Shown here in pieces: positions 1 to 64,000 of a stretch of DNA of 64,000 nucleotides. The notes under the pieces are model-generated. The model worked only from the letters and a program-made list of their open reading frames with translations, did no database searches and was not told the DNA's origin. The translations under genes were made by a program, and so were the position numbers. Numbering within the stretch: the first letter of the stretch is position 1; the number at the start of each line of letters is the position of its first letter. The DNA is taken from assembly GCF_056746865.1 (NCBI RefSeq), contig NZ_CM163382.1. One strand, 5' to 3'.

Positions 1-185
1 AAGGTCATTAACTGCCCAATTCAGGCGTCAACTGGTTTGATTGTACATTCCTTAACCGGAGGGTGTAAGCAAACCCGCTACGCTTGTTACAGAGATTGCA
101 TCCTGCAATTCCCGCTCCCCTTTTGCGGCCGTCGCGCTGATTTTTCTGGCGTTTGCGGAAATGGGCCAACTCTGCGAGGAAAGCT

Positions 186-1688
186 ATGCTGAAAAGGAAA
201 AAAGTAAAACCAATTACCCTTCGTGATGTCACTATTATTGATGACGGTAAACTGCGTAAAGCCATTACCGCAGCATCACTGGGTAATGCAATGGAATGGT
301 TCGATTTTGGTGTTTATGGTTTTGTTGCTTACGCATTAGGTAAAGTTTTTTTCCCGGGGGCTGACCCCAGCGTGCAGATGGTTGCTGCACTTGCCACTTT
401 CTCCGTTCCCTTTCTGATTCGACCGCTTGGTGGACTCTTCTTTGGTATGTTGGGCGATAAATATGGTCGCCAGAAGATCCTCGCTATCACTATTGTGATT
501 ATGTCGATCAGTACGTTCTGTATTGGCTTAATACCGTCCTACGACACGATTGGTATTTGGGCACCGATTCTGCTGTTGATCTGTAAGATGGCACAAGGTT
601 TCTCGGTCGGCGGTGAATATACCGGGGCGTCGATATTTGTTGCGGAATACTCCCCTGACCGTAAACGTGGCTTTATGGGCAGCTGGCTGGACTTCGGTTC
701 TATTGCCGGGTTTGTGCTGGGTGCGGGCGTGGTGGTGTTAATTTCGACCATTGTCGGCGAAGCGAACTTCCTCGACTGGGGCTGGCGTATTCCGTTCTTT
801 ATTGCTCTGCCGTTAGGGATTATCGGGCTTTACCTGCGCCATGCGCTGGAAGAGACTCCGGCGTTCCAGCAGCATGTTGATAAACTGGAGCAGGGCGACC
901 GCGAAGGTTTGCAGGATGGCCCGAAAGTCTCGTTTAAAGAGATTGCCACTAAATACTGGCGCAGCCTGTTGACATGTATTGGTCTGGTAATTGCCACCAA
1001 CGTGACTTACTACATGTTGCTGACCTATATGCCGAGTTATTTGTCGCATAACCTGCATTACTCCGAAGACCACGGGGTGCTGATTATTATCGCCATTATG
1101 ATCGGTATGCTGTTTGTCCAGCCGGTGATGGGCTTGCTGAGTGACCGTTTTGGCCGTCGTCCGTTTGTGCTACTTGGTAGTGTTGCACTGTTTGTGTTGG
1201 CGATCCCGGCGTTTATTCTGATTAACAGTAACGTCATCGGCCTGATTTTTGCCGGGTTACTGATGCTGGCGGTGATCCTTAACTGCTTTACGGGCGTTAT
1301 GGCCTCTACCTTGCCAGCGATGTTCCCGACGCATATCCGTTACAGCGCGCTGGCGGCGGCATTTAATATTTCGGTGCTGGTTGCCGGTCTGACGCCAACG
1401 CTGGCGGCCTGGCTGGTCGAAAGCTCGCAGAATTTGATGATGCCTGCCTATTACCTGATGGTAGTGGCGGTGGTTGGTTTAATCACCGGCGTAACCATGA
1501 AAGAGACGGCGAATCGTCCGTTGAAAGGTGCGACACCGGCGGCGTCAGATATACAGGAAGCGAAGGAAATTCTCGTCGAGCATTACGATAATATCGAGCA
1601 GAAAATCGATGATATTGACCACGAGATTGCCGATTTGCAGGCGAAACGTACTCGCCTGGTGCAGCAACATCCGCGAATTGATGAATAA
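186..1688 (+). CDS. proP: Proline/glycine betaine:H+ symporter ProP (MFS)
   Basis: ORF 153..1688; translation from MLKRKKVKPITLRD matches recalled E. coli ProP (500 aa) including C-terminal coiled-coil tail; start set at ATG 186. Confidence 0.95.
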   Translation: MLKRKKVKPITLRDVTIIDDGKLRKAITAASLGNAMEWFDFGVYGFVAYALGKVFFPGADPSVQMVAALATFSVPFLIRPLGGLFFGMLGDKYGRQKILAITIVIMSISTFCIGLIPSYDTIGIWAPILLLICKMAQGFSVGGEYTGASIFVAEYSPDRKRGFMGSWLDFGSIAGFVLGAGVVVLISTIVGEANFLDWGWRIPFFIALPLGIIGLYLRHALEETPAFQQHVDKLEQGDREGLQDGPKVSFKEIATKYWRSLLTCIGLVIATNVTYYMLLTYMPSYLSHNLHYSEDHGVLIIIAIMIGMLFVQPVMGLLSDRFGRRPFVLLGSVALFVLAIPAFILINSNVIGLIFAGLLMLAVILNCFTGVMASTLPAMFPTHIRYSALAAAFNISVLVAGLTPTLAAWLVESSQNLMMPAYYLMVVAVVGLITGVTMKETANRPLKGATPAASDIQEAKEILVEHYDNIEQKIDDIDHEIADLQAKRTRLVQQHPRIDE

Positions 1689-1799
1689 GCTGAAACGGAT
1701 GGCCTGATGTGACGCTGTCTTATCAGGCCAATTGAAGTCTTAAGGTTCACTTAATCTCTGACGCGCATACTCTCCTCCAGGTTAACGGAGGAGAGTGCA

Positions 1800-1889
1800 A
1801 TGAAAAACCGTGTTTATGAAAGTTTAACTACCGTGTTCAGCGTGCTGGTGGTCAGCAGCTTTCTTTATATCTGGTTTGCCACGTACTGA
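1800..1889 (+). CDS. pmrR: Small membrane peptide PmrR (29 aa)
   Basis: Hand translation MKNRVYESLTTVFSVLVVSSFLYIWFATY with stop at 1887-1889; preceded by GGAG; convergent overlap with basS 3' end as in K-12. Confidence 0.75.
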   Translation: MKNRVYESLTTVFSVLVVSSFLYIWFATY

Positions 1890-2965
1890 TCTTTCTTCAG
1901 CCGTACCCAGGCCCGCGTGCCGGAAGTCTCTTGCCGGTTTTGCAGGAAAAACTGCCCGTGATGCAACTGTGTAATGCGGCTGACAATACTTAACCCCAGA
2001 CCAATCCCGCCATAACGGCTGTCCATACGTACAAATGCTTTACTCAACTCCCCGCATTTACTCTCATCAATACCCGGTCCTTCATCTTCAACAGCCATGA
2101 CCGCTCCGCCATCTTCTTGCAGCTTAATCATAATGTTGCTGCCTTGCGGGCTGTAACGATGGGCGTTTTCTACCAGGTTTCGCAATAACATCCGCAGCAG
2201 GGTTGCATCACCCTGAACGGTGATGTCGGCGGCGCTCTCTGGCAATAGCAGGGTTTGCTGTCGCTGGTCGAGCATGGTACTGAGTTCGTCATACGAGGGG
2301 AGAATGACATCTTCCAGCAGTTTTACATGTTGATAATTACCGGAAGAAAATGACTGTCCGGCACGCGCCAGTTGCAGCAGCTGGGAGACGCTCTCCATCA
2401 TCTGATCAAGCCGTGCCACTAACGGTGCTACATCAATGTGATGCGTTTTCGCCAGCAGTTCCAGATGCAAACGCACCCCCGCCAGTGGCGTTCGCAGTTC
2501 GTGCGCGACGTCAGCGGTAAACAACCTTTCGTTATCCAGCGTGTTGGTCAGGCGACTGACCAGATCGTTTAACGCCGAAACCACCGCTTCGATTTCGAGG
2601 GTGGCGCTGTGAATGGCAATGGGCGTTAAGTTGTCGGCGGTGCGCGCTTCCAGCTCTTTTTGCAGCTCCGCCAGCGGGCGGGTGATGCGGCGTACCGCCT
2701 GATAGCAGATAAATAGCGTCAGGCTGACCATAAAGACGCCGGGGACGATCAGGCTGGCGACCGCCTCGCGGATCTCACGCATGATGTGGCGATCGTTGTT
2801 GCGATTGTCGCGTAGCGCCTGCTCAAACAGCTGAATCTGCTCGGTACTTTCATGCCATAGCCAGAAGACGCTGATCAGCTCAAACACCAACAAAATGGCC
2901 CCAATGGTCAATATCAGCCGTTGGCGCAGCGATATTGGTCGGCGCAGAAAACGCATCAGATTCAA
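1865..2965 (-). CDS. basS: Two-component sensor histidine kinase BasS/PmrB
   Basis: 366-aa ORF with HisKA (HELRTPL) and HATPase motifs matching recalled BasS; true start may be a few codons downstream (MRFLRRP). Confidence 0.93.
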   Translation of the reverse strand: MNLMRFLRRPISLRQRLILTIGAILLVFELISVFWLWHESTEQIQLFEQALRDNRNNDRHIMREIREAVASLIVPGVFMVSLTLFICYQAVRRITRPLAELQKELEARTADNLTPIAIHSATLEIEAVVSALNDLVSRLTNTLDNERLFTADVAHELRTPLAGVRLHLELLAKTHHIDVAPLVARLDQMMESVSQLLQLARAGQSFSSGNYQHVKLLEDVILPSYDELSTMLDQRQQTLLLPESAADITVQGDATLLRMLLRNLVENAHRYSPQGSNIMIKLQEDGGAVMAVEDEGPGIDESKCGELSKAFVRMDSRYGGIGLGLSIVSRITQLHHGQFFLQNRQETSGTRAWVRLKKDQYVANQI

Positions 2966-3634
2966 TTAGTTTTCCTCATTCGCGACCAGCATATAGCCAA
3001 ATCCGCGCACGGTGCGGATACGGGCTTTGCCCACTTTGTCGCGCAGATTGTGGATATGCACTTCCAGGGTGTTAGTCGAGGGTTCATTGTCCCAGTTATA
3101 GATGTCGTTGTAGAGAATTTCCCGATGCACCGGACTGCCTGCTTTGAGCATTAACCGTGACAGCAGAGCATATTCTTTGGGCGTCAGAATCAACTCTTCA
3201 CCGCCCATCCATACCTGACGGCGACCCATATTCAGCGTCAGATTGCCAACAATCAGCTCACTTTCGCCCTGATTATTATGGCGTCGTAGCAGGGCGCGGA
3301 TACGGGCGTGTAACTCTTCCAGCGCAAAAGGCTTCACCAGATAGTCATCGGCACCGACATCCAGCCCGGCGATTTTGTCGGTCAGCGTATCGCGAGCGGT
3401 GAGGATCAGTACCGGCAGGGTGTATTTTTTCTGCCGGATACGGGCGAGAAAATGCAGTCCATCTTCGTCGGGTAACCCTAAATCCAGTACCACCAGGCTG
3501 TAATGACCGGCCTCAAGGCTTTGTTCCGCCATCCGCGCGGTTGTCACGCCATCGCACGCGTAGCCTTCGGTTTGCGCCGCCAGAATCAATCCCTGCAATA
3601 ACAGCGTATCGTCTTCAACAATCAGAATTTTCAT
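2966..3634 (-). CDS. basR: Response regulator BasR/PmrA (OmpR family)
   Basis: 222-aa [19 protein letters not shown]..., receiver plus winged-helix; directly upstream of basS. Confidence 0.95.
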
Positions 3635-5274
3635 TCACTCACTCTCCTGCAAGTTTGCAGAATATCATCCGCAGCCTGGTAATACTTCGTCTCAACGCCA
3701 GTTAATCCCAATAGCGTGGAGAATAAATTATCTTGTGAATAGTGTTGCGTTTGCGCCTGTTTTTGCAGGCAGTTCTGGTCAACCTGATACCGTTTTTGAT
3801 AATCCTCCGACAGCCACAGCAGCATTGGCACCTGTTTTTGGCTATCCGGGGCGATGGCATAAGGCAGACCGTGCAGATAGATGCCATTTTCACCTAACGA
3901 TTCACCGTGGTCAGAAAGATAAACCAGGCTGGTGGTAAATTTATCCTGATGTTCTTTCAGCAGATTAATCGCTTTATCAACAATATAGTCGACGTAAACC
4001 AGCGTGTTGTCGTAAGTGTTCACCAGTTGCTCTTTGGTACAGGTCTGGATCTCGTTAGTGTCGCAGGTTGGGGTAAATTTCCTGAACTGCGGCGGATAGC
4101 GGTTGTAATAGGTCGGACCGTGGCTGCCGATGGTGTGTAAGACAATCACGCCATCACCCTGTAGGTTATTGATGTACTCTTCCAGCCCGTGAAACAGCAC
4201 TTCGTCATAGCATTCGCCGTTGATGCACTGACCAGGCAGATTCAGCGCGGTGACGTTCTGGTGAGGCACGCGGTCGCAGGCACCTTTACAGCCGCCATCG
4301 TTGTCATTCCACAGCACGTTGATGCCCGCTCGCTGAATGATATCCAGCACGCCTTCCTGGTGCTGTGCCAGCTCTTCTTTGTAATGCTCACGCGGCATAT
4401 CCGAGAACATGCACGGTACTGAAACTGCCGTTGCCGTGCCGCAAGATGCGGTATTAGGGAAATAGACCACGTTATCTTTCGCCAGCCGCGGGTTAGTTTC
4501 ACGCGGGTAGCCGTTGAGGGAGAAGTTCTCCGCCCGCGAGGTTTCGCCGACAATCAGGATGGTCAAATTTTTACGTGTCTCGTTCTGCATTAATGGATTG
4601 CGGTGCGCGTCTTCTCCAATTCGCACCAGCGGCAGATTTGCCAGTCGCTGATGGGAGTACCATGACCAGCTGGCAACAATGCTATTAGAGGGGCTTAAGG
4701 ACTTCACCAGCTCTTTGTTATTGCGGAACAATGAGGCGTAGTCTTTATAAAACAGTGCGGCGACCAGCAAAATCAGCAGTACAGAAACCAGAATATTGGC
4801 TCCACGGAAAAGAACACTGCGCAGGCGCGAGGTGGCTGGTTTGATTTTAATCCAGCAGGCAATCAGCGCAGCAAGCACGCCGCTGAATCCCAGCGTTAAT
4901 AACATTTGCGGTGTCATCAACGCATAACTTTCTGCCGGAGTGGTATCAATAATATTGGCTATCATCGAGCGGTCGATGACGATGCCGTAAGTCATTATGA
5001 AATATTGTGCAGCTGCGCCGACCAGAATAAACAGGCAGGCCAGCGGTCGATTAAGCCATAAGAAAGAGCTTAGTGTCAGGACAATATTAATCACGCTGAA
5101 GGCGACGACCGGCATCGACAAGAAAACCAGTACGTTATGCAGCGAGTCCAGCGGCAGCGCCTGCAACACCTGTTTAAAAAAGGCAATATTCAGGCAGATA
5201 GAGATATAAAAAGCGGCCAACAATAGCCAGGCGAGTAAATTCAAAGAGGGTCTTTTTAGTAGGCGCTTCAACAT
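3631..5274 (-). CDS. eptA: Lipid A phosphoethanolamine transferase EptA (PmrC)
   Basis: ORF 3631..5319; start trimmed to [14 protein letters not shown] to match recalled 547-aa EptA; 4-bp overlap with basR (operon). Confidence 0.93.
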
Positions 5275-5377
5275 CACGGTGTTTCCATCGAACAAAGTGC
5301 GCATATGCTCGCAAAGCAAAATTAAGCCAACCTTAAGTTCTTAAGGTTGGCTTTTATGTTTGCTTGATTAAGGGGAA

Positions 5378-6715
5378 TTAATCTTTGCTTATTGGTGCAT
5401 CTAAGGGATACGGGTTTTTATGCAGCCGGTTGTAATTCAGCGCATACATGGCGGTGATGACCATCAGGGTGACAAATGACCACATAACCTCTTTCGCCCC
5501 GGACCCGACCACGGCCCAGATGCAGTAGAGGAAGGCAATGGTAGTAACTGCCAGGTATGCCGGGCGTGCTTTACCAAAGTGACCGTGGCCGAGCAGCAGT
5601 AATGCCGCACAGGTGTAAAGATATGGCACCAGTGTAAAGATGACCGAGACGGAAGAAACCAGACCGAACTCTTTGGTCGCGTTTGGCGAAATGCTGCTGA
5701 GCTGGAAGATGGTCATCAAAATACCGACGATAATCAGCCCCGCCACTGGTGTGCCCGCTTTATTAACACGGGCAAAAATTGGTGGGAACAGTCCGTCATC
5801 GGCAGCGGCTTTCGCCGTTTGACCCGCCAGCAATGTCCAGCCGCCCAGTGAACCTAAGCAACCCGCAGCTGCGCAGAAGGAAACAATGGCCCCGGCGGTG
5901 TCACCCAACGCCATCCGTGCGGCATCACCGAATGGCGAGGCAGAAACGCGCAGTGCGGCATTCGGGATCATCCCCATAATCGCGGTGGTGGAGAGCACAT
6001 AGCAAACGGCGGCAATCAATACCCCACCAATGGTGGCGATAGGGACGTTGCGTTTCGGGTTTTTCACCACACCTGCGGCAACGGAGGCACTTTCCACACC
6101 GATGAACGACCACAGCGTAACGTTAAGGGTACTTTGAATTGCACCGAAGGTGCCCAGGCCGCTGACGTTCCATGCCGCCATATAGGTTTCACCACGGAAC
6201 CAGAACCAGCCAAATACGGCAATCCCGACGATGGGGATCAGCGCCAGCACAGTGGCAACGGCCTGCACGCGGGTGATCATTTTCGGACCGACAATATTCA
6301 GCAGGACGAAGATCCACAGCACCACGACGCAGGTGATGGTTAATACCAGTGGATCTTTCAGAATCGGGAAGAAGTAACTTAAATAACCTACGCCAATGAC
6401 CACCATGGCGATATTGCCGATCCAGCAGGCCAGCCAGTAGAGGACGTTGGTTTGATAACCGAGAAACGGCCCAAAGCAGCGGCGGGCGTAAGCGTAAGAA
6501 CCACCAGGACTTGGGTCGAGGAACGACATTTTGGCGTATACCATCGAGAGCCCCAGCGCACCGATAATCGTCACCAACCATCCATAAATGGCAATCCCGC
6601 CAGTGGAGGCCAGGTTTGCAGGTAACAGAAAAACACCTGACCCCATAATATTCCCCGACACCATCAGGGTAACGGGGATTAAGCCCACTTTGTGAGCATC
6701 AGCATCCGAAGACAT
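5378..6715 (-). CDS. adiC: Arginine:agmatine antiporter AdiC
   Basis: 445-aa APC-family transporter ORF; position between eptA and adiY as in K-12. Confidence 0.95.
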
Positions 6716-6851
6716 AATTAAACTCCTGCGAAGGCGAGCTTCGTGACAATAAATTACGTCATATCATACGCCTGCATTCGATAGTTGAATTATTATCGAC
6801 CGGGTTATCGCTGATGCCGTTATTAATATAGCTCTTCGTTAAGGTTAAAAA

Positions 6852-7613
6852 TCAGGCGACAGTGCGTTCTCTGTGCTGACTAACATAATGCAGTGGCGTC
6901 ATACCGTAGAAGTCTTTAAAGACAGAAATAAAGTACGACGTACTGTTGTAGCCGCAGGACTGTGATACCTGAGAGATATTTTTACCGTCCATCATTAATT
7001 CATTTACGGCATAACGCATGCGGCAGGTGGTGATTATTTGGCTATAACTGGTGTTTTCGCTTTTCAGCTTTTTCTTTAACAGACTCGGGCTAAGACATAA
7101 ACAACTGGCTACCATACTAAGATTCCAGTCTTTGTGGATATCGCTTTCAATAATTTGATAAACGCTGTCACTTACACAATTACGTAACATATACATCATT
7201 AGTGAAAGGAATTTTTTACTGTCGAGAAAACGGGATAGCACAGTGAATAATAATGCACGTGTTCGTTCCTTTTCTGACTCAGTTTCAGCGGGCATCATGC
7301 TGTGTTGCGCGGCAACGCGAAAGACGTCTGGCGTCAGGCATGGCAGAGTGAGGATGGGCGTAGCGCTACGTTGCCATACTGGTATTTGCGAGAGATCTTT
7401 ATTCAGAAACCGGAGGTAATCTTTGATGATGTCGTGACTAATATGAGCAACCAAAGTGTTATTAAGAGAGGAGACGTCGATAATATTATTTTCACAATTT
7501 AATAACGCCATATGGTTAGCTTTAAGGCTAATAGGTTCTTTCCCATTCACCCTTATCCAGACATCTTTTTCAGTCAATAAAACAATACAAGGTTGGTCGC
7601 TGCAAATCCTCAT
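6852..7613 (-). CDS. adiY: AraC-family transcriptional regulator AdiY
   Basis: 253-aa ORF with C-terminal AraC HTH; K-12 synteny. Confidence 0.93.
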   Translation of the reverse strand: MRICSDQPCIVLLTEKDVWIRVNGKEPISLKANHMALLNCENNIIDVSSLNNTLVAHISHDIIKDYLRFLNKDLSQIPVWQRSATPILTLPCLTPDVFRVAAQHSMMPAETESEKERTRALLFTVLSRFLDSKKFLSLMMYMLRNCVSDSVYQIIESDIHKDWNLSMVASCLCLSPSLLKKKLKSENTSYSQIITTCRMRYAVNELMMDGKNISQVSQSCGYNSTSYFISVFKDFYGMTPLHYVSQHRERTVA

Positions 7614-7948
7614 ACATGTACTCCTGAGTGCGAATAAAAGACCAGTTCTCGCTAAAGCGAAGCGATACCGGGAAATGGTTATATAATTGTATGATGAATA
7701 TAAACATGCATAAAAATAACGAGTTTTACTAATATTACAAATTTTTATAGTAATTTCTCATGTACATATTTTTTTACAGGCTAAAAAAAGGATAAATAAC
7801 AGGCAAAAAAAAGCGCGGGGTGGGACCGCGCAAAAAGCATGACATTTTTTGTTTGCAGCAATTTTTATGAAAACGTTGCCATACTTAAAAGGCCTCAAGC
7901 CAGGCGGCGTAATGTTATTTAACAATTACGCCTTCAGCGGAATAGTGG

Positions 7949-10216
7949 TTACGCTTTCACACACATAACGTGGTAAATACCGTCAATAATTTCTGTCCCT
8001 TCTGTTTCGTGTTCAAACCCAGGGAAATGATGGTCCCAGGATTGCAGCGAGCGTAAATAACTTACTTGCGGACTGTTTTTATCGCCGAAGTTTTCACCAG
8101 ACAGCAGCATCGGGATTCCTGGCGGATACGGGATAACTGAGTTTGCCGCGATGCGTCCTGGCAGATTTTCAATGGATACCAGTTCGACATTGTTGTCGAC
8201 AATCGCGTTGTACGCTTCACGTGGGGTGATTTCCGCCACCGGCAGGCCGGAATAGGCTTCGTTCAACCGTGCGCCAGGGTTGTTTTCTTTCAGCCAGGCA
8301 AACATGGTGTCACCCAGATCGTGAATCCCCATGTTCGCGTAAGTGTCAGGATATTGTTCAACAAGTTCCGGCATCACCTGCGCCAGCGGGGTGTTGGCGT
8401 CATAGTGGCGTTTGAAGGAGCAAAGGGTGTTAACCAGAGTCCCCCATTTCCCACGGGTCACGCCCATAGAGAACAGGAACATAATCTGGAAGTCAGTGGT
8501 ACGGGTAGGCACAATGCCGTGGCGACCAAGCCAGGCTGTGACCAGCGCCGCCGGAACACCGGTTTCTTCCAGTTCACCATCTTCACCCATTCCCGGAGCA
8601 AGGATGCTGACTTTAATCGGGTCGAGCATACTCCAGTTATCCGGAATATCTTTGAAGCCGTGCCAGCTTTCGCCCGGATGCATGACCCAGCAGTCCTGAA
8701 CGGTGGTCAGCAGTTTGGTTGGTGCGTCAGCAAAGTCATAGGTTTTGCCGGTTTGTGGGTCGGTGACGACTTCTTTGTTCCACGGTTTGAAGAACCAGCT
8801 ACCGTCAGCGGTGAACTCTTTATACAGCCGCGCCATCGCCTGACGGAAATCAACCGCTTCGTCGATCACTTCCTGCGTCAGTGACAGGCCGCTGTTGCCG
8901 TCCATCATGGACACCGCCACGTCGTTGGATGCGCAGATGGCATACAGCGGGGAGGTGGTGGCATGCATCATGTAGGCCTGGTTGAAGCGGGAGAAGTTAA
9001 TCGCCCCACGACCTTCACGTACATGAATATAAGAGGCCTGTGACAGCGCATTCAGCAGTTTGTGGGTGGAGTGGGTGGCGAAAACGGTAGGACCGTTGTG
9101 ATCGCCAGGTTCGCCGCGCATGGCATAGTGATCGGCATAGATCGGGTTGAAACGTGCATAGCCGTACCAGGCTTCGTCAAAGTGCAGACGATCGGAGGTT
9201 TTTTCCAGCAGATCCTGCGCTTCTTTAGCGTTATAACACACGCCGTCATAGGTGCAGTTGGTCACCACGCAGTAAGACGGTTTTTGCCCGGCTTTGTCTT
9301 TAGTCAGCGGGCTTTCACTGATTTTCTTCTGCAAGGTTTCAGGTTGCATTTCCTGCGGATAGATTGGCCCGATAATGCCGTAGCGGTTGCGGCTTGGCAC
9401 CATGTAGACCGGTTTCGCGCCTGTCAGCATCAAGCCTTGTTCGATGGATTTATGGCAGTTACGGTCAACGACCACGACATCGTTATCGGTCATGCAAGCC
9501 TGCATGATGGTGCGGTTAGAGCCGGAAGTACCGACGACTACCGACCAGGAGCGATCGGCACCAAATACGCGTGCGGCATATTTTTCGCTTTCGCCAAATG
9601 CGCCAGTATGGTCAAGCAAAGAACCGAGGGAAGTGCGTTCGATGCCCATGTCGGTGCGGAACAGATTTTCACCATAGTAGTCATGGTAGAAACGTCCGGC
9701 GGGTGTTTTAGTAAAACCAACGCCGCCCTGGTGGCCAGGTGCTGCCCAGGAATATTCATGGATGTCGCTATATTTCATCAGCGCGCTGAACAGTGGCGGC
9801 AACAGCTGCTGGCGGTAGCGGGTCATCGCGGCAACGGCGCGTCCGGCGATAAAGTCGGCGGTATCTTCCAGAATCCAGGCGAATTCATCGACAAGCTCCA
9901 GCAGATCCCGGTCCATTGCGGCGAGGGCTTTTTCCCGATCGCCCAACAGGAAGACCGGCACGTTTTGTTGGCGCTCATGAAGCTTACCGATCAATTGTCT
10001 GACGTTTTGATGTTCGTCCGGATGTTCCATTTGATAGCTGAACATCAGGCAGTCAATGGCTTCGTTTGAAGAGAGAATGGCAAAACCATCATCAAAGGAG
10101 GTGGATTTAATCACGGTAACATTTTGCTGGCTTAAAGCATCTGCCAGACGCTCAACGGCGTTACCGACCCAGGTGTCTTGATGGAGAAACTCGCTTTCAA
10201 CAATTAATACTTTCAT
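7949..10216 (-). CDS. adiA: Biodegradative arginine decarboxylase AdiA
   Basis: 756-aa ORF (MKVLIVESEF...), PLP fold-type I decarboxylase; paralogous to cadA in same window. Confidence 0.95.
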   Translation of the reverse strand: MKVLIVESEFLHQDTWVGNAVERLADALSQQNVTVIKSTSFDDGFAILSSNEAIDCLMFSYQMEHPDEHQNVRQLIGKLHERQQNVPVFLLGDREKALAAMDRDLLELVDEFAWILEDTADFIAGRAVAAMTRYRQQLLPPLFSALMKYSDIHEYSWAAPGHQGGVGFTKTPAGRFYHDYYGENLFRTDMGIERTSLGSLLDHTGAFGESEKYAARVFGADRSWSVVVGTSGSNRTIMQACMTDNDVVVVDRNCHKSIEQGLMLTGAKPVYMVPSRNRYGIIGPIYPQEMQPETLQKKISESPLTKDKAGQKPSYCVVTNCTYDGVCYNAKEAQDLLEKTSDRLHFDEAWYGYARFNPIYADHYAMRGEPGDHNGPTVFATHSTHKLLNALSQASYIHVREGRGAINFSRFNQAYMMHATTSPLYAICASNDVAVSMMDGNSGLSLTQEVIDEAVDFRQAMARLYKEFTADGSWFFKPWNKEVVTDPQTGKTYDFADAPTKLLTTVQDCWVMHPGESWHGFKDIPDNWSMLDPIKVSILAPGMGEDGELEETGVPAALVTAWLGRHGIVPTRTTDFQIMFLFSMGVTRGKWGTLVNTLCSFKRHYDANTPLAQVMPELVEQYPDTYANMGIHDLGDTMFAWLKENNPGARLNEAYSGLPVAEITPREAYNAIVDNNVELVSIENLPGRIAANSVIPYPPGIPMLLSGENFGDKNSPQVSYLRSLQSWDHHFPGFEHETEGTEIIDGIYHVMCVKA

Positions 10217-10414
10217 CATTGCTTACCCGGTTATGAAGGAATCTTCGTTGCGGGCAAGTATCTTCCGGCCTTTTCGGGCTGTAAAGCGCGTGAAAAACAA
10301 ACATTTTTGAAATGTTTATTTTTATAAACAATACGTTATGTGATTATTTTAAATTATTTTCACTGCTTATTATCGACGGCTAAACTATTTTTTTGGCTGA
10401 TACTGATATCGTCT

Positions 10415-11323
10415 TTAGCCGGGAAACGTCTGGCGGCGCTGTTGGCTAAGTTTGCGGTATTGTTGCGGTGACATGCCGACATATTTGCCGAAAGTGCTGT
10501 AAAAACGGCTACTCGAACGAAAGCCTGCCGTCAGGGCAATATCGAGAATACTTTTATCGGTATCGCTCAGTAACGCGCGAACGTGGTTGATGCGCATCGC
10601 GGTTATGTACTGTTTCATCGTCAATTGCATGACCCGCTGGAATATCCCCATTGCATAGTTGGCGTTAAGTTTGACGTGCTCAGCCACATCGTTGATGGTC
10701 AGCGCCTGATCATAGTTTTCGGCAATAAAGCCCAGCATCTGGCTAACATAAAATTGCGCATGGCGCGAGACGCTGTTTTTGTGTGTGCGCGAGGTTTTAT
10801 TGACCAGAATCGGTTCCCAGCCAGAGAGGCTAAATCGCTTGAGCATCAGGCCAATTTCATCAATGGCGAGCTGGCGAATTTGCTCGTTCGGACTGTTCAA
10901 TTCCTGCTGCCAGCGGCGCACTTCAAACGGGCTAAGTTGCTGTGTCGCCAGTGATTTGATCACCATACCGTGAGTGACGTGGTTAATCAGGTCTTTATCC
11001 AGCGGCCAGGAGAGAAACAGATGCATCGGCAGATTAAAAATCGCCATGCTCTGACAGGTTCCGGTATCTGTTAGTTGGTGCGGTGTACAGGCCCAGAACA
11101 GCGTGATATGACCCTGATTGATATTCACTTTTTCATTGTTGATCAGGTATTCCACATCGCCATCGAAAGGCACATTCACTTCGACCTGGCCATGCCAGTG
11201 GCTGGTGGGCATGATATGCGGTGCGCGAAACTCAATCTCCATCCGCTGGTATTCCGAATACAGCGACAGCGGGCTGCGGGTCTGTTTTTCGTCGCTGCTG
11301 CACATAAACGTATCTGTATTCAT
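10415..11323 (-). CDS. melR: Melibiose operon activator MelR (AraC family)
   Basis: 302-aa ORF, AraC-type HTH; divergent from melA. Confidence 0.95.
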   Translation of the reverse strand: MNTDTFMCSSDEKQTRSPLSLYSEYQRMEIEFRAPHIMPTSHWHGQVEVNVPFDGDVEYLINNEKVNINQGHITLFWACTPHQLTDTGTCQSMAIFNLPMHLFLSWPLDKDLINHVTHGMVIKSLATQQLSPFEVRRWQQELNSPNEQIRQLAIDEIGLMLKRFSLSGWEPILVNKTSRTHKNSVSRHAQFYVSQMLGFIAENYDQALTINDVAEHVKLNANYAMGIFQRVMQLTMKQYITAMRINHVRALLSDTDKSILDIALTAGFRSSSRFYSTFGKYVGMSPQQYRKLSQQRRQTFPG

Positions 11324-11605
11324 GGATGGCTCTCTTTCCTGGAATATCAGAATTATGGCAGGAGTGAGGGAGGATGACTGCGAGTGGGAGCACGGTTTTC
11401 ACCCTCTTCCCACAGCGGCGAGGGGAGCGTCCGAGCATCATGAGGCCGAAAACTCTGCTTTTCAGGTAATTTATTCCCATAAACTCAGATTTATTGATGC
11501 TTCACGTAGGATCTGAGTTTATGGGAATGCTCAACCTGGAAGCCGGAGGTTTTCTGCAGATTCGCCTGCCATGATGAAGTTATTCAAGCAAGCCAGGAGA
11601 TCTGC
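11324..11605. promoter_or_regulatory. melR-melAB divergent promoter region (MelR and CRP sites expected)
   Basis: Intergenic region between divergent melR and melA; assignment from established operon architecture, sites not individually mapped. Confidence 0.5.
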
Positions 11606-12961
11606 ATGATGTCTGCACCCAAAATTACATTTATCGGCGCTGGTTCGACGATTTTCGTTAAAAATATTCTTGGTGATGTGTTCCATCGCGAGGCGCTGAA
11701 AACGGCGCATATTGCCCTGATGGACATTGATCCCACCCGCCTGGAAGAGTCGCATATTGTGGTGCGCAAGCTGATGGATTCAGCAGGGGCCAGCGGCAAA
11801 ATCACCTGCCACACCCAACAGAAAGAAGCCTTACAGGATGCCGATTTTGTCGTGGTGGCATTTCAGATTGGCGGTTATGAACCTTGCACGGTGACTGATT
11901 TCGAGGTCTGTAAGCGGCATGGTCTGGAACAAACCATTGCCGATACGTTGGGGCCGGGCGGTATTATGCGCGCGCTACGTACCATTCCGCATCTGTGGCA
12001 AATTTGCGAGGACATGACGGAAGTCTGCCCCGATGCCACCATGCTCAACTACGTTAACCCAATGGCGATGAATACCTGGGCGATGTATGCCCGCTATCCG
12101 CATATCAAACAGGTAGGGCTGTGCCATTCGGTGCAGGGAACGGCGGAAGAGCTGGCGCGTGACCTCAATATCGACCCGGCTACGCTGCGTTACCGTTGCG
12201 CAGGTATCAACCATATGGCGTTTTACCTGGAACTGGAGCGCAAAACCGCCGACGGCAGTTACGTGAATCTCTACCCGGAACTGCTGGCGGCTTATGAAGC
12301 AGGGCAGGCACCGAAGCCGAATATTCATGGCAATACTCGCTGCCAGAATATTGTGCGCTATGAAATGTTCAAAAAGCTGGGCTACTTCGTCACGGAATCG
12401 TCAGAACATTTTGCTGAGTACACACCGTGGTTTATTAAGCCAGGTCGTGAGGATTTGATTGAGCGTTATAAAGTACCGCTGGATGAGTACCCGAAACGCT
12501 GCGTCGAGCAGTTGGCGAACTGGCATAAAGAGCTGGAGGAGTATAAAAACGCCTCCCGGATTGATATTAAACCGTCACGGGAATATGCCAGCACAATCAT
12601 GAACGCTATCTGGACTGGCGAGCCGAGTGTGATTTACGGCAACGTCCGTAACGATGATTTGATTGATAACCTGCCACAAGGATGTTGCGTGGAAGTAGCC
12701 TGTCTGGTTGATGCTAATGGCATTCAGCCGACCAAAGTCGGTACGCTACCTTCGCATCTGGCCGCTCTGATGCAAACCAACATCAACGTACAGACGCTGC
12801 TGACCGAAGCCATTCTTACGGAAAACCGCGACCGTGTTTACCACGCCGCGATGATGGACCCGCATACTGCCGCCGTGCTGGGCATTGACGAAATATATGC
12901 TCTTGTTGACGACCTGATTGCCGCCCACGGCGACTGGCTGCCAGGCTGGTTGCACCGTTAA
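11606..12961 (+). CDS. melA: Alpha-galactosidase MelA (GH4, NAD/Mn-dependent)
   Basis: 451-aa ORF MMSAPKITFIGAGSTIF... with Rossmann GxGS motif. Confidence 0.95.
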   Translation: MMSAPKITFIGAGSTIFVKNILGDVFHREALKTAHIALMDIDPTRLEESHIVVRKLMDSAGASGKITCHTQQKEALQDADFVVVAFQIGGYEPCTVTDFEVCKRHGLEQTIADTLGPGGIMRALRTIPHLWQICEDMTEVCPDATMLNYVNPMAMNTWAMYARYPHIKQVGLCHSVQGTAEELARDLNIDPATLRYRCAGINHMAFYLELERKTADGSYVNLYPELLAAYEAGQAPKPNIHGNTRCQNIVRYEMFKKLGYFVTESSEHFAEYTPWFIKPGREDLIERYKVPLDEYPKRCVEQLANWHKELEEYKNASRIDIKPSREYASTIMNAIWTGEPSVIYGNVRNDDLIDNLPQGCCVEVACLVDANGIQPTKVGTLPSHLAALMQTNINVQTLLTEAILTENRDRVYHAAMMDPHTAAVLGIDEIYALVDDLIAAHGDWLPGWLHR

Positions 12962-13063
12962 AACGCGACTAAACGCTACTGCGCCGGGGGATTTATTCCG
13001 GCGCACACCTCTGACGATACCAATAACAGAAGGCGGGCGTTGGTAACAACGACCCGATACCCT

Positions 13064-14485
13064 ATGAGCATTTCAATGACTACAAAACTCAGTTATGGAT
13101 TTGGAGCGTTCGGGAAGGATTTTGCGATCGGCATTGTGTATATGTACCTCATGTATTACTACACCGATGTCGTCGGGCTGTCTGTGGGTTTGGTCGGTAC
13201 TTTGTTTCTGGTGGCGAGGATCTGGGATGCTATTAACGATCCGATTATGGGATGGATTGTAAATGCTACGCGATCGCGATGGGGTAAGTTCAAACCCTGG
13301 ATCCTGATCGGTACGTTGGCAAACTCTGTAATCTTATTTCTCCTCTTTAGTGCGCATCTGTTTGAAGGTACTACTCAGATTGTCTTTGTTTGCGTGACCT
13401 ACATCCTCTGGGGCATGACTTACACCATTATGGATATTCCCTTCTGGTCGCTGGTTCCAACCATAACGCTCGATAAACGTGAGCGCGAACAACTGGTTCC
13501 TTATCCGCGTTTTTTTGCCAGTCTGGCGGGCTTTGTTACGGCAGGTGTGACGCTACCATTTGTTAATTATGTCGGCGGTGGCGATCGGGGATTTGGCTTT
13601 CAGATGTTCACTCTGGTACTGATCGCCTTTTTTATTGTTTCAACCATCATCACTCTGCGCAATGTGCATGAAGTCTTTTCGTCAGACAATCAACCGTCTG
13701 CTGAAGGAAGCCATCTGACACTTAAAGCCATCGTTGCGCTTATTTATAAAAACGATCAGCTTTCATGCCTCTTGGGTATGGCTCTTGCTTATAATGTAGC
13801 CAGCAATATTATTACCGGCTTTGCTATCTATTATTTCTCATATGTTATCGGTGATGCGGATTTGTTCCCCTATTATCTGTCGTATGCGGGAGCTGCTAAC
13901 CTGGTGACGTTAGTATTCTTCCCACGCTTAGTTAAATCATTATCCCGACGCATTTTATGGGCCGGAGCATCTATTCTTCCGGTGTTAAGCTGTGGTGTTC
14001 TCCTGTTAATGGCATTAATGAGCTATCACAACGTCGTCCTCATTGTGATTGCGGGTATCTTGCTGAATGTGGGAACGGCGCTTTTCTGGGTATTACAGGT
14101 CATCATGGTGGCAGATACCGTTGATTACGGTGAATATAAACTGCACGTACGCTGTGAAAGCATCGCTTACTCCGTGCAGACTATGGTGGTGAAGGGCGGT
14201 TCAGCCTTTGCGGCTTTTTTCATTGCGGTTGTGTTAGGGATGATTGGCTATGTACCGAATGTTGAACAGTCTACGCAAGCCCTATTAGGTATGCAGTTTA
14301 TTATGATTGCTCTACCGACTCTGTTTTTCATGGTAACGCTGATTCTCTACTTCCGTTTCTATCGCCTCAATGGTGACACGCTGCGCAGGATCCAGATCCA
14401 TCTGCTGGATAAATATCGCAAAGTACCGCCCGAGCCTGTTCATGCTGATATTCCGGTCGGTGCAGTGAGTGATGTGAAAGCCTGA
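13064..14485 (+). CDS. melB: Melibiose:cation symporter MelB
   Basis: ORF 13040..14485; start trimmed to [20 protein letters not shown] matching recalled 473-aa MelB. Confidence 0.93.
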
Positions 14486-14570
14486 CGTGGACAATAGCTA
14501 ACGAAAATGGCCTGATGCGATATGTTTATCAGGCCATGTCTTAATGTAATGCTTTGGATTTGCAAATTTT

Positions 14571-14612
14571 GTAGACCGGATAAGGAATTCACGCCGCATC
14601 CGGCGTCAACAA
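14571..14612. repeat. REP (repetitive extragenic palindromic) element
   Basis: gtagaccggataaggaattcacgccgcatccggcgtcaac resembles REP consensus; intergenic between convergent melB and yjdF. Confidence 0.5.
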
Positions 14613-14623
14613 AGCGCACGTTG

Positions 14624-15253
14624 TTATCCGGTTATCAAGCCAAAGCGCCGTAGCTGGCGGCAATGAAAGCGAGCGAGAAATATCACCGTCGTTAATGCGC
14701 CAAGCAGCGCGCAGAACATATCGGATTGCGTGTCCCACTGGTCGCCCTGGGTGCCGAGAAAATCATCCGCTCCCTGGCCCATTGCCAGCGCCGCCCACCA
14801 CTCGATTAATTCATACATCGCGCTTATCGCCAGCGCCACGCAGCAGACCAGAAACGCCACCATCTTATGTCCGCGAACGTACATCCCGCGCACAAGGATC
14901 TCTCGTGCCACCAGTGCAGGCACCAGCCCCTGGAAAAAATGCCCCAGTTTGTCATACGGATTACGGCTCAACCCCAGCCATTCCTGCACCTCAAAACCAA
15001 CGGGGACTTTCGCGTAGGTGTATTGTCCGCCGACCATCAGGATGATGGCGTGAAAGAAAATGAGCGTATAGAGCAGCGGCGTTAACGGATAACGTCTGGC
15101 GGTGGCAAGCAGTAGCGGCACGACAATAATCACCGGTGTCACTTCCATCAGCCAGGTGAGTTTGTCATGGGCCGAAATGCCGGTATAAATCAGGATTAAC
15201 GTTAGCGTCAGTGCGCTGGTGTTAAGAATTAACGGCTTGAGTGTGCGGGTCAT
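14624..15253 (-). CDS. yjdF: Inner membrane protein YjdF
   Basis: 209-aa hydrophobic ORF in K-12 position. Confidence 0.9.
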   Translation of the reverse strand: MTRTLKPLILNTSALTLTLILIYTGISAHDKLTWLMEVTPVIIVVPLLLATARRYPLTPLLYTLIFFHAIILMVGGQYTYAKVPVGFEVQEWLGLSRNPYDKLGHFFQGLVPALVAREILVRGMYVRGHKMVAFLVCCVALAISAMYELIEWWAALAMGQGADDFLGTQGDQWDTQSDMFCALLGALTTVIFLARFHCRQLRRFGLITG

Positions 15254-15375
15254 GGTGAGTTCGCAAGTCAGGGAAAATACTGACTATTCACCAGCAAGCG
15301 TGAAATTACAATCGCAAAAGAGGTGGCCCAGGGGGATCACCTGGCAGCATGCTGCCAGGCGCTGGGCCGAAGAGG

Positions 15376-17022
15376 TTACTTAGTGCAGTTCGCGCACTGT
15401 TTGTTGACGATTTGCTGGAAGAAGTCGTTGCCTTTGTCATCGACCAGGATAAACGCCGGGAAATCTTCTACTTCGATTTTCCAGATAGCTTCCATACCCA
15501 GCTCCGGATAAGCGACGCATTCCAGATGCTTGATGCTCTGCTGCGCCAGTACCGCCGCCGGACCGCCGATGCTACCGAGGTAGAAGCCGCCGTGTTTATG
15601 ACACGCGTCGGTAACCTGCTGACTGCGGTTACCTTTCGCCAGCATGATCATGCTGCCGCCGTGGGATTGCAGCAGATCCACGTAGGAGTCCATACGACCT
15701 GCGGTGGTTGGGCCAAGTGAACCTGATGGATAACCGGCAGGGGTTTTCGCCGGACCCGCGTAGTAGATCGGGTGATCTTTGATGTACTGCGGCAGTTCTT
15801 TACCGGCGTCAATCAGCTCTTTCAGCTTGGCGTGTGCAATATCTCGGCCCACGATAATGGTGCCGGTGAGCGACAAACGAGTGGATACCGGATATTGCGA
15901 AAGCTGGGCGAGGATCTCTTTCATCGGGCGGTTAAGGTCGACCTTCACCGCTTCGCCTTCACCGGCCTGGCGCAGTTCTTGTGGAATGTACTGGCCTGGA
16001 TTGCGTTCCAGTTTTTCGATCCAGATACCTTCGCGGTTGATTTTCGCTTTAATGTTACGGTCAGCGGAGCAGGAGACGCCCATGCCTACCGGGCAGGATG
16101 CGCCGTGACGTGGCAGACGGATAACGCGAATGTCGTGCGCGAAGTATTTACCACCAAACTGCGCGCCAAGACCGAGTTTCTGGGCCTCTTCCAGCAGTTC
16201 CTGTTCCAGCTGGACATCGCGGAACGCCTGACCATGTTCGTTCCCTTCCGTCGGCAGTTCATCATAATAGTGAGCGCTTGCTAACTTGACGGTTTTCAGG
16301 TTGGTTTCCGCAGACGTACCGCCAATCACAAACGCGATATGGTACGGCGGGCAGGCTGCCGTACCGAGGGTACGCATTTTCTCAACGAGGAAGTTTTTCA
16401 GTTTGCCGGGAGTCAGCAGGGCTTTGGTTTCCTGGTAGAGATAGGTTTTGTTGGCAGAGCCGCCGCCTTTAGCAACACAGAGGAATTTGTACTCATCGCC
16501 ATCTACCGCGTACAGGTCGATTTGCGCAGGCAGGTTAGTGCCGGTGTTGACCTCTTTGTACATGTCCAGCGCCGCGTTTTGCGAGTAGCGCAGGTTATCC
16601 TCGATATAGGTGTTATAGACGCCTTTCGACAGCGCTTCTTCATCACCGCCACCGGTCCACACGCGCTGGCCTTTTTTACCGACGATGATCGCGGTGCCGG
16701 TATCCTGGCAGGTCGGCAGCACGCCTTTGGCGGCGATTTCGGAGTTTCTTAAGAATTGCAGCGCCACGTACTTGTCGTTTTCGCTGGCTTCTGGATCGTG
16801 AAGAATAGCCGCAACCTGTTTCTGGTGTGCCGGACGGAGCATGAAAGAAGCGTCGTGAAAGGCTTGCTGCGCCAGCAGGGTCAGGGCTTCTGGTTCCACT
16901 TTCAGAATGGTTTCGCCGTCGAAGTCGGCAACGCTAACGTAATCGGAAGTGAGTAGATAGTATTCGGTATTGTCTTTCCCCATCGGGAAAGGTGCCTGGT
17001 AGATAAAGGGTTTGTTTGACAT
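15376..17022 (-). CDS. fumB: Class I fumarate hydratase FumB (anaerobic)
   Basis: 548-aa ORF, Fe-S fumarase family; upstream dcuB as in K-12. Confidence 0.95.
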
Positions 17023-17099
17023 AGCTTCCAGCCTGTAACTCTGTATTTGTTATTCGAAAATGGCGTGCCGCGTAGTCACGGGCGGCACGCAAAGTGCAT

Positions 17100-18440
17100 T
17101 TATAAGAACCCGTACATCGCGGCGAAGATCCAGCCGAAGACGCACGATACGCTCACACCAATCAACCCCGGCAGAATAAAGCTGTGGTTGATGACGAAGC
17201 GACCGATGTGGGTGGTGCCGGAACGGTCAAACTGAATCGCTGCCAGATCGCTCGGATAAGTCGGCAGGATGTAATAACCGTAGCAAGCCGGTGCTGAAGC
17301 CACGATGTATGCTGGATCAACGCCGATCGCCAGCGCGACCGGAACAATCGCCGCCAGCGCCGCAGCCTGAGAGTTTACAAACTTAGAAACCAGCAGCAGA
17401 ACAATGGCATAGGCCCACGGATACTCTTTCACCATTTCACCCAGTACGCCCTGAATTTCAGACATATGCGCACCGAACATGGTTTCTGCCATCCATGCGA
17501 TACCGTACACCGCCACGATGGCGATCATACCGGAACGGAAGACTTCGTTTTTTGAGATAGACGCGGGATTGGTTTTGGTCAGGATAATAATCAGCGCCCC
17601 GGTAAGCAGCATAAACATCTGAATAACCAGTACCATCGACAGCGGTTTGCCACCGAAGGATGGACGCAGGTCCGAATCAGCACCAAGAAGTGCGACTACA
17701 GCGATTGCCCCGAGGAAGATCCACATTGCAAGCCAGTTGCTTTTCGGCAGTTTTTTATCGAGCAGCGTCGCGGTATCACCGTAAACATACTCACGGTTTT
17801 CCGGTACGGAGATGAATTTCTGGAACTCTTCGTCTTTATCCAGATCTTTACCGCGGAACCAGCTGAAGATACCGATCGCCAGGATACCGATTAACGTCGA
17901 TGGAATGGTGATTGCCAGCAGGTCGAGGAACTCAAGATGGCGACCATCAAAGGTGACATTACCCAGCATTGCAACCAGAGACACGACCGCAACCGACACC
18001 GGACTGGCGATAATCCCCATCTGTGCACCGATAGAACTTGCCGCCATCGGGCGTTCCGGACGGATGTTGTTCTTAATGGCGACGTCGTAGATGATCGGCA
18101 GAATGGTGTAAACCACATGACCCGTACCGCAAAGAATGGTCAGCGTACAGGTCACAAACGGCGCGACAATTGAGACATATTTCGGGTTGCGGCGCAGCAG
18201 CTTCTCGGCAATTTGCAGCATGACATCAAGACCGCCCGAAGCTTGCAAGGTCGCCGATGCCGCCACCACCGCAATGATAACCAGCATGACATCAACCGGT
18301 GGTTTACCTGGCTGAAGGTGGAAGACGAAGACCAGAATGACCAGACCGATACCGCCTAATAAACCCAGCGCGATACCACCCTTTCTGGCACCATAAAACA
18401 GACATATCAGTATTATGATAAGTTGGATAGTAAATAACAT
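17100..18440 (-). CDS. dcuB: Anaerobic C4-dicarboxylate transporter DcuB
   Basis: 446-aa polytopic membrane ORF; K-12 synteny. Confidence 0.95.
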
Positions 18441-19010
18441 GTGTGAACCCTCGCGATAATCCTATTTAAATTTTTGCTGAATAGATCACAGTCACGTTCT
18501 GTTTTGTATGAACTGTTTTCAGAGCCTGACTAAATATCCGTTTGGTCGTTACCGGCTTTAGCAAATACCTCACAGTGAATATTGGCTGATTAAAGCAGCG
18601 GCAAATTTATGCACTGTGATAAGCGGCTTTTTCAGAGAGAAAAACTCTCTGGCGATGGGTTTATAGTTTGTACTGCGCAGATGTTAATGTTTTGTTTGCT
18701 GTTATCTTATTGATATTTATCGGTCTATTTTTTGTTCTCAGGGCAGATATCATTAGGTTTATAGATTAATCTGATCTACCCATTTGTGGGTAAAAATACA
18801 CATAATGCGGGTGACATAATAGTTAATTAACTTTTGTTAGCGTTTTGAAATTAAAAACACCGTTCATCTGAAGAGATATTAATTTTTAACGATGATGGAG
18901 GGATAATTATATTTGATCTGGCACAAGTTTTACTGATGAAGAATGTAACTTGTGCCAGGGGTATTTTGCATTACGGTAATAATTATTACTTACAGATAAC
19001 CAGCGATCCG

Positions 19011-19730
19011 TTATTGGCAATATTGTTTCAGCAGTGAGTAGTGTTCTGCCTGAATACGGTAACGGTAAACCGGACGCCCTGTGACGCCATAATGGATACT
19101 GGTGAACAAGATGTGGCAGTTGACCAGCCAGATGAGGTATTTTCGGCAGGAAACACGCGAGATGTTAACCTCGTTAGCCAGCTCGTCGGTTGAAAACTCA
19201 TAGTCCTGATGCGCGTCAATCCACTGGCACAGCGTGCGTAACGTCTGCGGCGTTAAGCCTTTTGGCAAGCGACGAGGATCCTGCTCGTTGGAGCTGCTGC
19301 CGTGGATTAGCTGATCAAGCTCGGCCTGGTCATAATACTGATGTTTTTCCAGCGCCATTTTCTTTTGCCGCCAGCCGGTGAGCGCCTCTTCAAAGCGGGA
19401 AGCCTGGAAGGGTTTGATCAGGTAATCCACAACACCGTAATGCAGGGAATCTTTAATGGTTGCCGCATCGGCTGCGGAGGAGATGACAATCACATCACTT
19501 TTGCAACGCGCGTTATGCAGGACAGGCAGTAAATCGAGCCCGTTCTCTTTTTGCATATAGATATCGAGCAATATCAGGTCGATAGGCGTATCGCTATTGA
19601 AGATAATCTCTTTGGCTTTCTCCAGCGTCGAGGCTGTTCCACAGCATTGAAAGCCTGGGATTTGTGCTACGTATCGGCGATTCAGCTCCGCGACCATTGC
19701 GTCGTCATCGATAATTAATACATTGATCAT
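19011..19730 (-). CDS. dcuR: Response regulator DcuR
   Basis: 239-aa ORF MINVLIIDDDAMV..., receiver domain; 4-bp overlap with dcuS. Confidence 0.95.
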   Translation of the reverse strand: MINVLIIDDDAMVAELNRRYVAQIPGFQCCGTASTLEKAKEIIFNSDTPIDLILLDIYMQKENGLDLLPVLHNARCKSDVIVISSAADAATIKDSLHYGVVDYLIKPFQASRFEEALTGWRQKKMALEKHQYYDQAELDQLIHGSSSNEQDPRRLPKGLTPQTLRTLCQWIDAHQDYEFSTDELANEVNISRVSCRKYLIWLVNCHILFTSIHYGVTGRPVYRYRIQAEHYSLLKQYCQ

Positions 19731-21358
19731 CTGTTCGACCTCTCCCCGTCCCAGGGTATCTGGACAAAAAATTGTGTGAAAATCCCGGGTTCCGATTCCA
19801 CGGCGATGCTGCCGCCGAGATTTTCTACCTGTTGTTTGACAAGTGCTAAACCGACGCCTCGCTCGCTTCCTTTTGTCGAGACACCTTTGTCAAAAATGTG
19901 ATCGATTTTGTCGGGTGCGATCCCCGGTCCATCATCGTTAACTTCACAGTGCAGCCAGCCGTGACGGTAGTGCAATGTTACGCTAATTTCGCCTCCGGGT
20001 TCCGGCCCTAATGCTTCCAGCGCGTTTTCTATCAGATTTCCCAATGTGGTAATCAGCGTCGCGACCTGGTCCTCACTGCCGCTGTCTGGCAGTTGGCTTT
20101 CACTGTTTAAAATCAGCGTATGGCCTAAATCGGTCGCGCGGTTAATCTTGCTGATTAAAAAACCAGCGATAACCGGAGATTTGATCTTACCCAGCAGAGA
20201 GCCAATCTCTTCCTGATAGTTATTGGCTGTTTTGAGAATGTAATCTTCCAACTGCTTATAACTCTTCAGATGCAATAATCCGAGAATCACATGCAATTTA
20301 TTCATAAATTCGTGGGATCGTTCACGAAGTGCGTCAGCATAGTTGACCAGACCGTCGAGTCGCTGCATCAGTTTACGTACTTCAGTTTTGTCTCTGAAGG
20401 TTGAAATGGCACCGATGATAACGCCATTACTGCGCACCGGAACGGTGTTGATCAGTAATAGCCGGTCTTTAATCGTAATCTCTTCGTCGCGGCGCGGCGT
20501 ACCGTCGCGTAACACTTCCGAGACATCTACTACCTGTGACCACGAGTGGCTTAGCGTCGACAGCTTCTCATCGTCCTGCGACTTACGGTAATTCAGCAAT
20601 TCTTGTGCGGCATCGTTGATCAGCGTGACTTCACCGCGATCGTCCACGGCAACGACGCCTTCTTTGATGGACTGCAACATGGCCTGGCGCTGCTCAAACA
20701 GCGTGGAGATTTCGTAGGGTTCCAGGCCAAAAAGAATTTTTTTCAGTACTTTAACCAGAATGCAGGTGCCAATCAGTCCGACCAGCATGCCAAATAATAC
20801 CGACCAGATAATGCTCCAGCGACTGTCATTGATCTGTTGGGTCACGCGGCTTAACTCAAGGCCGATCGCCACCACGCCAATTTGCTTATGATTTTCATCG
20901 TAGATGGGGGTAAATACGCGTAAAGCCTGCGCCAGAAAACCGCGATTGATAGCGACATTTTCTTCGCCATTCAGCGCTTTAAGGATGTCATCACCTTTAA
21001 ATGGCTGACCAATACGCTGGGCTTCAGGATGCGAGTAGCGAAGACTTTGCATATCGGTAACGACAATAAACAGCAGATCGTTGCGTTTGCGCACGGCTTC
21101 CGCGATGGCCTGGATGCCGCTCTCCTGCGGTTTTTTCTGCAAGCCCTGACGGATTTCCGGCGAGTCGGCGAGGGTACGCGCCACCGCCAGTGCCTTGTTG
21201 GCTAGCCCGTCTCGCGTCATATCACTGATTTGCGAGAAGTAAATCAGATGCACCACCAATAGCACCGAGAACAGTACCGCGCTGACCATTAAGATCACAG
21301 TGGTACTCAATTTCATCGGACGTTTGCGTAACATGCGGTAGGGCAATGAATGTCTCAT
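19727..21358 (-). CDS. dcuS: Sensor histidine kinase DcuS
   Basis: 543-aa ORF with two TM segments, periplasmic PAS-like domain and kinase core. Confidence 0.95.
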   Translation of the reverse strand: MRHSLPYRMLRKRPMKLSTTVILMVSAVLFSVLLVVHLIYFSQISDMTRDGLANKALAVARTLADSPEIRQGLQKKPQESGIQAIAEAVRKRNDLLFIVVTDMQSLRYSHPEAQRIGQPFKGDDILKALNGEENVAINRGFLAQALRVFTPIYDENHKQIGVVAIGLELSRVTQQINDSRWSIIWSVLFGMLVGLIGTCILVKVLKKILFGLEPYEISTLFEQRQAMLQSIKEGVVAVDDRGEVTLINDAAQELLNYRKSQDDEKLSTLSHSWSQVVDVSEVLRDGTPRRDEEITIKDRLLLINTVPVRSNGVIIGAISTFRDKTEVRKLMQRLDGLVNYADALRERSHEFMNKLHVILGLLHLKSYKQLEDYILKTANNYQEEIGSLLGKIKSPVIAGFLISKINRATDLGHTLILNSESQLPDSGSEDQVATLITTLGNLIENALEALGPEPGGEISVTLHYRHGWLHCEVNDDGPGIAPDKIDHIFDKGVSTKGSERGVGLALVKQQVENLGGSIAVESEPGIFTQFFVQIPWDGERSNR

Positions 21359-21538
21359 CAGCTTCCTTGTGTGACAAATTTCTTAAGCATTATCTCTGAT
21401 GAGGCGGGTAATTCAAAGGGAGTAAGAATGATTGGCTATATAGGGGAAGAGATTCTGGCAACGGAAACTGCCAGTGCTGTATGAAGATTCCAGGGCTATG
21501 CTTATAGTGAAAACCATACTGATGAGAGAGGGAAGGTC

Positions 21539-21769
21539 ATGGATCGGGCGCTACTGGACGGGGGTTATCGCTGTTATACCGGCGAAAAGATCGATGTCTA
21601 TTTCAATACTGCGATATGTCAGCATTCTGGCAATTGCGTACGTGGCAACGGCAAGTTATTTAATCTCAAACGTAAGCCGTGGATCATGCCGGATGAAGTC
21701 GACGTCGCCACTGTGGTGAAAGTGATTGATACGTGCCCGAGTGGCGCGCTGAAATACCGTCATAAATAA
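21539..21769 (+). CDS. yjdI: Zinc-ribbon family protein YjdI
   Basis: 76-aa ORF with Cys clusters; K-12 position upstream of yjdJ. Confidence 0.85.
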
Positions 21770-21780
21770 GCGAGGGTAAA

Positions 21781-22116
21781 ATGGAAATACGCGAAGGCCA
21801 CAATAAATTTTACATTAATGACGAACAGGGCAAGCAAATCGCTGAAATTGTCTTTGTGCCGACCGGAGAGAATTTAGCGATTATCGAACATACCGATGTC
21901 GATGAAAGCCTGAAAGGGCAAGGGATTGGTAAACAGCTGGTTGCGAAAGTCGTGGAAAAAATGCGTCGGGAAATCGAAAAATTATCCCATTATGTCCATT
22001 TGCGAAACACGAATTTGATAAAACGCGGGAGTATGATGATATTCGCAGTTGATGGGAGAGTACAGAGTCACGATATTTTTCATGCTCTCCGCGGGGTGAT
22101 GCAGGAGAGCATCTGA
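21781..22116 (+). CDS. yjdJ: GNAT-family acetyltransferase YjdJ, C-terminal region apparently frameshifted relative to the K-12 form
   Basis: First 64 aa match recalled YjdJ; the K-12-type C-terminus ([24 protein letters not shown]) is encoded in a different frame downstream of an A-run near 21970-21985, giving a 111-aa product here instead of 90 aa. Confidence 0.6.
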
Positions 22117-22280
22117 AGGGTAGGGGGATGCACAAAGAATGGTCAGAGAGCGCGTTTTTTTGTCCCAAGTCATCCCCTTTACTGAGCAAAAAAAAAAGAA
22201 TATCTCCTATATGAGAATCATCGATCGGGGTTAATAAGTTTTGCGTCCCCAGAGCGTTTAAAATTGATAGGAGTCATATT

Positions 22281-22577
22281 ATGGAAGGTAAAAACAAGTT
22301 CAATACTTATGTTGTTTCTTTTGATTATCCATCATCTTATTCCTCAGTGTTCTTAAGGTTAAGATCATTGATGTATGATATGAATTTCTCCTCTATCGTG
22401 GCTGATGAATATGGGATACCACGACAATTGAATGAAAATTCCTTCGCAATAACGACATCGTTAGCCGCAAGTGAAATCGAAGATTTAATCAGGCTTAAAT
22501 GCTTAGACTTACCGGATATTGATTTTGACCTCAACATTATGACCGTTGATGACTATTTCCGTCAGTTTTACAAGTAG
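22281..22577 (+). CDS. ghoS: Type V antitoxin GhoS (endoribonuclease)
   Basis: 98-aa ORF MEGKNKFNTYVVSFDYPSSY... matching recalled GhoS. Confidence 0.9.
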   Translation: MEGKNKFNTYVVSFDYPSSYSSVFLRLRSLMYDMNFSSIVADEYGIPRQLNENSFAITTSLAASEIEDLIRLKCLDLPDIDFDLNIMTVDDYFRQFYK

Positions 22578-22604
22578 CCAGGAAGGATAAGAAGAACATA
22601 AAAA

Positions 22605-22778
22605 ATGGCACTATTCTCTAAAATATTAATTTTTTATGTGATTGGTGTGAACATATCCTTTGTCATTATCTGGTTTATCTCACATGAGAAAACACATATT
22701 CGTTTACTTAGTGCATTCCTGGTAGGAATAACCTGGCCAATGAGTCTGCCTGTGGCATTACTTTTTTCTCTCTTTTAG
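22605..22778 (+). CDS. ghoT: Type V toxin GhoT (small membrane-lytic peptide)
   Basis: Hand translation MALFSKILIFYVIGVNISFVIIWFISHEKTHIRLLSAFLVGITWPMSLPVALLFSLF (57 aa), below the 60-aa ORF-track cutoff; immediately downstream of ghoS. Confidence 0.85.
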   Translation: MALFSKILIFYVIGVNISFVIIWFISHEKTHIRLLSAFLVGITWPMSLPVALLFSLF

Positions 22779-22895
22779 GAGCTGTAGTTGAGTGGACCCG
22801 CTGGTTATCTTGAAACGAAGCGTCTCTCCTCAAAACTGGATTTGCGGAACGACGAACGAAGCAGTCGCCTGACTGCTTCGTTCATTTAGTGAAAT

Positions 22896-24413
22896 TTATT
22901 TCTGTGGGCGCATCGCTGGGAAGAGAATAACGTCGCGAATAGTATGGCTGTTAGTAAACAGCATAATCATTCGGTCGATACCAATACCCAGACCAGCGGT
23001 TGGCGGCAGACCATATTCCAGCGCAGTCACGTAATCTTCGTCATAGAACATGGCTTCGTCGTCACCTGCAGCTTTAGCGTTAACCTGTTCCTGGAAACGT
23101 TCAGCCTGGTCTTCTGCGTCGTTTAATTCGCTAAAACCATTACCGATTTCACGACCACCGATGAAGAATTCAAAACGGTCGGTGATTTCCGGGTTAACAT
23201 CATTACGGCGTGCCAGCGGTGACACTTCTGCCGGATATTCCGTAATAAAGGTTGGCTGAATCAGATGTGCTTCTGCCACTTCATCAAAGATCTCCGTCAC
23301 AATACGTCCCAGCCCCCAGCTTTTCTCTACCGTAATACCGATAGATTCAGCTAATGCTTTAGCAGCATCAAAATTATCCAGGTCGGCCATATCGGTTTCT
23401 GGACGATATTTTTTGATTGCTTCGCGCATGGTAAGTTTTTCAAACGGTTTGCCGAAATCAAACACATGCTCGCCATAAGTGACTTTAGTGGTACCAAGAA
23501 CCTCTTGTGCCAGGGTGCGGAACAGGGACTCCGTCAGTTCAATCAAATCGTGGTAATCCGCATACGCCATGTAGAGTTCCATCATTGTGAACTCAGGATT
23601 ATGGCGAACAGAAATACCTTCATTACGGAAGTTACGGTTGATTTCGAATACCCGTTCAAAACCGCCTACAACCAGACGTTTCAGATACAGCTCCGGCGCG
23701 ATACGCAGATACATATCTAAATCCAGAGCATTATGATGGGTAATAAACGGGCGAGCAGATGCCCCACCTGGAATTACCTGCATCATCGGGGTTTCTACTT
23801 CCATAAAGCCGCGCGCGACCATGAACTGACGGATAGCGGCCAGAATTTTTGAACGGACAACAAACGTTTGACGGGATTTATCGTTAGCGATGAGGTCCAG
23901 ATAACGTTGACGATAACGGACTTCCTGATCCTGCAGACCATGGAATTTATCTGGTAAAGGACGTAGTGCTTTAGTCAGCAGGCGCAGCTCAGTACAGTGA
24001 ATGGAAAGCTCACCCGTTTGCGTCTTAAACAGCGTACCGCGGGCACCGATAATGTCACCCAGATCCCATTTTTTAAACTGATCGTTATAAACACCTTCTG
24101 GCAGGCTATCTCTTGCAACGTACAGTTGAATACGGCCACCGACATCCTGCAACGTTACAAAGGAGGCTTTCCCCATGATACGACGGGTCATCATTCGGCC
24201 AGCAACCGAGACTTCAATGTTTAAGGATTCCAGTTCCTGGTTATCCTTCGCATCAAACTCTTCGTGCAACTGGTCAGAGGTATGGTCGCGGCGAAAATCA
24301 TTGGGAAACGCCACACCTTGCTGACGCAGTGCCGCCAGTTTTTCGCGGCGATTTCTCAGTTCATCGTTAAAATCAATAGCCTCATTGGCTCCCCGTGTTT
24401 CTCGTTCAGACAT
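22896..24413 (-). CDS. lysU: Lysine--tRNA ligase, inducible (LysU)
   Basis: ORF 22896..24440; start trimmed to [14 protein letters not shown]...; class II aaRS motifs. Confidence 0.95.
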
Positions 24414-24649
24414 TTTGGTTCCTCTAAATCCAGCTTTCAATTTAGCGTAGATAAAGAGACAGATCGGTACACTGTATTATCTGCCTCGACTATTAATAAC
24501 TCAGTTTATCTTATCGAAACTAACGCTTACCTCAAGTTGATATCACTAATAAATAACCATCAAAATGGTTTAAATGACTTATTAATCTCAATTTACTAGT
24601 GTGATAAACTGAAAGTTAATTTATTCATAACCAATTGTTTTTACGACAG

Positions 24650-26107
24650 TTAATCGTTGCTCTCCTGTATCATGTTCGTCGGCGTGCTAAACAGAAAACG
24701 GGCAGCAAAGGCCAATACGACGATGATCGCGACACAAGCCAACGTCCACTCTCCCATTTGAGAAAAGAATCGCTGGTAAGCTGCAATTGCCATACCGCTA
24801 ATTTGCGACTCTGTCGTCTGCTGTGCCACTACGCCTGCCAGCCAGTTGGCGACCGCGCCTGTTGCCAGCATATAAATCCCGGTTAATACGCCAGACATTT
24901 TCAGACGCGTGATTTGCGCAATCGCCACCGGGTCAATAAAGAGTTCGGCAAAGCCCATTAGCGCCAGCCCGGATACCATCACGCCCATTGACGCTTGACC
25001 GTCAGCTGCTGCATGTCGGGCATCAAATGCCAACAACATAAAGCCACAAGCCATCAGTAGTAAGCCAAAGGCAAACTTCAGCCAGACGCGCAATGTTGAG
25101 TTGCCGTGACTTTCTGGCGACACCAGCCAGGCCAGAACAACCCCAGCGAGCATCACCGCAATTGCGTTCACCGACTGGAATAGTGCAGTAGGTACTTCAA
25201 TATTGAATGCCTGACGATTCACAAAGCGATCGATAAACAAGCTGATGGTACTGCCGCCCTGTTGTGCCAGTACCCAGAACAACGTCCCGACAAACATCAA
25301 CAATACAATTTGCCAAAGAGCACGGCGGTGTTCGGGGAATTTGATCATCATGCGGGCAATGATTTGTGCGGCAATAAGGCAAACGATCGCCAGCAAATAT
25401 CCGGACCAGTCGTTCTCCAGCAGCAGGGTAAAAAATACTGGGGCTAAACAGAGCATCACCACTAACCAGCTCCATACCGGTAAGGCAAATTTAACGCTAG
25501 TGAGCGCTTTTTTATCCATACTACGCGTGGACTGGAAATGACGATGACCGCTTAAGAAAATCAACAAACCGATAAACATGCCGCCACCCGCAAGGGCAAA
25601 GCCAACATGCCATCCATACCACTGAGCAGCCAGGCCGCAGGCGATGGGGGCGGCGATAGAACCGATATTGCCCGCAGCATACAGCAGCGAAAAACCGCCA
25701 TCACGTCGATGATCGTTCTCGTCGTAGAGCTCGCCAAGCAAACAGCTGATGTTTGATTTGAATAAACCGTAGCCACAAATAATGATTGCCAGCGCCAGAT
25801 ACAGGCTAAAGGTTGTATTTGTATCAATGCCCAGCACCACATGGCCAAGGGTCATTAACAGCGCGCCGGCAATCACTGCAGTGCGGTTGCCGAGCAGGCG
25901 GTCGGCAAGCCAGCCGCCGAGAATAGGGGTAACGTAAACCAGAGAAGCATATGCGCTGAACAGGCTGATGGCATGGTTATCATCAAAACCAAGCTGATGG
26001 GTGAGATAGAGAATGAGTAAGGCACGCATGCCGTAAAAACTGAAGTACTCCCAGATTTGGATCGCCACGATATAGTATATCGCGCGCGGCTGTGAGGGTG
26101 TTTTCAT
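24650..26107 (-). CDS. dtpC: Dipeptide/tripeptide:H+ symporter DtpC (YjdL)
   Basis: 485-aa POT-family ORF; K-12 synteny between lysU and cadA. Confidence 0.93.
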
Positions 26108-26165
26108 GTGTTCTCCTTATGAGCAAAAAAGGGAAGTGGCAAGCCACTTCCCTTGTACGAGCTAA

Positions 26166-28313
26166 TTATTTTTTGCTTTCTTCTTTCAATACCTTAACGG
26201 TATAGCGGCCATCAGCCTGACGGTATGCACCGTGAATATCGGTTTCAAAGCCCGGATAGTGAGCGCCGATTTCACACAGCATCTGCAGGAACTCCAGAAC
26301 CGGACGGCTTTCTTCGGTGATCATTTCACCCGGCATTACCAGAGGAACTCCCGGCGGATACGGAAGGATCATATTGGCGTTAATACGACCTACCATTTCG
26401 TCGAGGTAAACTTCTTCGGTCATACCGTGCAGCTCTTTCTGGAACGCAGCATACGGAGTCATTACCATCGTCGGCAGCACTTCAAATGCGCGATACATCA
26501 GATCCGGCAGATTGTGGTGAACAATCAGTTTGTGGATATTCTGAGCCAGTTCCTGAATACGCATGTTTTCATAGAATTCAGGATCTTCACGATACAGAGA
26601 CGGCAGCATGTTTTTCACACGCAGGTTCAGGTCGAACGCACGTTTGAAGTCAGTCAGAGCACGCAGCAGGCTCAGTGCTTTGGTCTTATCGATACCGATG
26701 CTGAACAGGAACAGCAGGTTATACGGACCGGTTTTCTCAACAACGATGCCATGTTCGTCGAGGTATTTCGCCACGATGCTGGCCGGAATACCAAAGTCGC
26801 TCATGGTGCCGTCTTTTTCCATCCCCGGAGTCAGCAGGGTGACTTTGATCGGGTCAAGATACATGTGCTCGTTATCGATATTTTTGAAGCCGTGCCAGGT
26901 GCTGTCAGAACGCAGCGGCCAGCATTCAGTCGTATCGATATGATCCGGCTGCCATACATCAAAGAACCAGCCATCAGATTCCGTTCTCAGGCGTTTGATC
27001 TCTTTACGGAATTTGATCGCACGTTCAATGGAACCGTTGATCAGACGCTTACCAGCATTACCTTTCATCATCGCCGCAGCGGTTTCAGTGGACGCCACGA
27101 TACCGTAGTGCGGAGAAGTGGTGGTGTGCATCATGTAGGCTTCGTTAAAGGTTTCTTCGTTTACGTCACCTTTAACGTGGATCATGGAAGCCTGAGAGAA
27201 TGCCGCCAGCAGTTTGTGAGTGGACTGGGTTTCGTAAATCACTTTCCCTTCTACACGGCCACCGCTCATACCGCATTTACCTTCGTAAATCGGTGAGAAG
27301 TTGGTGTAAGGCACCCACGCGGAGTCAAAGTGGATGGATTTGACATCCAGTGTTTTCTTGATGAAGTCGGTGTTGTACAGCAGACCATCATAGGTAGAGT
27401 TAGTAATTACAGCATGTACCGGCCAGGTTGCGTTTGGTGTTTCTTTCACGCGCTTAGCAATGGTAGCGTGCTGGAATTCACTCTGTGGGATACCACCAAG
27501 AATACCGTAAGCGTTACGGGTCGGGCGGAAATAGATTGGCGTAACATCGCTCATCATCATCAGGTGGGTCAGCGATTTGTGGCAGTTACGGTCAATCAGA
27601 ATGGTGCTGCCTGCCGGAGCTGAGTACATACCAACAATTTTGTTCGCAGTGGAAGTACCGTTGGTCACCATGTAGCTGCGGTCTGCGTTAAAGACGCGAG
27701 CGATATACTGTTCTGCTTCTTTGTGTGGACCACTGTGATCCAGCAGAGAACCCAGTTCAGATACTGAAATGGAAATATCAGATTTCATGGTGTTCGGACC
27801 AAAGAAATCATAGAACAGGCTACCTACTGGGCTTTTCTGGAATGCAGTACCGCCCATGTGACCAGGAGTACAGAAAGTATATTTACCTTCACGAACATAT
27901 TTAAACAGTGCTTTGGTCAGCGGAGGCAGAATAGTGTTGATATATTCGTCAGTGGTCTGCTTGATCTTGTTAGCAATATCTTCAGCAGCACCCAGCGCAT
28001 ATTCAAAGAAGCTAATCTGTAAACGCAGGTCATTCAGGCTTACATCGAGAGTGGAATACGTATTAGCGAACGCGTACAACGGCAGGTTCTCGTTCATTTT
28101 GCTAATTTCTTCGCACAGCTCGAGATTATATTTATCCCAGTCAAAAATAACGCCGCACAGACGCGCATTGTTTTCGATCAGTTTTAATAAGTCGTCACGG
28201 TCGTTCGGGTAAACAATCTGGAAGTTCAGACGTTCAAGCGCGCGATGAAGTTCACGGATGGGTTCTTCTTTAAAATAAACCCCCATGTGATTCAATATTG
28301 CAATAACGTTCAT
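26166..28313 (-). CDS. cadA: Inducible lysine decarboxylase CadA
   Basis: ORF 26166..28352; start trimmed to MNVIAILNHMGVYFK... (715 aa); PLP decarboxylase. Confidence 0.95.
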   Translation of the reverse strand: MNVIAILNHMGVYFKEEPIRELHRALERLNFQIVYPNDRDDLLKLIENNARLCGVIFDWDKYNLELCEEISKMNENLPLYAFANTYSTLDVSLNDLRLQISFFEYALGAAEDIANKIKQTTDEYINTILPPLTKALFKYVREGKYTFCTPGHMGGTAFQKSPVGSLFYDFFGPNTMKSDISISVSELGSLLDHSGPHKEAEQYIARVFNADRSYMVTNGTSTANKIVGMYSAPAGSTILIDRNCHKSLTHLMMMSDVTPIYFRPTRNAYGILGGIPQSEFQHATIAKRVKETPNATWPVHAVITNSTYDGLLYNTDFIKKTLDVKSIHFDSAWVPYTNFSPIYEGKCGMSGGRVEGKVIYETQSTHKLLAAFSQASMIHVKGDVNEETFNEAYMMHTTTSPHYGIVASTETAAAMMKGNAGKRLINGSIERAIKFRKEIKRLRTESDGWFFDVWQPDHIDTTECWPLRSDSTWHGFKNIDNEHMYLDPIKVTLLTPGMEKDGTMSDFGIPASIVAKYLDEHGIVVEKTGPYNLLFLFSIGIDKTKALSLLRALTDFKRAFDLNLRVKNMLPSLYREDPEFYENMRIQELAQNIHKLIVHHNLPDLMYRAFEVLPTMVMTPYAAFQKELHGMTEEVYLDEMVGRINANMILPYPPGVPLVMPGEMITEESRPVLEFLQMLCEIGAHYPGFETDIHGAYRQADGRYTVKVLKEESKK

Positions 28314-28392
28314 AGTCATATCTCCAGGTAAAAAAGGCCCCTCCCAACACATGGGACAAAATGAAAGGAGGAGCCTCGGAAAATACTTTTAA

Positions 28393-29727
28393 TTAATGTG
28401 CGTTAGACGCTGTGTGGTTATCCATTGAGTGGCTCTGGCGCTCGTGCATTTTGCGAGCGTAGAACATCAGGATAATCAGGCTGACGATGAAGGTACCTGC
28501 CAGCTCGAAGGAGCTTGCGCCCATCAGCGCGATGAAGCAGAACACGCAACCCAGTACAGAGCAGATCAGGCTGACAAAGTTGCGGATGTTAACGCCTTCA
28601 AAACGAATCAGGTCAACGCAAGAGTAGAAGTACGGCAGCATAGTCAGCAGTACTGCGATACCGGTCAGTTCACCGAACAGGTCAGATGCTTTACCACCGG
28701 CAGAGTTCATCAGAGTGATGAGGATCATCAGGGCAGTCATTTTCACTGCAGCCAGCAGCAGACCTTTTTTCGGAATACCGTTGCTGTCGACTTCACCATA
28801 AACTTTCGGGAAGTTACCGTCGTTAGCGGCACGTACACCTGCCTGGCCTACCAACATCATCCAGGAGCCCAGAGAAGTCAGGCACGCAAAGGCGGTGAAT
28901 GCAGAAACCAGCGGCGCAGCCCAGTTACCGAGGATAGTTGAAGCACTGATTGCAAACGGAGCACCGGAAGCTGCCATTACAGAAGACGGATACATACCGG
29001 AAAGCACCTGAGTCGCAGCGATGTAAACAATACCTGCTAAACCAGTACCCAGCATGGTTGCCAGCGGAACGGTACGTTTCGGGTTTTTAACCATACCAGT
29101 ACTTACTGCTGCGGATTCAACACCCACGAAGGCCCACAGGCAGAGCAGAATACTTTTAATGATCGCATGACCATCGGTGGTATCCGCAGTATTCCAGTTA
29201 GCAGCATAAGTCGCAGCATCAAACCAATGCCAGCCAACAATAGCTGTCATTACCACAGGAATAAGAACCAGCACCAGACCAATAGTGGTTAAACGGCTTA
29301 CCCAGGTACCGCCGAGCATATTTACAAAGGTAAATACCCAGACGATAGCAATACAGGCGATACCCGCCGGAACAGGATCATTTAATACTGGGAAGAAGGT
29401 GGAAAGATAAGATACAGCGGTAATACCAATCGCCAGGTTACCAATCCAGTTAGCATGGTAATAAAGAACACCTGTCTGAAAACCAAATGCAGGGGAAATT
29501 TCTCCGGCATAAGCAATTGGGCCACCTTGTTGCGGGTTTTTTGTTGCCAGTCGGGCATATACATACGCCAGCGACATTGCACCAATAATAGAGATAATCC
29601 AACCCCAGATAGCAATACCACCGATACTTGCTAGGTTCGCAGGTAATAATGCAATACCGCTCCCCATCATATTACCGGCAACAACACCGGTACAGGCAAA
29701 TAGCCCGATCTTCTTGGCAGAACTCAT
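28393..29727 (-). CDS. cadB: Lysine:cadaverine antiporter CadB
   Basis: 444-aa APC-family ORF upstream of cadA. Confidence 0.95.
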   Translation of the reverse strand: MSSAKKIGLFACTGVVAGNMMGSGIALLPANLASIGGIAIWGWIISIIGAMSLAYVYARLATKNPQQGGPIAYAGEISPAFGFQTGVLYYHANWIGNLAIGITAVSYLSTFFPVLNDPVPAGIACIAIVWVFTFVNMLGGTWVSRLTTIGLVLVLIPVVMTAIVGWHWFDAATYAANWNTADTTDGHAIIKSILLCLWAFVGVESAAVSTGMVKNPKRTVPLATMLGTGLAGIVYIAATQVLSGMYPSSVMAASGAPFAISASTILGNWAAPLVSAFTAFACLTSLGSWMMLVGQAGVRAANDGNFPKVYGEVDSNGIPKKGLLLAAVKMTALMILITLMNSAGGKASDLFGELTGIAVLLTMLPYFYSCVDLIRFEGVNIRNFVSLICSVLGCVFCFIALMGASSFELAGTFIVSLIILMFYARKMHERQSHSMDNHTASNAH

Positions 29728-29900
29728 GCTCTTCTCCTAATTTCATTTTTGAATTTGGAGTCCGGGTCATGATGTATAACTATTTCCTGACCAGACCAAA
29801 CTGGCGCTAAGAATACTCACGAAAAAAGGATTAATCCTAAAGATTAGGTGAAATAACACAAAAGTTTCTGTAAGTGAGAACTTGAGGTTTTTTATTAACA
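29728..29900 (-). promoter_or_regulatory. Pcad promoter region (CadC binding sites expected)
   Basis: AT-rich region immediately upstream of cadB within the cadC-cadB intergenic space; inferred from known operon architecture. Confidence 0.45.
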
Positions 29901-30092
29901 CATCAGGATCGCAAGTTGATATCATGAAAAGATAAACATTCAATGTTTACAATGGATTGCGGGATATTTTCTGGTTAAATTTATGTAATAAAAATTATGC
30001 GGCAAATAAATTGCCGCAACATATTATACCAACAGGAACATACAAAAACTCAACAACAAATATTGCCGAGCATAAATCAACCCGGGAGTTAC

Positions 30093-31631
30093 TTATTCTG
30101 AAGCGAGAAATTTGTCGAGATAAGGTACAACATAAGGAACAGAAGTCTGGAATATACCATTTTCAATCCAGTAAAGGGTGTTTGCCCCTGGGCGTAAATT
30201 AAAGGCGGTGAGATATGCATCAGCTGCTTCCCGGTTCATCCCCTTCATTTCATAAACCTTGCCAAGCAATACATAATTTAGCCAGGACATTTCAAGATCA
30301 ATGCCAGTATTTATCGCCTGATAAGACTCATCTGTTTTACCTTTTACCAGAGCACTGACCGCTTTTATTTGATATATAATGGACAGGTTATTCAATTCCG
30401 GTAGTGTAACAATGTTATCTATTTCTGTGTTCAGTGCTGCTAATTGTTTTTCATCTAAAGGATGTTGAGAATGGCGCACGATATCAACTAATGCTTTTTC
30501 TGCTCTCGCGTAGGTAAATTCTGGGGATGATTGAACAATCTCACCCAATAATTCACTGGCACGGTTCAATGATTTATCATCGCCATGCAGTAAATAATCA
30601 TGTGCCTGATAAAAATTAGTTAATAACGCACCACGATGAGGCAAAATTTGCTGGAGCATCTCCTGCATTCGTTGTGGCCACGGTTGGTTTAACGCTTTTG
30701 ATAAACTCTCCAGTAAATCATTTTGAATCGCCAGCTGATTACCGTTAGTGATGACATAACGTTTATCCAGCATGGTTGAACCATCTGCATTGTCTACCAA
30801 TTTTACCGACATAAAGCATTGTTGAGCACGGTATTGGCGCTGATTAACAAACGCAATAGATAATGTTTTACCGGAACTGCTCGGTTCATCAATGTTGTAG
30901 TTGATTTTGTCATGCACCATAAAGGTGGAGAAGGTGTTAAGTGATGTCGCCACCAAATCACCCACGCCTATCGCGTAAGAGAGCTGATACGGGGAACTCC
31001 AGCTGTTACAACTTTTATTTACCATATTAATGTCAATATCGCGTGGATTGAGCAAAATACGCGATTTGCTCATCGGAAGACGTGTATCAAGACTTGAAAA
31101 CGCTACCAGTGCTACACAGATACCTAACGACAACAGGAAAAAAAACCATACCCAAAAGGTAGTGAATCGTTTGCTTTTAACAGGGGATTGTTCAGGTGGT
31201 GTTGCGGTGTTTTGAATGTTAAGACTGTGGGAGGGAGAATCTGTGTCAGGAACCGCCTCTGGTATAGGGGGAGGCGAAGATAGCATTATTTCCTCTCCCT
31301 CTTCTTCGCTGTACCAGATAACCGGCACCATTAATTTATAGCCGCGCTTTGGTACAGTAGCGATATAGACAGGACTATCTTCATCATTATCTTTTAATGA
31401 CTTACGTAGTTCTGAGATACTCTGCGTCACAACGTGATTGGTGACAATACTTCTCTTCCAGACATTATCGATAAGTTCATCCCTGCTAAGTACTTCGCCA
31501 CTGTGTTGAGCAAAGAAAACCAGAAGATCGATTAATCTCGGCTCAAGGGTAAGTTGACGCCCATTGCGGCTAATTTGGTTTATGGACGGAGTAACAAGCC
31601 ATTCGCCAACGCGAACTACAGGTTGTTGCAT
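30093..31631 (-). CDS. cadC: Membrane-integrated transcriptional activator CadC (ToxR-like)
   Basis: 512-aa ORF: N-terminal winged-helix DNA-binding domain, single TM, periplasmic sensor. Confidence 0.95.
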   Translation of the reverse strand: MQQPVVRVGEWLVTPSINQISRNGRQLTLEPRLIDLLVFFAQHSGEVLSRDELIDNVWKRSIVTNHVVTQSISELRKSLKDNDEDSPVYIATVPKRGYKLMVPVIWYSEEEGEEIMLSSPPPIPEAVPDTDSPSHSLNIQNTATPPEQSPVKSKRFTTFWVWFFFLLSLGICVALVAFSSLDTRLPMSKSRILLNPRDIDINMVNKSCNSWSSPYQLSYAIGVGDLVATSLNTFSTFMVHDKINYNIDEPSSSGKTLSIAFVNQRQYRAQQCFMSVKLVDNADGSTMLDKRYVITNGNQLAIQNDLLESLSKALNQPWPQRMQEMLQQILPHRGALLTNFYQAHDYLLHGDDKSLNRASELLGEIVQSSPEFTYARAEKALVDIVRHSQHPLDEKQLAALNTEIDNIVTLPELNNLSIIYQIKAVSALVKGKTDESYQAINTGIDLEMSWLNYVLLGKVYEMKGMNREAADAYLTAFNLRPGANTLYWIENGIFQTSVPYVVPYLDKFLASE

Positions 31632-32211
31632 AATAGAAACTCATTCGAAAAGGGAATGATGCAATGATAATTGCCACAACCTATTTTTACCATCTATAGA
31701 TGGGTTTATTTACATATTATTGGTGAATGCAAGACGTTATTTTTACCAGCCATAAACTTCTTGATCACATAGTATTACGAAAGGATTTTACTGAGAACCA
31801 GAAGTAATATTCCTTACCATCAAAATTCATCATCTTTGCCAAAGAAAAATGTTCAGAAAATAATCCATGGAAAATTGCCCGGAGCGCTTACTATTTTTAT
31901 GGATTGTTAGTCTTTGCATGAGCAAGCGGACTGATACATTTCTCTTTGTTCTCATTCAGAAAATCTCATCAGTCGGCGTTCTGCCCGAGGTTGTGCTTTA
32001 TGGATGCGTTACGCTCCTGATGACGTCATTTGACGTTCAACAGCATCACGGGGCCGCGCGACATTTCACGTCAGTCAGTGCTATCGCTCAGGAACAAATT
32101 TTCCCGAATTGGGATATGCCCGCAAATTGCTGGTGATGTGGGGAGAATCTGGTTGAGTTCGGTAGAAATGATTTTTAGGCAGAACGCTTAAATTGTGGCG
32201 TCCTGAAACGA

Positions 32212-32238
32212 AAAACGGACCTCCGTGGAGGTCCGTTT
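32212..32238 (-). terminator. Rho-independent terminator downstream of tRNA-Phe 3' end (native chromosomal flank)
   Basis: Perfect hairpin aaacggacctcc/ggaggtccgttt followed on the minus strand by a T-rich run, placed directly 3' of the tRNA-Phe terminal nucleotides. Confidence 0.5.
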
Positions 32239-32247
32239 ATATGAATT

Positions 32248-32266
32248 TGGTGCCCGGACTCGGAAT
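32248..32266 (-). repeat. 19-nt 3'-terminal fragment of tRNA-Phe (att-site direct repeat, distal island junction)
   Basis: tggtgcccggactcggaat is the reverse complement of the 3' end of E. coli tRNA-Phe (…ATTCCGAGTCCGGGCACCA); sequence diverges from the tRNA body at 32267, so no intact tRNA is present here. Confidence 0.8.
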
Positions 32267-32513
32267 GAAACTGGTTATATAACCAATTGTTTTGTATCGA
32301 CTGTTTTATCCTTGTTCTTTTTGGGGCCACCAATGAGGCCCCCATGTGCAATTCGAATTCTTTTGACGCTATAATCCCTCTTTTTTGTGCTTTGTTGTAA
32401 TCATTTTGTCTGGTTCGATATGCTGAATCGCGGAATCGAAGTAACAACAAAATACAGAGATTTATAAAATACCTGGCTACCTGTGTTAGGGAGCGTTAAC
32501 GCACAGATTTTGT

Positions 32514-32840
32514 TTATGGCTGCCAGAAATGATCTGATGGTTTGTCGTCTGGCTCTGCAAGTACCCTGTTGATATCCCGGGAACCATGAACGATACGTTC
32601 GATACGAACTTCAGTATCCAGTACCCTGAACAGCAGAAGGTAACGACCATACGAACAACCTCTGATCCCAGCCCCTAACTCGGGTCTTTCTCTGTAGAGT
32701 ACTGGCGATTCGGCTATCAACAGACATTGTTGGTAAAGCTCTTCGGTAAAACTGATTGCACGGACAGGATTATCCTGAGCGATCCAGTCACCTATAGCTT
32801 CAAGATCGTGTTCTGCTAATGGTGAAACAGTCAGTTTCAT
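32514..32840 (-). CDS. parE: Type II toxin, ParE/RelE family
   Basis: 108-aa ORF with ParE-like conserved C-terminal region (…RIERIVHGSRD); 4-bp overlap with upstream antitoxin gene. Confidence 0.85.
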   Translation of the reverse strand: MKLTVSPLAEHDLEAIGDWIAQDNPVRAISFTEELYQQCLLIAESPVLYRERPELGAGIRGCSYGRYLLLFRVLDTEVRIERIVHGSRDINRVLAEPDDKPSDHFWQP

Positions 32841-33100
32841 ATTGGCTGTTCACCTTCTGCCATCTTTTTGTATTTGTGCGTCAGTCGCCCGAATACCTCT
32901 TCAGCACTTTTACTTTCACCGCTGTTGATGCCTGCGGTCACGGCGCTCTGGAGTGATTCAAGCTTTATCTGCTGTTCCCGTTCTTCCAGAGCACGAAGTC
33001 CGGCACGAATGACTTCACTTGTATTGTTATACCGACCACTTTCTATTTGTTCGCGGATAAACGTTTCAAAGTAAGGACTGAGGGATACACTGGTAGGCAT
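32837..33100 (-). CDS. parD: Type II antitoxin, ParD family (ribbon-helix-helix)
   Basis: 87-aa ORF MPTSVSLSPYFETFIREQIESGRYNNTSEVIRAGLRALEEREQQ..., typical ParD/COG3609 signature. Confidence 0.85.
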   Translation of the reverse strand: MPTSVSLSPYFETFIREQIESGRYNNTSEVIRAGLRALEEREQQIKLESLQSAVTAGINSGESKSAEEVFGRLTHKYKKMAEGEQPI

Positions 33101-33171
33101 GGTGATTTTCTCGCCGATTGATTACTATCAATTAATAATAGTTAATATTCGCGAATTGTAAAATACCTCTT

Positions 33172-34038
33172 TTATGCCTTGCGGCTTTTGTTCACTGTGC
33201 TTGCCAGGGCTTCCGAGTAGTGTCTGGCAATAATATCATTAAGCCTGTCAACCAGTTCTGGTTTCCTGAACGTGATGTGCGCGGAGCCCTTCTTAAAGTA
33301 TCTGATGCTGAACATCTCATCTTCATAGTCCTCTTTACCCTGAACAGACTGGATGTGGTCATCCAGATGAATGGTGATGTTTTCCCGGTTGTCGGGGATC
33401 GGTTTGCCGCTGAACAGATACAGCATTCTTTCCAGGTCGGCAAGTCGATCTGCCTGTTGCCCGGTGATAAGATGAAACCCCCACCGGTCCCACCTCACCA
33501 GGTTGTTGACGATAATTTTACTGCCAAATTTACAGGGTGAATTGTTTTCGTAATTCCAGCTCAGTCCCCTGAAAACATTGATCACCCCACGCTCAAACAC
33601 TTCATCTTTGTTCTGGTGCAGTTGTTCAAATGTGCTCAGAATGTTCGCTTCACTGATTTCCGGAAAATTATCGTATTCCAGTGACCGGTACCATGTATCA
33701 CGGGCCTGCGCATCCATTAATGACAGCATCCCGGAACGTTGCATCAGGTCACGCCAGATTTCGCGATCGAGATTGCGGGTGATGGCTTTCATTGCTGTTT
33801 CCGGTTTATCCATCAGCCAGCAGCCACAGCGAAAATCCTGTTTCATGGCCCAGTCCCGGGCGGTTTTACCTCCAATGCTTTCCGTCAGAACTGAGATTTC
33901 AGTCAGTTGCCGGATAAGTGTGTCGATTTGCAGCAGTGTACTCTTTCGTACAGCCAGAATGTGGCGGATACTGGTTGAGCAGATAACGTCCGTATGCCCG
34001 TTGACCACTTCCGGACGGGAGGCTGTGATATCAGACAT
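33172..34038 (-). CDS. Island-associated hypothetical protein (DUF4942-like)
   Basis: 288-aa ORF with good coding character; family assignment from recalled gene context downstream of cbtA-type modules, not verified. Confidence 0.6.
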   Translation of the reverse strand: MSDITASRPEVVNGHTDVICSTSIRHILAVRKSTLLQIDTLIRQLTEISVLTESIGGKTARDWAMKQDFRCGCWLMDKPETAMKAITRNLDREIWRDLMQRSGMLSLMDAQARDTWYRSLEYDNFPEISEANILSTFEQLHQNKDEVFERGVINVFRGLSWNYENNSPCKFGSKIIVNNLVRWDRWGFHLITGQQADRLADLERMLYLFSGKPIPDNRENITIHLDDHIQSVQGKEDYEDEMFSIRYFKKGSAHITFRKPELVDRLNDIIARHYSEALASTVNKSRKA

Positions 34039-34122
34039 AATCGATATTCCTTTTTGCAGATAAATGAAAACGCCAGCCCTGTTCAGGCTGGCGTCAGTGG
34101 AATGAAGTCTGGTGAGTAATAT

Positions 34123-34320
34123 TTACCGGTTCTGGTGCAGAAGCTGCAGATGACGAAGAGTACGGACATCCTCCCGGGCCCGTTCGATACAGGGCAACAG
34201 TGCTGCCGAATCCGTTTTATCCTCATCGTTGTCAAAGATAATTCCCGATTCGCAGTCGATATTGTCCTGCAGCCACACAATCAGAATATCCAGTGCTGTT
34301 TCCGTGGTTAATGATTTCAT
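34123..34320 (-). CDS. DUF957 family small protein
   Basis: 65-aa ORF MKSLTTETALDILIVWLQDNIDCESGIIFDNDEDKTD... matching recalled CP4-prophage small-protein family. Confidence 0.7.
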   Translation of the reverse strand: MKSLTTETALDILIVWLQDNIDCESGIIFDNDEDKTDSAALLPCIERAREDVRTLRHLQLLHQNR

Positions 34321-34331
34321 GTTGTTCCTGG

Positions 34332-34820
34332 TTACCAGTCGAAAGTGGGCAGGTCAGGCAGGCATTCAGCGCTGGCATCCAGATGAATGAGACTGACGCC
34401 ATAACGCCGGATAAGAGTGACAACCAGACGGCGGAACGTTTTTGACAGTCCCAGGCGTTTAAGTCGCAGAACCGGGTATGACCACGCATCGGTACGTAAC
34501 AGATATCCGCTACCTGTAAAATGAATCCATTCTGATTCGCCGGTGTCATTCGTCTGATGTGACAGCGAGTACAACCAGGCATTGTCCGTTTCCGTGATAT
34601 GTGCGGTACTGCAGCGTATGCCGGTAAGGGCCGCAGATGGTGGCGTGCGCTCTGCTGATGCCCGGTCAGATTCATCAACAACACGAAGGGAGTAACCGTT
34701 ATCGCAGACCACGTTAATCAGTTCAGCGAGAGTAACACCATCGACGTCAACGACAATGCGCCCCATGTTCAGTGCCTGCACGTTAATGCTGTCGGCTTCC
34801 AGCGTCAGGGCCAGTTTCAT
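34332..34820 (-). CDS. DUF5983 (YeeW-like) family protein
   Basis: 162-aa ORF immediately downstream of cbtA, overlapping its stop by 4 bp. Confidence 0.65.
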   Translation of the reverse strand: MKLALTLEADSINVQALNMGRIVVDVDGVTLAELINVVCDNGYSLRVVDESDRASAERTPPSAALTGIRCSTAHITETDNAWLYSLSHQTNDTGESEWIHFTGSGYLLRTDAWSYPVLRLKRLGLSKTFRRLVVTLIRRYGVSLIHLDASAECLPDLPTFDW

Positions 34821-35194
34821 TGTTTCGCCCCCGGATGTTTACCCAAGGTAATGTTATTTACCGTTCTGTAATTGTCGCGGGCCATCAGGCCGGTTGCCCG
34901 GCGGGCCCGGAGGATATCAATACTGTTTATTAACTGAGAACGGGTACAGGCGCTGAATCCCGGCTGGTCGGTACGTACCAGTGCGTATTTTTCAACGAGA
35001 AAGTTCACCGCATCGCACAGTGAAATGCCTGCCTCAATATGCTGCTCAATCACACGTTCATCAGCGAACGGTGTGTCATTCAGTGTGAGGCCGTAATGCT
35101 GGTCCAACAGTCGGGTGAGCAGTGTCTGCCAGATGGTGACGGGAGACGGGCAGCGCGATGCCTCCCGTACGTGTGTGTCAGGTAATGTTTTCAT
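34817..35194 (-). CDS. cbtA: CbtA-family toxin (cytoskeleton-binding toxin, YeeV/YkfI/YpjF family)
   Basis: Translation from MKTLP… is near-identical over most of its length to recalled YeeV; start set at ATG 35194 with GAGG RBS rather than the longer upstream ORF start. Confidence 0.85.
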   Translation of the reverse strand: MKTLPDTHVREASRCPSPVTIWQTLLTRLLDQHYGLTLNDTPFADERVIEQHIEAGISLCDAVNFLVEKYALVRTDQPGFSACTRSQLINSIDILRARRATGLMARDNYRTVNNITLGKHPGAKQ

Positions 35195-35240
35195 CTTAAG
35201 TTCTCTGTAACTGGTAGTGCTAAAGGTGAGATATTCGGGG

Positions 35241-35615
35241 TTATGAGGTGGTTGCGGGTGCCAGTGTCGGATAAACAGCCATATAAACGTAACCACAGCT
35301 GCCGAGGGTGTCGGCTTCGCAGGTCAGCCCTCTGGCATACAGCGTGACGGTATGCTGATGGCGGGGATTCAGTTCACCGCTGGTGAGCATGAGTTCCAGT
35401 TGTTTCATCAGCAGCGGAAAGGCCTGGTCCAGATGATACGCATCCGCGTCGCTAAACTGCCCCCTGATACCGGCGCGGTCGGCAAGGTAATGCAACTGAT
35501 TGCCCTCCTGCACCAGACGTGCCCCGAAACAGGGCGTCACGGTGCAGGGGAGCCCCCACCAGGGGCGGTCGTTGTTGTTGTCGGGATGCGTTGTCCCGGG
35601 GTGTGTGTCTGACAC
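35241..35615 (-). CDS. cbeA: CbeA-family antitoxin (YeeU/YafW/YfjZ family)
   Basis: 124-aa ORF MSDTHPGTTHPDNNNDRPWWGLPCTVTPCFGARLVQEG… matching recalled YeeU. Confidence 0.85.
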   Translation of the reverse strand: MSDTHPGTTHPDNNNDRPWWGLPCTVTPCFGARLVQEGNQLHYLADRAGIRGQFSDADAYHLDQAFPLLMKQLELMLTSGELNPRHQHTVTLYARGLTCEADTLGSCGYVYMAVYPTLAPATTS

Positions 35616-35694
35616 GATAAAATCCTCACAGAAAATCGGTTAAGAATGCTCCGATGGTGGCGATAATTCGGCTCATCAGAATGCCCTTTCTGAT

Positions 35695-35916
35695 TCAGTT
35701 CAGGGTAACGCTCATCAGACGGACATACGGACCAAAACTGTCCTTACGGCGTTCAGCAAACACGGCCAGCACACCGGGAATATCCTGCACTTCACGGCCG
35801 GTATACGTATCCGTGCTACCGTGCCAGCGGTATTTACCGGTACAGAACGGAAAAAGACGGGATGCAGGATGCTGTTGGTGAATACGCATGGCTTCACCAC
35901 GGGTGATGATTTTCAT
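35695..35916 (-). CDS. DUF987 (YeeT-like) family protein
   Basis: 73-aa ORF in conserved position between radC-like and cbeA. Confidence 0.75.
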   Translation of the reverse strand: MKIITRGEAMRIHQQHPASRLFPFCTGKYRWHGSTDTYTGREVQDIPGVLAVFAERRKDSFGPYVRLMSVTLN

Positions 35917-35978
35917 AATGGGATACCTCTGAAGACAGAAGATAAAAGTGAAAACAGGTGTGATGTGGTTGTGACGGG

Positions 35979-36455
35979 TTAAAGCAGACCGTGTTCGGCA
36001 AAGGAGAATACCTGGTTGCCACCGACTATCAGATGGTCCGGCACCCGGATATCCACCAGGGCCAGCGCCTGTACCAGACGTTCAGTGATAAGCCGGTCTG
36101 CCTTACTGGGGGTGACTTCACCGGACGGGTGATTGTGCGCCAGCACCACGGCAGCGGCATTGTGGTACAGGGCACGTTTAATCACCTCCCGGGGATGGAC
36201 TTCTGTGCGGTTGATGGTGCCTGTGAAGAGGGTTTCACCCGCAATCAGCTGATTCTGGTTGTTCAGATACAGCACCCGGAACTCTTCCCGCTCCAGTCCT
36301 GCCATGTTCAGAATCAGCCATTCCCGTGCCGCATGCGTGGAGGTGAAGGCCACGCCGGGCTCATGAAGATGACGGTCCAGGGTTTTCAGGGCCCGCTGAA
36401 TGAGGCTGCGCTCGCCGGGCGTCATCGCTCCGGGCAGAAAGGAAAGCTGTTGCAT
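35979..36455 (-). CDS. RadC-like JAB-domain protein (YeeS/YfjY/YkfG family)
   Basis: Contains JAMM motif region HNHPSGEVTPSKAD; start trimmed to MQQLSFLPG…. Confidence 0.85.
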   Translation of the reverse strand: MQQLSFLPGAMTPGERSLIQRALKTLDRHLHEPGVAFTSTHAAREWLILNMAGLEREEFRVLYLNNQNQLIAGETLFTGTINRTEVHPREVIKRALYHNAAAVVLAHNHPSGEVTPSKADRLITERLVQALALVDIRVPDHLIVGGNQVFSFAEHGLL

Positions 36456-36470
36456 TATGCTTCTCTCCAT

Positions 36471-36950
36471 TCAGTCGATGATGCGCATAATGGCGCTGCA
36501 TTCCGGATGCTGCAGGGCGTAATCCCGCAACCGATAATAATGGACCGTCATGGCATAATTCTCCGTACGACAGGCGTGATGACTGTACGTCATCAGACAG
36601 GCGGCAATGCCGGCGGCTTCCGGGCTCATTTCAGCGCGGTTACCGTTCATGACGTTAAACAGCACCCATGTTTCGTCATCATCGTCATCCGGTTCGGGTG
36701 CCATAAATGCGCCACCGTTGTTCAGGGTGTACAGATTCCAGATACCACCGCAGTAGTCTTCACACAGACGGTCCATCCAGCCGAAGACACGGGGCTCCAG
36801 GGTCACCCACTGTGGAATGAGGCCAAAATGCTGCGGCCAAAAGCTGATGCGCTGTTCATCAGGGACGAGGCTGGCAACCAACTGAGGCGGATTATTCTCT
36901 GGTGTTGTAGCTGAATAAATTGTGGGGGTATTCTGAGAAACGCTTTTCAT
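36471..36950 (-). CDS. Antirestriction protein (KlcA/ArdB-like, YfjX/YafX family)
   Basis: 159-aa ORF with acidic stretch DDDDDE typical of this family; conserved position. Confidence 0.8.
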   Translation of the reverse strand: MKSVSQNTPTIYSATTPENNPPQLVASLVPDEQRISFWPQHFGLIPQWVTLEPRVFGWMDRLCEDYCGGIWNLYTLNNGGAFMAPEPDDDDDETWVLFNVMNGNRAEMSPEAAGIAACLMTYSHHACRTENYAMTVHYYRLRDYALQHPECSAIMRIID

Positions 36951-37031
36951 GAGATAACTCCTTAAATAACAAATAAAAGTGTGTTTTTCAGGAACGAAAG
37001 CTGAATGATTCCCTCACTCAGGGAAACGGCA

Positions 37032-37850
37032 TCAGCGCAGGCTCTCCAGCATCGTTTCTGCCATCACCCACAATGCGCGGTTGAGTTTAATATCGGTGTC
37101 GATGCTGTGAATGGCCCGGGTATGGATACGTTTTCCTTTTGCACTGCGACCGGAAATCCCGCCTTTCAGCATATTCTCCTGGATGGTCTGATATGCGCTC
37201 CACAGGTCCTTACCGTAATCCTCCCGGCGTCGCGGCGTCAGAATGTCGGCGGTGGTGACGGGCTGATGTTCGTCACCATAACGGTAAGTCAGTGCCGCCT
37301 GTGCCAGCGCCTGGCGTGCCGGTGGCGGCAGGACCAGCGACTGCATGGCATCACGCTTCTCCTCTATCCGGTCAAACACGCCCACCACTTCGTAAGCCCC
37401 TTCAATGACTCTGTCCACCACATTTCCCCGGTGCGGAACACGCACTTCCCCCAGAGACTGGCCACAGACGCACCCGTTCTGGCAGACGAACCTGAAGTAA
37501 CCCGGCAGCATCTGGTAGCTGGAGGTACCGTCATGAGAGTTGAGCAGAATAATTTCAGGGACATGTTCTCCGTTTATCTCTCCGGCCCGCCGCAGACGCA
37601 GCATGTGTTTGGTATATTCCCGGCGGCTCTGGTCGCGCACACGGGTCTGGCAGGCGAAGAACGGCTGAAAGCCTTCCCGCTGCAGATTTTCCAGGACGGT
37701 AATGGTGGGAATGTACGCATACCGTTCACTGCGGGAGGTGTGCCGGTCTTCTCCAAAAATACTCGGGACGTGGTACATCAGTTCTTCGCGTGTCAGTGGG
37801 CGCTCCCGACGGATCTGATTTACATGACCAAAACGACTGGCTAATTGCAT
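37032..37850 (-). CDS. DUF932 (YfjQ/YafZ-like) family protein
   Basis: 272-aa ORF in CP4-like module. Confidence 0.75.
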   Translation of the reverse strand: MQLASRFGHVNQIRRERPLTREELMYHVPSIFGEDRHTSRSERYAYIPTITVLENLQREGFQPFFACQTRVRDQSRREYTKHMLRLRRAGEINGEHVPEIILLNSHDGTSSYQMLPGYFRFVCQNGCVCGQSLGEVRVPHRGNVVDRVIEGAYEVVGVFDRIEEKRDAMQSLVLPPPARQALAQAALTYRYGDEHQPVTTADILTPRRREDYGKDLWSAYQTIQENMLKGGISGRSAKGKRIHTRAIHSIDTDIKLNRALWVMAETMLESLR

Positions 37851-37939
37851 ACTTTGCTCCTTATGAATGAATTAGCGGTATAAACGAAAAAGCCGCGTCT
37901 CCCGGAGAAGACGCGGCCTGATGGATGAAATGAAGACGT

Positions 37940-38173
37940 TTATTGCCTGAGAATTCCCTCACTGGCGAGATACGAATTTAGCTGTTTTCCGGCATCAGGT
38001 TCAAAATTCCAGCACCGCCAGCGTAGCTGCCCTTCGGCATTGCGGATAACCAGCCGGAAATGCGTTCCCTGGTCATCTTCAATAAGCACATTGCGGTAAG
38101 CTGTTGTGACGGCAACCGCCTGTTCGCGTGAGAAAGGGCCTTCGGGCAATAAAACAGGGTGGCAGTCCGACAT
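37940..38173 (-). CDS. DUF905 (YkfF/YpjJ-like) small protein
   Basis: 77-aa ORF; family assignment by recall and context. Confidence 0.6.
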
Positions 38174-38178
38174 ACCGA

Positions 38179-38856
38179 CTATTTTCCGATAAATTCAACG
38201 CTGGCGCTGGTGGCATTACCGTCAGCACCAACCGTGACGGTCACTTTGTCGTACGCACGGTCTTCAGGATTGAATACTTCAAACTCAACCTTATTGCCTT
38301 TTACTTCGTAAGAGCCAAAATCAGCGGTTTCTGTTGTTTCCTCGTCATATTCCCGGGCGTATGCCTGCCGGGCAGCCTGCAGGACGGAATCTTTATTAAT
38401 AGTGGTCGTCTGTTTCGGGGAAAAACCGGCAAGTGATGTGACAAATTTCGGACAGACCTTCAGCATATCACCGCGGGTGAATTCCATTCGTACACCAAAT
38501 GCCTGTAAAACGGACACATCACGCTCTGCTATGGAGTGAACGGCTTTTTTGACCATTTCCGGCGCCTGTCCGATTTCCACCTCAACAGCCCTGAATCCCG
38601 TCTGCTGATTACACATTTGTGATGTGGGGATCAGGTTACCGTTAATACTGATACGGCTGCCCAGGAGCGTCTGTACACCATTCGGGCATCCCTGCATCAG
38701 GCCAGTAATACCAATCGTGCCATTTTTCAGCATTACCAGCGCCTGACCATCTTCCGTCATGGTCTGACACCAGCCGTTTTTGACAGCCCAGTTGCCGGCG
38801 GAGGCGGAGAATGATGCCACAGTGAACAGCAGGGGAAAAAGAGCTCTGGTATTCAT
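38179..38856 (-). CDS. Predicted exported protein of unknown function (signal peptide)
   Basis: ORF 38179..38961 trimmed to [23 protein letters not shown]… (Sec signal peptide, AxA cleavage site, GAGG RBS); no family recognised. Confidence 0.6.
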
Positions 38857-39003
38857 GACTGACCTCTGAAATGAACGTACGGTGTTATTGATAATGATGG
38901 AAGGTATGCAGTGACTGTTCAGGGAATGACGTAGCCGTATATTTAGTTTTCTGTTCAACATATTGTCTCCATACCTGTCGGGACGGCTTTGGCAGGCCGG
39001 CGA

Positions 39004-39684
39004 TCACAGGTTAAAGGTGTTGATAAGTTTATGGATGAAAGAGAAATGTGGCAGGGCGGAGATAAAACGCTCTTCAGCGACCAGACTGTGGATGTGGCCT
39101 CTCCGTTCAAACCGTTCTGATGTCAGGCTGACTGATTTGATATCTGCCAGAGGAAAGACCTGCAGTTTTCCCTTCTGTAACGCGATCAGATACCAGCTAC
39201 CGCTGTAATAAATGAGCCGGCAGGGCTCCAGTGACGGATACCATCGCTCAGTCATCAGAGAGATGTGGATACACTGTCTTATTGCCAGGATGAGTTGCGA
39301 GAAACACTCGGGGAACGTTGCAGTGATATCCGGCGCCGGTAGCCAGATAAGGCAGGGAGAGGGCTCCTGGTTGTCGGTAAGACAGGTTATCAGTCGTCCG
39401 TTCCGGAGCGGAAGTATCCGTGCGATCCCGGTATTCTGTATAAAAGAAAGCATTTCAGGGATCGCACCTGGGCTGCTCTGTCGTCTGAGACTGTACCGGC
39501 CATTTCTGTACTCTAAGTCCAGGTGAACCAGACGCTGATGAAAATCGCGCTGTAAAGTACGTTCTGTAACGCCAAATTCATCTGACAGTGTTTTTAGTGA
39601 CAGAGATTCTCCGGCCATCAGTCGGCTGATAATGAGTGATAAGCGAACCGCCAGGCGATCATGCCGGGAACGATTATCAGACAT
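39004..39684 (-). CDS. WYL-domain transcriptional regulator (YfjR-like)
   Basis: 226-aa ORF with N-terminal HTH (…LSDEFGVTERTLQRDF…) and C-terminal WYL-type domain (…YSGSWYLIA…). Confidence 0.7.
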   Translation of the reverse strand: MSDNRSRHDRLAVRLSLIISRLMAGESLSLKTLSDEFGVTERTLQRDFHQRLVHLDLEYRNGRYSLRRQSSPGAIPEMLSFIQNTGIARILPLRNGRLITCLTDNQEPSPCLIWLPAPDITATFPECFSQLILAIRQCIHISLMTERWYPSLEPCRLIYYSGSWYLIALQKGKLQVFPLADIKSVSLTSERFERRGHIHSLVAEERFISALPHFSFIHKLINTFNL

Positions 39685-39886
39685 AGATGTGCACTCCGTA
39701 AGAAAACATCTTTTATTTCATGATGTTATTATGCATCATGATGTTGAAAGGATGTGTCGCATCCGGATAATCAGGAATAAAATGCAGCAGAAAAAATATT
39801 CTTTTAATTATCTGATTTTTAAGCATGATTTCATAAAAAGAAGAATGCTTGTTAATCCAGCGACACATCCTGTCGGCGTGAGTGTG

Positions 39887-40771
39887 TCAGAACAGACGAT
39901 CCCACAGTGTGACCAGCAAGTGGATAATGCGGTCCCGGGCCTTACGCAGAAGCTGTAACATCCAGGCCGGAAAGCTGAATTGGGCAACGGCAGCGTCAAA
40001 GCTTTTCCCGATGGCGTCACCAAAAGTTTGTTGTGCGTGTTTCCGGGCCTGTTCAGAGCGGTTTTCCCCCCGGATATGTGAATAAACTGCGCTGGTTGCC
40101 TGTGGTGGCAGTGCGTGGATCATCAGCGACACCAGTGCCGGAAGATTCCAGCCGACAGGTGCGGCAACGGAGAGTACCGGAAATGATGACGGGAACAGGG
40201 TTGCCACCCGGGCTGTTACTGTCGCCAGTGAGAGTTCCTGCTGACGGGACGGGCATTTTTCTGTGTCGTTCCATTCTTCAGCAGGAAACACGCGATCGGC
40301 ATGGCTGAGAACAAACAGAAAACGCGAGGGATCTGCACCTTCATTCAGTAAAAACTGATGCATGGCAATATCAGCAGCATACGCACGTTCATCAGCCCGC
40401 AGGATCCAGATAATCAGATCCAGTTCCGGCAGTAACTGACGGTAAAGCTCCCGGTATTCCTGATCATGCTGCGGTGTCTCACCAATGCCGGGCATATCGA
40501 CCAGCGTCATTCTGCGTTCACCGAGCTGCAGGGTAAGACGATGAGCCTGGCGGGTGCAGCCGTTCAGGGGATGCGTGGCGCAGATACGGGACTGAAAAAT
40601 GGCATTACACAGACTGCTTTTGCCGGTGCCGGATTTACCCATAATGCCAATTACGGGCTCGTAATGAATAACACCGTGGAGATGTTCAAGGATTTTCTGG
40701 CGAATTTCTTCAGGAAGAAACGTCAGATATGATTTTACTTGTGCAGAGAGGGAAGAATGGCTGAATGACAT
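39887..40771 (-). CDS. P-loop GTPase, YfjP/YeeP/YkfA family
   Basis: 294-aa ORF with G1 motif GIMGKSGTGKSS and G3 motif DMPGIGE. Confidence 0.8.
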   Translation of the reverse strand: MSFSHSSLSAQVKSYLTFLPEEIRQKILEHLHGVIHYEPVIGIMGKSGTGKSSLCNAIFQSRICATHPLNGCTRQAHRLTLQLGERRMTLVDMPGIGETPQHDQEYRELYRQLLPELDLIIWILRADERAYAADIAMHQFLLNEGADPSRFLFVLSHADRVFPAEEWNDTEKCPSRQQELSLATVTARVATLFPSSFPVLSVAAPVGWNLPALVSLMIHALPPQATSAVYSHIRGENRSEQARKHAQQTFGDAIGKSFDAAVAQFSFPAWMLQLLRKARDRIIHLLVTLWDRLF

Positions 40772-40955
40772 ACCGGTATCCTGTTGATTTCGCTGAACCG
40801 GATCACACTAATCCGGTTTATCATTCAGGTAATATGGACGTGAAAAATGATGGAATGTCTGAATTACGGACATGATTGTTAAAGTGTAATGGAGTATGAA
40901 GTGAGTTTTTCCGAACGGGAACTAATGACATACTGCGGTTTCAGGAGATGAGAGG

Positions 40956-42086
40956 ATGACCGGACGTAAAAACAAATGTGTCAGAAAAAATTGTAACAAT
41001 CAGGTTTTCTCAGTAAAAATGGCAGTGGAGAAAAGACTGTGCAGAAAACATTATGAGAGGTTTTGTGAGCTCAAAAAAAGAAGAGAGCAAAATCCTGTTC
41101 ACAGATTAAATGAAGCATTGCCAAGAAAGATAAAAGGACCAAAAAGTAAGAAAAAATTAGTAAAAGAAAGAGAAATCATTAACAGCAGAAAAAAACATAA
41201 ACAGGAGCAGGGACCATCGCTGACTGAACTTAATAAAAAAGTTCGTGAGATACTGAAAACTCCTGCATGGAGAACGCTGGAAACGAGAATTCGAAGAAAC
41301 GGAATCACATTTAAGTCAAAAGCAGAGTTAGATGCGCTTTCTGAACTTTATGCAATTTATTCATGGGTTTCATATTGCAAACGGGGCGATAATTATTCTG
41401 TGTGGTTTTTGAATTGTCCGGATGTAAATATAAACCTTCATGTGTGCGAATGCCGGTCTTCTGAAAGCGATTGTTATCTGCCATCTCGTTTTATTATTCT
41501 TCCAGCTCCATTAAGGCAAAAAGTAAAAAGAAAATACTCGGCTAATTCGTCTGGGGTACCAGGACATAATGATTCAAAAAGTCTTTATAAGACAGTTTTG
41601 TCTGTTTGTGGTGGGAAAAGAGAAACCGAATTGTTCTTTTATTCACTGCCAGTAAAGACTAATCATCATCCTTACTGGATTAAAAGTGGTGTGGTTAAAA
41701 GATTTCCTCCTGTTTTTGGTTTGTTGTTTTATGAACAGGAAAGATTAACAGGAGGTGTTTTTCGTTATGTGTTGATAAGGTTTTATAATACTTTTAAGGA
41801 GAATTTGTTTTTTGTTGAGATTGTCTCGTGCTGTTTTCTTGTTGAGCTTTTTCATGATATTGATTCGTTTTTTATAAATCAACGATTAAGTAAGCTGGAA
41901 AGTTTTATAGATAAGTGGAGGGAGGGTAAAGAAATCTGGATAAAAGCATATCTACAACTGATACATAATACATTGGGAATAACTGAAACAGAAAAACTCG
42001 TCAATCTATATAATTCATTTTTTACTGATAAAGTGGTTATCTGGGATGAATCAGTAAAAAAAGTTAAGTGGATTTATGAGAAATAG
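40956..42086 (+). CDS. Orphan hypothetical protein in AT-rich cargo locus (Lys/Arg- and Cys-rich N-terminus, aromatic-rich C-terminal half)
   Basis: 376-aa ORF with GGAG-like RBS (ggagatgagagg) before ATG; markedly AT-rich codon usage compared with flanking genes; no family recognised. Confidence 0.6.
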   Translation: MTGRKNKCVRKNCNNQVFSVKMAVEKRLCRKHYERFCELKKRREQNPVHRLNEALPRKIKGPKSKKKLVKEREIINSRKKHKQEQGPSLTELNKKVREILKTPAWRTLETRIRRNGITFKSKAELDALSELYAIYSWVSYCKRGDNYSVWFLNCPDVNINLHVCECRSSESDCYLPSRFIILPAPLRQKVKRKYSANSSGVPGHNDSKSLYKTVLSVCGGKRETELFFYSLPVKTNHHPYWIKSGVVKRFPPVFGLLFYEQERLTGGVFRYVLIRFYNTFKENLFFVEIVSCCFLVELFHDIDSFFINQRLSKLESFIDKWREGKEIWIKAYLQLIHNTLGITETEKLVNLYNSFFTDKVVIWDESVKKVKWIYEK

Positions 42087-42629
42087 TACCATTTAACTGA
42101 AAGCCACCATAACGTCTTTTTGACTACATCCATGATAATGAGTCTCATTTTGATTTCGTTTTTTTTGTTTCGGGAAATTTTCCGAACATCAGTGATAATG
42201 AGGGTTTTGTTGTTTTTGTTTCTGCAATGTTTGAGGGCTGTTCCTGGAGATGATTCGTTGCTTGTGAGCAAGAGGTGGTCCGCTTTACTGGACAAGTTTT
42301 GCATTTGTTGAGTGGTGAAATGGAAGTAAAAAGAGCCCCTTTCTGGCAATGACTGAAAAAGTCAGTAGCGTGTGACAGTAAAAACTAACATAAAGTGATT
42401 ATCGTATGATTATGACAATGACTTATAACTTTTATGAAAAGAACAACAGAAACTATGAAACCATAGCAGATTCCTGAGACCATGTTTTCTGAGGTAGAGA
42501 AAATAATTCAAGAGTAAACCAGTTTGTTTTTTGGTCAGTAAAGAACCATGCCTGATGTGAAAACGGGTAATCAACATTCAGTCTGCATGAATGTCTGAGA
42601 ATGTTGCTAATGTCGGTATGATACTATAT

Positions 42630-42725
42630 ACACGTATTTTACTAAGTATTTTTACTAAGCATTTCAGTAAGTGTTTTACCAGACATACACGTGTTTTCAT
42701 AAACAGCCCTATAAGTGTTTTCATT
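42630..42725. repeat. Cluster of degenerate ~12-bp direct repeats (iteron-like) in AT-rich intergenic region
   Basis: Motif (A/T)(C/A)TAAG(T/C)(A/G)TTTT / ACACGT(A/G)TTTT recurs at about 42634, 42646, 42659, 42671, 42691 and 42715, first four with ~12-bp spacing. Confidence 0.5.
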
Positions 42726-43601
42726 AAGCATTGCTGTACACATTGCTTTGTCTGAAACACATCCAGTTTAGTAAATCTTTACGTTAGCTAAAATCAGTTT
42801 AAAGCTGCTGTAAAACCTTTCTGTTTAAGCAATCAATCTGCTATTCGATTTTACTGATGTTGCGTTTAACCTTTTCTGAGTTTTTGTGTTTTTAGTCGTT
42901 AACCTGAGACAAGTGTCTTTACGTAAAAACGCAAATCCGACTGAGATAACCTGGTGTGATTTACGGTGTGCTTGCGACGATTTTGTTAAATGGTTCTATG
43001 GATGATTTTGTGACGATGAGATTGATGAGATGATTAACTGGCCCTGGTGTTTTTTCTCAGTGCAAGGTGATTATCTTCATCATAAGGCTCTTTTCAGAAA
43101 AAGCGTGATGATTGGTTCTGGTGTTTTGATTCAGATGAGATTTACGTTATCGATGGTTAATCGTTTTTATGGTGTGTTGAAAAGTAACGTTTTCACGATA
43201 AGAAAATCGATTCTGATATTGGTGAACTTTGTTCTTGTGGCAGGGTTATCTGTAAACAGGTTTTAAGTGCGCTATTCGGCTCTGTGATTGAGTTGTGTGG
43301 TTAAGCTGTAGGTTTTGGTGTTGTTGTTGATTTACAGCGCCAGAAAGCGTTCTGATTGCGTTTTTGATGTTTTGTTTGCACGTTCTGTTGATCCGTTTCC
43401 CTTCAGGCTTTGTAGTTTTTAAAAACCATTTATGCCGTTGTTGTGTGTTTTATCCTGCGTGTAGGTTTATCTTTTCTTCGTGGGGGATTCATTCTGTTTT
43501 AATCAGGAGCCATTGGCGTTGCTCAATGGCGGGATGCCGTAAAGTTTTACCGCAGTGATTAATGATGTGAAGTCAATCCAAATCAACGGAGATCTCTCAT
43601 C

Positions 43602-44333
43602 ATGAATCAACCAATACACAATGCTTACTGGTTATCCCGTTTTGAAAGTATTCTCAACAGTGCCCTGGCGCAACACCGTGCCGTCTCGTTAATCCGGGTG
43701 GATTTACGTTTCCCTGAGTATATGCCTGCCACCATCATGGATACCGATTTAGATTCAGCGGTGATTTCTCGTTTTTTTGCATCCCTGAAAGCAAAAATTC
43801 AGGCTTACCAGCGACATAAACGACGTGCCAACAAGCGTGTGCGTGCAACCACTCTGCGTTATTTCTGGTGTCGGGAGTTTGGCAAGGAAAAAGGCAGGAA
43901 ACATTATCACGTGATATTACTGCTCAACAAAGATACCTGGTGCTCGCCAGGGGATTTCACCGTTCCTTCTTCGCTGGCGACACTGATCAAGCTGGCATGG
44001 TGTAGTGCTCTGCATCTTGAGCCCTGGCAGGGTAATGGACTGGTTCATTTTTCCAGGCGGACGCCTTTCCGTAAACCGACATCATCTGATGCTCGCCCTT
44101 CTTCCGATGATACGCCTTTGTCGGGTGGATGTTCTGATACCAGGAAGGCTTCAGACAAAAAGCCGGGTGAAGCCGCTGTTCTCTGGATCAAGCGTGGTGA
44201 TGTGGAAGCGCTGCAGAAAGCCCGGAACAGAGCCAGTTATCTCGTGAAATATGAGACGAAGCAGCATGACGGTTCCGGGCAACGTAATTATGGTTGCAGT
44301 CGTGGGCCGGGGCGTCTGCTGGATGGCAGGTGA
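43602..44333 (+). CDS. Inovirus Gp2-like / YagK-YfjJ family protein with HUH-type and YxxKYxxK motifs
   Basis: 243-aa ORF; contains HYHVILLL (HUH-like) and SYLVKYETK (rolling-circle Rep motif-3-like). Confidence 0.7.
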   Translation: MNQPIHNAYWLSRFESILNSALAQHRAVSLIRVDLRFPEYMPATIMDTDLDSAVISRFFASLKAKIQAYQRHKRRANKRVRATTLRYFWCREFGKEKGRKHYHVILLLNKDTWCSPGDFTVPSSLATLIKLAWCSALHLEPWQGNGLVHFSRRTPFRKPTSSDARPSSDDTPLSGGCSDTRKASDKKPGEAAVLWIKRGDVEALQKARNRASYLVKYETKQHDGSGQRNYGCSRGPGRLLDGR

Positions 44334-44689
44334 GCCCTGTAAAACGACATCCGGTGTCTGAGCTTATGCTACAGGACGTTGGCTGACGCCCTTAGCTCGT
44401 TTTCTGAAAAAGTCGTCCTGAAGTCATGCAACGGTATTTTTCTCTGCTTTCGCTCCTGGAAACACTCCGTCGGTAAAACCTTACTGTCCTGCTTAATGAT
44501 GTGAACCGAAGTCAACGGAGAGCATTCATTCTGAACCTGCATCCGGTGTTCTGTCCCTTGTCGGTTACCTGATCTTCCCGTTCTGCCGCGGTTTTTCACT
44601 TATTCCATCAACCCCATACGCAAGCCATAACACGTCAGCGCATCCACGGGCAGGACGCGTTGTGGGCTGCGTATAACGGAACATATCTT

Positions 44690-45262
44690 ATGAATGCTAT
44701 CCCTTATTTCGACTATAGCATGGCGCCCTTCTGGCCATCTTATCAGAACAAAATCATCGGCGTTCTCAACCGTGTGTTGCGCGAGCAGTCCTGCTCCCGA
44801 ATACGGCGGATCCTGCTTCGTCTGCCGGGGGAACATGGCAACATCTTCAGCGACAGAAAAACCTGGTTCGGTATGGCCTTTATCGAAACCGTCAGTGCGC
44901 TGATGAATGCAACACCCGGACGCGACCTCTGCTGGCTCCTGACACGTCATCCTGAAAAACCGGAATACCACGTGGTGCTGTGCGTCAGACAGGAATATTT
45001 CGACGGCCCTGAGCTGGACCGGTTGATTCTGGATGCCTGGAGCAACGTACTGGGCTTCGCGTCACCGGGTGAAGCAGCACCGTACCAGAAACAGATAACC
45101 CGGGATGTGGTGCTGGACAGTTGTTCACCGGACTGCGAAGAGAGACTCAAAGAGCTGATATGGGCGTTCAGTGATTTCGCCCGCGATCGTCGTGGTGTGC
45201 GCGATCCGGAAGCCCGTTACCTCGCCGGTAATCCCTGGTATCCCGTAGCAGGCCAGCTCTGA
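44690..45262 (+). CDS. Divergent Gp2-like paralog (hypothetical)
   Basis: ORF 44660..45262 (TTG-initiated in track); ATG at 44690 gives MNAIPYFD…; shares N-terminal R-h-x-L-R-x-P-x-E motif with 43602..44333 but lacks clear HUH and Tyr motifs. Confidence 0.5.
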   Translation: MNAIPYFDYSMAPFWPSYQNKIIGVLNRVLREQSCSRIRRILLRLPGEHGNIFSDRKTWFGMAFIETVSALMNATPGRDLCWLLTRHPEKPEYHVVLCVRQEYFDGPELDRLILDAWSNVLGFASPGEAAPYQKQITRDVVLDSCSPDCEERLKELIWAFSDFARDRRGVRDPEARYLAGNPWYPVAGQL

Positions 45263-45330
45263 AAGCTCAGCTCAGCAGATTCACCCGCATTTGCCCAACA
45301 TTCATAAATCTCACAGAGGACATTCTGACC

Positions 45331-45567
45331 ATGTTGACCTCAATGACAGGTCACGACAGCGTATTGCTGCGTGCCGACGATCCCCTGATCGACATGAACT
45401 ACATCACCAGCTTCACTGGTATGACCGACAAATGGTTTTACAAGCTGATCAGTGAAGGCCATTTCCCTAAACCCATCAAACTGGGGCGCAGCAGCCGCTG
45501 GTACAAAAGTGAAGTGGAGCAGTGGATGCAGCAACGAATCGAGGCATCACGAGGGGCAGCAGCATGA
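45331..45567 (+). CDS. alpA: AlpA-family phage regulatory protein (HTH)
   Basis: 78-aa ORF with AlpA-like core (…ITSFTGMTDKWFYKLISEGHFPKPIKLGRSSRWYKSEVEQWMQQR…). Confidence 0.8.
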   Translation: MLTSMTGHDSVLLRADDPLIDMNYITSFTGMTDKWFYKLISEGHFPKPIKLGRSSRWYKSEVEQWMQQRIEASRGAAA

Positions 45568-45767
45568 AACGTGTTGTAATGCCGGTACGCTGGCAATGTG
45601 CAAAATACCAGCGTTGGTATTGTGGAAATCAGCCCTGTCCCTGGTGCTGGCGACCTGCTGCCCCCGTCTGTCATTCCTCGTTCTTCGCTGTAACAGGCAT
45701 CGTACCGGTCTCGGCGTGCTTTCCTGCGTACCGACACCGGTTCAGCAACATTCAAGGGGATCAAATC

Positions 45768-46304
45768 GTGCAAATAACCGAAACCGTACTTTCAGAGCCG
45801 GTGGAAATCCGGCGTTTTATTCAGCAGGCGGTGGATCACTGGCCGCGTCTGCTGGCCGTCCACTTCACACTCCATTCGGCAGAAGGAAACATCAACGGAC
45901 AACAGATTCATGCATTCTGTACTTCCTTTTATGAACGTATTACTGAGCGTAATCACACGACCAGTCCATCATCGCCGGTGGTATTACGCTGGTTGCGGGA
46001 ACAACATGGAGGAGCAACAATGCGATGCCTGTTGCTGCTCAGCCAGACGAGTATTTGTCACCCGCGAGCCAGTGTCACAGTTGATGAACAATGTTCGCAA
46101 GTGGTGGATTTACTGCAGCAGACCTGGCGGGGGATGGATACGGGCGGACAATGTCGGGTGGAAAGGTGTTTTCAGGCTGCCCGGGGTGATACATCCGGCC
46201 AGTATATTGCGTTAAAAACAGTTGCATTGTCTCTGGGGTTACCGGTTGTGACCGGTATTACCCATCGCCCGGTACAGCGCTGTACATTGATTACAGCTCA
46301 GTGA
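45768..46304 (+). CDS. Hypothetical protein, possible third Gp2-like paralog
   Basis: In-frame part of ORF 45522..46304; GTG at 45768 preceded by AAGGGGA RBS; alternative ATG start at 45564 overlaps alpA stop (ATGA). Confidence 0.45.
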   Translation: MQITETVLSEPVEIRRFIQQAVDHWPRLLAVHFTLHSAEGNINGQQIHAFCTSFYERITERNHTTSPSSPVVLRWLREQHGGATMRCLLLLSQTSICHPRASVTVDEQCSQVVDLLQQTWRGMDTGGQCRVERCFQAARGDTSGQYIALKTVALSLGLPVVTGITHRPVQRCTLITAQ

Positions 46305-46321
46305 ACAGCGCTGTTGTGCAG

Positions 46322-46833
46322 TCAACGAGGTTTTCTGTCTTTTCGTCGGTCATTCAGCATCATTAAACGGGTCTCTGCCTCTTTCTGTTCCTGTGGTGTC
46401 ACTTCCCCGCACGGCTGACCGTTCAGGTTGTAACGGGCGCCACCTGCTATTAACGCACGGTAATAGCGCGGAGACTGCACATAAGACGCCACTGCTGCAT
46501 GTAATGTACCAGCGCCAAACGCCAGTTCTCGGATGGCGATATCCTGTATCAGGTCGTCAGGTATCCCCACTTTAAGTGGTTTTGTTTTTTTCCCGGTTGA
46601 ATGACTCAGGCCAGAGTTCCACAAGACGAATAATGCGCTTACGGTTTTTGCTCTGGCGTTTTGTCATGTCGCCACGGTGTTTTATCAGCAGGTTTCTGTT
46701 TATCGTTCAACTGTGGTATCTGGTCACCGGCCTTCATTTTGTATGCTGTGTCCGTTTTATCCTGCAGCGGCGTTGCCGGTGATTTACTGAAAATACCCTG
46801 CGGTTTACGGTTAATGGTCAGAGTTACCATCAA
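46322..46833 (-). pseudogene. Two consecutive ORFs (64 aa and 100 aa) in different frames, possibly one disrupted gene
   Basis: ORFs 46639..46833 and 46322..46624 on the same strand separated by 14 bp with a frame change; no family recognised. Confidence 0.3.
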
Positions 46834-47188
46834 TTTTGTTACCTCGCGCTGTCAATGGAAGTAGTACCTCATCCGATATCTGAAAATGTTTTCCGGTGGA
46901 TGTTACAGCGAATTTCATGTAAGACATGTTGTTGTCGGTATTGTTCAGTACTGTGCGTTGTGAGCGTATTCGTTATCAGACAGAGGGGCAGGGAACAAAT
47001 GGCGTAAACGGACATCTCAGTGCCTGAGAAACAGTACAGGTCAGGCCATCATGGCCTGCAAACAGAGCCCTGGCGACCCCGTGGCCGAAAACGAAACAAT
47101 AACCCGCGCGCAGTGCGAGGAATCCGGATGTGAAGCAATCAGCAGGTAATATTAATGGCAGGACCAGCAGGTTCTTTAAACAAACGAA

Positions 47189-47951
47189 GGTGGTGACTCC
47201 AATTAGTAGAACATATATTTTTCGATAAAGGCACCGATGACTTTTTCATGAAGTTCTACAGAGCGCGAGAAACAGATAGTTCTGCGGGCCAGACGTTTGA
47301 TTCGGGTTCTCAGAGGTAGATGTTGCGCTCAATGCGCTGAGTAAAAATCTTACCAGTCAGATGCTTCTCCTTCGGTAACTCTCTGGTGTAACTACCCCAT
47401 TCGTCAGTGGTCAACATACCGATGGTAAAAGGGCAAGCAGCGCCAGCAATTCACGACAGGTTTAATCAGTCCGTAGGCCAAAAGTGTAGGCCAGAACGCC
47501 ACCAGTTTTCGTGTTGTACGTGTACCAGAGCCAGTGCTGTCGCGCTTTACTGCCGACAAAACTCCATTGCTCATCAAGTTCGCAGATGAGTGCCATATCA
47601 GCATGAGCGACCGGGTATGACGTTATTCTTCGTGGCGAGAGTTTTTTAAAGTCCGGATGACAGTATTAATGCCGATTTTCAGCGTACGGGCAGTATCGCG
47701 AACTCCGGCACCGTTGAAAGCCATTTCAGTGATTTGCTCTTTAACTCCCGGTTTACGGGCCTCGTAACGGTAAGTGAGCTGAAGCACTCGATGACAGTCA
47801 CGGCAGCGAAATCGATCATGTCCTTTGGGTTCTTCCCGTGACGGTAAACCTGAACGGACTGGCAACAGGAGCAATGAAGGTTAACTGTGACCATGAAAGA
47901 ACCTTAAAAGTGGCTATTATACTCCTAATTCAACTAATTGGAGTCATTACC
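47189..47951 (-). mobile_element. IS1-family insertion sequence (divergent isoform), insB apparently degenerate
   Basis: Terminal inverted repeats ggtggtgactccaatt (47189-47204) and ggtaatgactccaatt (rc of 47936-47951); length 763 bp; insA intact; conserved TTAAAAAAC frameshift motif at insA end; InsB-like translation needs at least two further frame changes. Confidence 0.75.
47623..47874 (-). CDS. insA: IS1-family InsA (zinc-finger/HTH transposition regulator)
   Basis: 83-aa ORF with CxxC…CxxC zinc finger and C-terminal HTH resembling IS1 InsA (…GINTVIRTLKNS…). Confidence 0.8.
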   Translation of the reverse strand: MLLLPVRSGLPSREEPKGHDRFRCRDCHRVLQLTYRYEARKPGVKEQITEMAFNGAGVRDTARTLKIGINTVIRTLKNSRHEE

Positions 47952-49329
47952 GTATTCATAATGGATTAGGTTCAGCAGTTGCTGAAGTGCTTGTAGAAAC
48001 TTGTCCTGTGCCCATGCGTCGGGTGGGGGTTAAAGAGCGGTATGGCCAGGTTGAAACTCAGGACTTTTTACAGAGAGAGTACGGGTTAACCGCGCAAGCT
48101 ATTGTGGCGGCAGCCAGAGAGCTATTGTAATTCATGGAGTTTGTTTACCATTCTGTTTTTCTTAAAAGTGAGTGTCTGTGCGGTCACTAAACTCGGTAAT
48201 AAAGCAGTTCATTGCAGGATAAGAAGCGTTTGGTTGTGTCGTTTTACCGTAAGAACCGACCGCCGTATGTATCCATTAAGCCAGTATTGGTAACGTAGGT
48301 GCCCACCTTTTCAAACTGGTGGGCGCCTGTTATGGAGCAAAAACATTATCCGCAGAACCCCGCAGATCATTTTCAAATGAGTTAAACTTCAAATGGTTAA
48401 ACTGGCTTTGCAACCAGGAGCCTCTGTTGCCCGTATTGCCCGGGAACACGATATCAATGATAACCTCCTGTTCAAATGGCTCAGACTCTGGCAGAACGTA
48501 AGGTAAAGGGAGATGAAAAAGGCAATAGCAGAACTGAGTGACAGTGAAACCATTCTGGCGTACAGGGTTGGATGGTGAAACTGATAAAAAAACCCTCTGA
48601 AAATTCTGTCAGAGGGTGTAGTCAAAAATGGTAGATATTTACGATGCAGTAATGCTTTCACTCCGGTAATTAATTTCCGTGATTAACTGCTTTCGATCAA
48701 TAAAGGAATTGCAAAAGTGTGATCTTGTTCACGACATCGTGGATGATAATATGCCTGATGTCTGAATCCGGAAACAGTGCTCTGGCGGGTTTCATGTGAA
48801 GTTGACGGATAAAAAATCCGCACGACCAGACAGACGTGCGGTTTACGAAATTCGTAACAAGAGGCTTTTCTACGGATCACGTGGTGCGTGCCACGTGAAA
48901 TTTTTGTAGCGCAAAATGTGCAATGTGTAAATACAAGGAAGGAAAAAAGTTAAATTGGTAGAAGTCCATGCCTGCCACATGTACGTCTGCATTCCTCGTT
49001 TTGAACAGAATTCTCACCAGACATCGTGAATTTCTCATTCAATCATCAGAGATATTAACCAGGATTTTTATTGTTTTGTGATATCAGCAGTGCAGGTATA
49101 CAGACGTTAAAGTAATCAGGTTTATTATAACCACCTTTACAAAGTTGTATATGTTTATAATTTAATGATTTTAATGCCAGTCGTTTTCTGCTGCTTAAAT
49201 TGAGGTCGCATATTATACACAATAATATTCTTAGCATTATTAAATTAATAAGAGAGGATTCTTATCACTGTATTTTTGCTCCGCACTACCGTTCTGGCTG
49301 GTGAAGTAATAATACAGGAGAATAACAGA

Positions 49330-50871
49330 ATGCTTAAAAGACGTGATGCTTTTTTAAAGAAAAGCGCGCTGGCAGTGAGTGTGGCCCTGCTGCTCTCGGC
49401 TCAGGCTCAGGCTGTTTTGACAGGGCCTGTTGATGGTAATTCTTCCAGCTTACTGATTGGAGAAAACTCTTTTATTACGAATTTAACTGGTACAGTTAAT
49501 AACACTTTCCTTTTGGGAGGTGGCGCTTTTAACCTGGATTCACCAGGAAGTCTTCAGTTTGGCTCTTTTTCGGAAGTGTATAATTCTCCACACAGTGTCA
49601 CCCTGGGAAGGGATGCCGGTCAGGCTGAGTCAAAATATGGTGTTGCCATAGGTAAGAGCGCTGAGGTATTTAATTCACAGCATAGTGTTGCTATTGGGGG
49701 ATGGGCTGGAATAGAAAATTCTTCAGGCTCTGTAGCTCTGGGCCATGGCTCACAGGTGTCGGGAGAAAATAACGTGGTATCTGTTGGTGCCGGGCCTGAG
49801 GGATATGGAAAGAGTGTCAAAGGAGCACCGGAAACCCGCCGGATTATAAATGTGTCTGATGGTATCAATAACACAGATGCAGCGACGGTAGGGCAACTGA
49901 ATGAACGATTTGATGATGCACAGGTCTTTTTGTTGCAGACGAATGAAAGAATTGACGAGACAGATAAACGTCTTTCAACAGTTCATGCTGAACTCAGCAG
50001 GGATATTATTGCAGGCACATCGGCAGCGGTGACGTATACAGATGTAACAGCGCTTGCACTTCAGGATGAGATAAAGGATGGGACGAACAAAGTACGTGAT
50101 GAGTTGAAATCACAGGGAGACAGTCTGCGTGGTGAGATAGGCGGTGTATACAGAGATGCCCGTGCTCATACTGACAGTCAGGTCACAGCAGTACGTGATG
50201 AACTGAAGGCAGAGGGAGACAGTCTGCGCGGTGAGATAGGCGGTGTATACAGAGATGCCCGTGCTCATACTGACAGTCAGGTCACAGCAGTACGTGATGA
50301 ACTCAGCAGGGATATTATTGCAGGCACATCGGCAGCGGTGGCGTATACGGATGCATCTTCTCTTGCTCTTCAGGATGAAATAAAAGAAAAAGCGGATGAA
50401 ACAGTTCAGGTTTCCCGGGCTTATACAGATAAAAGTGTACGGGATGCCCGTAAAGAAGCGAAAAGCCAGGCAGAACATCTCAGCGATGTGCTTGTGAAGA
50501 ACAGGGCGCAGACGGATGCAGCAATAGCCTCAAATACAGCAGCGATAAGGAATAACAGTCATCGTCTGGATTTGACGGAAGCCTGGCAGAAGATGGCGAC
50601 AGAGAGAATGAATAATATGCAGGAGCAGATTAAAGAGAACCGGAAGGAGTTAAGGGAGAGTGCAGCCCAGAGCGCGGCACTGGCCGGTCTTTTCCAGCCA
50701 TACAGTGTTGGAAAATTTAACGCGACAGCAGCCGTTGGTGGTTACCGTGATGAGCAGGCCATTGCGGTGGGCGTGGGCTACCGTTTCACAGAGAATGTGG
50801 CAGGAAAAGTTGCAGTTGCTGCAGGTGGGTCATCCGCATCGTGGAATGCTGGTGTGAATTTTGAGTTCTGA
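49330..50871 (+). CDS. Trimeric autotransporter adhesin (YadA-like C-terminal anchor) with repeat-containing coiled-coil stalk
   Basis: ORF 49276..50871 trimmed to [28 protein letters not shown] (signal peptide); YadA-type head repeats (SVAIG/ VSVGAG), coiled-coil stalk, C-terminal beta-barrel anchor ending …AGVNFEF. Confidence 0.8.
50115..50312 (+). repeat. Tandem 99-bp (33-aa) direct duplication inside the adhesin stalk
   Basis: Units beginning gggagacagtctgcg at 50115 and 50214, encoding [30 protein letters not shown] twice; flanked by a second, more distant repeat pair ([12 protein letters not shown]…LALQDEIK). Confidence 0.8.
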
Positions 50872-50909
50872 CAGGTCAGGATTTAGATATCTGTCCCGGG
50901 GGGAGTCCC

Positions 50910-52248
50910 CATAAGCGCTAACTTAAGGGTTGTGGTATTACGCCTGATATGATTTAACGTGCCGATGAATTACTCTCACGATAACTGGTCAGCAATTCTG
51001 GCCCATATTGGTAAGCCCGAAGAACTGGATACTTCGGCACGTAATGCCGGGGCTCTAACCCGCCGCCGCGAAATTCGTGATGCTGCAACTCTGCTACGTC
51101 TGGGGCTGGCTTACGGCCCCGGGGGGATGTCATTACGTGAAGTCACTGCATGGGCTCAGCTCCATGACGTTGCAACATTATCTGACGTGGCTCTCCTGAA
51201 GCGGCTGCGGAATGCCGCCGACTGGTTTGGCATACTTGCCGCACAAACACTTGCTGTACGCGCCGCAGTTACGGGTTGTACAAGCGGAAAGAGATTGCGT
51301 CTTGTCGATGGAACAGCAATCAGTGCGCCCGGGGGCGGCAGCGCTGAATGGCGACTACATATGGGATATGATCCTCATACCTGTCAGTTCACTGATTTTG
51401 AGCTAACCGACAGCAGAGACGCTGAACGGCTGGACCGATTTGCGCAAACGGCAGACGAGATACGCATTGCTGACCGGGGATTCGGTTCGCGTCCCGAATG
51501 TATCCGCTCACTTGCTTTTGGAGAAGCTGATTATATCGTCCGGGTTCACTGGCGAGGATTGCGCTGGTTAACTGCAGAAGGAATGCGCTTTGACATGATG
51601 GGTTTTCTGCGCGGGCTGGATTGCGGTAAGAACGGTGAAACCACTGTAATGATAGGCAATTCAGGTAATAAAAAAGCCGGAGCTCCTTTTCCGGCACGTC
51701 TCATTGCCGTATCACTTCCTCCCGAAAAAGCATTAATCAGTAAAACCCGACTGCTCAGCGAGAATCGTCGAAAAGGACGAGTAGTTCAGGCGGAAACGCT
51801 GGAAGCAGCGGGCCATGTGCTATTGCTAACATCATTACCGGAAGATGAATATTCAGCAGAGCAAGTGGCTGATTGTTACCGTCTGCGATGGCAAATTGAA
51901 CTGGCTTTTAAGCGGCTCAAAAGTTTGCTGCACCTGGATGCTTTGCGTGCAAAGGAACCTGAACTCGCGAAAGCGTGGATATTTGCTAATCTACTCGCCG
52001 CATTTTTAATTGACGACATAATCCAGCCATCGCTGGATTTCCCCCCCAGAAGTGCCGGATCCGAAAAGAAGAACTAACTCGTTGTGGAGAATAACAAAAA
52101 TGGTCATCTGGAGCTTACAGGTGGCCATTCGTGGGACAGTATCCCTGACAGCCTACAAAACGCAATTGAAGAACGCGAGGCATCGTCTTAACGAGGCACC
52201 GAGGCGTCGCATTCTTCAGATGGTTCAACCCTTAAGTTAGCGCTTATG
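50910..52248 (+). mobile_element. IS186 (IS4 family), apparently intact, with ~10-bp target site duplication
   Basis: Termini CATAAGCGCTAACTTAAGGG (50910-) and inverted copy ending 52248; flanking direct repeat ggggagtccc at 50900-50909 and 52249-52258 within a GC-rich palindrome. Confidence 0.9.
50959..52077 (+). CDS. IS186 transposase
   Basis: 372-aa ORF MPMNYSHDNWSAILAHIGKPEELDTSARNAG… matching recalled IS186 transposase. Confidence 0.9.
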   Translation: MPMNYSHDNWSAILAHIGKPEELDTSARNAGALTRRREIRDAATLLRLGLAYGPGGMSLREVTAWAQLHDVATLSDVALLKRLRNAADWFGILAAQTLAVRAAVTGCTSGKRLRLVDGTAISAPGGGSAEWRLHMGYDPHTCQFTDFELTDSRDAERLDRFAQTADEIRIADRGFGSRPECIRSLAFGEADYIVRVHWRGLRWLTAEGMRFDMMGFLRGLDCGKNGETTVMIGNSGNKKAGAPFPARLIAVSLPPEKALISKTRLLSENRRKGRVVQAETLEAAGHVLLLTSLPEDEYSAEQVADCYRLRWQIELAFKRLKSLLHLDALRAKEPELAKAWIFANLLAAFLIDDIIQPSLDFPPRSAGSEKKN

Positions 52249-52281
52249 GGGGAGTCCCCCGGGATATAATGAGGTACAGAG

Positions 52282-52737
52282 ATGCTGGATATAATCCTGG
52301 CGACGAGAGATATTTATTTTGAAAAAGCCCTGCGAGAGGTATTTGGAACCGTAAGCAGTCGAATCAGATATATAGAAGATGCCATATCAGACAGAAGAAG
52401 GGTGCAGTCAGGCAGGTCATTCAGATATTATTTTGTATTCTGTGATGATGAGTATACAGATATTGTTCGTATTCTTTTTACCGGAGAGGCCTGCTGTATT
52501 CTGAATAAGTCGATGCTGAATCTGAGAGCGGCCGGAGGTGTGTTGACGCTGGAAGAGCGCAGAGCGGTACTGAACCGGTATTACAGAGGTTTAAGTATTG
52601 CGGAGATTACAGAAGAGACGGGGCAGAATGACAAGACGGTATACGGTCATCTTCGTCGTGCACTGCAGCGGTCTGGATTCCGGAAGGGGCGTTTTATAAA
52701 GGGGAGAGAAGCGGCGGGGGATTCAGGTGTTGAATAA
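52282..52737 (+). CDS. Putative transcriptional regulator with C-terminal LuxR/sigma-70 region-4-like HTH
   Basis: 151-aa ORF; C-terminal LTLEERRAVLNRYYRGLSIAEITEETGQNDKTVYGHLRRALQR; GAGG-like RBS (gaggtacagagATG). Confidence 0.6.
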   Translation: MLDIILATRDIYFEKALREVFGTVSSRIRYIEDAISDRRRVQSGRSFRYYFVFCDDEYTDIVRILFTGEACCILNKSMLNLRAAGGVLTLEERRAVLNRYYRGLSIAEITEETGQNDKTVYGHLRRALQRSGFRKGRFIKGREAAGDSGVE

Positions 52738-53053
52738 TGTATCTTATATTGTGATATCGGTGCTGCTGCTGTTATTTTTTGTTGTATTTGTGACGAATGG
52801 TTAAGAATAAAACATGAGTTGGTGATTATCAGGACAGGTTGCTTGTATATGAAGATAACAAAGGCGGCATTTATTTTTGCGCTGTCAGTGTGGAGTGTTG
52901 CTGTGATATGTCTTTTATTATTTGTACTGGTTGTTCTGGGATAGCCATAGTGAAATAAAAAGCTGTCTGAATTAAATTATTTTGAACACATATTTTAATT
53001 CTGCACTAAATTCAGAATGACCCTGTAAATAATTCTGTGTAACTGCCGCCGTA

Positions 53054-54261
53054 TTAAAGGTGCTCGCTAAGGCGGTCACCGAACTCGATAATAAAACGGC
53101 TCATTGCCAGCCGCCAGTTCTGGATTGGCATACTCCATTTTTTGACGCCGACTGTATCGCCAGATAAATCACTTTTCGCACCGAGTCGTCCGTTGGGAAC
53201 ACCTTGCGCTTCTTTATCGCCTGCCGAATGACACTGTTCAGCGATTCGATGGCATTCGTCGTGTAGATGGCCTTGCGGATATCCGGTGGGTAACCGAAGA
53301 AGGTGTTGAGATTTTCCCAGTGTGTGCGCCAGCTCTTGCTGATTTGCGGGTATTTTTCATCCCAGACGCCTGCAAACTTATCCAACGCCATCAACGCCGT
53401 TTCCTCTGTCGGGGCCTGATATACCGCTTTCAGCCCGCTGGTGACGGCTTTGTAATCCTTCCACGACACGAATTTCAGGCTGTTGCGCACCATATGGATG
53501 ATGCAGAGCTGAATATGCGTCTGCGGGTACACGCTATTTATCGCTTCCGGGAAGCCTTTCAGGCCGTCCACGAAGGCGATAAGGATATCGTTCAGGCCGC
53601 GATTTTTCAGTTCCGTCAGTACATTCAGCCAGAACTTTGCACCTTCATTTTCGGCCAGCCACATATCCAGCAGCTCTTTCTGACCGTCGGTATTGATGCC
53701 CAGCGCGAGGAACACCGCTTTGTTAATGACACTCCCGCTGTGACGAACCTTAACCACAATACAGTCAAGATAAACAATGGGATACAGTGCATCCAACGGT
53801 CGGTTTTGCCATTCAGAGACCTGTTCTTTAACCGCATCGGTCACTTTGGATATCAGCGTGGGCGAGACATCGGCGTCGTACATTTCTTTGAAGGCTGAGG
53901 TAATTTCGCGGGTAGTCATCCCTCTGGCATACAGCGCCAGGATCTGGTTGTCCATGCCGGTAATGCGGGTCTGATTTTTCTTCACCAGTTGTGGTTCGAA
54001 GGTATTTTCACGGTCACGCGGCGTGTTAAGTTCGATCTCGCCATCATCGCACAATACCGTTTTTGACGAGTAGCCATTACGGGTATTAGAGCCTGATTTA
54101 GGAGCATTTTTCTCATGACCTAGATGGTCAGTCAGTTCTGCATTGAGCGCCGTTTCGACGGTAAGCTTTGTCAACATGCGTGAAAACTGGTTGAGGTCGG
54201 CTTCGGTTTTAAGGCCTTTGGCCAGTTCAGCCGCAAGGACTTTAAGTTTCTTTTCGTCCAT
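53054..54261 (-). pseudogene. IS256-family transposase, frameshifted near C-terminus
   Basis: ORF 53101..54261 matches IS256/mutator-type transposase; conserved C-terminal tail KKWSMPIQNWRLAMSRFIIEFGDRL is in another frame after a T/A homopolymer near 53117-53127. Confidence 0.8.
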
Positions 54262-54429
54262 CGTTTGCCTGTCTCCGTTGTTGGAGTGAACATATCAAAA
54301 ACAGGCAATTACACAATTTTAATTACAGTCTCTTCAGAATGGGTAATCAGTGACCGTCCTGACGGTCACTTTAAAGAAAATGCATATTACACAGAATGGT
54401 AAACAGGCTCAACATAGAGCTTGAAGGTA

Positions 54430-55058
54430 GTTGTTGCCTTGTAATAAAATGTGTGATTCATAGACATCGTTTCAATTTTCTCAGTTCAAGTTCAGGCTTG
54501 TAATTCTGTTCCTGTATATGCTCTTCATTGGGCTGATAGTTTGCATGAACGGCATCGGAGTATGGTGTTTTCTCAGCAAGTTCAAAGTAGCGTTCCATCG
54601 GAGTTTTACCGTTGTGAGCGCTATGAGGACGTTCCCTGTTATAGTAATGCTACCATTCTGCTAGCAATCCCTTCAGGTCATCAGCAGAAAGATCTACGGT
54701 AGCGTAAAACTCAGCTTTGTCTGTCTTTTGGGAACGTCCAACCTTTATTACATCAGGCGACAACTACCTTGAAAAACGCCGTTACTCACCGATCCCCTTC
54801 ACGGTAATACGCACTATTGCCAGTGAGATTGAATGAAGTCGTTTTAACTCGCTTTGAATACGTCTTGCACCCAGATTTCGCTGAGAACGTAACTTCCAGA
54901 ATCAGAGCGACTTCGCAAGTGCTGGTTTTCGTTGATGGTGAACGCTTGGAGCGACGGCTGTAGCTTTCCAGACCAGCGATGCCCTGAGCCAGATATCTGC
55001 GCCACCATTTACACAATGTGGGCCGAGAAGTGCCACAGTGACGGCATACAAATGTCAA
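54430..55058 (-). pseudogene. IS481/IS3-superfamily transposase remnant (N-terminal HTH fragment and C-terminal integrase-core fragment)
   Basis: 54786..55058 encodes …RPTLCKWWRRYLAQGIAGLESYSRRSKRSP… (HTH); 54430..54660 encodes …YYNRERPHSAHNGKTPMERY… (DDE core tail); internal deletion and in-frame stop. Confidence 0.5.
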
Positions 55059-55101
55059 CGACGGATGAAAAGTGGCTCTTACGCAACCTGGATGGAGATT
55101 T

Positions 55102-56119
55102 TCATGCCAGTGGACTCATGACCCTCTGCCTGAGTAGTTCAAATCCGGCTCGACCATACATCTGGCCTTTCAGCATTTTTAGTCGATTTACATGACTTTC
55201 GACAACCCCCATTATTCCAGCGACTGCTGATTGCCTCACATATAGCCGCAGCATCAGCTGCCATCCTTGCAGCCACGCGCCGAAGTTACCACTTTCTCGT
55301 TGCTCTTTTAACCACTCCCTCCATGGGGCCAGAAGTCCTCGCTCTGGAGGCCGGGTTGACATTTCAGGGAATGTTCCTGAACACACCCAGAGACTGACTG
55401 TCACACGTGATAAGCCTGTAATACGGGATATTTCCCCTGAACCCACATCCCTTGTTATGTAGTGCCATAACCTCTGTCCAACGCTGATGCCGTTTTTGGC
55501 GGGTTTGCTGTTTAAGGCGTTCCGGACGACGGAGCGATGCTACAGGCACAGACAGTACTGGCTTAGGTGATTTCTTTGGTGACAACCCACTGGCAACAAG
55601 ACGTATCAGAGGCATCTGTCTGTACATCATTCGTTCAGGCGCATCGCCAATATTTTTTAGCAGGTGCCATCGATCAGCTATCTGTCTGGCCTGAGGTGCA
55701 CCTTCACGTGCTGCTGTCGCATAGACTCCGCCACGGTCACGTGAGACAACCTGTATTTCCGGATATTTTCTGAACCAGGTCGCCAGCGTACTCTGATCGC
55801 AACCGGGAAGCAGGACGAGGGGACGGTGAGTATCAAGATTGACGATTAACGTGCCGTAATGGTGGCCCCGATGCCACGCCCACTCATCAATACCGACATG
55901 AGGCGCGCCCGACTGTTTCGTCTCCGGGGTATTAATAACCCTGCGAAGAAGAGTATCAGCACTGCAACGTAGCCCCACTGCCGTTGCTGCCTGTTTCCCG
56001 GCCTCACCTCCGGCTATTAATCCCGGTTGACGTTGTAAATTTTGTAACGCCTGTGAATACTGCTGATGTGAACTGTGAAGGGAGGCTGAGACTCGGCAAA
56101 ATTTTTCGTTAACAGGCAA
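55102..56119 (-). pseudogene. ISL3-family transposase, N-terminally truncated and frameshifted
   Basis: ORFs 55364..56119 and 55102..55446 in different frames; motifs DRWHLLKNIGDA and C-terminal VNRLKMLKGQMYGRAGFELLRQRV typical of ISL3 family. Confidence 0.6.
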
Positions 56120-56545
56120 GGGTTATGGCAGCACCAGAGTAAGATGCGTCTGGGCTGAGCAGGGTAAGTGCTGTATCTGGAGGCGATGGCATCTATGAAC
56201 TGAGTAGCTGTGCTTAAGGTATTCAACACATAGTGCTGTTTTGCATTTTCCGGGGAGATGGAGGGTTATATACCGTCAGAGCTAATAACTTCTTGACCGT
56301 ATTGCCATCAGCAAAGTAACCGTAGAAATCTCTTAAGTGAGTGTATTAAGTTACCCATAACTTAAAACGGCTTCACTGGTAAGCCTCATACATTTTCTTT
56401 CACTCAAGTTGTGGAAGCCCTCTTTCGTCGAACCGTTCGTTATAAATGCAAAAGATGTATGCTGACCCTCTCAAAGCCGAAATCATACAGAGTTTATGGA
56501 AAAGTGGTGAACCAGTCGCGTCGAAAGTAGATTGAGCTCATATCA

Positions 56546-57739
56546 TTACTTGCTTTTGCAGCAGCGCCAGATAAATACAGTCACCATGCTAAATAATACA
56601 GCGGCAAATAATGCCATCACAATCAGTGCTATTGCGACACCTGTTTTCGACACCAATGGTACCAACAACGCGCAAAGCCCATAGCCAAGTGTGTGACTGC
56701 AAGCGAGCCAGCCCGCGCCTGCGCCGTCGGCCAGCTTATCATTCAGTAAAAGTTGATAAGCGGGGGTTGCCAGAGCAGCTCCAAATGACAGCACTGCACA
56801 GCCTAGGTAAAACAACCATAGCTGTTCAGCGAGCATGATAGCCAGACCACTACTCATCAACACCCCGGCACTCAGGAGCAGAGCCACTGGAGTCAGGCGC
56901 TGTGGACGGAGTACCACGAACTGCGCGATAAGCGCAGCTATTGCGGACAGCCCCAACAACCACGCTACCTGTTGGCTAATAGTGGTGGTATCAGTGGCGA
57001 ACTGGCGAGTAAGGGCTGGAGAAAGTCCAAGCTGCATCATGCTCATTGCCGCAGCCAGTAACATTGCGCAAAGCAGATAAGGCAGGAAATCCCGCTTCAG
57101 GCTGACGCTCTTGCGCTCCGGTGTGGGCTGTGGTGGTGTGCCGGGCAACCGCAGAAGCATCACCAGTGCCAGCGCTGGCGCTGCCATCAGCATCCACACT
57201 GGCGCCAGAGGGTGAATGACCAACATTGCCGCCGCGCACAGCGGCCCGAATAGCCTGCCGCAGCTCAGGCCGGAGCTGATGGTTGCCAGAGCGGCCATGC
57301 GATTCCCATCTCCCGCTCTCTGCAATGCCCAGACCTGACAGGCTGGCACCATTGCTGACACGGTCAGACCGTAGACGATCCGGGCGATGATTAATATTCC
57401 CAACCCCACCGCTTTTGTTACGGCACCGGTAGCCATCAGCACGCTTCCCAGCCCAAGCAGGGTAAAGCTTACGCCATATCCTCCCAGAGCCCACAGCACC
57501 ACAGTCTTACTGCCAGTAAGGGAAATTTGCTTTCCCCACCATGGGGAAGATGGCAGAAACAGCATTGAGCCCAGCATCAGCAGGGCAGCCCATACAGACA
57601 GACTCAGATTTGTCTGTATGACCAGAACAGGGAGTACAACCAGCAGACCGTTCTGTCCGATACCGAGAAGACCGGCACTGAACGCCAGTGGCCAGCAGGA
57701 CAGGGTTTTTTGGGGCGTATCTTCGATCTTAGATGACAT
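56546..57739 (-). CDS. shiF: MFS transporter ShiF (aerobactin-locus associated)
   Basis: 397-aa 12-TM ORF divergent from iucA, as in aerobactin islands. Confidence 0.85.
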   Translation of the reverse strand: MSSKIEDTPQKTLSCWPLAFSAGLLGIGQNGLLVVLPVLVIQTNLSLSVWAALLMLGSMLFLPSSPWWGKQISLTGSKTVVLWALGGYGVSFTLLGLGSVLMATGAVTKAVGLGILIIARIVYGLTVSAMVPACQVWALQRAGDGNRMAALATISSGLSCGRLFGPLCAAAMLVIHPLAPVWMLMAAPALALVMLLRLPGTPPQPTPERKSVSLKRDFLPYLLCAMLLAAAMSMMQLGLSPALTRQFATDTTTISQQVAWLLGLSAIAALIAQFVVLRPQRLTPVALLLSAGVLMSSGLAIMLAEQLWLFYLGCAVLSFGAALATPAYQLLLNDKLADGAGAGWLACSHTLGYGLCALLVPLVSKTGVAIALIVMALFAAVLFSMVTVFIWRCCKSK

Positions 57740-57813
57740 TGTAATGTTTCAACACCATGTATTAATTGTGTTTATTTGTAAAATTAATTTTTCTGACAAT
57801 AACATTTCTCATT

Positions 57814-57832
57814 GATAATGATAATCATTATT
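57814..57832 (+). promoter_or_regulatory. Fur box in aerobactin promoter
   Basis: gataatgataatcattatt matches Fur consensus GATAATGATAATCATTATC at 18 of 19 positions; 40 bp upstream of iucA start. Confidence 0.8.
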
Positions 57833-57874
57833 GACATAATTGTTATTATTTTACTGTGTAGGAGCTGTTTGATT

Positions 57875-59599
57875 ATGATCCTGCCCTCTGAAAAATCCGC
57901 CACAGATGTGGCTGCGCAGTGCTTCCTGAATGCCTTGATTCGTGAAACCAAAGACTGGCAACTGGCGGAATACCCGCCAGACGAATTGATTATCCCGCTG
58001 GACGAACAGAAGTCGCTCCATTTCAGAGTGGCTTATTTCTCCCCAACCCAGCATCACTGCTTTGCATTTCCTGCTCATCTGGTCACGGCATCAGGCAGTT
58101 ATCCTGTCGATTTTACCACTCTCTCCCGGCTTATTATTGACAAGCTCCGGCATCAACTTTTTCTGCCAGTTCCCCTCTGCGAAACTTTCCACCAACGCGT
58201 GCTGGAAAGCTACGCCCATACGCAACAGACAATTGATGCCCGCCATGACTGGGCCATCCTGCGTGAGAAAGCGTTGAATTTTGGCGAGGCTGAGCAGGCA
58301 CTGCTGACAGGACACGCTTTCCACCCTGCACCTAAGTCTCATGAACCGTTTAACCGCCAGGAAGCTGAACGATACCTGCCTGACATGGCACCTCACTTCC
58401 CGCTGCGGTGGTTTTCGGTGGATAAAACGCAAATCGCTGGTGAAAGTCTGCATCTTAACCTTCAACAGCGGTTGACGCGATTTGCCGCAGAAAATGCGCC
58501 CCAGTTACTCAACGAATTAAGTGACAATCAATGGCTGTTCCCGCTGCACCCGTGGCAGGGAGAATATCTTTTGCAGCAGGTGTGGTGCCAGGCACTTTTT
58601 GCTAAAGGACTTATCAGAGACTTAGGCGAGGCCGGCACGTCGTGGCTGCCGACCACCTCTTCCCGCTCCCTCTACTGTGCTACCAGCCGCGATATGATCA
58701 AGTTCTCCCTGAGCGTTCGGCTGACCAACTCCGTCCGTACTCTGTCTGTGAAAGAGGTGGAGCGAGGAATGCGCCTGGCACGTCTGGCGCAAACCGACGG
58801 CTGGCAGATGCTACAGGCCCGCTTCCCTACTTTCCGGGTAATGCAGGAGGACGGCTGGGCCGGGCTGCGCGATCTTAACGGCAACATCATGCAGGAAAGT
58901 TTGTTTTCCCTGCGTGAAAACCTGCTGCTGGAGCAGCCGCAAAGCCAGACCAACGTTCTGGTTTCCCTGACTCAGGCCGCACCGGATGGCGGTGATTCGC
59001 TGCTGGTTTCGGCGGTAAAACGCCTGAGCGATCGCCTCGGTATCACTGTGCAACAGGCCGCCCACGCATGGGTCGATGCTTACTGTCAGCAGGTGCTGAA
59101 GCCTCTGTTTACGGCTGAAGCGGATTACGGCCTGGTGCTGCTGGCGCATCAGCAAAATATTCTTGTGCAGATGCTTGGGGATCTGCCGGTCGGATTTATT
59201 TACCGTGACTGCCAGGGCAGCGCGTTTATGCCTCACGCGACAGAGTGGCTCGATACCATTGACGAGGCGCAGGCGGAAAATATTTTCACCCGTGAGCAGT
59301 TGCTGCGCTATTTCCCTTATTACCTGCTGGTTAACTCCACTTTTGCCGTAACTGCTGCGCTGGGTGCTGCCGGGCTGGACAGCGAAGCGAATCTGATGGC
59401 TCGTGTACGAACATTGCTGGCTGAAGTGCGTGACCAGGTGACTCATAAAACCTGTCTCAACTATGTTCTGGAAAGTCCGTACTGGAACGTAAAAGGTAAC
59501 TTTTTCTGTTATCTGAACGATCATAACGAGAACACCATCGTTGACCCTTCGGTGATCTATTTTGATTTCGCTAACCCGCTGCAGGCTCAGGAGGTCTGA
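57875..59599 (+). CDS. iucA: Aerobactin synthetase IucA (NIS synthetase)
   Basis: ORF 57812..59599 trimmed to MILPSEKSATDVAAQCF… with GGAG RBS; IucA/IucC family. Confidence 0.93.
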   Translation: MILPSEKSATDVAAQCFLNALIRETKDWQLAEYPPDELIIPLDEQKSLHFRVAYFSPTQHHCFAFPAHLVTASGSYPVDFTTLSRLIIDKLRHQLFLPVPLCETFHQRVLESYAHTQQTIDARHDWAILREKALNFGEAEQALLTGHAFHPAPKSHEPFNRQEAERYLPDMAPHFPLRWFSVDKTQIAGESLHLNLQQRLTRFAAENAPQLLNELSDNQWLFPLHPWQGEYLLQQVWCQALFAKGLIRDLGEAGTSWLPTTSSRSLYCATSRDMIKFSLSVRLTNSVRTLSVKEVERGMRLARLAQTDGWQMLQARFPTFRVMQEDGWAGLRDLNGNIMQESLFSLRENLLLEQPQSQTNVLVSLTQAAPDGGDSLLVSAVKRLSDRLGITVQQAAHAWVDAYCQQVLKPLFTAEADYGLVLLAHQQNILVQMLGDLPVGFIYRDCQGSAFMPHATEWLDTIDEAQAENIFTREQLLRYFPYYLLVNSTFAVTAALGAAGLDSEANLMARVRTLLAEVRDQVTHKTCLNYVLESPYWNVKGNFFCYLNDHNENTIVDPSVIYFDFANPLQAQEV

Positions 59600-60547
59600 A
59601 TGTCTGGGGCAAACATTGTTCACAGCGGATATGGACTGCGCTGTGAAAAACTCGACAAGCCTCTGAATCTTGGCTGGGGGCTGGACAATAGCGCGGTGTT
59701 GCACTGGCCCGGGGAGCTGCCAACAGGATGGCTGTGCGACGCGCTGGATCAGATATTTATCGCCGCACCACAACTTTCAGCAGTGGTTCTTCCCTGGTCC
59801 GAATGGTGTGAGGAGCCACAGGCGCTGACGCTTTTCGGACAGGTACAAAGCGACATTATCCATCGTTCCGCTTTCTGGCAGTTACCGTTATGGCTGAGTT
59901 CTCCGGCAAACCGGGCCTCCGGTGAAATGGTTTTTGATGCAGAGCGTGAGATTTATTTCCCGCAGCGCCCCCCCCGTCCGCAGGGTGAAGTTTATCGTCG
60001 TTACGATCCACGCATTCGCAGGATGCTGAGTTTCCGCATTGCCGATCCCGTTTCTGATGCAGAACGTTTCACTCGCTGGATGAACGATCCGCGCGTTGAG
60101 TATTTCTGGGAGCAAAGTGGCTCACTGGAGGTACAGATCGCCTATCTGGAACGCCAGCTCACCAGTAAACATGCATTCCCGCTGATTGGTTGTTTCGACG
60201 ATCGGCCGTTCAGTTATTTCGAAATCTACTGGGCGGCGGAAGACCGCATTGGTCGCCACTATTCGTGGCAGCCCTTTGACCGTGGCCTGCATCTGCTGGT
60301 TGGTGAACAGCAATGGCGCGGAGCCCACTATGTGCAAAGCTGGCTGCGCGGGGTGACACATTACCTGCTGCTGAATGAGCCACGTACGCAGCGCACAGTA
60401 CTGGAGCCACGCACCGATAACCAGCGCCTGTTCCGCCATCTTGAGCCTGCGGGATACCGGACAATTAAAGAGTTCGACTTCCCACATAAACGCTCGCGCA
60501 TGGTGATGGCGGATCGTCATCACTTCTTCACGGAGGTCGGTCTGTAA
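59600..60547 (+). CDS. iucB: N6-hydroxylysine acetyltransferase IucB
   Basis: 315-aa ORF in operon position 2. Confidence 0.93.
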   Translation: MSGANIVHSGYGLRCEKLDKPLNLGWGLDNSAVLHWPGELPTGWLCDALDQIFIAAPQLSAVVLPWSEWCEEPQALTLFGQVQSDIIHRSAFWQLPLWLSSPANRASGEMVFDAEREIYFPQRPPRPQGEVYRRYDPRIRRMLSFRIADPVSDAERFTRWMNDPRVEYFWEQSGSLEVQIAYLERQLTSKHAFPLIGCFDDRPFSYFEIYWAAEDRIGRHYSWQPFDRGLHLLVGEQQWRGAHYVQSWLRGVTHYLLLNEPRTQRTVLEPRTDNQRLFRHLEPAGYRTIKEFDFPHKRSRMVMADRHHFFTEVGL

Positions 60548-62289
60548 TGAATCACAAAGACTGGGATTTGGTCAACCGCCGCTTGGTGGCAAAAATGTTG
60601 TCTGAGCTGGAGTATGAGCAGGTTTTCCACGCGGAATCTCAGGGCGATGACCGCTACTGCATTAACCTGCCGGGAGCACAATGGCGCTTCATCGCTGAAC
60701 GTGGTATCTGGGGCTGGCTCTGGATTGATGCTCAAACTCTGCGCTGCGCGGACGAGCCAGTACTGGCTCAGACGCTGCTGATGCAGCTAAAGCAGGTACT
60801 GTCAATGAGCGATGCAACCGTTGCTGAGCATATGCAGGATTTGTATTCCACGCTGCTGGGCGACCTGCAACTGCTGAAAGCCCGTCGCGGGCTGAGCGCC
60901 AGTGACCTGATTAATCTTAGTGCCGACCGCCTGCAATGCCTGCTGAGCGGTCATCCTAAATTCGTTTTTAATAAAGGTCGCCGTGGCTGGGGTAAAGAGG
61001 CGCTGGAACGATATGCGCCAGAGTATGCCAACACCTTTAGACTGCACTGGCTGGCGGTAAAACGTGAACATATGATCTGGCGCTGTGATAACGAGATGGA
61101 TATTCATCAGTTGTTGACGGCCGCAATGGATCCGCAGGAGTTTGCCCGCTTCAGTCAGGTCTGGCAGGAAAACGGACTGGATCATAACTGGCTGCCGCTG
61201 CCTGTACATCCGTGGCAGTGGCAGCAAAAAATCGCCACCGACTTCATCGCTGATTTTGCCGAAGGCAGGATGGTGTCTCTCGGCGAGTTTGGCGACCAGT
61301 GGCTCGCCCAGCAGTCGCTGCGTACCCTGACCAACGCCAGTCGCCGGGGTGGGCTGGATATCAAGCTGCCGCTGACCATCTACAACACCTCATGCTACCG
61401 GGGGATTCCTGGCAGATACATCGCTGCCGGACCACTGGCTTCACGCTGGCTACAACAGGTTTTTGCGACCGACGCTACCCTGGTGCAAAGCGGTGCAGTG
61501 ATCCTTGGTGAACCGGCTGCAGGCTATGTCTCCCATGAAGGCTATGCCGCGCTTGCCCGGGCTCCCTATCGCTACCAGGAAATGCTTGGTGTTATCTGGC
61601 GGGAGAATCCGTGCCGCTGGCTGAAACCGGATGAAAGTCCGGTTCTGATGGCAACACTGATGGAGTGCGACGAAAACGATCAGCCGCTGGCAGGCGCATA
61701 TATAGACCGCTCCGGGCTGGACGCTGAAACCTGGCTTACGCAACTGTTCCGGGTGGTCGTGGTTCCTCTGTATCACCTGCTTTGCCGCTACGGTGTCGCG
61801 CTTATTGCACATGGACAAAATATAACGCTCGCCATGAAAAAGGGGGTTCCACAGCGTGTTCTGCTGAAAGACTTCCAGGGCGATATGCGGCTGGTGAAAG
61901 AAGAGTTCCCCGAAATGGACTCTTTGCCTCAGGAGGTTCGTGATGTTACATCCCGCCTGAGTGCGGACTACTTAATCCATGATTTGCAGACGGGTCACTT
62001 CGTGACAGTACTGCGTTTTATTTCGCCACTGATGGTTCGTCTTGGCGTACCTGAACGGCGATTTTATCAACTGCTGGCAGCAGTGTTGAGTGATTACATG
62101 AAAAAACATCCACAAATGTCAGAGCGTTTTGCGCTTTTCTCACTTTTCAGGCCACAAATCATTCGCGTGGTGCTGAACCCGGTAAAACTGACCTGGCCTG
62201 ATCTGGATGGCGGCAGCCGCATGCTGCCGAATTACCTTGAGGATCTGCAAAATCCGCTGTGGCTGGTAACTCAGGAATATGAATCATGA
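60547..62289 (+). CDS. iucC: Aerobactin synthetase IucC
   Basis: 580-aa NIS synthetase paralogous to IucA. Confidence 0.93.
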   Translation: MNHKDWDLVNRRLVAKMLSELEYEQVFHAESQGDDRYCINLPGAQWRFIAERGIWGWLWIDAQTLRCADEPVLAQTLLMQLKQVLSMSDATVAEHMQDLYSTLLGDLQLLKARRGLSASDLINLSADRLQCLLSGHPKFVFNKGRRGWGKEALERYAPEYANTFRLHWLAVKREHMIWRCDNEMDIHQLLTAAMDPQEFARFSQVWQENGLDHNWLPLPVHPWQWQQKIATDFIADFAEGRMVSLGEFGDQWLAQQSLRTLTNASRRGGLDIKLPLTIYNTSCYRGIPGRYIAAGPLASRWLQQVFATDATLVQSGAVILGEPAAGYVSHEGYAALARAPYRYQEMLGVIWRENPCRWLKPDESPVLMATLMECDENDQPLAGAYIDRSGLDAETWLTQLFRVVVVPLYHLLCRYGVALIAHGQNITLAMKKGVPQRVLLKDFQGDMRLVKEEFPEMDSLPQEVRDVTSRLSADYLIHDLQTGHFVTVLRFISPLMVRLGVPERRFYQLLAAVLSDYMKKHPQMSERFALFSLFRPQIIRVVLNPVKLTWPDLDGGSRMLPNYLEDLQNPLWLVTQEYES

Positions 62290-63563
62290 AAAAAAGTGTC
62301 GATTTTATTGGTGTAGGGACAGGGCCATTTAATCTCAGCATTGCTGCGTTGTCACATCAGATCGAAGAACTGGACTGTCTCTTCTTTGATGAACATCCTC
62401 ATTTTTCCTGGCATCCGGGTATGCTGGTACCGGATTGTCATATGCAGACCGTCTTTCTGAAAGATCTGGTCAGTGCTGTTGCACCTACAAATCCCTACAG
62501 CTTTGTTAACTATCTGGTGAAGCACAAAAAGTTCTATCGCTTCCTTACAAGCAGACTACGTACAGTATCCCGTGAAGAGTTTTCTGACTACCTCCGCTGG
62601 GCTGCTGAAGATATGAATAACCTGTATTTCAGTCATACCGTTGAAAACATTGATTTCGATAAAAAACGTCGATTGTTTCTGGTGCAAACCAGCCGGGGAG
62701 AATATTTTGCCCACAATATCTGCCTTGGTACAGGAAAACAACCTTATTTACCACCCTGTGTGAAGCATATGACACAATCCTGTTTCCATGCCAGTGAAAT
62801 GAATCTTCGTCGGCCGGACCTTAGTGAAAAACGGGTAACCGTGGTTGGTGGAGGACAGAGTGGTGCAGACCTGTTCCTTAATGCATTACGCGGGGAATGG
62901 GGAGAAGCGGCGGAAATAAACTGGATCTCCCGGCGGAATAATTTTAACGCACTGGATGAGGCTGCTTTTGCTGATGAGTATTTTACACCTGAATATATTT
63001 CAGGCTTCTCCGGACTGGAGGAAGATATTCGCCATCAGTTACTGGATGAGCAGAAAATGACATCGGATGGCATCACTGCCGATTCTTTACTGACCATTTA
63101 TCGTGAGTTGTACCACCGTTTTGAAGTTCTGAGAAAACCAAGAAATATCCGTCTGCTACCCAGCCGCTCGGTAACAACTCTGGAAAGTAGTGGTCCTGGC
63201 TGGAAGTTGCTGATGGAGCATCATCTGGATCAGGGCAGGGAGAGCCTGGAAAGTGATGTGGTGATTTTCGCCACAGGTTACCGTTCTGCGTTGCCACAAA
63301 TACTTCCCTCACTGATGCCGCTGATCACCATGCACGATAAGAACACCTTTAAAGTGCGTGATGACTTCACTCTGGAATGGAGTGGCCCGAAAGAGAACAA
63401 CATCTTCGTGGTCAACGCCAGTATGCAAACCCATGGCATCGCCGAACCTCAGCTCAGCCTGATGGCATGGAGATCTGCACGTATTCTTAATCGTGTAATG
63501 GGACGTGATTTATTCGATCTCAGTATGCCGCCCGCCCTGATTCAGTGGCGCAGCGGCACCTAG
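62286..63563 (+). CDS. iucD: L-lysine N6-monooxygenase IucD (FAD/NADPH)
   Basis: 425-aa ORF with N-terminal GxGxxN dinucleotide motif (IGVGTGPFNLS). Confidence 0.93.
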   Translation: MKKSVDFIGVGTGPFNLSIAALSHQIEELDCLFFDEHPHFSWHPGMLVPDCHMQTVFLKDLVSAVAPTNPYSFVNYLVKHKKFYRFLTSRLRTVSREEFSDYLRWAAEDMNNLYFSHTVENIDFDKKRRLFLVQTSRGEYFAHNICLGTGKQPYLPPCVKHMTQSCFHASEMNLRRPDLSEKRVTVVGGGQSGADLFLNALRGEWGEAAEINWISRRNNFNALDEAAFADEYFTPEYISGFSGLEEDIRHQLLDEQKMTSDGITADSLLTIYRELYHRFEVLRKPRNIRLLPSRSVTTLESSGPGWKLLMEHHLDQGRESLESDVVIFATGYRSALPQILPSLMPLITMHDKNTFKVRDDFTLEWSGPKENNIFVVNASMQTHGIAEPQLSLMAWRSARILNRVMGRDLFDLSMPPALIQWRSGT

Positions 63564-63644
63564 GGAAAACGCAGCCGGAGGCTGCTTCTTTAACTCGCTA
63601 CACAGCATCTTTGGGCTGATTTTTTCCGCCCGTGTGGAGGAATA

Positions 63645-64000
63645 ATGATGATAAGCAAAAAGTATACGCTTTGGGCTCTCAACCCACTGCTTCTTACCAT
63701 GATGGCGCCAGCAGTCGCTCAACAAACCGATGATGAAACGTTCGTGGTGTCTGCCAACCGCAGCAATCGCACCGTAGCGGAGATGGCACAAACCACCTGG
63801 GTTATCGAAAACGCCGAACTGGAACAGCAGATTCAGGGCGGCAAAGAGCTTAAGGACGCACTGGCTCAGCTGATCCCTGGCCTTGACGTCAGCAGCCGGA
63901 GCCGCACCAACTACGGTATGAATGTGCGTGGCCGCCCGCTGGTCGTGCTGGTTGACGGCGTGCGTCTCAACTCTTCACGTACCGACAGCCGACAACTGGA
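63645..64000 (+). CDS. iutA: Ferric aerobactin TonB-dependent receptor IutA (5' part only; continues past window end)
   Basis: MMISKKYTLWALNPLLLTMMAPAVAQQTDDETFVVSANRS… signal peptide plus TonB-box region; open to window end. Confidence 0.85.
   Translation, partial: MMISKKYTLWALNPLLLTMMAPAVAQQTDDETFVVSANRSNRTVAEMAQTTWVIENAELEQQIQGGKELKDALAQLIPGLDVSSRSRTNYGMNVRGRPLVVLVDGVRLNSSRTDSRQL

Follow-up and report, generated by a model that had tools for sequence, protein, structure and literature searches.

A private frameshift in the minimal GNAT gene yjdJ of one Escherichia coli genome, a broken gene or a local assembly error

YjdJ of Escherichia coli, whose structure has been solved (PDB ID: 5I0C), belongs to the minimal GNAT family PF14542 (Acetyltransf_CG), and a relative from S. 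aureus is also structurally characterized (PDB ID: 1R57 and 2H5M). In GNAT enzymes, one side of the acetyl-CoA cleft is formed by strand β5. We take the conserved Cys of the minimal GNAT family (Cys72 of YjdJ) to be the residue that the Pfam description proposes beside the acetyl group of acetyl-CoA, and structural work on At1g77540 reportedly led to the proposal that the conserved Cys of a minimal GNAT protein lies next to this group. YjdJ was among the GNAT clones of a lysine-acetyltransferase screen published in 2018 (PMC6199490), and the ST131 espC island was described as being inserted at the yjdJ locus, where copies of yjdJ border it (PMC5538559).

The window, by which we mean the whole 64,000-nt stretch of DNA that was analyzed, shares the locus of the described E. 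coli yjdJ. The ORF at 21781..22116 (+) has yjdI on one side and ghoS-ghoT on the other, within a locus bounded by dcuS and a lysine-tRNA ligase gene; both synteny and sequence identify it as the orthologue of yjdJ. The upstream gene yjdI (21539..21769, +), encoding a 4Fe-4S mono-cluster protein, is intact and ends 11 nt upstream of the ATG of yjdJ. The downstream genes ghoS (22281..22577, +) and ghoT (22605..22778, +), which form a type V toxin-antitoxin pair, are intact as well.

The yjdJ ORF of the window starts with ATG, is preceded by a GAGGG ribosome-binding site, and comprises 111 codons up to a new TGA stop at 22114-22116, whereas intact YjdJ has 90 residues. Codons 1-64 (21781..21972, +) encode the same residues as the intact YjdJ of E. 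coli strains 118UI and PK8275, including β1-β4, the GQGIGKQ CoA-binding loop, and the helix at residues 49-63; compared with K-12 YjdJ, 63 of these 64 residues are the same, residue 15 being Glu in the window and Lys in K-12. The following 47 codons (21973..22113, +) encode an out-of-frame replacement tail, residues 65-111, of which the last 21 codons (22053-22113) enter the yjdJ-ghoS intergenic region. The native tail of 25 residues, comprising β5, the invariant Cys72, and the C-terminal helix, is still encoded in the -1 frame at 21975..22052 (+), with its own stop TGA at 22050-22052; the new stop is located 64 nt past this native stop, within the yjdJ-ghoS spacer. The ORF and the alignment therefore bear out the initial annotation of this region, which had described a 111-residue product consisting of 64 YjdJ-like residues and a 47-residue new tail, with the conserved tail in a different frame. 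The annotation had also suggested alignment with K-12 yjdJ as a check, and in this alignment K-12 and all other references keep the 90-residue frame and tail.

The frame change was traced to position 21974, where AA in the references is replaced by T in the window (AAAAACG versus AAATCG at 21971..21976, +), giving a net loss of one base. The reference sequence GGGAAAAACG reads GGGAAATCG in the window, and a three-way DNA alignment together with a 46-kb pairwise comparison showed GGGAAAAACGAAAAATT in all references and GGGAAATCGAAAAATT in the window. The lesion consists of one deletion and an adjacent A-to-T transversion in the first of two A5 runs. The first changed codon is codon 65, from AAA (Lys) to ATC (Ile), and the downstream sequence is read one base late up to the TGA at 22114-22116. 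Runs of A6, A5, and A5 occur within 27 nt around the site, forming the A-rich tract GGAAAAAATGCGTCGGGAAAAACGAAAAATT. The lesion differs specifically from every reference, and chance is not an issue. The 1-bp frame change in an A-run that had been proposed for this gene was thus correct as to the net loss of one base, but its cause is an AA-to-T change rather than a pure homopolymer slip.

Templated mutagenesis from a quasi-palindrome or direct-repeat donor was considered for the AA-to-T change and rejected, since the best donor within 1.5 kb on either side was a 9-mer 500 nt away, for which approximately 0.2 occurrences were expected by chance. A phase-variable contingency locus was likewise rejected, since the tracts are only A6, A5, and A5, compared with the 7-8 bases or more that are typical.

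Next, we compared the product with the family. Intact YjdJ matched PF14542 with 87 bits over profile positions 1-80, whereas the window protein reached 49.7 bits over positions 1-56 of 80, a score that still exceeds the gathering score of the family (30 bits). In an alignment of 69 full-length homologues taken from a 50%-clustered protein library (36-71% identity), Cys72 was the only invariant column and Pro70 was nearly invariant, and both fall in the replaced segment. Consequently, profile positions 57-80 are missing from the window protein, and Cys72 of the PLCPF motif is not in frame. GNAT motif A, the CoA pyrophosphate-binding loop GQGIGKQ (residues 46-52; Q/R-x-x-G-x-G/A), is kept unchanged, including Gly46, which is nearly invariant in the family. 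The AlphaFold2 model of intact YjdJ, built on the 69-homologue alignment, had a pLDDT of 97.6 and placed β5 at residues 67-70 and the C-terminal helix at residues 73-81. In the model of the 111-residue variant, residues 1-64 were confident, while the new tail, with a pLDDT of approximately 51-62, stood in place of the β5 and C-terminal helix that complete the GNAT core. A search with the 47-residue tail alone yielded no Pfam family match. From the loss of Cys72, β5, and the C-terminal helix and from a tail that belongs to no family, we infer that the 111-residue product is almost certainly inactive.

We then examined how widely this allele occurs. Among 5,426 complete E. coli genomes, 5,369 hold the 71-nt stretch around the lesion; all 5,369 have the single-frame arrangement of the 90-residue protein at this site, and none has the window allele, the best identity being 97.2%, which corresponds to two differing alignment columns. 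The exact 111-residue sequence was not found in a collection of approximately 15 billion proteins, in which the intact 90-residue allele of the same background is present on at least 1000 contigs, and an exact 27-mer over the junction had no match in the JGI metagenome collection. These searches show the allele to be private to this genome.

When the out-of-frame tail was used as the query of a protein search, only 10 proteins were retrieved, all of them other broken yjdJ alleles found on 1-5 contigs each, and the REIEKLSHY junction of the window occurred in none of the 10. These sporadic alleles share the out-of-frame tail of the window (44 residues) and its stop, but each has a different lesion: one has a -1 change in the second A5 run (P0016), whereas the window lesion is in the first; others have internal deletions (P0017-P0020, P0023, and P0024) or a double frame change (P0049), unlike the window. 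Further YjdJ variants consisting of the N-terminal part only were found in the representative protein library. Length variation at the A tracts of yjdJ is very rare: the intact allele is present on at least 1000 contigs, and individual variant alleles on 1-5. Therefore, yjdJ is occasionally broken in public assemblies and otherwise strongly conserved, and the sporadic occurrence of disrupted alleles suggests that the gene tolerates loss.

Two further observations concern yjdJ-like sequences in public data. Many YjdJ-like proteins from other Enterobacteriaceae, approximately 80% identical (P0026-P0043), carry unrelated C-terminal extensions or replacements that begin at various points after residues 60-89, which suggests that public assemblies contain sporadic frameshifts, read-through, or chimeric contigs. 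Some other E. coli genomes carry two partial copies of the yjdJ stretch in which the lesion lies.

To judge the surrounding assembly, we compared the window with its closest relatives. The closest complete genome, PK8275 (chicken, Pakistan), has three differing alignment columns over window positions 1-32300, two of which are the yjdJ lesion, so that its yjdJ is the same as that of the window except for the lesion. The third, at 18744 in the dcuB-dcuR intergenic region, is C in the window and A in PK8275; here the window agrees with 118UI and K-12, which makes the difference private to PK8275. Window positions 52226-64000 are 100% identical to PKF11. Over these two segments (44,075 nt in total), the yjdJ lesion is the sole private change, and all 178 homopolymer runs of at least five bases, including three runs of eight and one of 10, are unchanged relative to the relatives. 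A generally error-prone assembly was rejected on these grounds.

Given an assembly that is not indel-prone and a lesion that includes a substitution, a real mutation is favored, and we consider it somewhat probable that a very recent, strain-private mutation broke yjdJ and made it a pseudogene. The AA-to-T change at 21974 in the first A5 run of the gene would have shifted the frame after codon 64. The resulting product would retain the N-terminal β-sheet, the CoA pyrophosphate-binding loop, and the helix at residues 49-63, and would lack β5, the invariant Cys72, and the C-terminal helix, with 47 unrelated residues added. Such a product is predicted to be non-functional and probably unstable, and yjdJ would accordingly be a pseudogene in this strain.

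The main competitor is a local assembly or consensus error, in which the yjdJ of the organism is intact and the AA-to-T change arose from base-calling or polishing in the A-rich tract. This explanation has a substantial chance of being right, if a somewhat less than even one, and several observations point to it at the expense of a real mutation. None of the other genomes, protein records, or metagenome contigs searched confirms the allele independently. Over 44 kb, only one private difference separates the window from its near-identical relatives, and it is an indel-type change, while among real mutations substitutions normally outnumber indels. The lesion also lies in the low-complexity A6...A5...A5 tract, where consensus errors concentrate, and single-base homopolymer indels in the relative PK8276, which are typical of long-read assemblies, hint at such assemblies in this clade. 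However, the 178 unaltered runs noted above are all of the other homopolymer runs of at least five bases in the segments compared, the combination of a deletion and a transversion is no simple length error, and direct reading of the sequence found no Dam or Dcm methylation motif over the site. A homopolymer sequencing error had been offered from the outset as the alternative to a changed gene; a consensus error is still a candidate, but no homopolymer errors appeared in the rest of the assembly, and the change itself is of a different type.

A leaky gene is very unlikely. In this model, tRNA-Lys would occasionally slip by -1 on GAA AAA T (21976..21982, +), in the second A5 run and hypothetically the sole place for a return to the native frame, giving a near-native 90-residue YjdJ with K65I and R66E, and active enzyme would persist in the strain at a low level. 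The single tRNA-Lys of E. coli is prone to slipping on A-runs. The frames fit exactly, and the product of a slip in the A5 run at 21977-21981 has 90 residues and scores 83.1 bits against PF14542, compared with 87 for the wild type. However, the site contains no X XXY YYZ heptamer, the zero-frame context C GAA AAA TTA permitting a single-tRNA slip at most; the fold of 21960-22060 (-19.2 kcal/mol; z = +0.25 against shuffles) has no unusual stability downstream; and no convincing Shine-Dalgarno-like stimulator lies upstream. The two-frame arrangement also occurs in no relative because the allele is private, and an A5 run yields just background slippage. The window resembles dnaX-type programmed -1 frameshifting only superficially, in that an A-run follows closely on the lesion and the native frame would be restored by a -1 shift there, and programmed recoding was rejected since the window has no canonical slippery heptamer, stimulatory structure, or conservation. 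Speculatively, background slippage could make traces of near-native YjdJ, and the A6/A5/A5 tract might give yjdJ a weak switch that works through mutation or translation.

That the 111-residue protein is a functional, strain-specific acetyltransferase with a new C-terminus is hardly credible: no stop interrupts the 111 codons, and the ribosome-binding site, start codon, and CoA-binding loop are retained, but Cys72 and two core secondary-structure elements (β5 and the C-terminal helix) are gone, the tail has no Pfam match and low model confidence, its homologues elsewhere are only sporadic broken yjdJ alleles on 1-5 contigs each, and the allele has not spread in the population. Of the two outcomes that the initial annotation had named for the enzyme, inactivated or modified, the former was retained and the latter set aside.

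Since the window ORF fails the defining C-terminal features of the family, it represents no new protein; either a frameshift has made yjdJ a pseudogene, or the assembly is wrong at this site. Non-essential genes of E. coli are commonly found as frameshift pseudogenes, and the window offers either an unremarkable gene disruption or a sequencing error confined to this site. Should the lesion be genuine, a small GNAT-like protein that is not essential has been lost from a single strain, whose lineage is closest to avian E. coli isolates, which would add one more data point for the dispensability of yjdJ; if it is an artefact, the result is a single-base correction to an assembly. For annotation, the 111-residue ORF calls either for correction or for a label that marks it as a yjdJ pseudogene caused by a frameshift, and it should not enter databases as a new protein.

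An effect of the frameshift on ghoS/ghoT is unlikely, as these genes begin 165 nt past the new yjdJ stop and their DNA is the same as in PK8275. In the read-through region, we found no Rfam match at E-values up to 1 and no terminator-like site, and a 9-bp hairpin (22083-22091 pairing with 22105-22113) was not exceptional (fold z = -1.3). After the native yjdJ stop, at 22056-22113, the segments GGGAGAG (22056), ATGCTCTCC (22083-22091), and GGAGAGCAT (22105-22113) are mutually complementary, so that alternative hairpins are possible; no T-run follows them, and in the frameshifted allele ribosomes would translate across them. Beyond ghoT, we take the lysine-tRNA ligase gene at the dcuS...cadCBA position (22896-24440, -) to be lysU, the inducible paralogue. 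The gene at this position was named lysU in a 2017 paper (PMC5538559) and is labeled lysS by PGAP in related records, a naming quirk and no sequence anomaly.

Several side observations were made in the remainder of the window. PK8276 (L005) is one base short at each of window positions 47923, 48065, and 51331, two of these sites lying in T5 and G5 runs. PKF11 sides with the window at 47923 and 48065, which suggests that these indels are on the PK8276 side, possibly as long-read assembly errors. The iucD gene (window positions 62286-63619; ORF 62286..63563, 425 residues) is annotated by PGAP as frameshifted in PKF11 and PK8276, and here the window is 100% identical to PKF11. An assembly error or private lesion in iucD was rejected, since the same length without indels occurs in hundreds of unrelated chromosomes and plasmids, representing a widespread 425-residue allele. 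Downstream of cadC, window positions 32300-64000 constitute a mosaic genomic island with a degenerate integrase, ParDE and CbtA/YeeU toxin-antitoxin modules, antirestriction and DUF genes of the CP4-44 type, a YadA-like adhesin, many IS remnants, and the aerobactin operon iucABCD-iutA. As closest relatives we found the avian Faisalabad isolates PK8275, PK8261, PK8276, and PKF11, together with SMS-3-5.

Follow-up and report, generated by a model that had tools for sequence, protein, structure and literature searches.

The window, by which we mean the whole 64-kb stretch of DNA analysed here, begins with a long block of K-12-like sequence. Positions 1–32269 correspond to 4,330,317–4,362,573 of E. 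coli K-12 MG1655 in a single megablast segment (98.6% identity, 20 gap positions), and the K-12 gene order is maintained in this block (proP, basSR, eptA, adiCYA, melRAB, fumB, dcuB, dcuRS, lysU, dtpC, cadABC, and yjdQ). Rfam matches the sRNA STnc630 at 1731–1896 (181 bits), between proP and basS and overlapping pmrR according to the K-12 alignment; this is ordinary core content. The core gene closest to the junction is cadC (30093..31631, minus strand), a 512-aa ORF that is colinear with K-12 and annotated both in K-12 and in the 99.3%-identical locus of genome PK8275 (NZ_CP080163.1). In a pairwise alignment with K-12, identity was observed up to position 32266, followed by random similarity. 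An earlier note made from the letters of the sequence had anticipated a match to K-12 up to 32266 and divergence after it, and the alignment bears this out, the K-12 sequence stopping at 32266/32267.

The block ends with a fragment of a tRNA-Phe gene (32248..32266, minus strand). On the plus strand these positions read TGGTGCCCGGACTCGGAAT, and the reverse complement of this sequence equals the 3'-terminal 19 nt of pheU as annotated in K-12, CCA included; in tRNA numbering we take the fragment to run from A58 in the T-loop through A76. The junction sequence (32207–32270) reads AACGAAAAACGGACCTCCGTGGAGGTCCGTTTATATGAATT-TGGTGCCCGGACTCGGAAT-GAAA. The 19-mer occurs only once in the window when up to three mismatches are allowed, with a chance expectation of 0.06 matches, and an indel-tolerant fuzzy search of the whole window yielded no second att-like site besides 32248–32266; with one deleted base, this search extended the match at 32248–32269 to 22 of 23 nt. 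ARAGORN identified zero tRNA genes in the whole 64-kb window, and Rfam returned no RNA family at the junction. The earlier note was therefore right to describe the last 19 nt of tRNA-Phe at this position, with no complete tRNA gene at the junction.

The sequence to the right of the fragment (32267..64000) is accessory DNA belonging to the island, which continues past the end of the window. It has no match in K-12, and its ORFs map to annotated island genes of the near-identical loci of PK8275 and of a second genome, PK8276 (NZ_CP080146.1), in agreement with the previous suggestion that everything from 32267 onward is accessory. The GC content of the island forms a mosaic (35–56%), and base composition gives no clean boundary. 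A type II toxin-antitoxin pair, parDE (32514..33100), occupies the extreme end of the island. The parE ORF (32514–32840, minus strand) is annotated as such by RefSeq in PK8275 and has a weak RelE/StbE match (E 3e-5, below the curated cut-off), and parD (32837–33100, minus strand), which also carries the RefSeq annotation of PK8275, matches TIGR02606 (E 5e-28). Two small symmetrical sequences lie between the tRNA fragment and parE. The first is a perfect 14-bp palindrome, TGGTTATATAACCA (32272–32285), located 5 nt inside the island from the 19-nt fragment; it was considered as a binding site and set aside, and it may be fortuitous, since the related island of genome EA7 (see below) has one base different (G to A) and the symmetry is broken. 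The second is a GGGGCC-N8-GGCCCC hairpin (32323–32342), which is preceded by a T-run but not followed by one on either strand and is therefore not a canonical terminator.

Next to parDE is a conserved CP4-type distal module (33172..40771, minus strand), the ORFs of which were mapped to the PK8275 annotation in the order DUF4942, DUF957, DUF5983, CbtA, YeeU/CbeA, DUF987, RadC/JAB, antirestriction, DUF932, DUF905, HTH regulator, and YeeP-like GTPase, the last of these having GTPase-family matches below the family cut-offs. Beyond the GTPase come an orphan of 376 aa and Gp2-like proteins, then a 78-aa AlpA/excisionase-like protein; the order continues with IS debris, a YadA-like adhesin, an MFS transporter, and, last, iucABCD. 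NCBIfam gave no match for the DUF4942 protein or the Gp2-like protein, neither NCBIfam nor PHROGs matched the 376-aa protein (40956–42086), and three other island ORFs tried against PHROGs yielded no match. The 376-aa protein is rich in lysine and is followed by about 1.5 kb with no convincing ORF; together they form a stretch of low GC content (40956–43601, ~35%) that is kept in PK8275, PK8276, and EA7. The 78-aa HTH protein (45331..45567, plus strand), a candidate recombination directionality factor, has a weak match to TIGR01764 (E 4e-4, below the cut-off) and is annotated as an HTH regulator in the relatives.

The remainder of the window carries the cargo. Debris of IS1, IS4, IS256, and ISL3 elements (~46.3–56.5 kb of the window) surrounds the gene for a YadA-like trimeric autotransporter adhesin (49276..50871, plus strand; annotation of relatives), and within the adhesin a stretch of about 35 residues is repeated in tandem. 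An MFS transporter gene (56546..57739, minus strand; PK8276 annotation, no NCBIfam match) is divergent from iucA, the first gene of the aerobactin synthesis genes iucA, iucB, iucC, and iucD (57812..63563, plus strand), which were assigned from their ORFs, the PK8276 annotation, and IucA and IucD superfamily matches. The aerobactin operon is thus on the island: iucABCD lies in the window, and iutA, which is annotated in the relatives, is cut off at the window end. The iucD gene (62286–63563) is an intact 425-aa ORF in the window, but the annotation of PK8276, a genome otherwise 99.93% identical here, gives it as frameshifted.

The complete structure can be observed directly in relatives, among which the clearest case is EA7. 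In this genome, the order is dicD, an intact tRNA-Phe gene, a 396-aa tyrosine integrase, an island of about 37 kb, ParD/ParE, the 19-mer, an integrase fossil, and cadC. The last 10.4 kb of the EA7 island, compared with positions 32267–42679 of the window, had 99.05% identity, in an alignment covering 31438–42679. The two att copies of EA7 have exactly ATTCCGAGTCCGGGCACCA in common, forming a 19-bp direct repeat, and the bases differ on both sides. As the EA7 copies share exactly 19 bp, the 19 nt correspond to the att core of this type of island and not to a chance truncation, and the proposal in the earlier note that a 19-nt partial att repeat marks the far end of a pheU island is upheld. On the basis of the K-12 pheU match, the uniqueness of the 19-mer in the window, and the EA7 repeat, 32248..32266 was annotated as a displaced tRNA-Phe 3' fragment constituting the attR core of the island and its distal boundary; this fragment, at the island's far end, is oriented as pheU is in K-12.

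The same fragment could also be the leftover of a pheU gene destroyed in a manner that was not site-specific, by IS-mediated deletion or rearrangement, in which case no intact pheU and integrase would lie opposite and the block would not be bounded by att sites. IS fragments are indeed abundant to the right of the junction, and the proximal end is beyond the window. However, the breakpoint is the same to the base in EA7, PK8275, and PK8276, in EA7 the fragment and the end of an intact pheU, beside which the integrase lies, make up the exact 19-bp direct repeat, and there is no IS end at 32267, the nearest gene being parE, 247 bp away. Furthermore, the fragment spans the T-loop to the CCA, reportedly the usual target segment of P4-type integrases (described by Williams in Nucleic Acids Res in 2002). 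We therefore regard destruction of pheU by an event that was not site-specific as highly improbable, and 32248–32266 as very probably the attR of a genomic island that entered the 3' end of pheU through the action of a P4-type tyrosine integrase.

PK8275 provided a longer match to the window (99.35% identity to 11201–50886, and 99.3–99.6% at the junction) and a different view of the proximal end. In this genome, an intact pheU with a 420-aa integrase was found about 161 kb from the junction, with two tandem islands between them. Starting from pheU, there is an island with pap and antibiotic-resistance genes, an internal degenerate att, and a second integrase, past which lie raffinose-utilisation genes, a type I restriction-modification system, iha, sit, and iuc. 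The second integrase is 99.2% identical to that of EA7 and 42.6% identical to the first PK8275 integrase, and the PRK09692 integrase domain is matched by both the 396-aa EA7 and the 420-aa PK8275 proteins. The internal att (locus extract L005, 20810–21016) reads TTCGATTCCGAGTCC-GGCACCA and has a 1-nt deletion, which may lock the two tandem islands together.

This arrangement raises the question of whether the accessory block of the window is itself a tandem array, with the element bounded by the attR at 32248–32266 much shorter than the block. The two islands between pheU and the junction in PK8275 speak in favour of such an array, as do the tandem islands at pheV in PK8276. However, the visible 31.7 kb is devoid of a second att-like site or integrase, and the PK8275 island adjoining the junction extends for about 107 kb to its own integrase; we consider a tandem array with a short element at this end somewhat less likely than not. 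No genome identical to the window was identified in the collection, the best matches having 99.6% identity at the junction and 98.7–99.1% over 42–64 kb. As the window ends inside the island, the nature of the proximal end had to be taken from the relatives, by comparison with which the same structure, an intact pheU and an integrase, would be expected in the genome of the window. The earlier note had predicted such a structure to the right of position 64000, and the prediction holds in EA7 and PK8275, two complete genomes with the same junction. The distance from the junction to pheU may be much greater than about 31 kb, with more than one island between them.

The K-12-like sequence between cadC and the 19-mer was also analysed. 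Comparison by blastn and tblastn with the intact integrase next to pheU in PK8275 identified positions 31896..32084 (minus strand) as a fossil P4-type integrase, corresponding to yjdQ of K-12. About 11 N-terminal codons are joined to about 60 C-terminal codons, and roughly codons 12–358 are gone. The sequence IALTDVKCRAA aligns with the start of the PK8275 integrase, MALTDAKIRAA, and the 3' 180 nt have 71% DNA identity to the PK8275 gene, up to and beyond the stop codon. When the PK8275 integrase was searched by tblastn across the whole window, this fossil was its sole match, and no intact integrase was found in the window. The annotations of PK8275 and EA7 list the fossil as an integrase pseudogene, and that of K-12 names it yjdQ; the K-12 orthologue has the same position in a surrounding block of 98.6% identity and no notable difference. 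A literature search on yjdQ found nothing.

A 152-bp segment (32115..32266, minus strand), containing the 19-mer, a terminator, and an integrase leader, is homologous to the tRNA-proximal end of pheU and pheV islands with the 421-aa integrase type. Read from 32266 down to 32115, it is identical at 140 of 152 positions (92%) to the sequence after the intact pheU of PK8275, which is there the terminator and integrase leader of the island itself. The terminator is an intrinsic hairpin (32213..32238, minus strand; 11-bp stem with 6 G-C pairs, 4-nt loop, and T-run tail TTCGTTTCAG), placed as the pheU terminator; running from 32238 to 32213, it lies directly 3' of the tRNA end and in the tRNA orientation. 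An origin of the pheU downstream flank in an old pheU/pheV duplication was considered and rejected. In K-12, the similarity of pheV to pheU is limited to the promoter-side flank, the tRNA itself, and some 10 nt past it; since the K-12 pheV downstream flank is not homologous, the 152-bp segment did not come from such a duplication.

The flank from cadC to the 19-mer (31896–32266), K-12-like as it is, is thus the fossil of an older pheU island. The earlier note had described the terminator and the cadC-side DNA as native; these sequences are indeed K-12-like, but the homology of the 152-bp leader segment and the deleted integrase point to an older island as their source. The pheU site is accordingly layered, with at least two layers of integration, and three in some relatives, and the 19-mer would have two roles, as attR for the present island and as an orphaned attL for the fossil.

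In PK8276, the same aerobactin island (99.93% identity over 46991–64000 of the window) is found at pheV, behind the same 19-mer. Pathogenicity islands at pheU and pheV are known to share an integrase type (PMC7686366), and the presence of the aerobactin island at pheV in PK8276 agrees with this. The pheV island of PK8276 (locus extracts L007, 7756–7888, and L010) adjoins gsp/yghD, a capsule cluster, and a second CP4-type module, and its 19-mer is followed by the terminator, only 114 bp of the integrase leader, and a fragment of an Ag43-like autotransporter. The locus is a tandem array from which the integrase of the older island has been deleted.

The nearest genome differs along the window, PK8275 for 11201–50886 (99.35%) and PK8276 for 46991–64000 (99.93%), indicating recombination between islands. 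It could be that the site-specific integration was ancestral, that homologous recombination of a large chromosomal fragment, through flanking core genes or the 152-bp repeats, then brought the entire occupied locus into this lineage, and that the island is now an immobile fossil. The change of nearest genome would fit such a history, as would the 152-bp repeats of 92% identity that flank the composite of PK8275 and the extensive IS decay. However, the window has an intact AlpA/excisionase-like gene and the relatives have intact integrases, and we consider this history possible but rather unlikely; it is in any case compatible with an attR at 32248–32266, as it concerns the route of spread only. 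Many transposase genes in the cargo of the relatives are pseudogenes, the cargo being heavily degraded by IS elements, and the element may be fixed in place.

The occupancy of the site varies among strains. The K-12 query cadC–yjdQ–pheU–dicD was contiguous, with the site empty, in 3779 of 5426 complete E. coli genomes, from which about 30% of complete genomes have pheU occupied. The window's own junction was found in only 160 of the 5426. The K-12-like flank with the fossil had matches in 5420 to 5425 of these 5426 genomes, that is, in virtually all E. coli. The presence of an island at the site is thus polymorphic, on a flank conserved in at least 5420 of 5426 genomes.

Several islands of this kind have been described. 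Documented pheU islands include PAI-ED1a-pheU (Iha and aerobactin), PAI-CFT073-pheU, SHI-3 (aerobactin, from S. boydii), and variants of LEE (PMC7545054), and papGII islands at pheU have also been documented (PMC7686366). A regenerated tRNA gene and a displaced fragment mark the ends of such islands and are the basis of the Islander database (PMC4383910). By published description, the island of the window can be likened to PAI-ED1a-pheU (44 kb; Iha, aerobactin) and to ExPEC islands at pheU and pheV, such as PAI-CFT073-pheV (PMC7545054, PMC7686366). Points of agreement are the site at pheU, between yjdC/dicD and cadC, a cargo that includes aerobactin and, in the relatives, also iha, sit, and pap, a P4-type integrase that adjoins the tRNA gene in the relatives, and the mosaic, IS-rich nature of the cargo. 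The cargo varies by strain, EA7 having the same ends as the window without aerobactin. SHI-3 of Shigella boydii, from the SHI-2/SHI-3 'PAI iuc/iut' family, is also, by description, a pheU island with the aerobactin operon (PMC7545054). However, SHI-3 is about 21 kb long, whereas the island of the window exceeds 31.7 kb, has a CP4-type distal module, and adjoins an intact cadCBA. SHI-3 is said, in work by Purdy and Payne from 2001, to sit in a genome from which the cad region has been lost. The CP4 elements of K-12 (CP4-6, CP4-44, and CP4-57) presumably share with the distal module the YeeP-like GTPase, DUF932, antirestriction, RadC, YeeU/CbeA, CbtA, and DUF4942 genes, and we take them to resemble the island of the window in having a P4-type integrase and a tRNA or tmRNA gene as target. 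They differ from it in target tRNA and in cargo, and the island of the window has parDE added at its tip.

These observations can be accommodated in one scheme. The attP of the island would have included a second copy of the 19 nt that end tRNA-Phe, and the integrase would have recombined it with the 3' end of pheU, so that the junction probably arose by integrase-mediated recombination within the 19-bp core. The island-borne copy would complete an intact pheU at the integrase end, beyond position 64000, and the chromosomal 19 nt and the DNA downstream from it would have been displaced to the parDE end, adjoining cadC. This displaced DNA would already have been the remnant of an older island, consisting of the terminator, a 133-bp integrase leader, and the internally deleted integrase (yjdQ). 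The present island is a mosaic, with a CP4-type distal module tipped by parDE and, beyond it, IS-ridden cargo with the adhesin and the aerobactin operon.

The junction is real and already known: it is the ordinary far end of an aerobactin island at pheU, a familiar type of pathogenicity island in E. coli. Its value for annotation is that it places the exact left edge of the accessory block at 32266/32267, with 32267–64000 constituting a virulence- and fitness-associated island, bearing aerobactin and an adhesin, at a classic insertion hot spot. In biological terms the case is a textbook one, and the only mildly instructive point is that the flank taken as core is itself a fossil island. A bolder suggestion, which we put forward as speculative and quite unlikely to prove correct, is that the terminator and leader found after pheU throughout essentially all E. 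coli are not the ancestral flank of the tRNA gene but derive from an ancient island, of which they would be the domesticated tip, and that islands with the 421-aa integrase type each supply a replacement of 92% identity when they arrive. If so, the 3'-end processing and termination of pheU would be island-encoded and swapped at every integration, and the 152-bp repeats would provide a route, independent of the integrase, for the loss or exchange of islands by homologous recombination.

Follow-up and report, generated by a model that had tools for sequence, protein, structure and literature searches.

Genes and features at the locus

The 64,000-nt stretch of DNA analysed here (the window) encodes on its minus strand a gene pair in which parD (32837..33100), for an 87-amino acid ribbon-helix-helix ParD antitoxin, lies upstream of parE (32514..32840), for a 108-amino acid ParE-family toxin. 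The two genes share a 4-bp ATGA start/stop overlap, an antitoxin-first order with translational coupling. According to the annotation of strains PK8275 and 2015C-3121, the parE product is exactly RefSeq WP_000779483.1. It matches Pfam ParE_toxin (PF05016) with 65.3 bits (cutoff 23, E 7.9e-18) over positions 3-88 of the 89 in the profile and is not filed as RelE/StbE because its score with NCBIfam RelE_StbE (TIGR02385), 24.3, falls under the cutoff of 27.9. The parD product matches Pfam ParD_antitoxin (PF03693) with 62.9 bits (cutoff 21, E 3.9e-17) and NCBIfam TIGR02606 with 96.9 bits (cutoff 46.2, E 5.2e-28); its best PDB matches are V. cholerae ParD2 (7b22, 5e-11) and Caulobacter ParD1 (3kxe_C, 1e-10), to both of which its residues 3-64 can be aligned. 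The original prediction of an overlapping ParD/ParE operon was right in its identities, coordinates and arrangement, with both ORFs lying exactly where they had been placed and scoring far above the Pfam cutoffs and parD above that of NCBIfam TIGR02606.

The locus is confirmed as a genuine pair of ParD/ParE toxin-antitoxin genes, both of them intact. By the pattern of substitution, both genes are under strong purifying selection: among the E. coli, Serratia and Enterobacter copies dN/dS is 0.07-0.13 for parE and 0.07-0.10 for parD, with dS saturated. ParE is full length in five of the five E. coli loci that were read. Chromosomal toxin-antitoxin pairs often decay, and truncated 76-amino acid variants of ParE do exist in a few E. 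coli genomes (P0090, P0094 and P0101). It is nevertheless highly improbable that the two ORFs described here are decayed, non-functional remnants with residual profile similarity, since both are full length and at least 99% identical in 469 genomes, the low dN/dS holds across genera, the promoter region is conserved, and the structural model of ParE is a confident one.

Fold and probable target of ParE

The best PDB sequence matches of ParE are all ParE toxins (6x0a, with E 2.8e-13, then 7ycs, 3kxe, 5ceg, 5cw7, 7r5a and 8c24). Its AlphaFold (AF2) model has a pLDDT of 84.2 and the elements E2-5, H7-23, H25-44, E59-64, E67-73, E77-85 and H86-94. When the model was compared with solved structures by Foldseek, ranks 1-21 were all ParE-type proteins with target-normalised TM scores of 0.72-0.90, made up of the sequence-related ParE toxins at 0.77-0.90 and PfiT at 0.72-0.74; RelE, YafQ and YoeB ranked after them at 0.5-0.74. 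On the strength of the model, the parE product has a ParE-type fold, an N-terminal helical hairpin on a three-stranded sheet, and is nearer to ParE than to the RelE-type RNases. The predicted ParE assignment is thus upheld at the level of fold, where both the AF2 model and the Foldseek ranking favour solved ParE toxins.

A C-terminal motif, H85-G86-x-R88-D89, is at least 90% conserved among 39 homologues and is also found in the closest solved ParE relative, as HGARD in 6x0a. It may contribute to toxicity by analogy with His91 of ParE_SO, which is critical for toxicity (PMC8706911), the equivalence of the two residues being putative. Family precedent makes it reasonable to expect that ParE would poison gyrase, which is the target of most characterised ParE toxins, with exceptions noted in the family (PMC8706911). 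Two of these, as cited in that paper, are ParE2 of E. coli O157, reported without gyrase inhibition, and ParE2 of M. tuberculosis, which binds GyrB weakly. ParE could therefore be a ParE-fold toxin with a target other than gyrase, as has been reported of PaaA2-ParE2 in E. coli O157, and such exceptions speak for that reading, as does an identity of just 20-30% to the proven gyrase inhibitors V. cholerae ParE2, M. tuberculosis ParE1 and Caulobacter ParE1; the closest solved relative, the Mesorhizobium ParE (39% identity), has a PDB title that names no target. We consider a non-gyrase target unlikely, given the preponderance of gyrase among characterised ParE toxins and the conserved H-G-x-R-D motif common to this ParE and its closest solved relative. 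The addiction logic would be unchanged by it.

The distal tip of a tRNA-Phe island

Beyond parE, 247 bp past its stop codon, lies attR (32248..32266, minus strand; ATTCCGAGTCCGGGCACCA), a perfect 19-bp direct repeat of the tRNA-Phe 3' end. The sequence ATTCCGAGTCCGGGCACCA occurs once in the window, compared with 0 occurrences expected by chance (100 shuffles). Its core is that of the GI-pheV attR sequences tabulated in PMC11537424, and the substitution present in intP4.1-type islands is absent. The window contains no complete tRNA gene, and we therefore take the 19-mer to be the distal, partial repeat, with an island that extends past base 64000. The pair had been placed at the distal tip of an island about 250 bp from an att repeat, and both the position and the distance are correct. 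We read the polarity of the island from the att repeat, which is partial, from the lack of a full tRNA gene in the window and from the published layout of GI-pheV (PMC11537424).

Between attR and the point where sequence specific to the gene pair begins is an att-proximal arm of about 170 bp (32267..32438) with about 90% identity to tRNA-Phe islands that carry AbiE genes; it is presumably the attR arm bound by recombination proteins. On the other side, directly upstream of parD and on the same strand, is a DUF4942 gene (33172..34038; Pfam PF13708, E 6.6e-67, and RefSeq annotation), the last gene of the conserved yee/CP4-like block. The C-terminal tail of its product differs between island types, the protein having 288 amino acids in ParDE-type and 281 amino acids in AbiE-type islands.

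Distally, the island is flanked in the chromosome by cadC (30093..31631, minus strand), identified as an ORF and from RefSeq annotation. An integrase pseudogene fragment lies between attR and cadC (31897..32050, minus strand; coordinates transferred by locus offset from annotated genomes) and is described by PGAP in PK8275 and 2015C-3121 as "integrase, frameshifted, missing N-terminus". This fragment lies outside the present island and was left behind by an older element at pheU.

The host element is a large P4-integrase-type aerobactin pathogenicity island of E. coli, inserted in pheU next to cadC, in which parDE runs on without a break into the yee/CP4-like block and the aerobactin cargo. 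The same cadC/pheU junction is found in 160 genomes, and other copies of the pair sit at pheV flanks. In related genomes the island is heavily IS-ridden and exceeds 70 kb; stretches of 47-50 kb read in PK8275 and SMS-3-5 lie wholly inside it, with the integrase/pheU end beyond them.

Expression signals

A candidate parDE promoter/operator (33101..33171, minus strand) was located by consensus scan and repeat finder and has a putative function. It consists of a -35 element TTTACA (33162-33157) and a -10 element TATTAT (33140-33135), with an imperfect palindrome (33142-33161) in the spacer and an inverted repeat, ATTGAT-n4-ATCAAT (33117-33132), just downstream of the -10 element. About 30 bp upstream of parD, comprising the -10 element and the inverted repeat, are conserved among E. 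coli, Serratia and Enterobacter; farther upstream the sequence is not conserved among the three.

A terminator scan found no terminator-like site between the parE stop codon and attR. The first such site downstream of parE is an intrinsic terminator hairpin just outside attR (32213..32238, minus strand), an 11-bp stem followed by a T run, which is stable in both the minimum-free-energy and the centroid folds and which, from the cadC-pheU arrangement of K-12, we take to be the native pheU terminator. The missing E. coli terminator between parE and attR, and a Serratia junction in which parE, att and int are co-directional, raised the idea that parDE transcription reads through att into the integrase gene after excision or in tandem arrays. 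The idea was weakened by a terminator-like hairpin before att in Serratia and had nothing else in its support, and we dropped it as speculation. A search of 31600-33300 against Rfam at a permissive threshold gave as its sole match a chance snoRNA (E 0.5).

A 779-bp cassette that alternates with AbiE

Pairwise BLAST and alignments with ATCC 25922 and C7 delimit a 779-bp ParDE cassette (32439..33217), which extends over the final 46 nt of the DUF4942 gene. The cassette is the stretch that differs from AbiE-type islands; its flanks are common to both types. At an identity of at least 99% it is found in 469 of 5,426 complete E. coli genomes, in every case on the chromosome. The att arm itself is present in 1,113 of the 5,426, of which 468 have the ParDE-type continuation and the rest match the first 170 bp alone. 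In the roughly 645 other genomes this slot between DUF4942 and the att arm is filled by a 1,431-bp AbiEi/AbiEii cassette, the only alternative occupant that we found there. A third pheU island tip carries a gene for a CSS-EAL phosphodiesterase instead. We found no empty slot: a 160-bp synthetic junction of arm and DUF4942 had no full-length match in the 5,426 genomes, and a longer synthetic query gave, among its top 60 matches, only two-piece matches with ParDE between the pieces.

The cassette had been proposed to be a separate acquisition, outside the conserved CP4-like block. This holds insofar as it is a discrete 779-bp unit, has a lower G+C content (0.44-0.47) than the yee/CP4-like block (0.50-0.59 in the yee block) and is replaced by AbiE on the same flanks. 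It does not hold in the sense of a recent, strain-specific addition, as the same gene order exists in Serratia marcescens. The comparison of island termini across strains showed ParDE in some, AbiE in others and the same flanks in both.

The AbiEii toxin gene is frameshifted in all four of the AbiE-type tips that were read, and the attR of these tips has one substitution, whereas ParDE tips have an intact toxin gene and a perfect attR. The sample is small, but the pairing of intact toxin with perfect attR and of dead toxin with mutated attR fits with the toxin mattering for as long as the island can excise. We tentatively suggest, as a possibility that we would sooner doubt than accept, that in tRNA-Phe P4-integrase islands the interval from DUF4942 to attR serves for the exchange of toxin modules and always holds one, either ParDE or AbiE, that it is never empty because simple loss is lethal, and that whether the toxin is intact or dead goes along with how mobile the island is. 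If this is true, one could tell from the tip module whether a pathogenicity island can still excise or is now fixed, and the module might even bring that state about. The alternation of ParDE and AbiE between identical flanks, with no empty form, also offers a natural test of whether toxin-antitoxin modules are lost only by replacement.

We rejected the idea that a toxin-antitoxin pair is a general feature downstream of DUF4942. A scan of one genome per species yielded 30 DUF4942 loci, and those that were read are followed directly by chromosomal genes or tRNA remnants, such as the mug/rpoD side in E. albertii, without a toxin-antitoxin pair; the cassette is therefore peculiar to the tRNA-Phe lineage.

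Distribution beyond E. coli

Serratia marcescens has the same DUF4942-ParD-ParE-att(tRNA-Phe) order, with a ParE of 85% protein identity, which indicates that the linkage of DUF4942, ParDE and att(Phe) is old. The att arms of E. coli and Serratia are non-homologous. In Enterobacter kobei the same ParDE clade is found outside an island tip, adjoining orphan immunity genes. The best plasmid matches, from a Salmonella plasmid and Pantoea megaplasmids, have 72-76% nucleotide identity, and the only phage match is a distant one in a Ralstonia phage (51% amino acid identity). An origin from a plasmid or phage was rejected because the nearest plasmid copies are at this distance and no near-identical plasmid or phage copy was found.

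A proposed role in retention of the island

We propose, with a probability of roughly 60%, that parDE is a functional type II toxin-antitoxin operon within a self-contained cassette at the attR-proximal tip, and that it stabilises both the island and the cassette. By analogy with characterised systems, the pair would most likely penalise loss of the island. From what is known of other ParDE systems, a ParD dimer would bind the operator and repress the parDE operon, the C-terminal part of ParD would wrap around and neutralise ParE, and ParD would be proteolytically labile. Should the island be excised and its non-replicating circle lost, ParD would decay, and free ParE would poison DNA gyrase or another essential target, so that the island-free cell would be arrested or killed. 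The net effect would be stabilisation of island and cassette, as reported for ParE_SO/CopA_SO, which maintains the excised circle of the P4-like prophage CP4So (PMC8706911, PMC8034616). Likewise, HipAB stabilises CGI48 (PMC8978831) and SgiAT stabilises SGI1 (PMC5006074). The island also carries cbtA/cbeA, and so has a candidate retention factor besides ParDE.

A related explanation is that the pair is active but purely selfish, without consequence for the island: its deletion kills, and only the arrival of a different module by recombination displaces it. Such behaviour would account for a slot that is never empty in 5,426 genomes and changes by replacement rather than loss, and for the presence of the same ParDE clade away from island tips, in Enterobacter kobei and on the Pantoea and Salmonella plasmids (72-76%). 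It is hard to separate from addiction of the host to the island, since an undeletable module shields its neighbours as well. However, the DUF4942-ParDE-att(Phe) linkage has been kept between E. coli and Serratia despite their non-homologous att arms, which suggests selection for this particular position, and we regard a purely selfish pair as rather improbable.

The original prediction also pointed to phage defence, and for this we found no direct support. Type II toxin-antitoxin pairs defend against phage in some cases, and the cassette might be primarily an anti-phage abortive-infection module in an island tip that serves as a defence slot; a phage that shuts down host transcription or degrades ParD would release ParE, which would arrest the cell before the phage cycle ends. 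The only hint of this is that the alternative occupant of the slot, AbiEi/AbiEii, is a recognised abortive-infection system, its AbiEi matching the PADLOC AbiEi model with E 4e-52, and that AbiEii is restricted to a small number of integration hotspots across the E. coli pan-genome (PMC10121019). Against it, ParE, ParD and DUF4942 matched none of the 5,027 PADLOC-DB v2 models at E <= 0.01, phage defence by a ParDE pair was not found in the literature searched, and the third pheU tip holds the phosphodiesterase gene rather than a defence gene. The frameshift of AbiEii in four of four genomes indicates, moreover, that those lineages do not keep the slot in working order for defence. A primary role in defence is in our judgement improbable, and stabilisation of the island remains the reading that we prefer.

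As a type II toxin-antitoxin pair the module is routine, of a well-known kind and annotated automatically. Its interest lies in its carrier: in extraintestinal and avian pathogenic E. coli, large tRNA-Phe islands bear virulence cargo such as aerobactin, sit and iha, and if the boundary at which they excise held a working addiction module, the retention of such costly, IS-ridden islands would be easier to understand. The exact pair is present in about one in eleven complete E. coli genomes. We found no experimental study of it in the searchable literature, and a search by protein accession numbers returned nothing for the parDE products. A paper on the evolution of GI-pheV describes the yee module and the 19-bp repeats and does not discuss the toxin-antitoxin pair at the tip (PMC11537424).

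Comparison with known systems

The archetype of the family is ParDE of plasmid RK2/RP4, which shares with the pair described here the family names, the operon order and the logic of post-segregational killing. RK2 ParE is the reference gyrase inhibitor, as cited in PMC8706911. RK2 ParDE stabilises a replicating plasmid, whereas the carrier in the present case is an integrated island.

The closest solved relative of the toxin belongs to ParD3-ParE3 of Mesorhizobium opportunistum (PDB 5CEG; chimeric complex 6X0A). The two toxins are related with a phmmer E of 2.8e-13, 39% identity and a Foldseek target-normalised TM of 0.88-0.90, and both systems are antitoxin-first with a ribbon-helix-helix ParD. 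The Mesorhizobium pair differs in being located on an alphaproteobacterial chromosome with no known island-tip location, and the Mesorhizobium ParD is a poorer match to the ParD described here than are V. cholerae ParD2 and Caulobacter ParD1.

Another solved E. coli system, PaaR2-PaaA2-ParE2 of O157:H7 (PDB 5CW7/5CZF), has a toxin with the ParE fold, at a target-normalised TM of about 0.83-0.85 to this ParE. The sequence identity is only 22-25%, and the system has three components and an unrelated antitoxin. The report of its ParE2 as lacking gyrase inhibition (PMC8706911) is a caution against assuming the target of a ParE toxin.

The AbiEi/AbiEii genes of the intP4.1-type GI-pheV islands (ATCC 25922, JJ1886 and C7) share the slot itself, between flanks that are about 90% identical, but constitute an unrelated type IV toxin-antitoxin and abortive-infection system.

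A likeness of proposed function links the pair to ParE_SO/CopA_SO of CP4So in Shewanella oneidensis. There the antitoxin is named CopA and the operator has a different motif, GTANTAC repeats, and excision, which is putative for the E. coli island, is part of the described system. In both cases a ParE-family toxin is carried on a P4-type integrative element at a small-RNA gene, and ParE_SO/CopA_SO has been found by experiment to maintain the excised circle for reintegration (PMC8706911, PMC8034616), which makes it the closest functional analogue of the role that we propose for parDE at the tip of the tRNA-Phe island.

Results

The minus-strand reading frames of parD (32837-33100, 87 aa) and parE (32514-32840, 108 aa) lie exactly where the original prediction placed them, with the parD stop codon overlapping the parE start codon as ATGA. 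Their proposed identity is borne out by profile searches: the 108-aa protein matches Pfam ParE_toxin (E 7.9e-18, 65 bits with a cutoff of 23) over nearly the full profile, and the 87-aa protein matches both Pfam ParD_antitoxin (E 3.9e-17) and NCBIfam TIGR02606, "ParD family antitoxin" (E 5.2e-28). The best solved sequence relatives of ParE are all ParE toxins, comprising the Mesorhizobium structure 6x0a (2.8e-13), PrpT, Caulobacter ParE1, O157 ParE2, V. cholerae ParE2 and M. tuberculosis ParE1. An AlphaFold model of ParE with 39 homologues as input has a mean pLDDT of 84, residues 1-94 being confident and the final 13 residues disordered; a C-terminal H-G-x-R-D motif is near-invariant in the 39 homologues. 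A check of the ParE fold, suggested with the original prediction, was positive, because the top 21 PDB chains in a Foldseek search are ParE-type (target-normalised TM 0.72-0.90) and outrank the RelE, YafQ and YoeB RNases (TM 0.5-0.74). ParD residues 3-64 align with V. cholerae ParD2 and Caulobacter ParD1. All of the sequence and structure tests possible place the two predicted proteins in the ParD and ParE families.

Homologues with 60-85% identity are found across the Enterobacterales (Serratia, Salmonella, Enterobacter, Pantoea, Erwinia, Dickeya, Photorhabdus and Proteus), named in every case by automatic annotation. Comparison of the E. coli, Serratia and Enterobacter copies, between which synonymous change is saturated, gave dN/dS values of 0.07-0.10 for parD and 0.07-0.13 for parE, and by this measure purifying selection on both proteins is strong. 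It is very probable, judging from sequence and modelled structure, that this is a bona fide ParDE toxin-antitoxin pair, and toxicity and neutralisation are predicted.

Within the 71 bp upstream of parD is a promoter-like site (-35 TTTACA, 16-nt spacer, -10 TATTAT) with an imperfect palindrome in its spacer and an inverted repeat, ATTGAT-n4-ATCAAT, directly downstream of the -10. The approximately 30 bp comprising the -10 and the inverted repeat are conserved in E. coli, Serratia and Enterobacter; farther upstream, the sequence is not conserved across the three genera. The inverted repeat is a candidate operator that ParD would bind, its position being that expected for ribbon-helix-helix autoregulation. 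No terminator-like site was found between parE and attR, the first being a hairpin just past the repeat.

The 19-mer ATTCCGAGTCCGGGCACCA, corresponding to the tRNA-Phe 3' end, occurs once in the window (32248-32266, minus strand; 0 expected by chance), and 247 bp separate it from the parE stop codon, in agreement with the predicted distance of about 250 bp. ARAGORN found no complete tRNA gene in the 64-kb window, which makes the repeat the partial copy at the distal end (attR) and means that the island extends past base 64000. To the left of attR are a strong hairpin with a T run just outside it (32213-32238) and cadC (30093-31631); we take this flank to be the ordinary K-12 cadC-pheU interval and the hairpin to be the pheU terminator. 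Between attR and cadC, beyond the present island, there is an integrase pseudogene fragment (about 31897-32050, minus strand), which PGAP annotates in matching genomes as frameshifted and missing its N-terminus. The fragment appears to be left over from an earlier element at pheU, which would mean at least two integrations in succession at this locus.

To the right of parDE, on the same strand, are genes for DUF4942 (33172-34038), DUF957, DUF5983, cbtA/cbeA, DUF987, radC, an antirestriction protein and DUF932, a set known as the "yee" or CP4-44-like module of GI-pheV islands (PMC11537424). DUF4942 has a weak match to a PHROG annotated as DNA methyltransferase (E 7e-16). The type IV module formed by cbtA (34817-35194, minus strand; Pfam E 1.7e-63) and cbeA/yeeU (35241-35615, minus strand; Pfam E 8.2e-55) belongs to the same block and lies only ~2 kb upstream of parDE, giving the island tip two unrelated toxin systems. 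A type V GhoST pair (ghoS 22281-22577 and ghoT 22605-22778, plus strand) is encoded in the core genome ~10 kb from the island boundary, and three toxin-antitoxin modules of three types (GhoST, CbtA/CbeA and ParDE) are found inside 13 kb. Farther right of the yee block, the island cargo includes IS elements, several of them fragments, a YadA-like adhesin gene (49276-50871), a shiF-like MFS transporter gene (56546-57739, minus strand) and iucA-D (57812-63563, plus strand). In related genomes, iucA-D is followed by iutA, sitABCD and iha, and the closest complete genomes have an island of more than 70 kb that is rich in IS remnants.

Of 5,426 complete E. coli genomes, 472 carry the 587-bp parDE pair, always on the chromosome and in 469 of them with at least 99% identity; the carriers contain 32 extra copies. 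The exact cadC-att-parDE-DUF4942 junction is found in 160 genomes; other copies read flank pheV, towards yghD or kps. DUF4942 leads directly to parDE in every intact locus read, and all five of the ParDE loci read have an intact ParE. At the tRNA-Ile/mug site of STE15 (locus L005, 3712-4292), the arrangement is disrupted, with parD lacking parE and abutting a truncated cbtA; this orphan antitoxin evidently arose by recombination between two yee-type blocks.

Roughly 645 further genomes without parDE share, at ~90% identity, the 170-bp arm adjoining the att core (32267-32438), and in these genomes the same interval encodes AbiEi (DUF6088; PADLOC AbiEi E 4e-52) and AbiEii. From the alignment, the breakpoints fall near 32438/32439 and 33217/33218, giving cassettes of 779 bp (ParDE) and 1,431 bp (AbiE). 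The right breakpoint is 46 nt inside the DUF4942 gene (33172-33217), leaving its last ~15 codons in the swapped cassette, and consequently the C-terminal tail differs between island types (…SEALASTVNKSRKA in the 288-aa ParDE-type protein, …PNVLADR in the 281-aa AbiE-type protein). The G+C content of the ParDE cassette is 0.44-0.47, compared with 0.50-0.59 for the yee block. A synthetic arm-DUF4942 junction representing an empty slot had no full-length match in the 5,426 genomes. The attR is perfect in ParDE-type islands and has a single substitution in AbiE-type islands, the one tabulated for intP4.1 GI-pheV islands (PMC11537424). The four AbiE-type genomes read (ATCC 25922, C7, JJ1886 and one other; loci L006 4186-5120, L007 4186-5119, L044 486-1419 and L045 486-1420) all have a frameshift annotated in AbiEii, and AbiEi is intact. 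In this small sample, an intact toxin goes with a perfect attR. A third kind of pheU tip, with a different arm, is present in an E. coli-like metagenomic contig from a metagenome-assembled genome bin (L030, 492-2027), where a gene for a 511-aa CSS-motif/EAL cyclic-di-GMP phosphodiesterase lies between DUF4942 and the att repeat; the pheU tip region varies beyond toxin-antitoxin modules.

A DUF4942 query against one genome per species returned 30 loci. In the loci read at other att sites, DUF4942 leads straight into chromosomal sequence, so that a toxin-antitoxin pair at the tip is not general to the block. A Serratia marcescens contig (DAXLAU010000033.1; L040, 4741-6897) has the order antirestriction-radC-cbeA-cbtA-DUF5983-DUF4942-parD-parE, followed ~210 bp past parE by a 22-bp tRNA-Phe 3' end (5532-5553) and then by an entire, co-directional P4-type integrase gene; no full tRNA gene was found in this stretch. 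The arrangement is most simply two islands in tandem, the other option being an attP-like junction. The Serratia and E. coli arms are not homologous and the DUF4942-ParDE-att(Phe) order is the same, so the linkage is old and has outlasted arm changes. Enterobacter kobei has the same ParDE clade in a different place, beside orphan immunity genes. The closest plasmid copies, in Salmonella and on Pantoea megaplasmids, are 72-76% identical, and phage records contain one distant relative only.

Discussion

The island tip encodes an intact, selected ParE-fold toxin and its ParD antitoxin, with their own conserved promoter region, as a discrete unit inside a perfect attR. By analogy with the family, a labile ParD would repress the operon and neutralise ParE, and excision and loss of the island would free ParE to arrest the cell, most probably by poisoning gyrase. 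We give stabilisation of the island by ParDE a probability of about 0.5-0.6. Gyrase is a likely target, and we hold that estimate down because exceptions are known in the ParE family (PMC8706911). One of the two main rivals is that the cassette is a phage-defence module, for which AbiE as the alternative occupant is the sole support; ParDE itself has no PADLOC match. The other, that parDE is purely selfish, is hard to tell apart from addiction.

In hundreds of genomes the pair already carries RefSeq labels, an accession search found no literature on it, and the GI-pheV study (PMC11537424) does not discuss it; it is therefore an uncharacterised member of the known ParD/ParE family. Only mildly new are the alternation of ParDE and AbiE in a tip slot that was never found empty and the association, seen in a small sample, between an intact toxin and an intact attR. 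The closest functional precedent for island stabilisation is ParE_SO/CopA_SO, which guards the excised P4-like prophage CP4So against loss (PMC8706911, PMC8034616), and further precedents for the stabilisation of elements are HipAB in CGI48 (PMC8978831) and SgiAT in SGI1 (PMC5006074).

Follow-up and report, generated by a model that had tools for sequence, protein, structure and literature searches.

What does the 288-aa protein encoded at the distal end of an Escherichia coli genomic island do, and why does its gene lie beside toxin–antitoxin genes? The window analysed here, a 64,000-nt (64-kb) stretch of E. coli chromosome, carries cadA, cadB and cadC at 26.1–31.6 kb and then the island, in which an earlier note made from the sequence alone had singled out a well-formed ORF between ParD and a DUF957/DUF5983/CbtA block. 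The ORF was borne out: it encodes 288 aa from ATG to stop on the minus strand, which had not been given earlier, with an AAGGA Shine–Dalgarno sequence ∼9 nt 5′ of the ATG. RefSeq annotates a CDS of 867 nt here that is 100% identical to WP_001280433.1, a ‘DUF4942 domain-containing protein’. In the Pfam search PF13708 (DUF4942) matched with E = 6.6e-67 and 225.3 bits (gathering cut-off 25), residues 87–275 aligning with positions 1–189 of 190 in the model. The note's tentative assignment to a DUF4942-type protein was thus right, since Pfam and RefSeq give the same name, and the homology search did not lead to a different, well-characterised family. It belongs to a catalogued family and was known before, and the gene is in that sense an ordinary one, encoding an exact RefSeq protein from a family whose enrichment in plasmid leading regions is already published. 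Its parts are as follows:

33172–34038, minus strand: DUF4942 coding sequence (ORF listing, RefSeq annotation, Pfam, dN/dS)
33214–33780, minus strand: Pfam DUF4942 domain, residues 87–275 (Pfam limits)
33781–34038, minus strand: N-terminal extension, residues 1–86, outside the Pfam model and conserved in the family (alignment A1)

Together with the Pfam match and the RefSeq identity, homologue counts and dN/dS indicate that the ORF is a genuine gene maintained by purifying selection. An exhaustive HMMER search among 1.84 billion proteins returned 2087 cluster representatives with E < 1e-3, and a stand-alone form of ∼255–300 aa is the dominant architecture among them. Homologues occur in 4073 of 5426 complete E. 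coli genomes (∼75%; median 2 copies, maximum 8), and 3634 E. coli genomes hold a copy spanning at least 80% of the gene. Strong purifying selection acts on the gene, with a median dN/dS of 0.064 over 183 pairs of Enterobacterales orthologues. In alignment A1, which contains 70 stand-alone sequences at 27–54% identity with the window protein as its first row, W95, D201, H254 and N267 are invariant and all kept in the window protein, and about 20 positions are near-invariant; in the N-terminal extension S21 and R31 are near-invariant. The signature motif LSW(D/N)Y(K/E)(T/N)NxPxKFG is found in the window protein at residues 159–172 and was tabulated across 70 members. The pI of the window protein is 6.5, and the median over the 70 sequences is 7.3. 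NCBIfam and PADLOC scans of the protein returned no match, and our literature searches found no report of a functional test for any member of the family. Single E. coli ‘fusions’ that join DUF4942 to RadC, CbtA, antirestriction or GTPase domains exist as well; these single-sequence cases were set aside as likely assembly or frameshift artefacts.

An AlphaFold model made with the 70-sequence alignment (pLDDT 88.7, pTM 0.81, with pLDDT > 90 from residue 20 onwards) predicts a long N-terminal helix at residues 24–54, a helical bundle at 79–159, two small beta-sheets at 174–190 and 237–257, and C-terminal helices, with H254 placed in a beta-hairpin strand and N267 in the next helix. Neither the single protein nor the 70-sequence profile matched any PDB sequence, and Foldseek comparison of the model with the PDB returned nothing at E ≤ 1e-3, while comparison with viral models returned probable family members only. 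Among the known anti-defence and defence families (PADLOC, ArdA/ArdB/KlcA, Ocr), no characterised protein resembling it in sequence or fold was found. A family present in ∼75% of E. coli genomes, with a predicted fold that has no solved relative, is a worthwhile experimental target.

The neighbours are those that had been claimed, with ParD and ParE downstream and DUF957 (by its RefSeq name only), DUF5983 and CbtA upstream. The same-strand upstream order is GTPase, WYL/HTH regulator, a hypothetical gene, DUF905, DUF932, antirestriction, RadC/JAB, DUF987, CbeA, CbtA, DUF5983, DUF957 and then DUF4942. From the island boundary to DUF905, the features around the gene are:

32248–32270, minus strand: 3′-end remnant of tRNA-Phe (pheU), 21 of 23 bases, an att-type direct repeat (DNA search)
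32514–33100, minus strand: parD-parE type II toxin–antitoxin pair, downstream (Pfam)
32514–32840, minus strand: ParE (Pfam)
32837–33100, minus strand: ParD, PF03693 (Pfam)
33162–33135, minus strand: promoter-like site of parDE's own (promoter scan)
34060–34095, minus strand: GC-rich stem-loop with an 11-bp stem, a 5-nt loop and a T-rich tail (terminator scan)
34123–34320, minus strand: DUF957, 65 aa, immediately upstream of DUF4942 (RefSeq name only; no Pfam match)
34332–34820, minus strand: DUF5983 (YeeW-type), PF25638 and PF19419, with a 4-nt overlap with the cbtA stop
34817–35194, minus strand: cbtA toxin, PF06755, E = 3.8e-63 (RefSeq start)
35241–35615, minus strand: cbeA (YeeU-family) antitoxin, PF06154, E = 8.2e-55
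35695–38173, minus strand: co-oriented upstream block, DUF987 to DUF905 (Pfam)
35695–35916, minus strand: DUF987 (Pfam)
35979–36470, minus strand: RadC/JAB (Pfam)
36471–36950, minus strand: antirestriction, PF03230, 2.4 kb upstream of DUF4942 (Pfam)
37032–37850, minus strand: DUF932 (Pfam)
37940–38173, minus strand: DUF905 (Pfam)

The island boundary is marked by the tRNA-Phe remnant, which lies 244 nt past parE and ∼900 nt past the DUF4942 stop and is followed by a short integrase remnant and then cadC. The query used for this search, the tRNA-Phe (pheU) sequence, gave one match in the window compared with none in 100 shuffles. RefSeq annotates no relaxase in the tRNA-Phe island, which has a P4-type integrase system. 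A 62,375-bp circular, replicon-less record deposited as a ‘plasmid’ holds the whole island and is typed non-mobilizable; in this record the integrase comes 370 nt after DUF4942, and it looks like an excised circular copy of the island. The gene order YeeV(CbtA)–YeeW(DUF5983)–DUF957–DUF4942 agrees with that of the SRL and LEE islands, where YeeW is the equivalent of L0008 (PMC6980539) and the SRL-island paper just tabulates the DUF4942 gene as orf56/L0010 (PMC6980539).

To see how constant this arrangement is, 80 loci from different Enterobacterales species were searched with the proteins encoded around it in the window. The co-oriented array always closes with DUF4942, and in 68 of the 80 loci the array ends with cbeA-cbtA followed by DUF4942. 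Genes found upstream on the same strand are CbtA (68/80), RadC (62/80), CbeA (61/80), GTPase (36/80), DUF932 (36/80), antirestriction (35/80), DUF5983 (27/80) and DUF957 (21/80), so the claim that the gene often follows cbtA-type modules holds, and the cbtA tblastn match typically stops 110–130 nt before DUF4942. The sequence after DUF4942 varies from locus to locus, with integrases of neighbouring islands, small RHH/RelE pairs and AbiE-like pairs, and ParD and ParE follow it in a single locus of the 80. The parDE pair is incidental cargo outside the conserved unit.

Between the array and the gene stands the stem-loop listed above, with its hairpin at 34095–34069, 27 nt past the DUF957 stop and ∼33 nt ahead of the DUF4942 ATG. 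An equivalent hairpin is present in 76 of the 80 loci, 25–45 nt upstream of the start codon, regardless of which gene precedes it, and RNAalifold applied to 33 diverse copies gave 8 pairs, 6 of them with compensatory double changes. To judge from this covariation and fixed position, the hairpin looks like a terminator or attenuator that would belong to the DUF4942 unit. The promoter scan returned no sigma-70-like promoter for the DUF4942 gene.

We then compared the island with plasmids. A tblastn search of 72,556 plasmids found DUF4942 homologues in 4709 records, 3966 of them conjugative; most plasmid copies are 31–40% identical over ∼95% of the length, and annotated plasmid DUF4942 genes reach 39.7% identity over residues 14–288 with E = 1e-48 or better. 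In an IncI-type (MOBP/MPF_I) plasmid the gene lies ∼650 nt from mobA/relaxase. In pOXA-48 (IncL) it stands amid JAB, antirestriction, DUF1380 and ssb genes that are all directed at mobA-traI, and in an IncFII Klebsiella plasmid it is flanked by psiA and an antirestriction gene on the upstream side of oriT-traM; the pOXA-48 and IncFII copies both sit among ssb, psiB, antirestriction and JAB genes oriented toward oriT. Beyond Enterobacterales, where the chromosomal contexts are a few individual loci, a Burkholderia pseudomallei island carries DUF4942 with DUF932 and a YqaJ exonuclease, and in an Acidovorax broad-host-range-type plasmid DUF4942 is first in an operon of small genes. None of the IncI-type, pOXA-48, IncFII, B. 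pseudomallei island, Acidovorax plasmid and phage contexts examined contains CbtA. The leading-region survey of Samuel et al. 2024, Nature (PMC11541004) lists two DUF4942 families in its Supplementary Table 1: family 24, YdiA/YgfB, described as uncharacterised and leading-region-enriched, and family 76, which has 551 members at a median position of 6. Families 2, 3 and 9/33 of the same survey are DUF905/YubL-YkfF, DUF932-945/YubP-YafZ and KlcA/ArdB (PMC11541004).

The window copy resembles the plasmid YdiA/YgfB/Orf25 proteins in its full-length homology, its stand-alone form and its co-orientation with DUF905, antirestriction, JAB/RadC and ssb genes. It differs from them in being chromosomal, in a tRNA-Phe island without a recognisable relaxase or oriT, and in being preceded by the CbeA-CbtA pair, which the plasmid copies lack. 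Rather than being among the first ORFs beside an oriT or relaxase, it is at the distal end of the island, and as regards placement it shares with leading-region genes just the co-orientation with antirestriction, DUF932 and DUF905. A literal ‘leading region’ role is therefore impossible here, as the island has no recognisable relaxase or oriT and its circular copy is typed non-mobilizable. Since the island tail and plasmid leading regions share gene families, the tail can be seen as the chromosomal counterpart of the leading-region gene set. It is well supported that DUF4942 is the terminal gene of a cassette common to P4-integrase-type islands and conjugative-plasmid leading regions, and equally well supported that this cassette consists of DUF905/YubL, DUF932/YubP, KlcA/ArdB-type antirestriction and RadC/JAB genes, with CbeA-CbtA added in Enterobacterales. 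The association with the toxin–antitoxin-rich tail that the earlier note had called unexplained is conserved in islands as stated; the tie, however, is to a mobile-element cassette and not to a toxin–antitoxin pair, and common ancestry with plasmid leading regions accounts for most of it.

Domain architecture gives a further view of what the protein might do. A match in the PHROGs ‘DNA methyltransferase’ family, in which the DUF4942 region covers profile positions 82–290 of 548, corresponds to fused phage and metagenomic proteins of 441–578 aa with DUF4942 at the N terminus and a class I methyltransferase at the C terminus, for example Pseudomonas phage phiPSA1 gp22 (543 aa), Aeromonas phage 4_D05 gp31 (531 aa) and metagenomic P0200 (468 aa), the last of which is 40% identical to the window protein over residues 16–279. 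The motifs FFPTP (motif X), VLEPSAGxG (motif I) and MNPPF (motif IV) are present in alignment A3 of 25 fused proteins, and the fused-core profile matches the M.TaqI catalytic domain (residues 22–213, E = 3.5e-15), while profile comparison found no counterpart of the M.TaqI C-terminal recognition domain after the fused core. Every genuine DUF4942 fusion seen is to a methyltransferase domain. The invariant columns of alignment A3 are W90, D191, H243 and N256 in P0200 numbering, and by position and motif in the separate alignments they appear equivalent to W95, D201, H254 and N267 of the window protein. A neighbour-joining tree places the fused forms in at least four groups that are interspersed among stand-alone proteins.

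The first 270 aa of the fusions are thus homologous to the window protein, but the fusions continue into an M.TaqI-like N6-adenine methyltransferase core, whereas the window protein stops right after the DUF4942 module. It has no methyltransferase Pfam match, and motifs I and IV are confined to the extra C-terminal 190 aa of its fused relatives. A methylase identity is rejected on these grounds, the protein ending at residue 288 without methyltransferase motifs, and names such as ‘restriction methylase’ are misleading for it because the SAM-binding and catalytic motifs are absent. The likeness to the M.TaqI C-terminal domain or to HsdS comes from the fusions, where DUF4942 is the sole domain besides the core and takes the place that a recognition domain would have. 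The M.TaqI-like core was not found in the 64-kb window, beside DUF4942 in the island loci, or in complete pOXA-48. A free-standing 187-aa version of it does occur in at least 5000 plasmids, for the most part in IncF leading regions, and the one IncF locus with a stand-alone core that was examined has no DUF4942. In the IncFII plasmid an N6_Mtase-type gene lies 1.9 kb downstream of DUF4942; this ‘N-6 DNA methylase’ was rejected as a cognate core at an hhalign probability of 0.3%. A cis-encoded split enzyme is not supported, since there is no cognate core nearby, the core-bearing IncF locus is without DUF4942, and the IncFII methylase is unrelated. Judged from this gene distribution, the two halves would evidently each work alone.

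Tentatively, we favour a reading that we consider quite possible while somewhat short of probable, namely that DUF4942 is a non-catalytic DNA- or partner-targeting factor that would help mobile elements to establish themselves or to evade defence. The binding target of the module would be either DNA of the element or a partner in DNA processing or restriction, and the module would shield or direct the DNA, without methylating it, upon the element's entry into or reactivation in a cell; its expression would probably be held low, gated by read-through of the conserved upstream hairpin. This reading is consistent with the kept invariant residues, the low dN/dS and the wide carriage in E. coli, with fusions made exclusively to methyltransferase domains whose core is not followed by a recognition domain, and with the plasmid leading-region context, the island neighbours DUF905, DUF932 and antirestriction appearing in the same survey table. 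The B. pseudomallei gene again travels with DUF932 and without CbtA, and the window, island loci and pOXA-48 encode no M.TaqI-like core in cis.

Several observations pull the other way. The mechanism is guilt by association plus domain architecture, and the near-neutral pI argues against its DNA-binding element. The ‘recognition domain’ reading is weakened by the 187-aa core standing alone in so many plasmids, which suggests that the core may recognise DNA unaided by DUF4942. A fixed pocket for a ligand or for catalysis would account for the invariant W, D, H and N residues better than would a specificity domain, which should vary. The window island is without a recognisable relaxase or oriT of the kind a leading region would have, and its circular copy is non-mobilizable. 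A model of a fused protein has two confident domains joined by a flexible linker, but with a pTM of 0.52 the domain arrangement is uncertain.

DUF4942 has the same genomic niche, and the same presumed timing, as KlcA/ArdB-type and ArdA proteins, which are likewise found in leading regions and the island cassette, although it shares no sequence or fold similarity with them. With its near-neutral rather than acidic pI, DUF4942 is unlikely to be an antirestriction protein of the DNA-mimic kind, and any anti-restriction activity is hypothetical. A more specific version, which we regard as possible but rather doubtful, is that stand-alone DUF4942 proteins form a widespread early-acting anti-restriction or DNA-protection class that arose when the non-catalytic module was uncoupled from an M.TaqI-like methyltransferase, and that the island tail is an integrated equivalent of the leading region, hairpin-gated and expressed when the excised circle enters or re-establishes itself in a cell. 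On thousands of resistance plasmids, pOXA-48 and IncI and IncF types among them, DUF4942 is one of the earliest genes delivered to the recipient, and an anti-defence role, if confirmed, would be relevant to the way in which such plasmids and pathogenicity islands overcome restriction barriers.

The alternative that fares best, an unlikely one in our estimate, is that DUF4942 is itself an enzyme, for instance a small nuclease or hydrolase with D91/W95, D201/R204, H254 and N267 as its active site, acting on DNA, a modified base or a defence signal; the methyltransferase fusions would then join two independent anti-defence activities. The four invariant and ∼20 near-invariant positions, with equivalent invariant columns in the fusions, are what such an enzyme would have, and in the predicted model the H254 hairpin strand and the N267 helix may loosely recall beta-beta-alpha metal-finger nucleases. 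The solitary plasmid core, which may not need DUF4942, is also in keeping with independent activities. However, comparisons of sequence and of fold turned up no enzyme resembling it, and the confinement of genuine fusions to methyltransferases argues for functional coupling with methylation.

It is more doubtful still that DUF4942 acts in trans as a specificity or targeting subunit for a separate adenine methyltransferase, Dam or an orphan enzyme, in the manner of HsdS and HsdM. Both halves do exist as separate leading-region genes in different plasmids (4709 records of DUF4942 and at least 5000 of the core), the stand-alone DUF4942 gene of Halomonas phage QHHSV-1 adjoins three small methylase ORFs, and the IncFII plasmid has its N6_Mtase-type gene close by. 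Yet that IncFII methylase is the one unrelated to the fused core, the IncF locus with the core has no DUF4942, and the cognate core is missing from the window, from the surroundings of the island loci and from the whole of pOXA-48.

We consider it improbable that DUF4942 is an accessory third component of CbtA-CbeA, such as a regulator or a second antitoxin. The same-strand cbtA upstream in 68 of 80 Enterobacterales loci is what this explanation has in its favour, but homologues are abundant without CbtA (IncI, IncL, IncF, Burkholderia, Acidovorax and phages), so that co-occurrence with cbtA/cbeA is not obligatory across the family's range. Moreover, a terminator-like hairpin stands between DUF4942 and the upstream genes, and in E. 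coli DUF5983 and DUF957 intervene between cbtA and DUF4942.

Finally, the notion that DUF4942 is a relic without function, left over as the front half when a methyltransferase gene decayed and carried passively, would fit the missing catalytic domain and older names such as ‘restriction methylase’, which reflect ancestry, but it is barely credible and effectively refuted by the selection data (dN/dS 0.064), with the invariant residues kept, the stand-alone form dominant among the 2087 representatives and copies of at least 80% length in 3634 E. coli genomes.

Two features lie directly ahead of the DUF4942 gene on the same strand:

34060–34095, minus strand: conserved stem-loop, GC-rich and followed by a T-rich tail
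34123–34320, minus strand: 65-aa ORF, named 'DUF957 domain-containing protein' in RefSeq

Across 80 DUF4942 loci from different Enterobacterales species (L008–L087), the DUF4942 start codon is preceded at 25–45 nt by the stem-loop in 76, and the structure is kept irrespective of the preceding gene, with compensatory changes in six of its eight pairs. In many copies a conserved GCATAA(T) box is additionally present directly 5′ of the stem. The element looks like a terminator or an attenuator. The DUF957-named ORF itself has no match in the searched copy of Pfam-A (E ≤ 0.01), in NCBIfam, in PADLOC or in PHROGs.

Further upstream, the cbtA stop overlaps the start of DUF5983 (YeeW-type) by 4 nt (window 34817–34820), and because of this stop/start overlap the two genes are suggested to be translationally coupled. 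DUF5983 was always downstream of CbtA in a published survey (PMC10790755). The toxin CbtA may be linked more tightly to DUF5983 than to DUF4942.

Downstream of DUF4942 and parD–parE, two remnants were located at the island boundary:

32248–32270, minus strand: tRNA-Phe 3′-end remnant, an att-type repeat (21 of 23 bases)
about 31891–32050: integrase remnant of ∼160 nt, between the tRNA-Phe remnant and cadC, as annotated in strain MDR_56

The tRNA-Phe remnant, which lies 244 nt past parE, marks the end of the island, and the 64-kb window as a whole contains no intact tRNA gene. Since an integrase remnant separates the tRNA-Phe remnant from cadC, the arrangement suggests that two islands accreted in tandem at pheU.

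The complete island block, from the GTPase through to CbtA–DUF5983–DUF957–DUF4942, is also found on CP057032.1 (L099), a circular 62,375-bp 'plasmid' record that has no replicon type and is typed as non-mobilizable. There, DUF4942 is followed after 370 nt by a tyrosine integrase, which is the junction expected of an excised, circularised island. Within the window, the island encodes a protein of possible relevance to such a form:

43602–44333, plus strand: YagK/YfjJ protein, matching the replication-associated ORF2/G2P (inovirus gene II-like) domain

On the basis of this match, the YagK/YfjJ protein is a candidate rolling-circle initiator that could possibly act on the excised island.

The M.TaqI-like methyltransferase core that is joined to DUF4942 in fusion proteins also occurs alone:

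L100, 11920–12483: M.TaqI-like methyltransferase of 187 aa, catalytic core only, on IncF plasmid NZ_CP141094.1

This protein has no recognition domain, and two ORFs precede its gene in the L100 locus, the first of which we take to be DUF3560/YdbA-like. The 187-aa core is present in at least 5000 plasmid records, being very common in IncF leading regions, and shares 39–40% identity with the C-terminal half of the DUF4942–methyltransferase fusions.

Follow-up and report, generated by a model that had tools for sequence, protein, structure and literature searches.

Gene X lies on the minus strand of the window, by which we mean the whole 64,000-nucleotide stretch of DNA analysed here. It is very probably a functional gene whose product is handled by the Sec pathway and signal peptidase I. 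With the same high confidence, we consider that this product has two domains (A, probably held by disulfides, and B, with a cystatin/PepSY-like fold) and that it belongs to an undescribed family occupying one slot of CP4-57-like islands. We regard X as exported accessory cargo of these islands. It is already known that X is common and has been deposited as a 'hypothetical protein'. The new elements are the definition of the X family, the logic of its export, the two-domain model, its fidelity to the slot, and the origin of the window copy by recombination. The features discussed below are collected in Table 1.

Table 1. Location of gene X, its parts and its neighbours in the window, in the order of the minus strand.
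Feature	Position	Strand	Evidence or remark
YfjP/YeeP-like GTPase, upstream slot anchor	39887..40771	-	family match, synteny
Control region upstream of the WYL gene	39746..39874	-	inverted 15-nt element pair, promoter-like hexamers, conserved motif
YfjR-like HTH-WYL regulator, 226 aa	39004..39684	-	43% identical to K-12 YfjR; probable first operon gene
Relic: first 14 codons (MLNRKLNIRLRHSL) of a lipoprotein-type paralogue	38919..38961	-	DNA alignment, blastn breakpoints, ORF list, P0101/P0099 N-termini
Shine-Dalgarno AGAGG of gene X	38863..38867	-	7 nt 5' of ATG
Gene X, 225-aa exported-protein precursor (predicted)	38179..38856	-	WP_001097302.1; 1833/5426 E. coli genomes; dN/dS 0.11-0.12
Sec/signal peptidase I signal peptide, codons 1-20	38797..38856	-	cleavage predicted before G21
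Domain A, beta-rich, ~residues 21-140	38437..38796	-	invariant W23, C30, C57, N72, C82, C135; family-wide
Domain B, ~residues 155-225, cystatin/PepSY-like fold (model)	38182..38394	-	long helix on four-stranded antiparallel sheet
DUF905 gene	37940..38173	-	begins 5 nt after the X stop; probably co-translated
Terminator-like hairpin	37890..37919	-	13-bp stem, 8 G-C pairs, then T-run; between DUF905 and DUF932
DUF932 gene, downstream slot anchor	37032..37850	-	family match, synteny

The ORF of gene X comprises 225 codons and a TAG stop, with its ATG at 38856. The original prediction had given this ORF and its translation exactly. RefSeq annotates precisely the same ORF as WP_001097302.1, a 'hypothetical protein', on an E. 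coli chromosome of 100% identity. The purine-rich core of the Shine-Dalgarno sequence is retained as TGAGG in the WYL-less E. coli/plasmid copy and as TAAGG in Klebsiella. Of 5426 complete E. coli genomes, 1833 contain gene X at a coverage of at least 80%, in 2405 places and with up to five copies in one genome. The dN/dS value is 0.11-0.12 when calculated against the 61%-identical Klebsiella orthologue, which points to purifying selection. Together, these sequence data indicate a real, functional gene, far beyond a chance ORF. No further copy of the family was found within the window. X is not a housekeeping periplasmic protein; it occurs in about one-third of E. coli genomes and always within the island module.

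The protein begins with a signal of canonical n/h/c organization. Arg4 forms the n-region and residues 5-16 form the hydrophobic core, with a maximum 11-mer Kyte-Doolittle value of 2.06. A18-S-A20 occupies positions -3 to -1 immediately before G21. There is no second hydrophobic segment elsewhere in the sequence. A lipobox of the form L-[AST]-[GA]-C is absent from the window protein, whose residues 1-29 contain no Cys. In 20 homologues, the h-region sequences differ, but Ala18 and Ala20 are always retained. Furthermore, an N-terminal signal is located just before the invariant Trp in all 34 family members examined, down to about 20% identity. The claim of a clear Sec signal peptide is thus upheld both by the AxA motif of the window protein and by its relatives. 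The signal is of the signal peptidase I type in 28 of the 34 members, among them P0103, which has an additional ambiguous LLAC. A clear lipobox is found in five (P0096, P0099, P0102, P0104, and P0106), and Asp is present at +2 in four of these five. According to the Lol-avoidance rule, Asp at +2 retains a lipoprotein in the inner membrane.

The mature part contains at least four Cys in every one of the 34 members. Since the signal is kept as a feature while its sequence drifts, and since four Cys are invariant, the family appears to work in the oxidising periplasm, and this is the strongest evidence available. Predicted cleavage after Ala20 would yield a soluble periplasmic protein of 205 aa, with a mass of about 22 kDa and a pI of 5.2. 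We are confident in predicting, from sequence features, that X is processed and exists in the periplasm as a soluble, disulfide-bonded protein. Two disulfides formed by the four invariant Cys probably hold domain A.

The lack of a recognisable family, noted in the original prediction, was confirmed. X has no match in Pfam, NCBIfam, PADLOC, or the PDB sequences (phmmer), and at most a chance-level match in PHROGs (E 0.06). Searches of Pfam, NCBIfam, PADLOC, and PHROGs with distant members of the family gave nothing consistent. With both X and these distant members, PADLOC and PHROGs returned no known anti-phage defence or phage family. Profile searches of the PDB with domain A and domain B gave chance-level matches only. 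A set of 5.8 billion proteins and a set of 1.84 billion representatives were also searched, and the relatives found were all unnamed and without Pfam domains. An exhaustive phmmer search of the 1.84 billion representative proteins gave 57 matches with E values from 3e-84 to 1e-5. These include distant full-length relatives of 180-490 aa with 25-44% identity. The close relatives (55-98% identity) are found in E. coli, Klebsiella, Citrobacter, Enterobacter, and Lelliottia, and all of them are unnamed proteins. Hits that have a source name come from Enterobacteriaceae only. A search of the literature for the accession of X and for yfjS/yfjT found nothing relevant.

The alignments of these relatives place X in an undescribed family. 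W23, C30, C57, N72, C82, and C135 are invariant in alignments of members down to approximately 20% identity. They form the pattern W-x6-C ... C ... N ... C ... C in domain A, to which the window protein conforms. The family is modular. Domain A, of about 120 residues, is common to every member, and domain B has about 70 residues. An optional linker carries a G-Y-E-K..D-G-x-W-x-K-K-S motif, and the longest members possess an additional C-terminal domain (NAFCTLDNGK...).

The origin of X from a phage or a plasmid was also considered. A phage origin was rejected, as tblastn against 50,697 phage records gave no match. One IMG/VR contig contains a 98%-identical copy of X. In a Foldseek comparison of X with BFVD, all matches were phage proteins without a name, of about 140-150 aa and with query-normalised TM scores of 0.35-0.40. 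A plasmid origin was likewise rejected; only five records match, and both of those inspected bear the same island module. A 34%-identical member of the family was seen at positions 8001-8693 of a 49-kb contig (L004, Logan SRR33371455) that resembles an unknown phage. This contig has tightly packed ORFs on one strand, an endolysin, and almost no PHROG matches, and three small membrane proteins are encoded after the family gene.

An AlphaFold2 model of X, based on a 34-sequence alignment, has a mean pLDDT of 86 and exceeds 90 across most of both domains. The only likeness of domain A is a weak one to Bartonella IalB (PDB 3dtd), at 5-10% identity. A Pfam match to IalB (PF06776) is absent in all 34 members, and X has no sequence match to PDB 3dtd. 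The fold of domain B resembles those of cystatins, the PepSY domains of YpeB/YpmB, the fungalysin propeptide, latexin, and the periplasmic colicin M immunity protein, most of which are protein inhibitors or propeptides. The PepSY-type arrangement of a helix and a four-stranded antiparallel sheet is present in the model of this domain. Pfam PepSY (PF03413) gave no match for the window protein and an E value of 0.03 in one of the 34 members, and profile searches with domain B found no PepSY protein. Since there is no sequence-level bridge to PepSY or IalB, the model suggests a two-domain binding-type periplasmic protein and little more. No match to a catalytic family was found for X or the 34 members in Pfam and NCBIfam, and the model has no recognisable catalytic site.

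The minus-strand order of genes around X is GTPase, WYL, X, DUF905, the hairpin, DUF932, antirestriction, RadC/JAB, DUF987, CbeA, CbtA, and further genes. X lies directly downstream of the WYL regulator, as the original prediction stated, on the same strand and with a 147-nt spacer. The slot is defined as the place after the GTPase gene, with or without a WYL gene, and before DUF932. It holds the family member in the window and at 13 further loci (L005-L010, L012-L014, L016, L017, L020, and L021). Only two located relatives lie outside the slot: P0063 adjoins a resolvase and P0074 is on a phage-like contig. The order is GTPase-X-DUF932 in Klebsiella (61% identity), without WYL at the loci examined. 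It is GTPase-WYL-X'-DUF932 for P0070 (27% identity). For the lipoprotein-type P0099 and P0101 (24-26% identity), the order is GTPase-WYL-X''-DUF4234 membrane protein-DUF932, and a WYL gene is also found upstream of P0096 (approximately 20% identity). In some E. coli (e.g., L016 and L017) and in the plasmid copy, X follows the GTPase gene without a WYL gene. The WYL-X junction is absent in at most about 228 of the 1833 E. coli carriers. As judged by synteny, nearly all located members of the family share one slot of CP4-57-like islands.

The slot has other occupants in K-12. In CP4-57, yfjR is followed by the genes of the small membrane protein YpjK, of the inner-membrane lipoprotein YfjS (Asp at +2), and of YfjT, a protein with a signal peptide. 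In CP4-44, the slot contains Ag43 and the inner-membrane protein YeeR. The equivalent K-12 slots, at 14446-15616 of L002 (CP4-57) and 7540-12312 of L018 (CP4-44), hold envelope proteins only. The original prediction regarded an exported protein as unusual within this block. This part of it did not stand, since the slot regularly has envelope proteins, namely the relatives of X at 20-27% identity, YpjK/YfjS/YfjT, and Ag43/YeeR. The premise was wrong, and exported proteins are not misplaced here, because the slot is generally an envelope-cargo site in K-12 and in the relatives. X regularly occupies the slot, even if it is missing from many related islands.

Other slot contents and neighbouring ORFs were noted along the way. 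In rare E. coli islands (4 of 5426 genomes), the slot is occupied by a 428-aa inner-membrane-lipoprotein allele with the sequence LTGC|DY and Asp at +2. Its gene, in the region 8001-9940 of L012 and 8001-9900 of L014, encodes one more domain at the C-terminus and precedes that of a multi-pass membrane protein with DUF4234. A frameshift splits the ORF of the L014 lipoprotein gene. On the plus strand of the window, a 376-aa ORF at 40956-42086 lies in an AT-rich stretch just past the GTPase gene, and its N-terminus is rich in Lys and Cys. At the corresponding place, E. coli 165, NZ_CP020509.1, which is a carrier of X, has a RefSeq hypothetical protein of 969 nt, about 322 aa.

Comparison of the window with L014 revealed how the present copy of X arose. 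The flanking proteins are 93.5% (GTPase), 97.8% (WYL), 93.4% (DUF932), and 98% (RadC) identical between the two, and the slot proteins share 24% identity. In blastn and DNA alignment, homology between the two ends at 38919 and restarts at 38153, 20 nt inside DUF905. The relic at this junction retains its ATG at 38961, which is in frame with X and opens a 260-aa ORF (38961..38179). It also retains a strong GGAG Shine-Dalgarno sequence 6 nt before the ATG, which is invariant in four divergent loci. In WYL-less E. coli islands, homology with the window starts at 38913-38917. Because the homology of the WYL-less islands begins at the same point, the window arrangement is a recombinant of a WYL-type backbone and an X cassette from a GTPase-X-type island. 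The window copy is, by these alignments, a cassette swap (allele replacement) within a fixed backbone. The recombinant WYL-X junction is found in at least 1605 E. coli genomes, and the link to WYL in the window is secondary. The divergence of X between E. coli and Klebsiella is not above that of its neighbours (61% vs 53-72% identity). A hypervariable arms-race gene was therefore rejected for the 225-aa type; the variability is one of swapping between distant alleles.

The regulation of X was examined from the arrangement of signals around it. Because of the strong hairpin after DUF905, the CP4-like module comprises at least two transcription units. No terminator-like site was predicted between the WYL stop and X, and the WYL-X spacer revealed no inverted repeat, conserved element, or operator candidate. 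We lean towards a single transcription unit that comprises the WYL gene, the window copy of X, and DUF905, with a promoter upstream of WYL and the hairpin at its end. In such a unit, the WYL regulator would set the expression of X. Since a terminator follows DUF905, these signals are most simply read as one WYL-X-DUF905 unit under autoregulation by its WYL protein. A 15-nt element (GACAGGATGTGTCGC) is present upstream of the WYL gene in two inverted copies (39874..39860 and 39760..39746) that flank promoter-like hexamers (39834..39807). The two copies co-vary in L012, with GGATG changed to GGTTG in both. Four divergent loci, with WYL proteins that are only 50-68% identical, share a conserved GCATAATAAC..CATGAAATAA motif around 39735-39710. 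The 15-nt elements and this motif are candidate operators of YfjR-type regulators. Genomic SELEX assigned K-12 YfjR to its own operon (PMC8249747), and DNA binding of K-12 YfjR was not found by ChIP-exo (PMC8464067). In other systems, control of defence genes by WYL regulators is common; these proteins act as repressors of defence operons and sense ssDNA (PMC9122601, PMC11662680). The window WYL protein, at 226 aa, is shorter than the ssDNA-responsive wHTH-WYL-WCX proteins.

Several known systems resemble X in part. YpjK, YfjS, and YfjT of K-12 CP4-57 are, like X, envelope proteins located after a YfjR-type WYL gene, and they are equally uncharacterised. They differ from X in size and cysteine pattern. 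The signal of YfjT ends in ...ASFTASA (signal peptidase I) and that of X in ...ASFSASA, whereas the mature parts are unrelated. A relationship of X to YfjS or YfjT was rejected, with BLASTP E values of 0.46 and 7 and hhalign probabilities of 2% and 1%. Ag43 (flu) of CP4-44 is likewise exported cargo between the island GTPase and the RadC/CbtA block. However, Ag43 is a 1039-aa autotransporter with a beta-barrel, whereas X is predicted to be a 225-aa soluble protein without such domains, and both Ag43 and YeeR are unrelated to X. PepSY/cystatin-like proteins (YpeB, YpmB, the propeptides of M4/M36 proteases, cystatins, and Cmi) have no sequence-level relationship to X, which possesses an unrelated N-terminal domain. 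TrbK of RP4, TraS/TraT of F, and superinfection-exclusion proteins of phages are, like X, small, envelope-located, and encoded by mobile elements. TrbK is an inner-membrane lipoprotein, like the lipoprotein paralogues of X. In contrast to this likeness, no homology of X to any of these proteins was detected in Pfam, NCBIfam, PHROGs, or PADLOC, and its island has no transfer apparatus of its own.

What X does in the periplasm can be proposed at lower confidence. It is possible, though doubtful, that X is a binding factor of the exclusion or immunity type at the periplasmic face of the inner membrane. There, X would bind rather than catalyse. It would block or neutralise a target that crosses the envelope, such as the DNA-injection machinery of a phage, a conjugative mating channel, or a toxin acting in the periplasm. 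The alternative alleles, either soluble or inner-membrane lipoproteins with extra domains, would differ in specificity. This role is favoured because domain B has an inhibitor-type fold and no catalytic signature is present. It is also favoured because the lipoprotein alleles are tethered to the inner membrane and alleles are swapped in a mobile, defence-rich island. Further points in its favour are the Asp at +2 of K-12 YfjS in this slot and the frequent control of defence genes by WYL regulators. Against it, the 225-aa type bears no arms-race signature at the sequence level. The original prediction had suggested a surface-exclusion, periplasmic defence, or virulence-associated role; homology to exclusion, immunity, defence, or virulence proteins was not detected in Pfam, NCBIfam, PADLOC, or PHROGs. 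Our best overall explanation, which we hold tentatively, combines the exported X, the WYL-X-DUF905 unit, and a periplasmic binding or exclusion mechanism.

A role for X as an adhesion, biofilm, or host-interaction factor would fit with other cargo of the slot that alters the surface or envelope. We consider it unlikely: X shows no anchor for the outer membrane and nothing typical of a beta-barrel, autotransporter, or pilin, the IalB likeness of domain A is as weak as described above, and the biofilm role of YfjR was not validated. Moreover, since the relatives of X are soluble or inner-membrane lipoproteins, X should not reach the cell surface. Alternatively, X might be a periplasmic accessory of the conserved GTPase/DUF932/antirestriction module that helps the island, for example, to dock to or exploit the conjugation apparatus of a helper, and does not protect the host. 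This is quite unlikely, as many islands with the same module lack X, including CP4-57 and CP4-44 of K-12, and VirB8-type proteins are anchored in the membrane, which the window protein is not. Nor do the fold scores distinguish VirB8-like folds from generic NTF2 or cystatin folds.

Two further alternatives concern the window copy itself. Translation might begin at the relic ATG, whose strong GGAG is retained and from which the frame runs into X without a stop in a junction shared by many genomes. Such a start would add a 35-residue basic extension to the precursor, the signal would become internal, and the functional 260-aa product would be anchored or retained in the inner membrane or poorly exported. 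We judge this to be very unlikely. X keeps its own Shine-Dalgarno sequence and ATG, the RefSeq annotation is 225 aa, and the 225-aa start alone exists in the WYL-less E. coli, plasmid, and Klebsiella contexts; both precursors would give an identical mature protein if cut at ASA|G. X could also be a functionless passenger that spreads with a successful island. No phenotype, annotation, or partner gene is known for X, and the window copy sits at a recombinant junction. Nevertheless, the low dN/dS, the intact gene in 1833 genomes, and the Cys/Trp/Asn core that is invariant in very distant members make a passenger highly improbable.

The exclusion-type function can be extended to the whole operon, and this extension is rather unlikely. 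X family members would be the effectors of an inducible, envelope-level exclusion module under the control of YfjR-type WYL regulators. The WYL protein would sense ssDNA, in the manner of CapW and DriD, upon entry of the island or a competitor. It would then induce a binder, periplasmic or tethered to the inner membrane, that blocks further entry of phage or conjugative DNA. The swappable alleles (the soluble 225-aa type, or lipoproteins of 336-490 aa with a DUF4234 partner) would set the specificity.

About one-third of complete E. coli genomes carry gene X, often in multiple copies, and the databases give it neither a name nor a family. Should the cargo turn out to act in exclusion or immunity, island-encoded defence would gain a periplasmic layer; otherwise, X would be an ordinary uncharacterised accessory gene. 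In either case, the slot systematically bears envelope proteins under or beside a YfjR-type WYL regulator. This provides a testable handle on the targets of YfjR-type regulators and on the role of envelope cargo in these very common islands.
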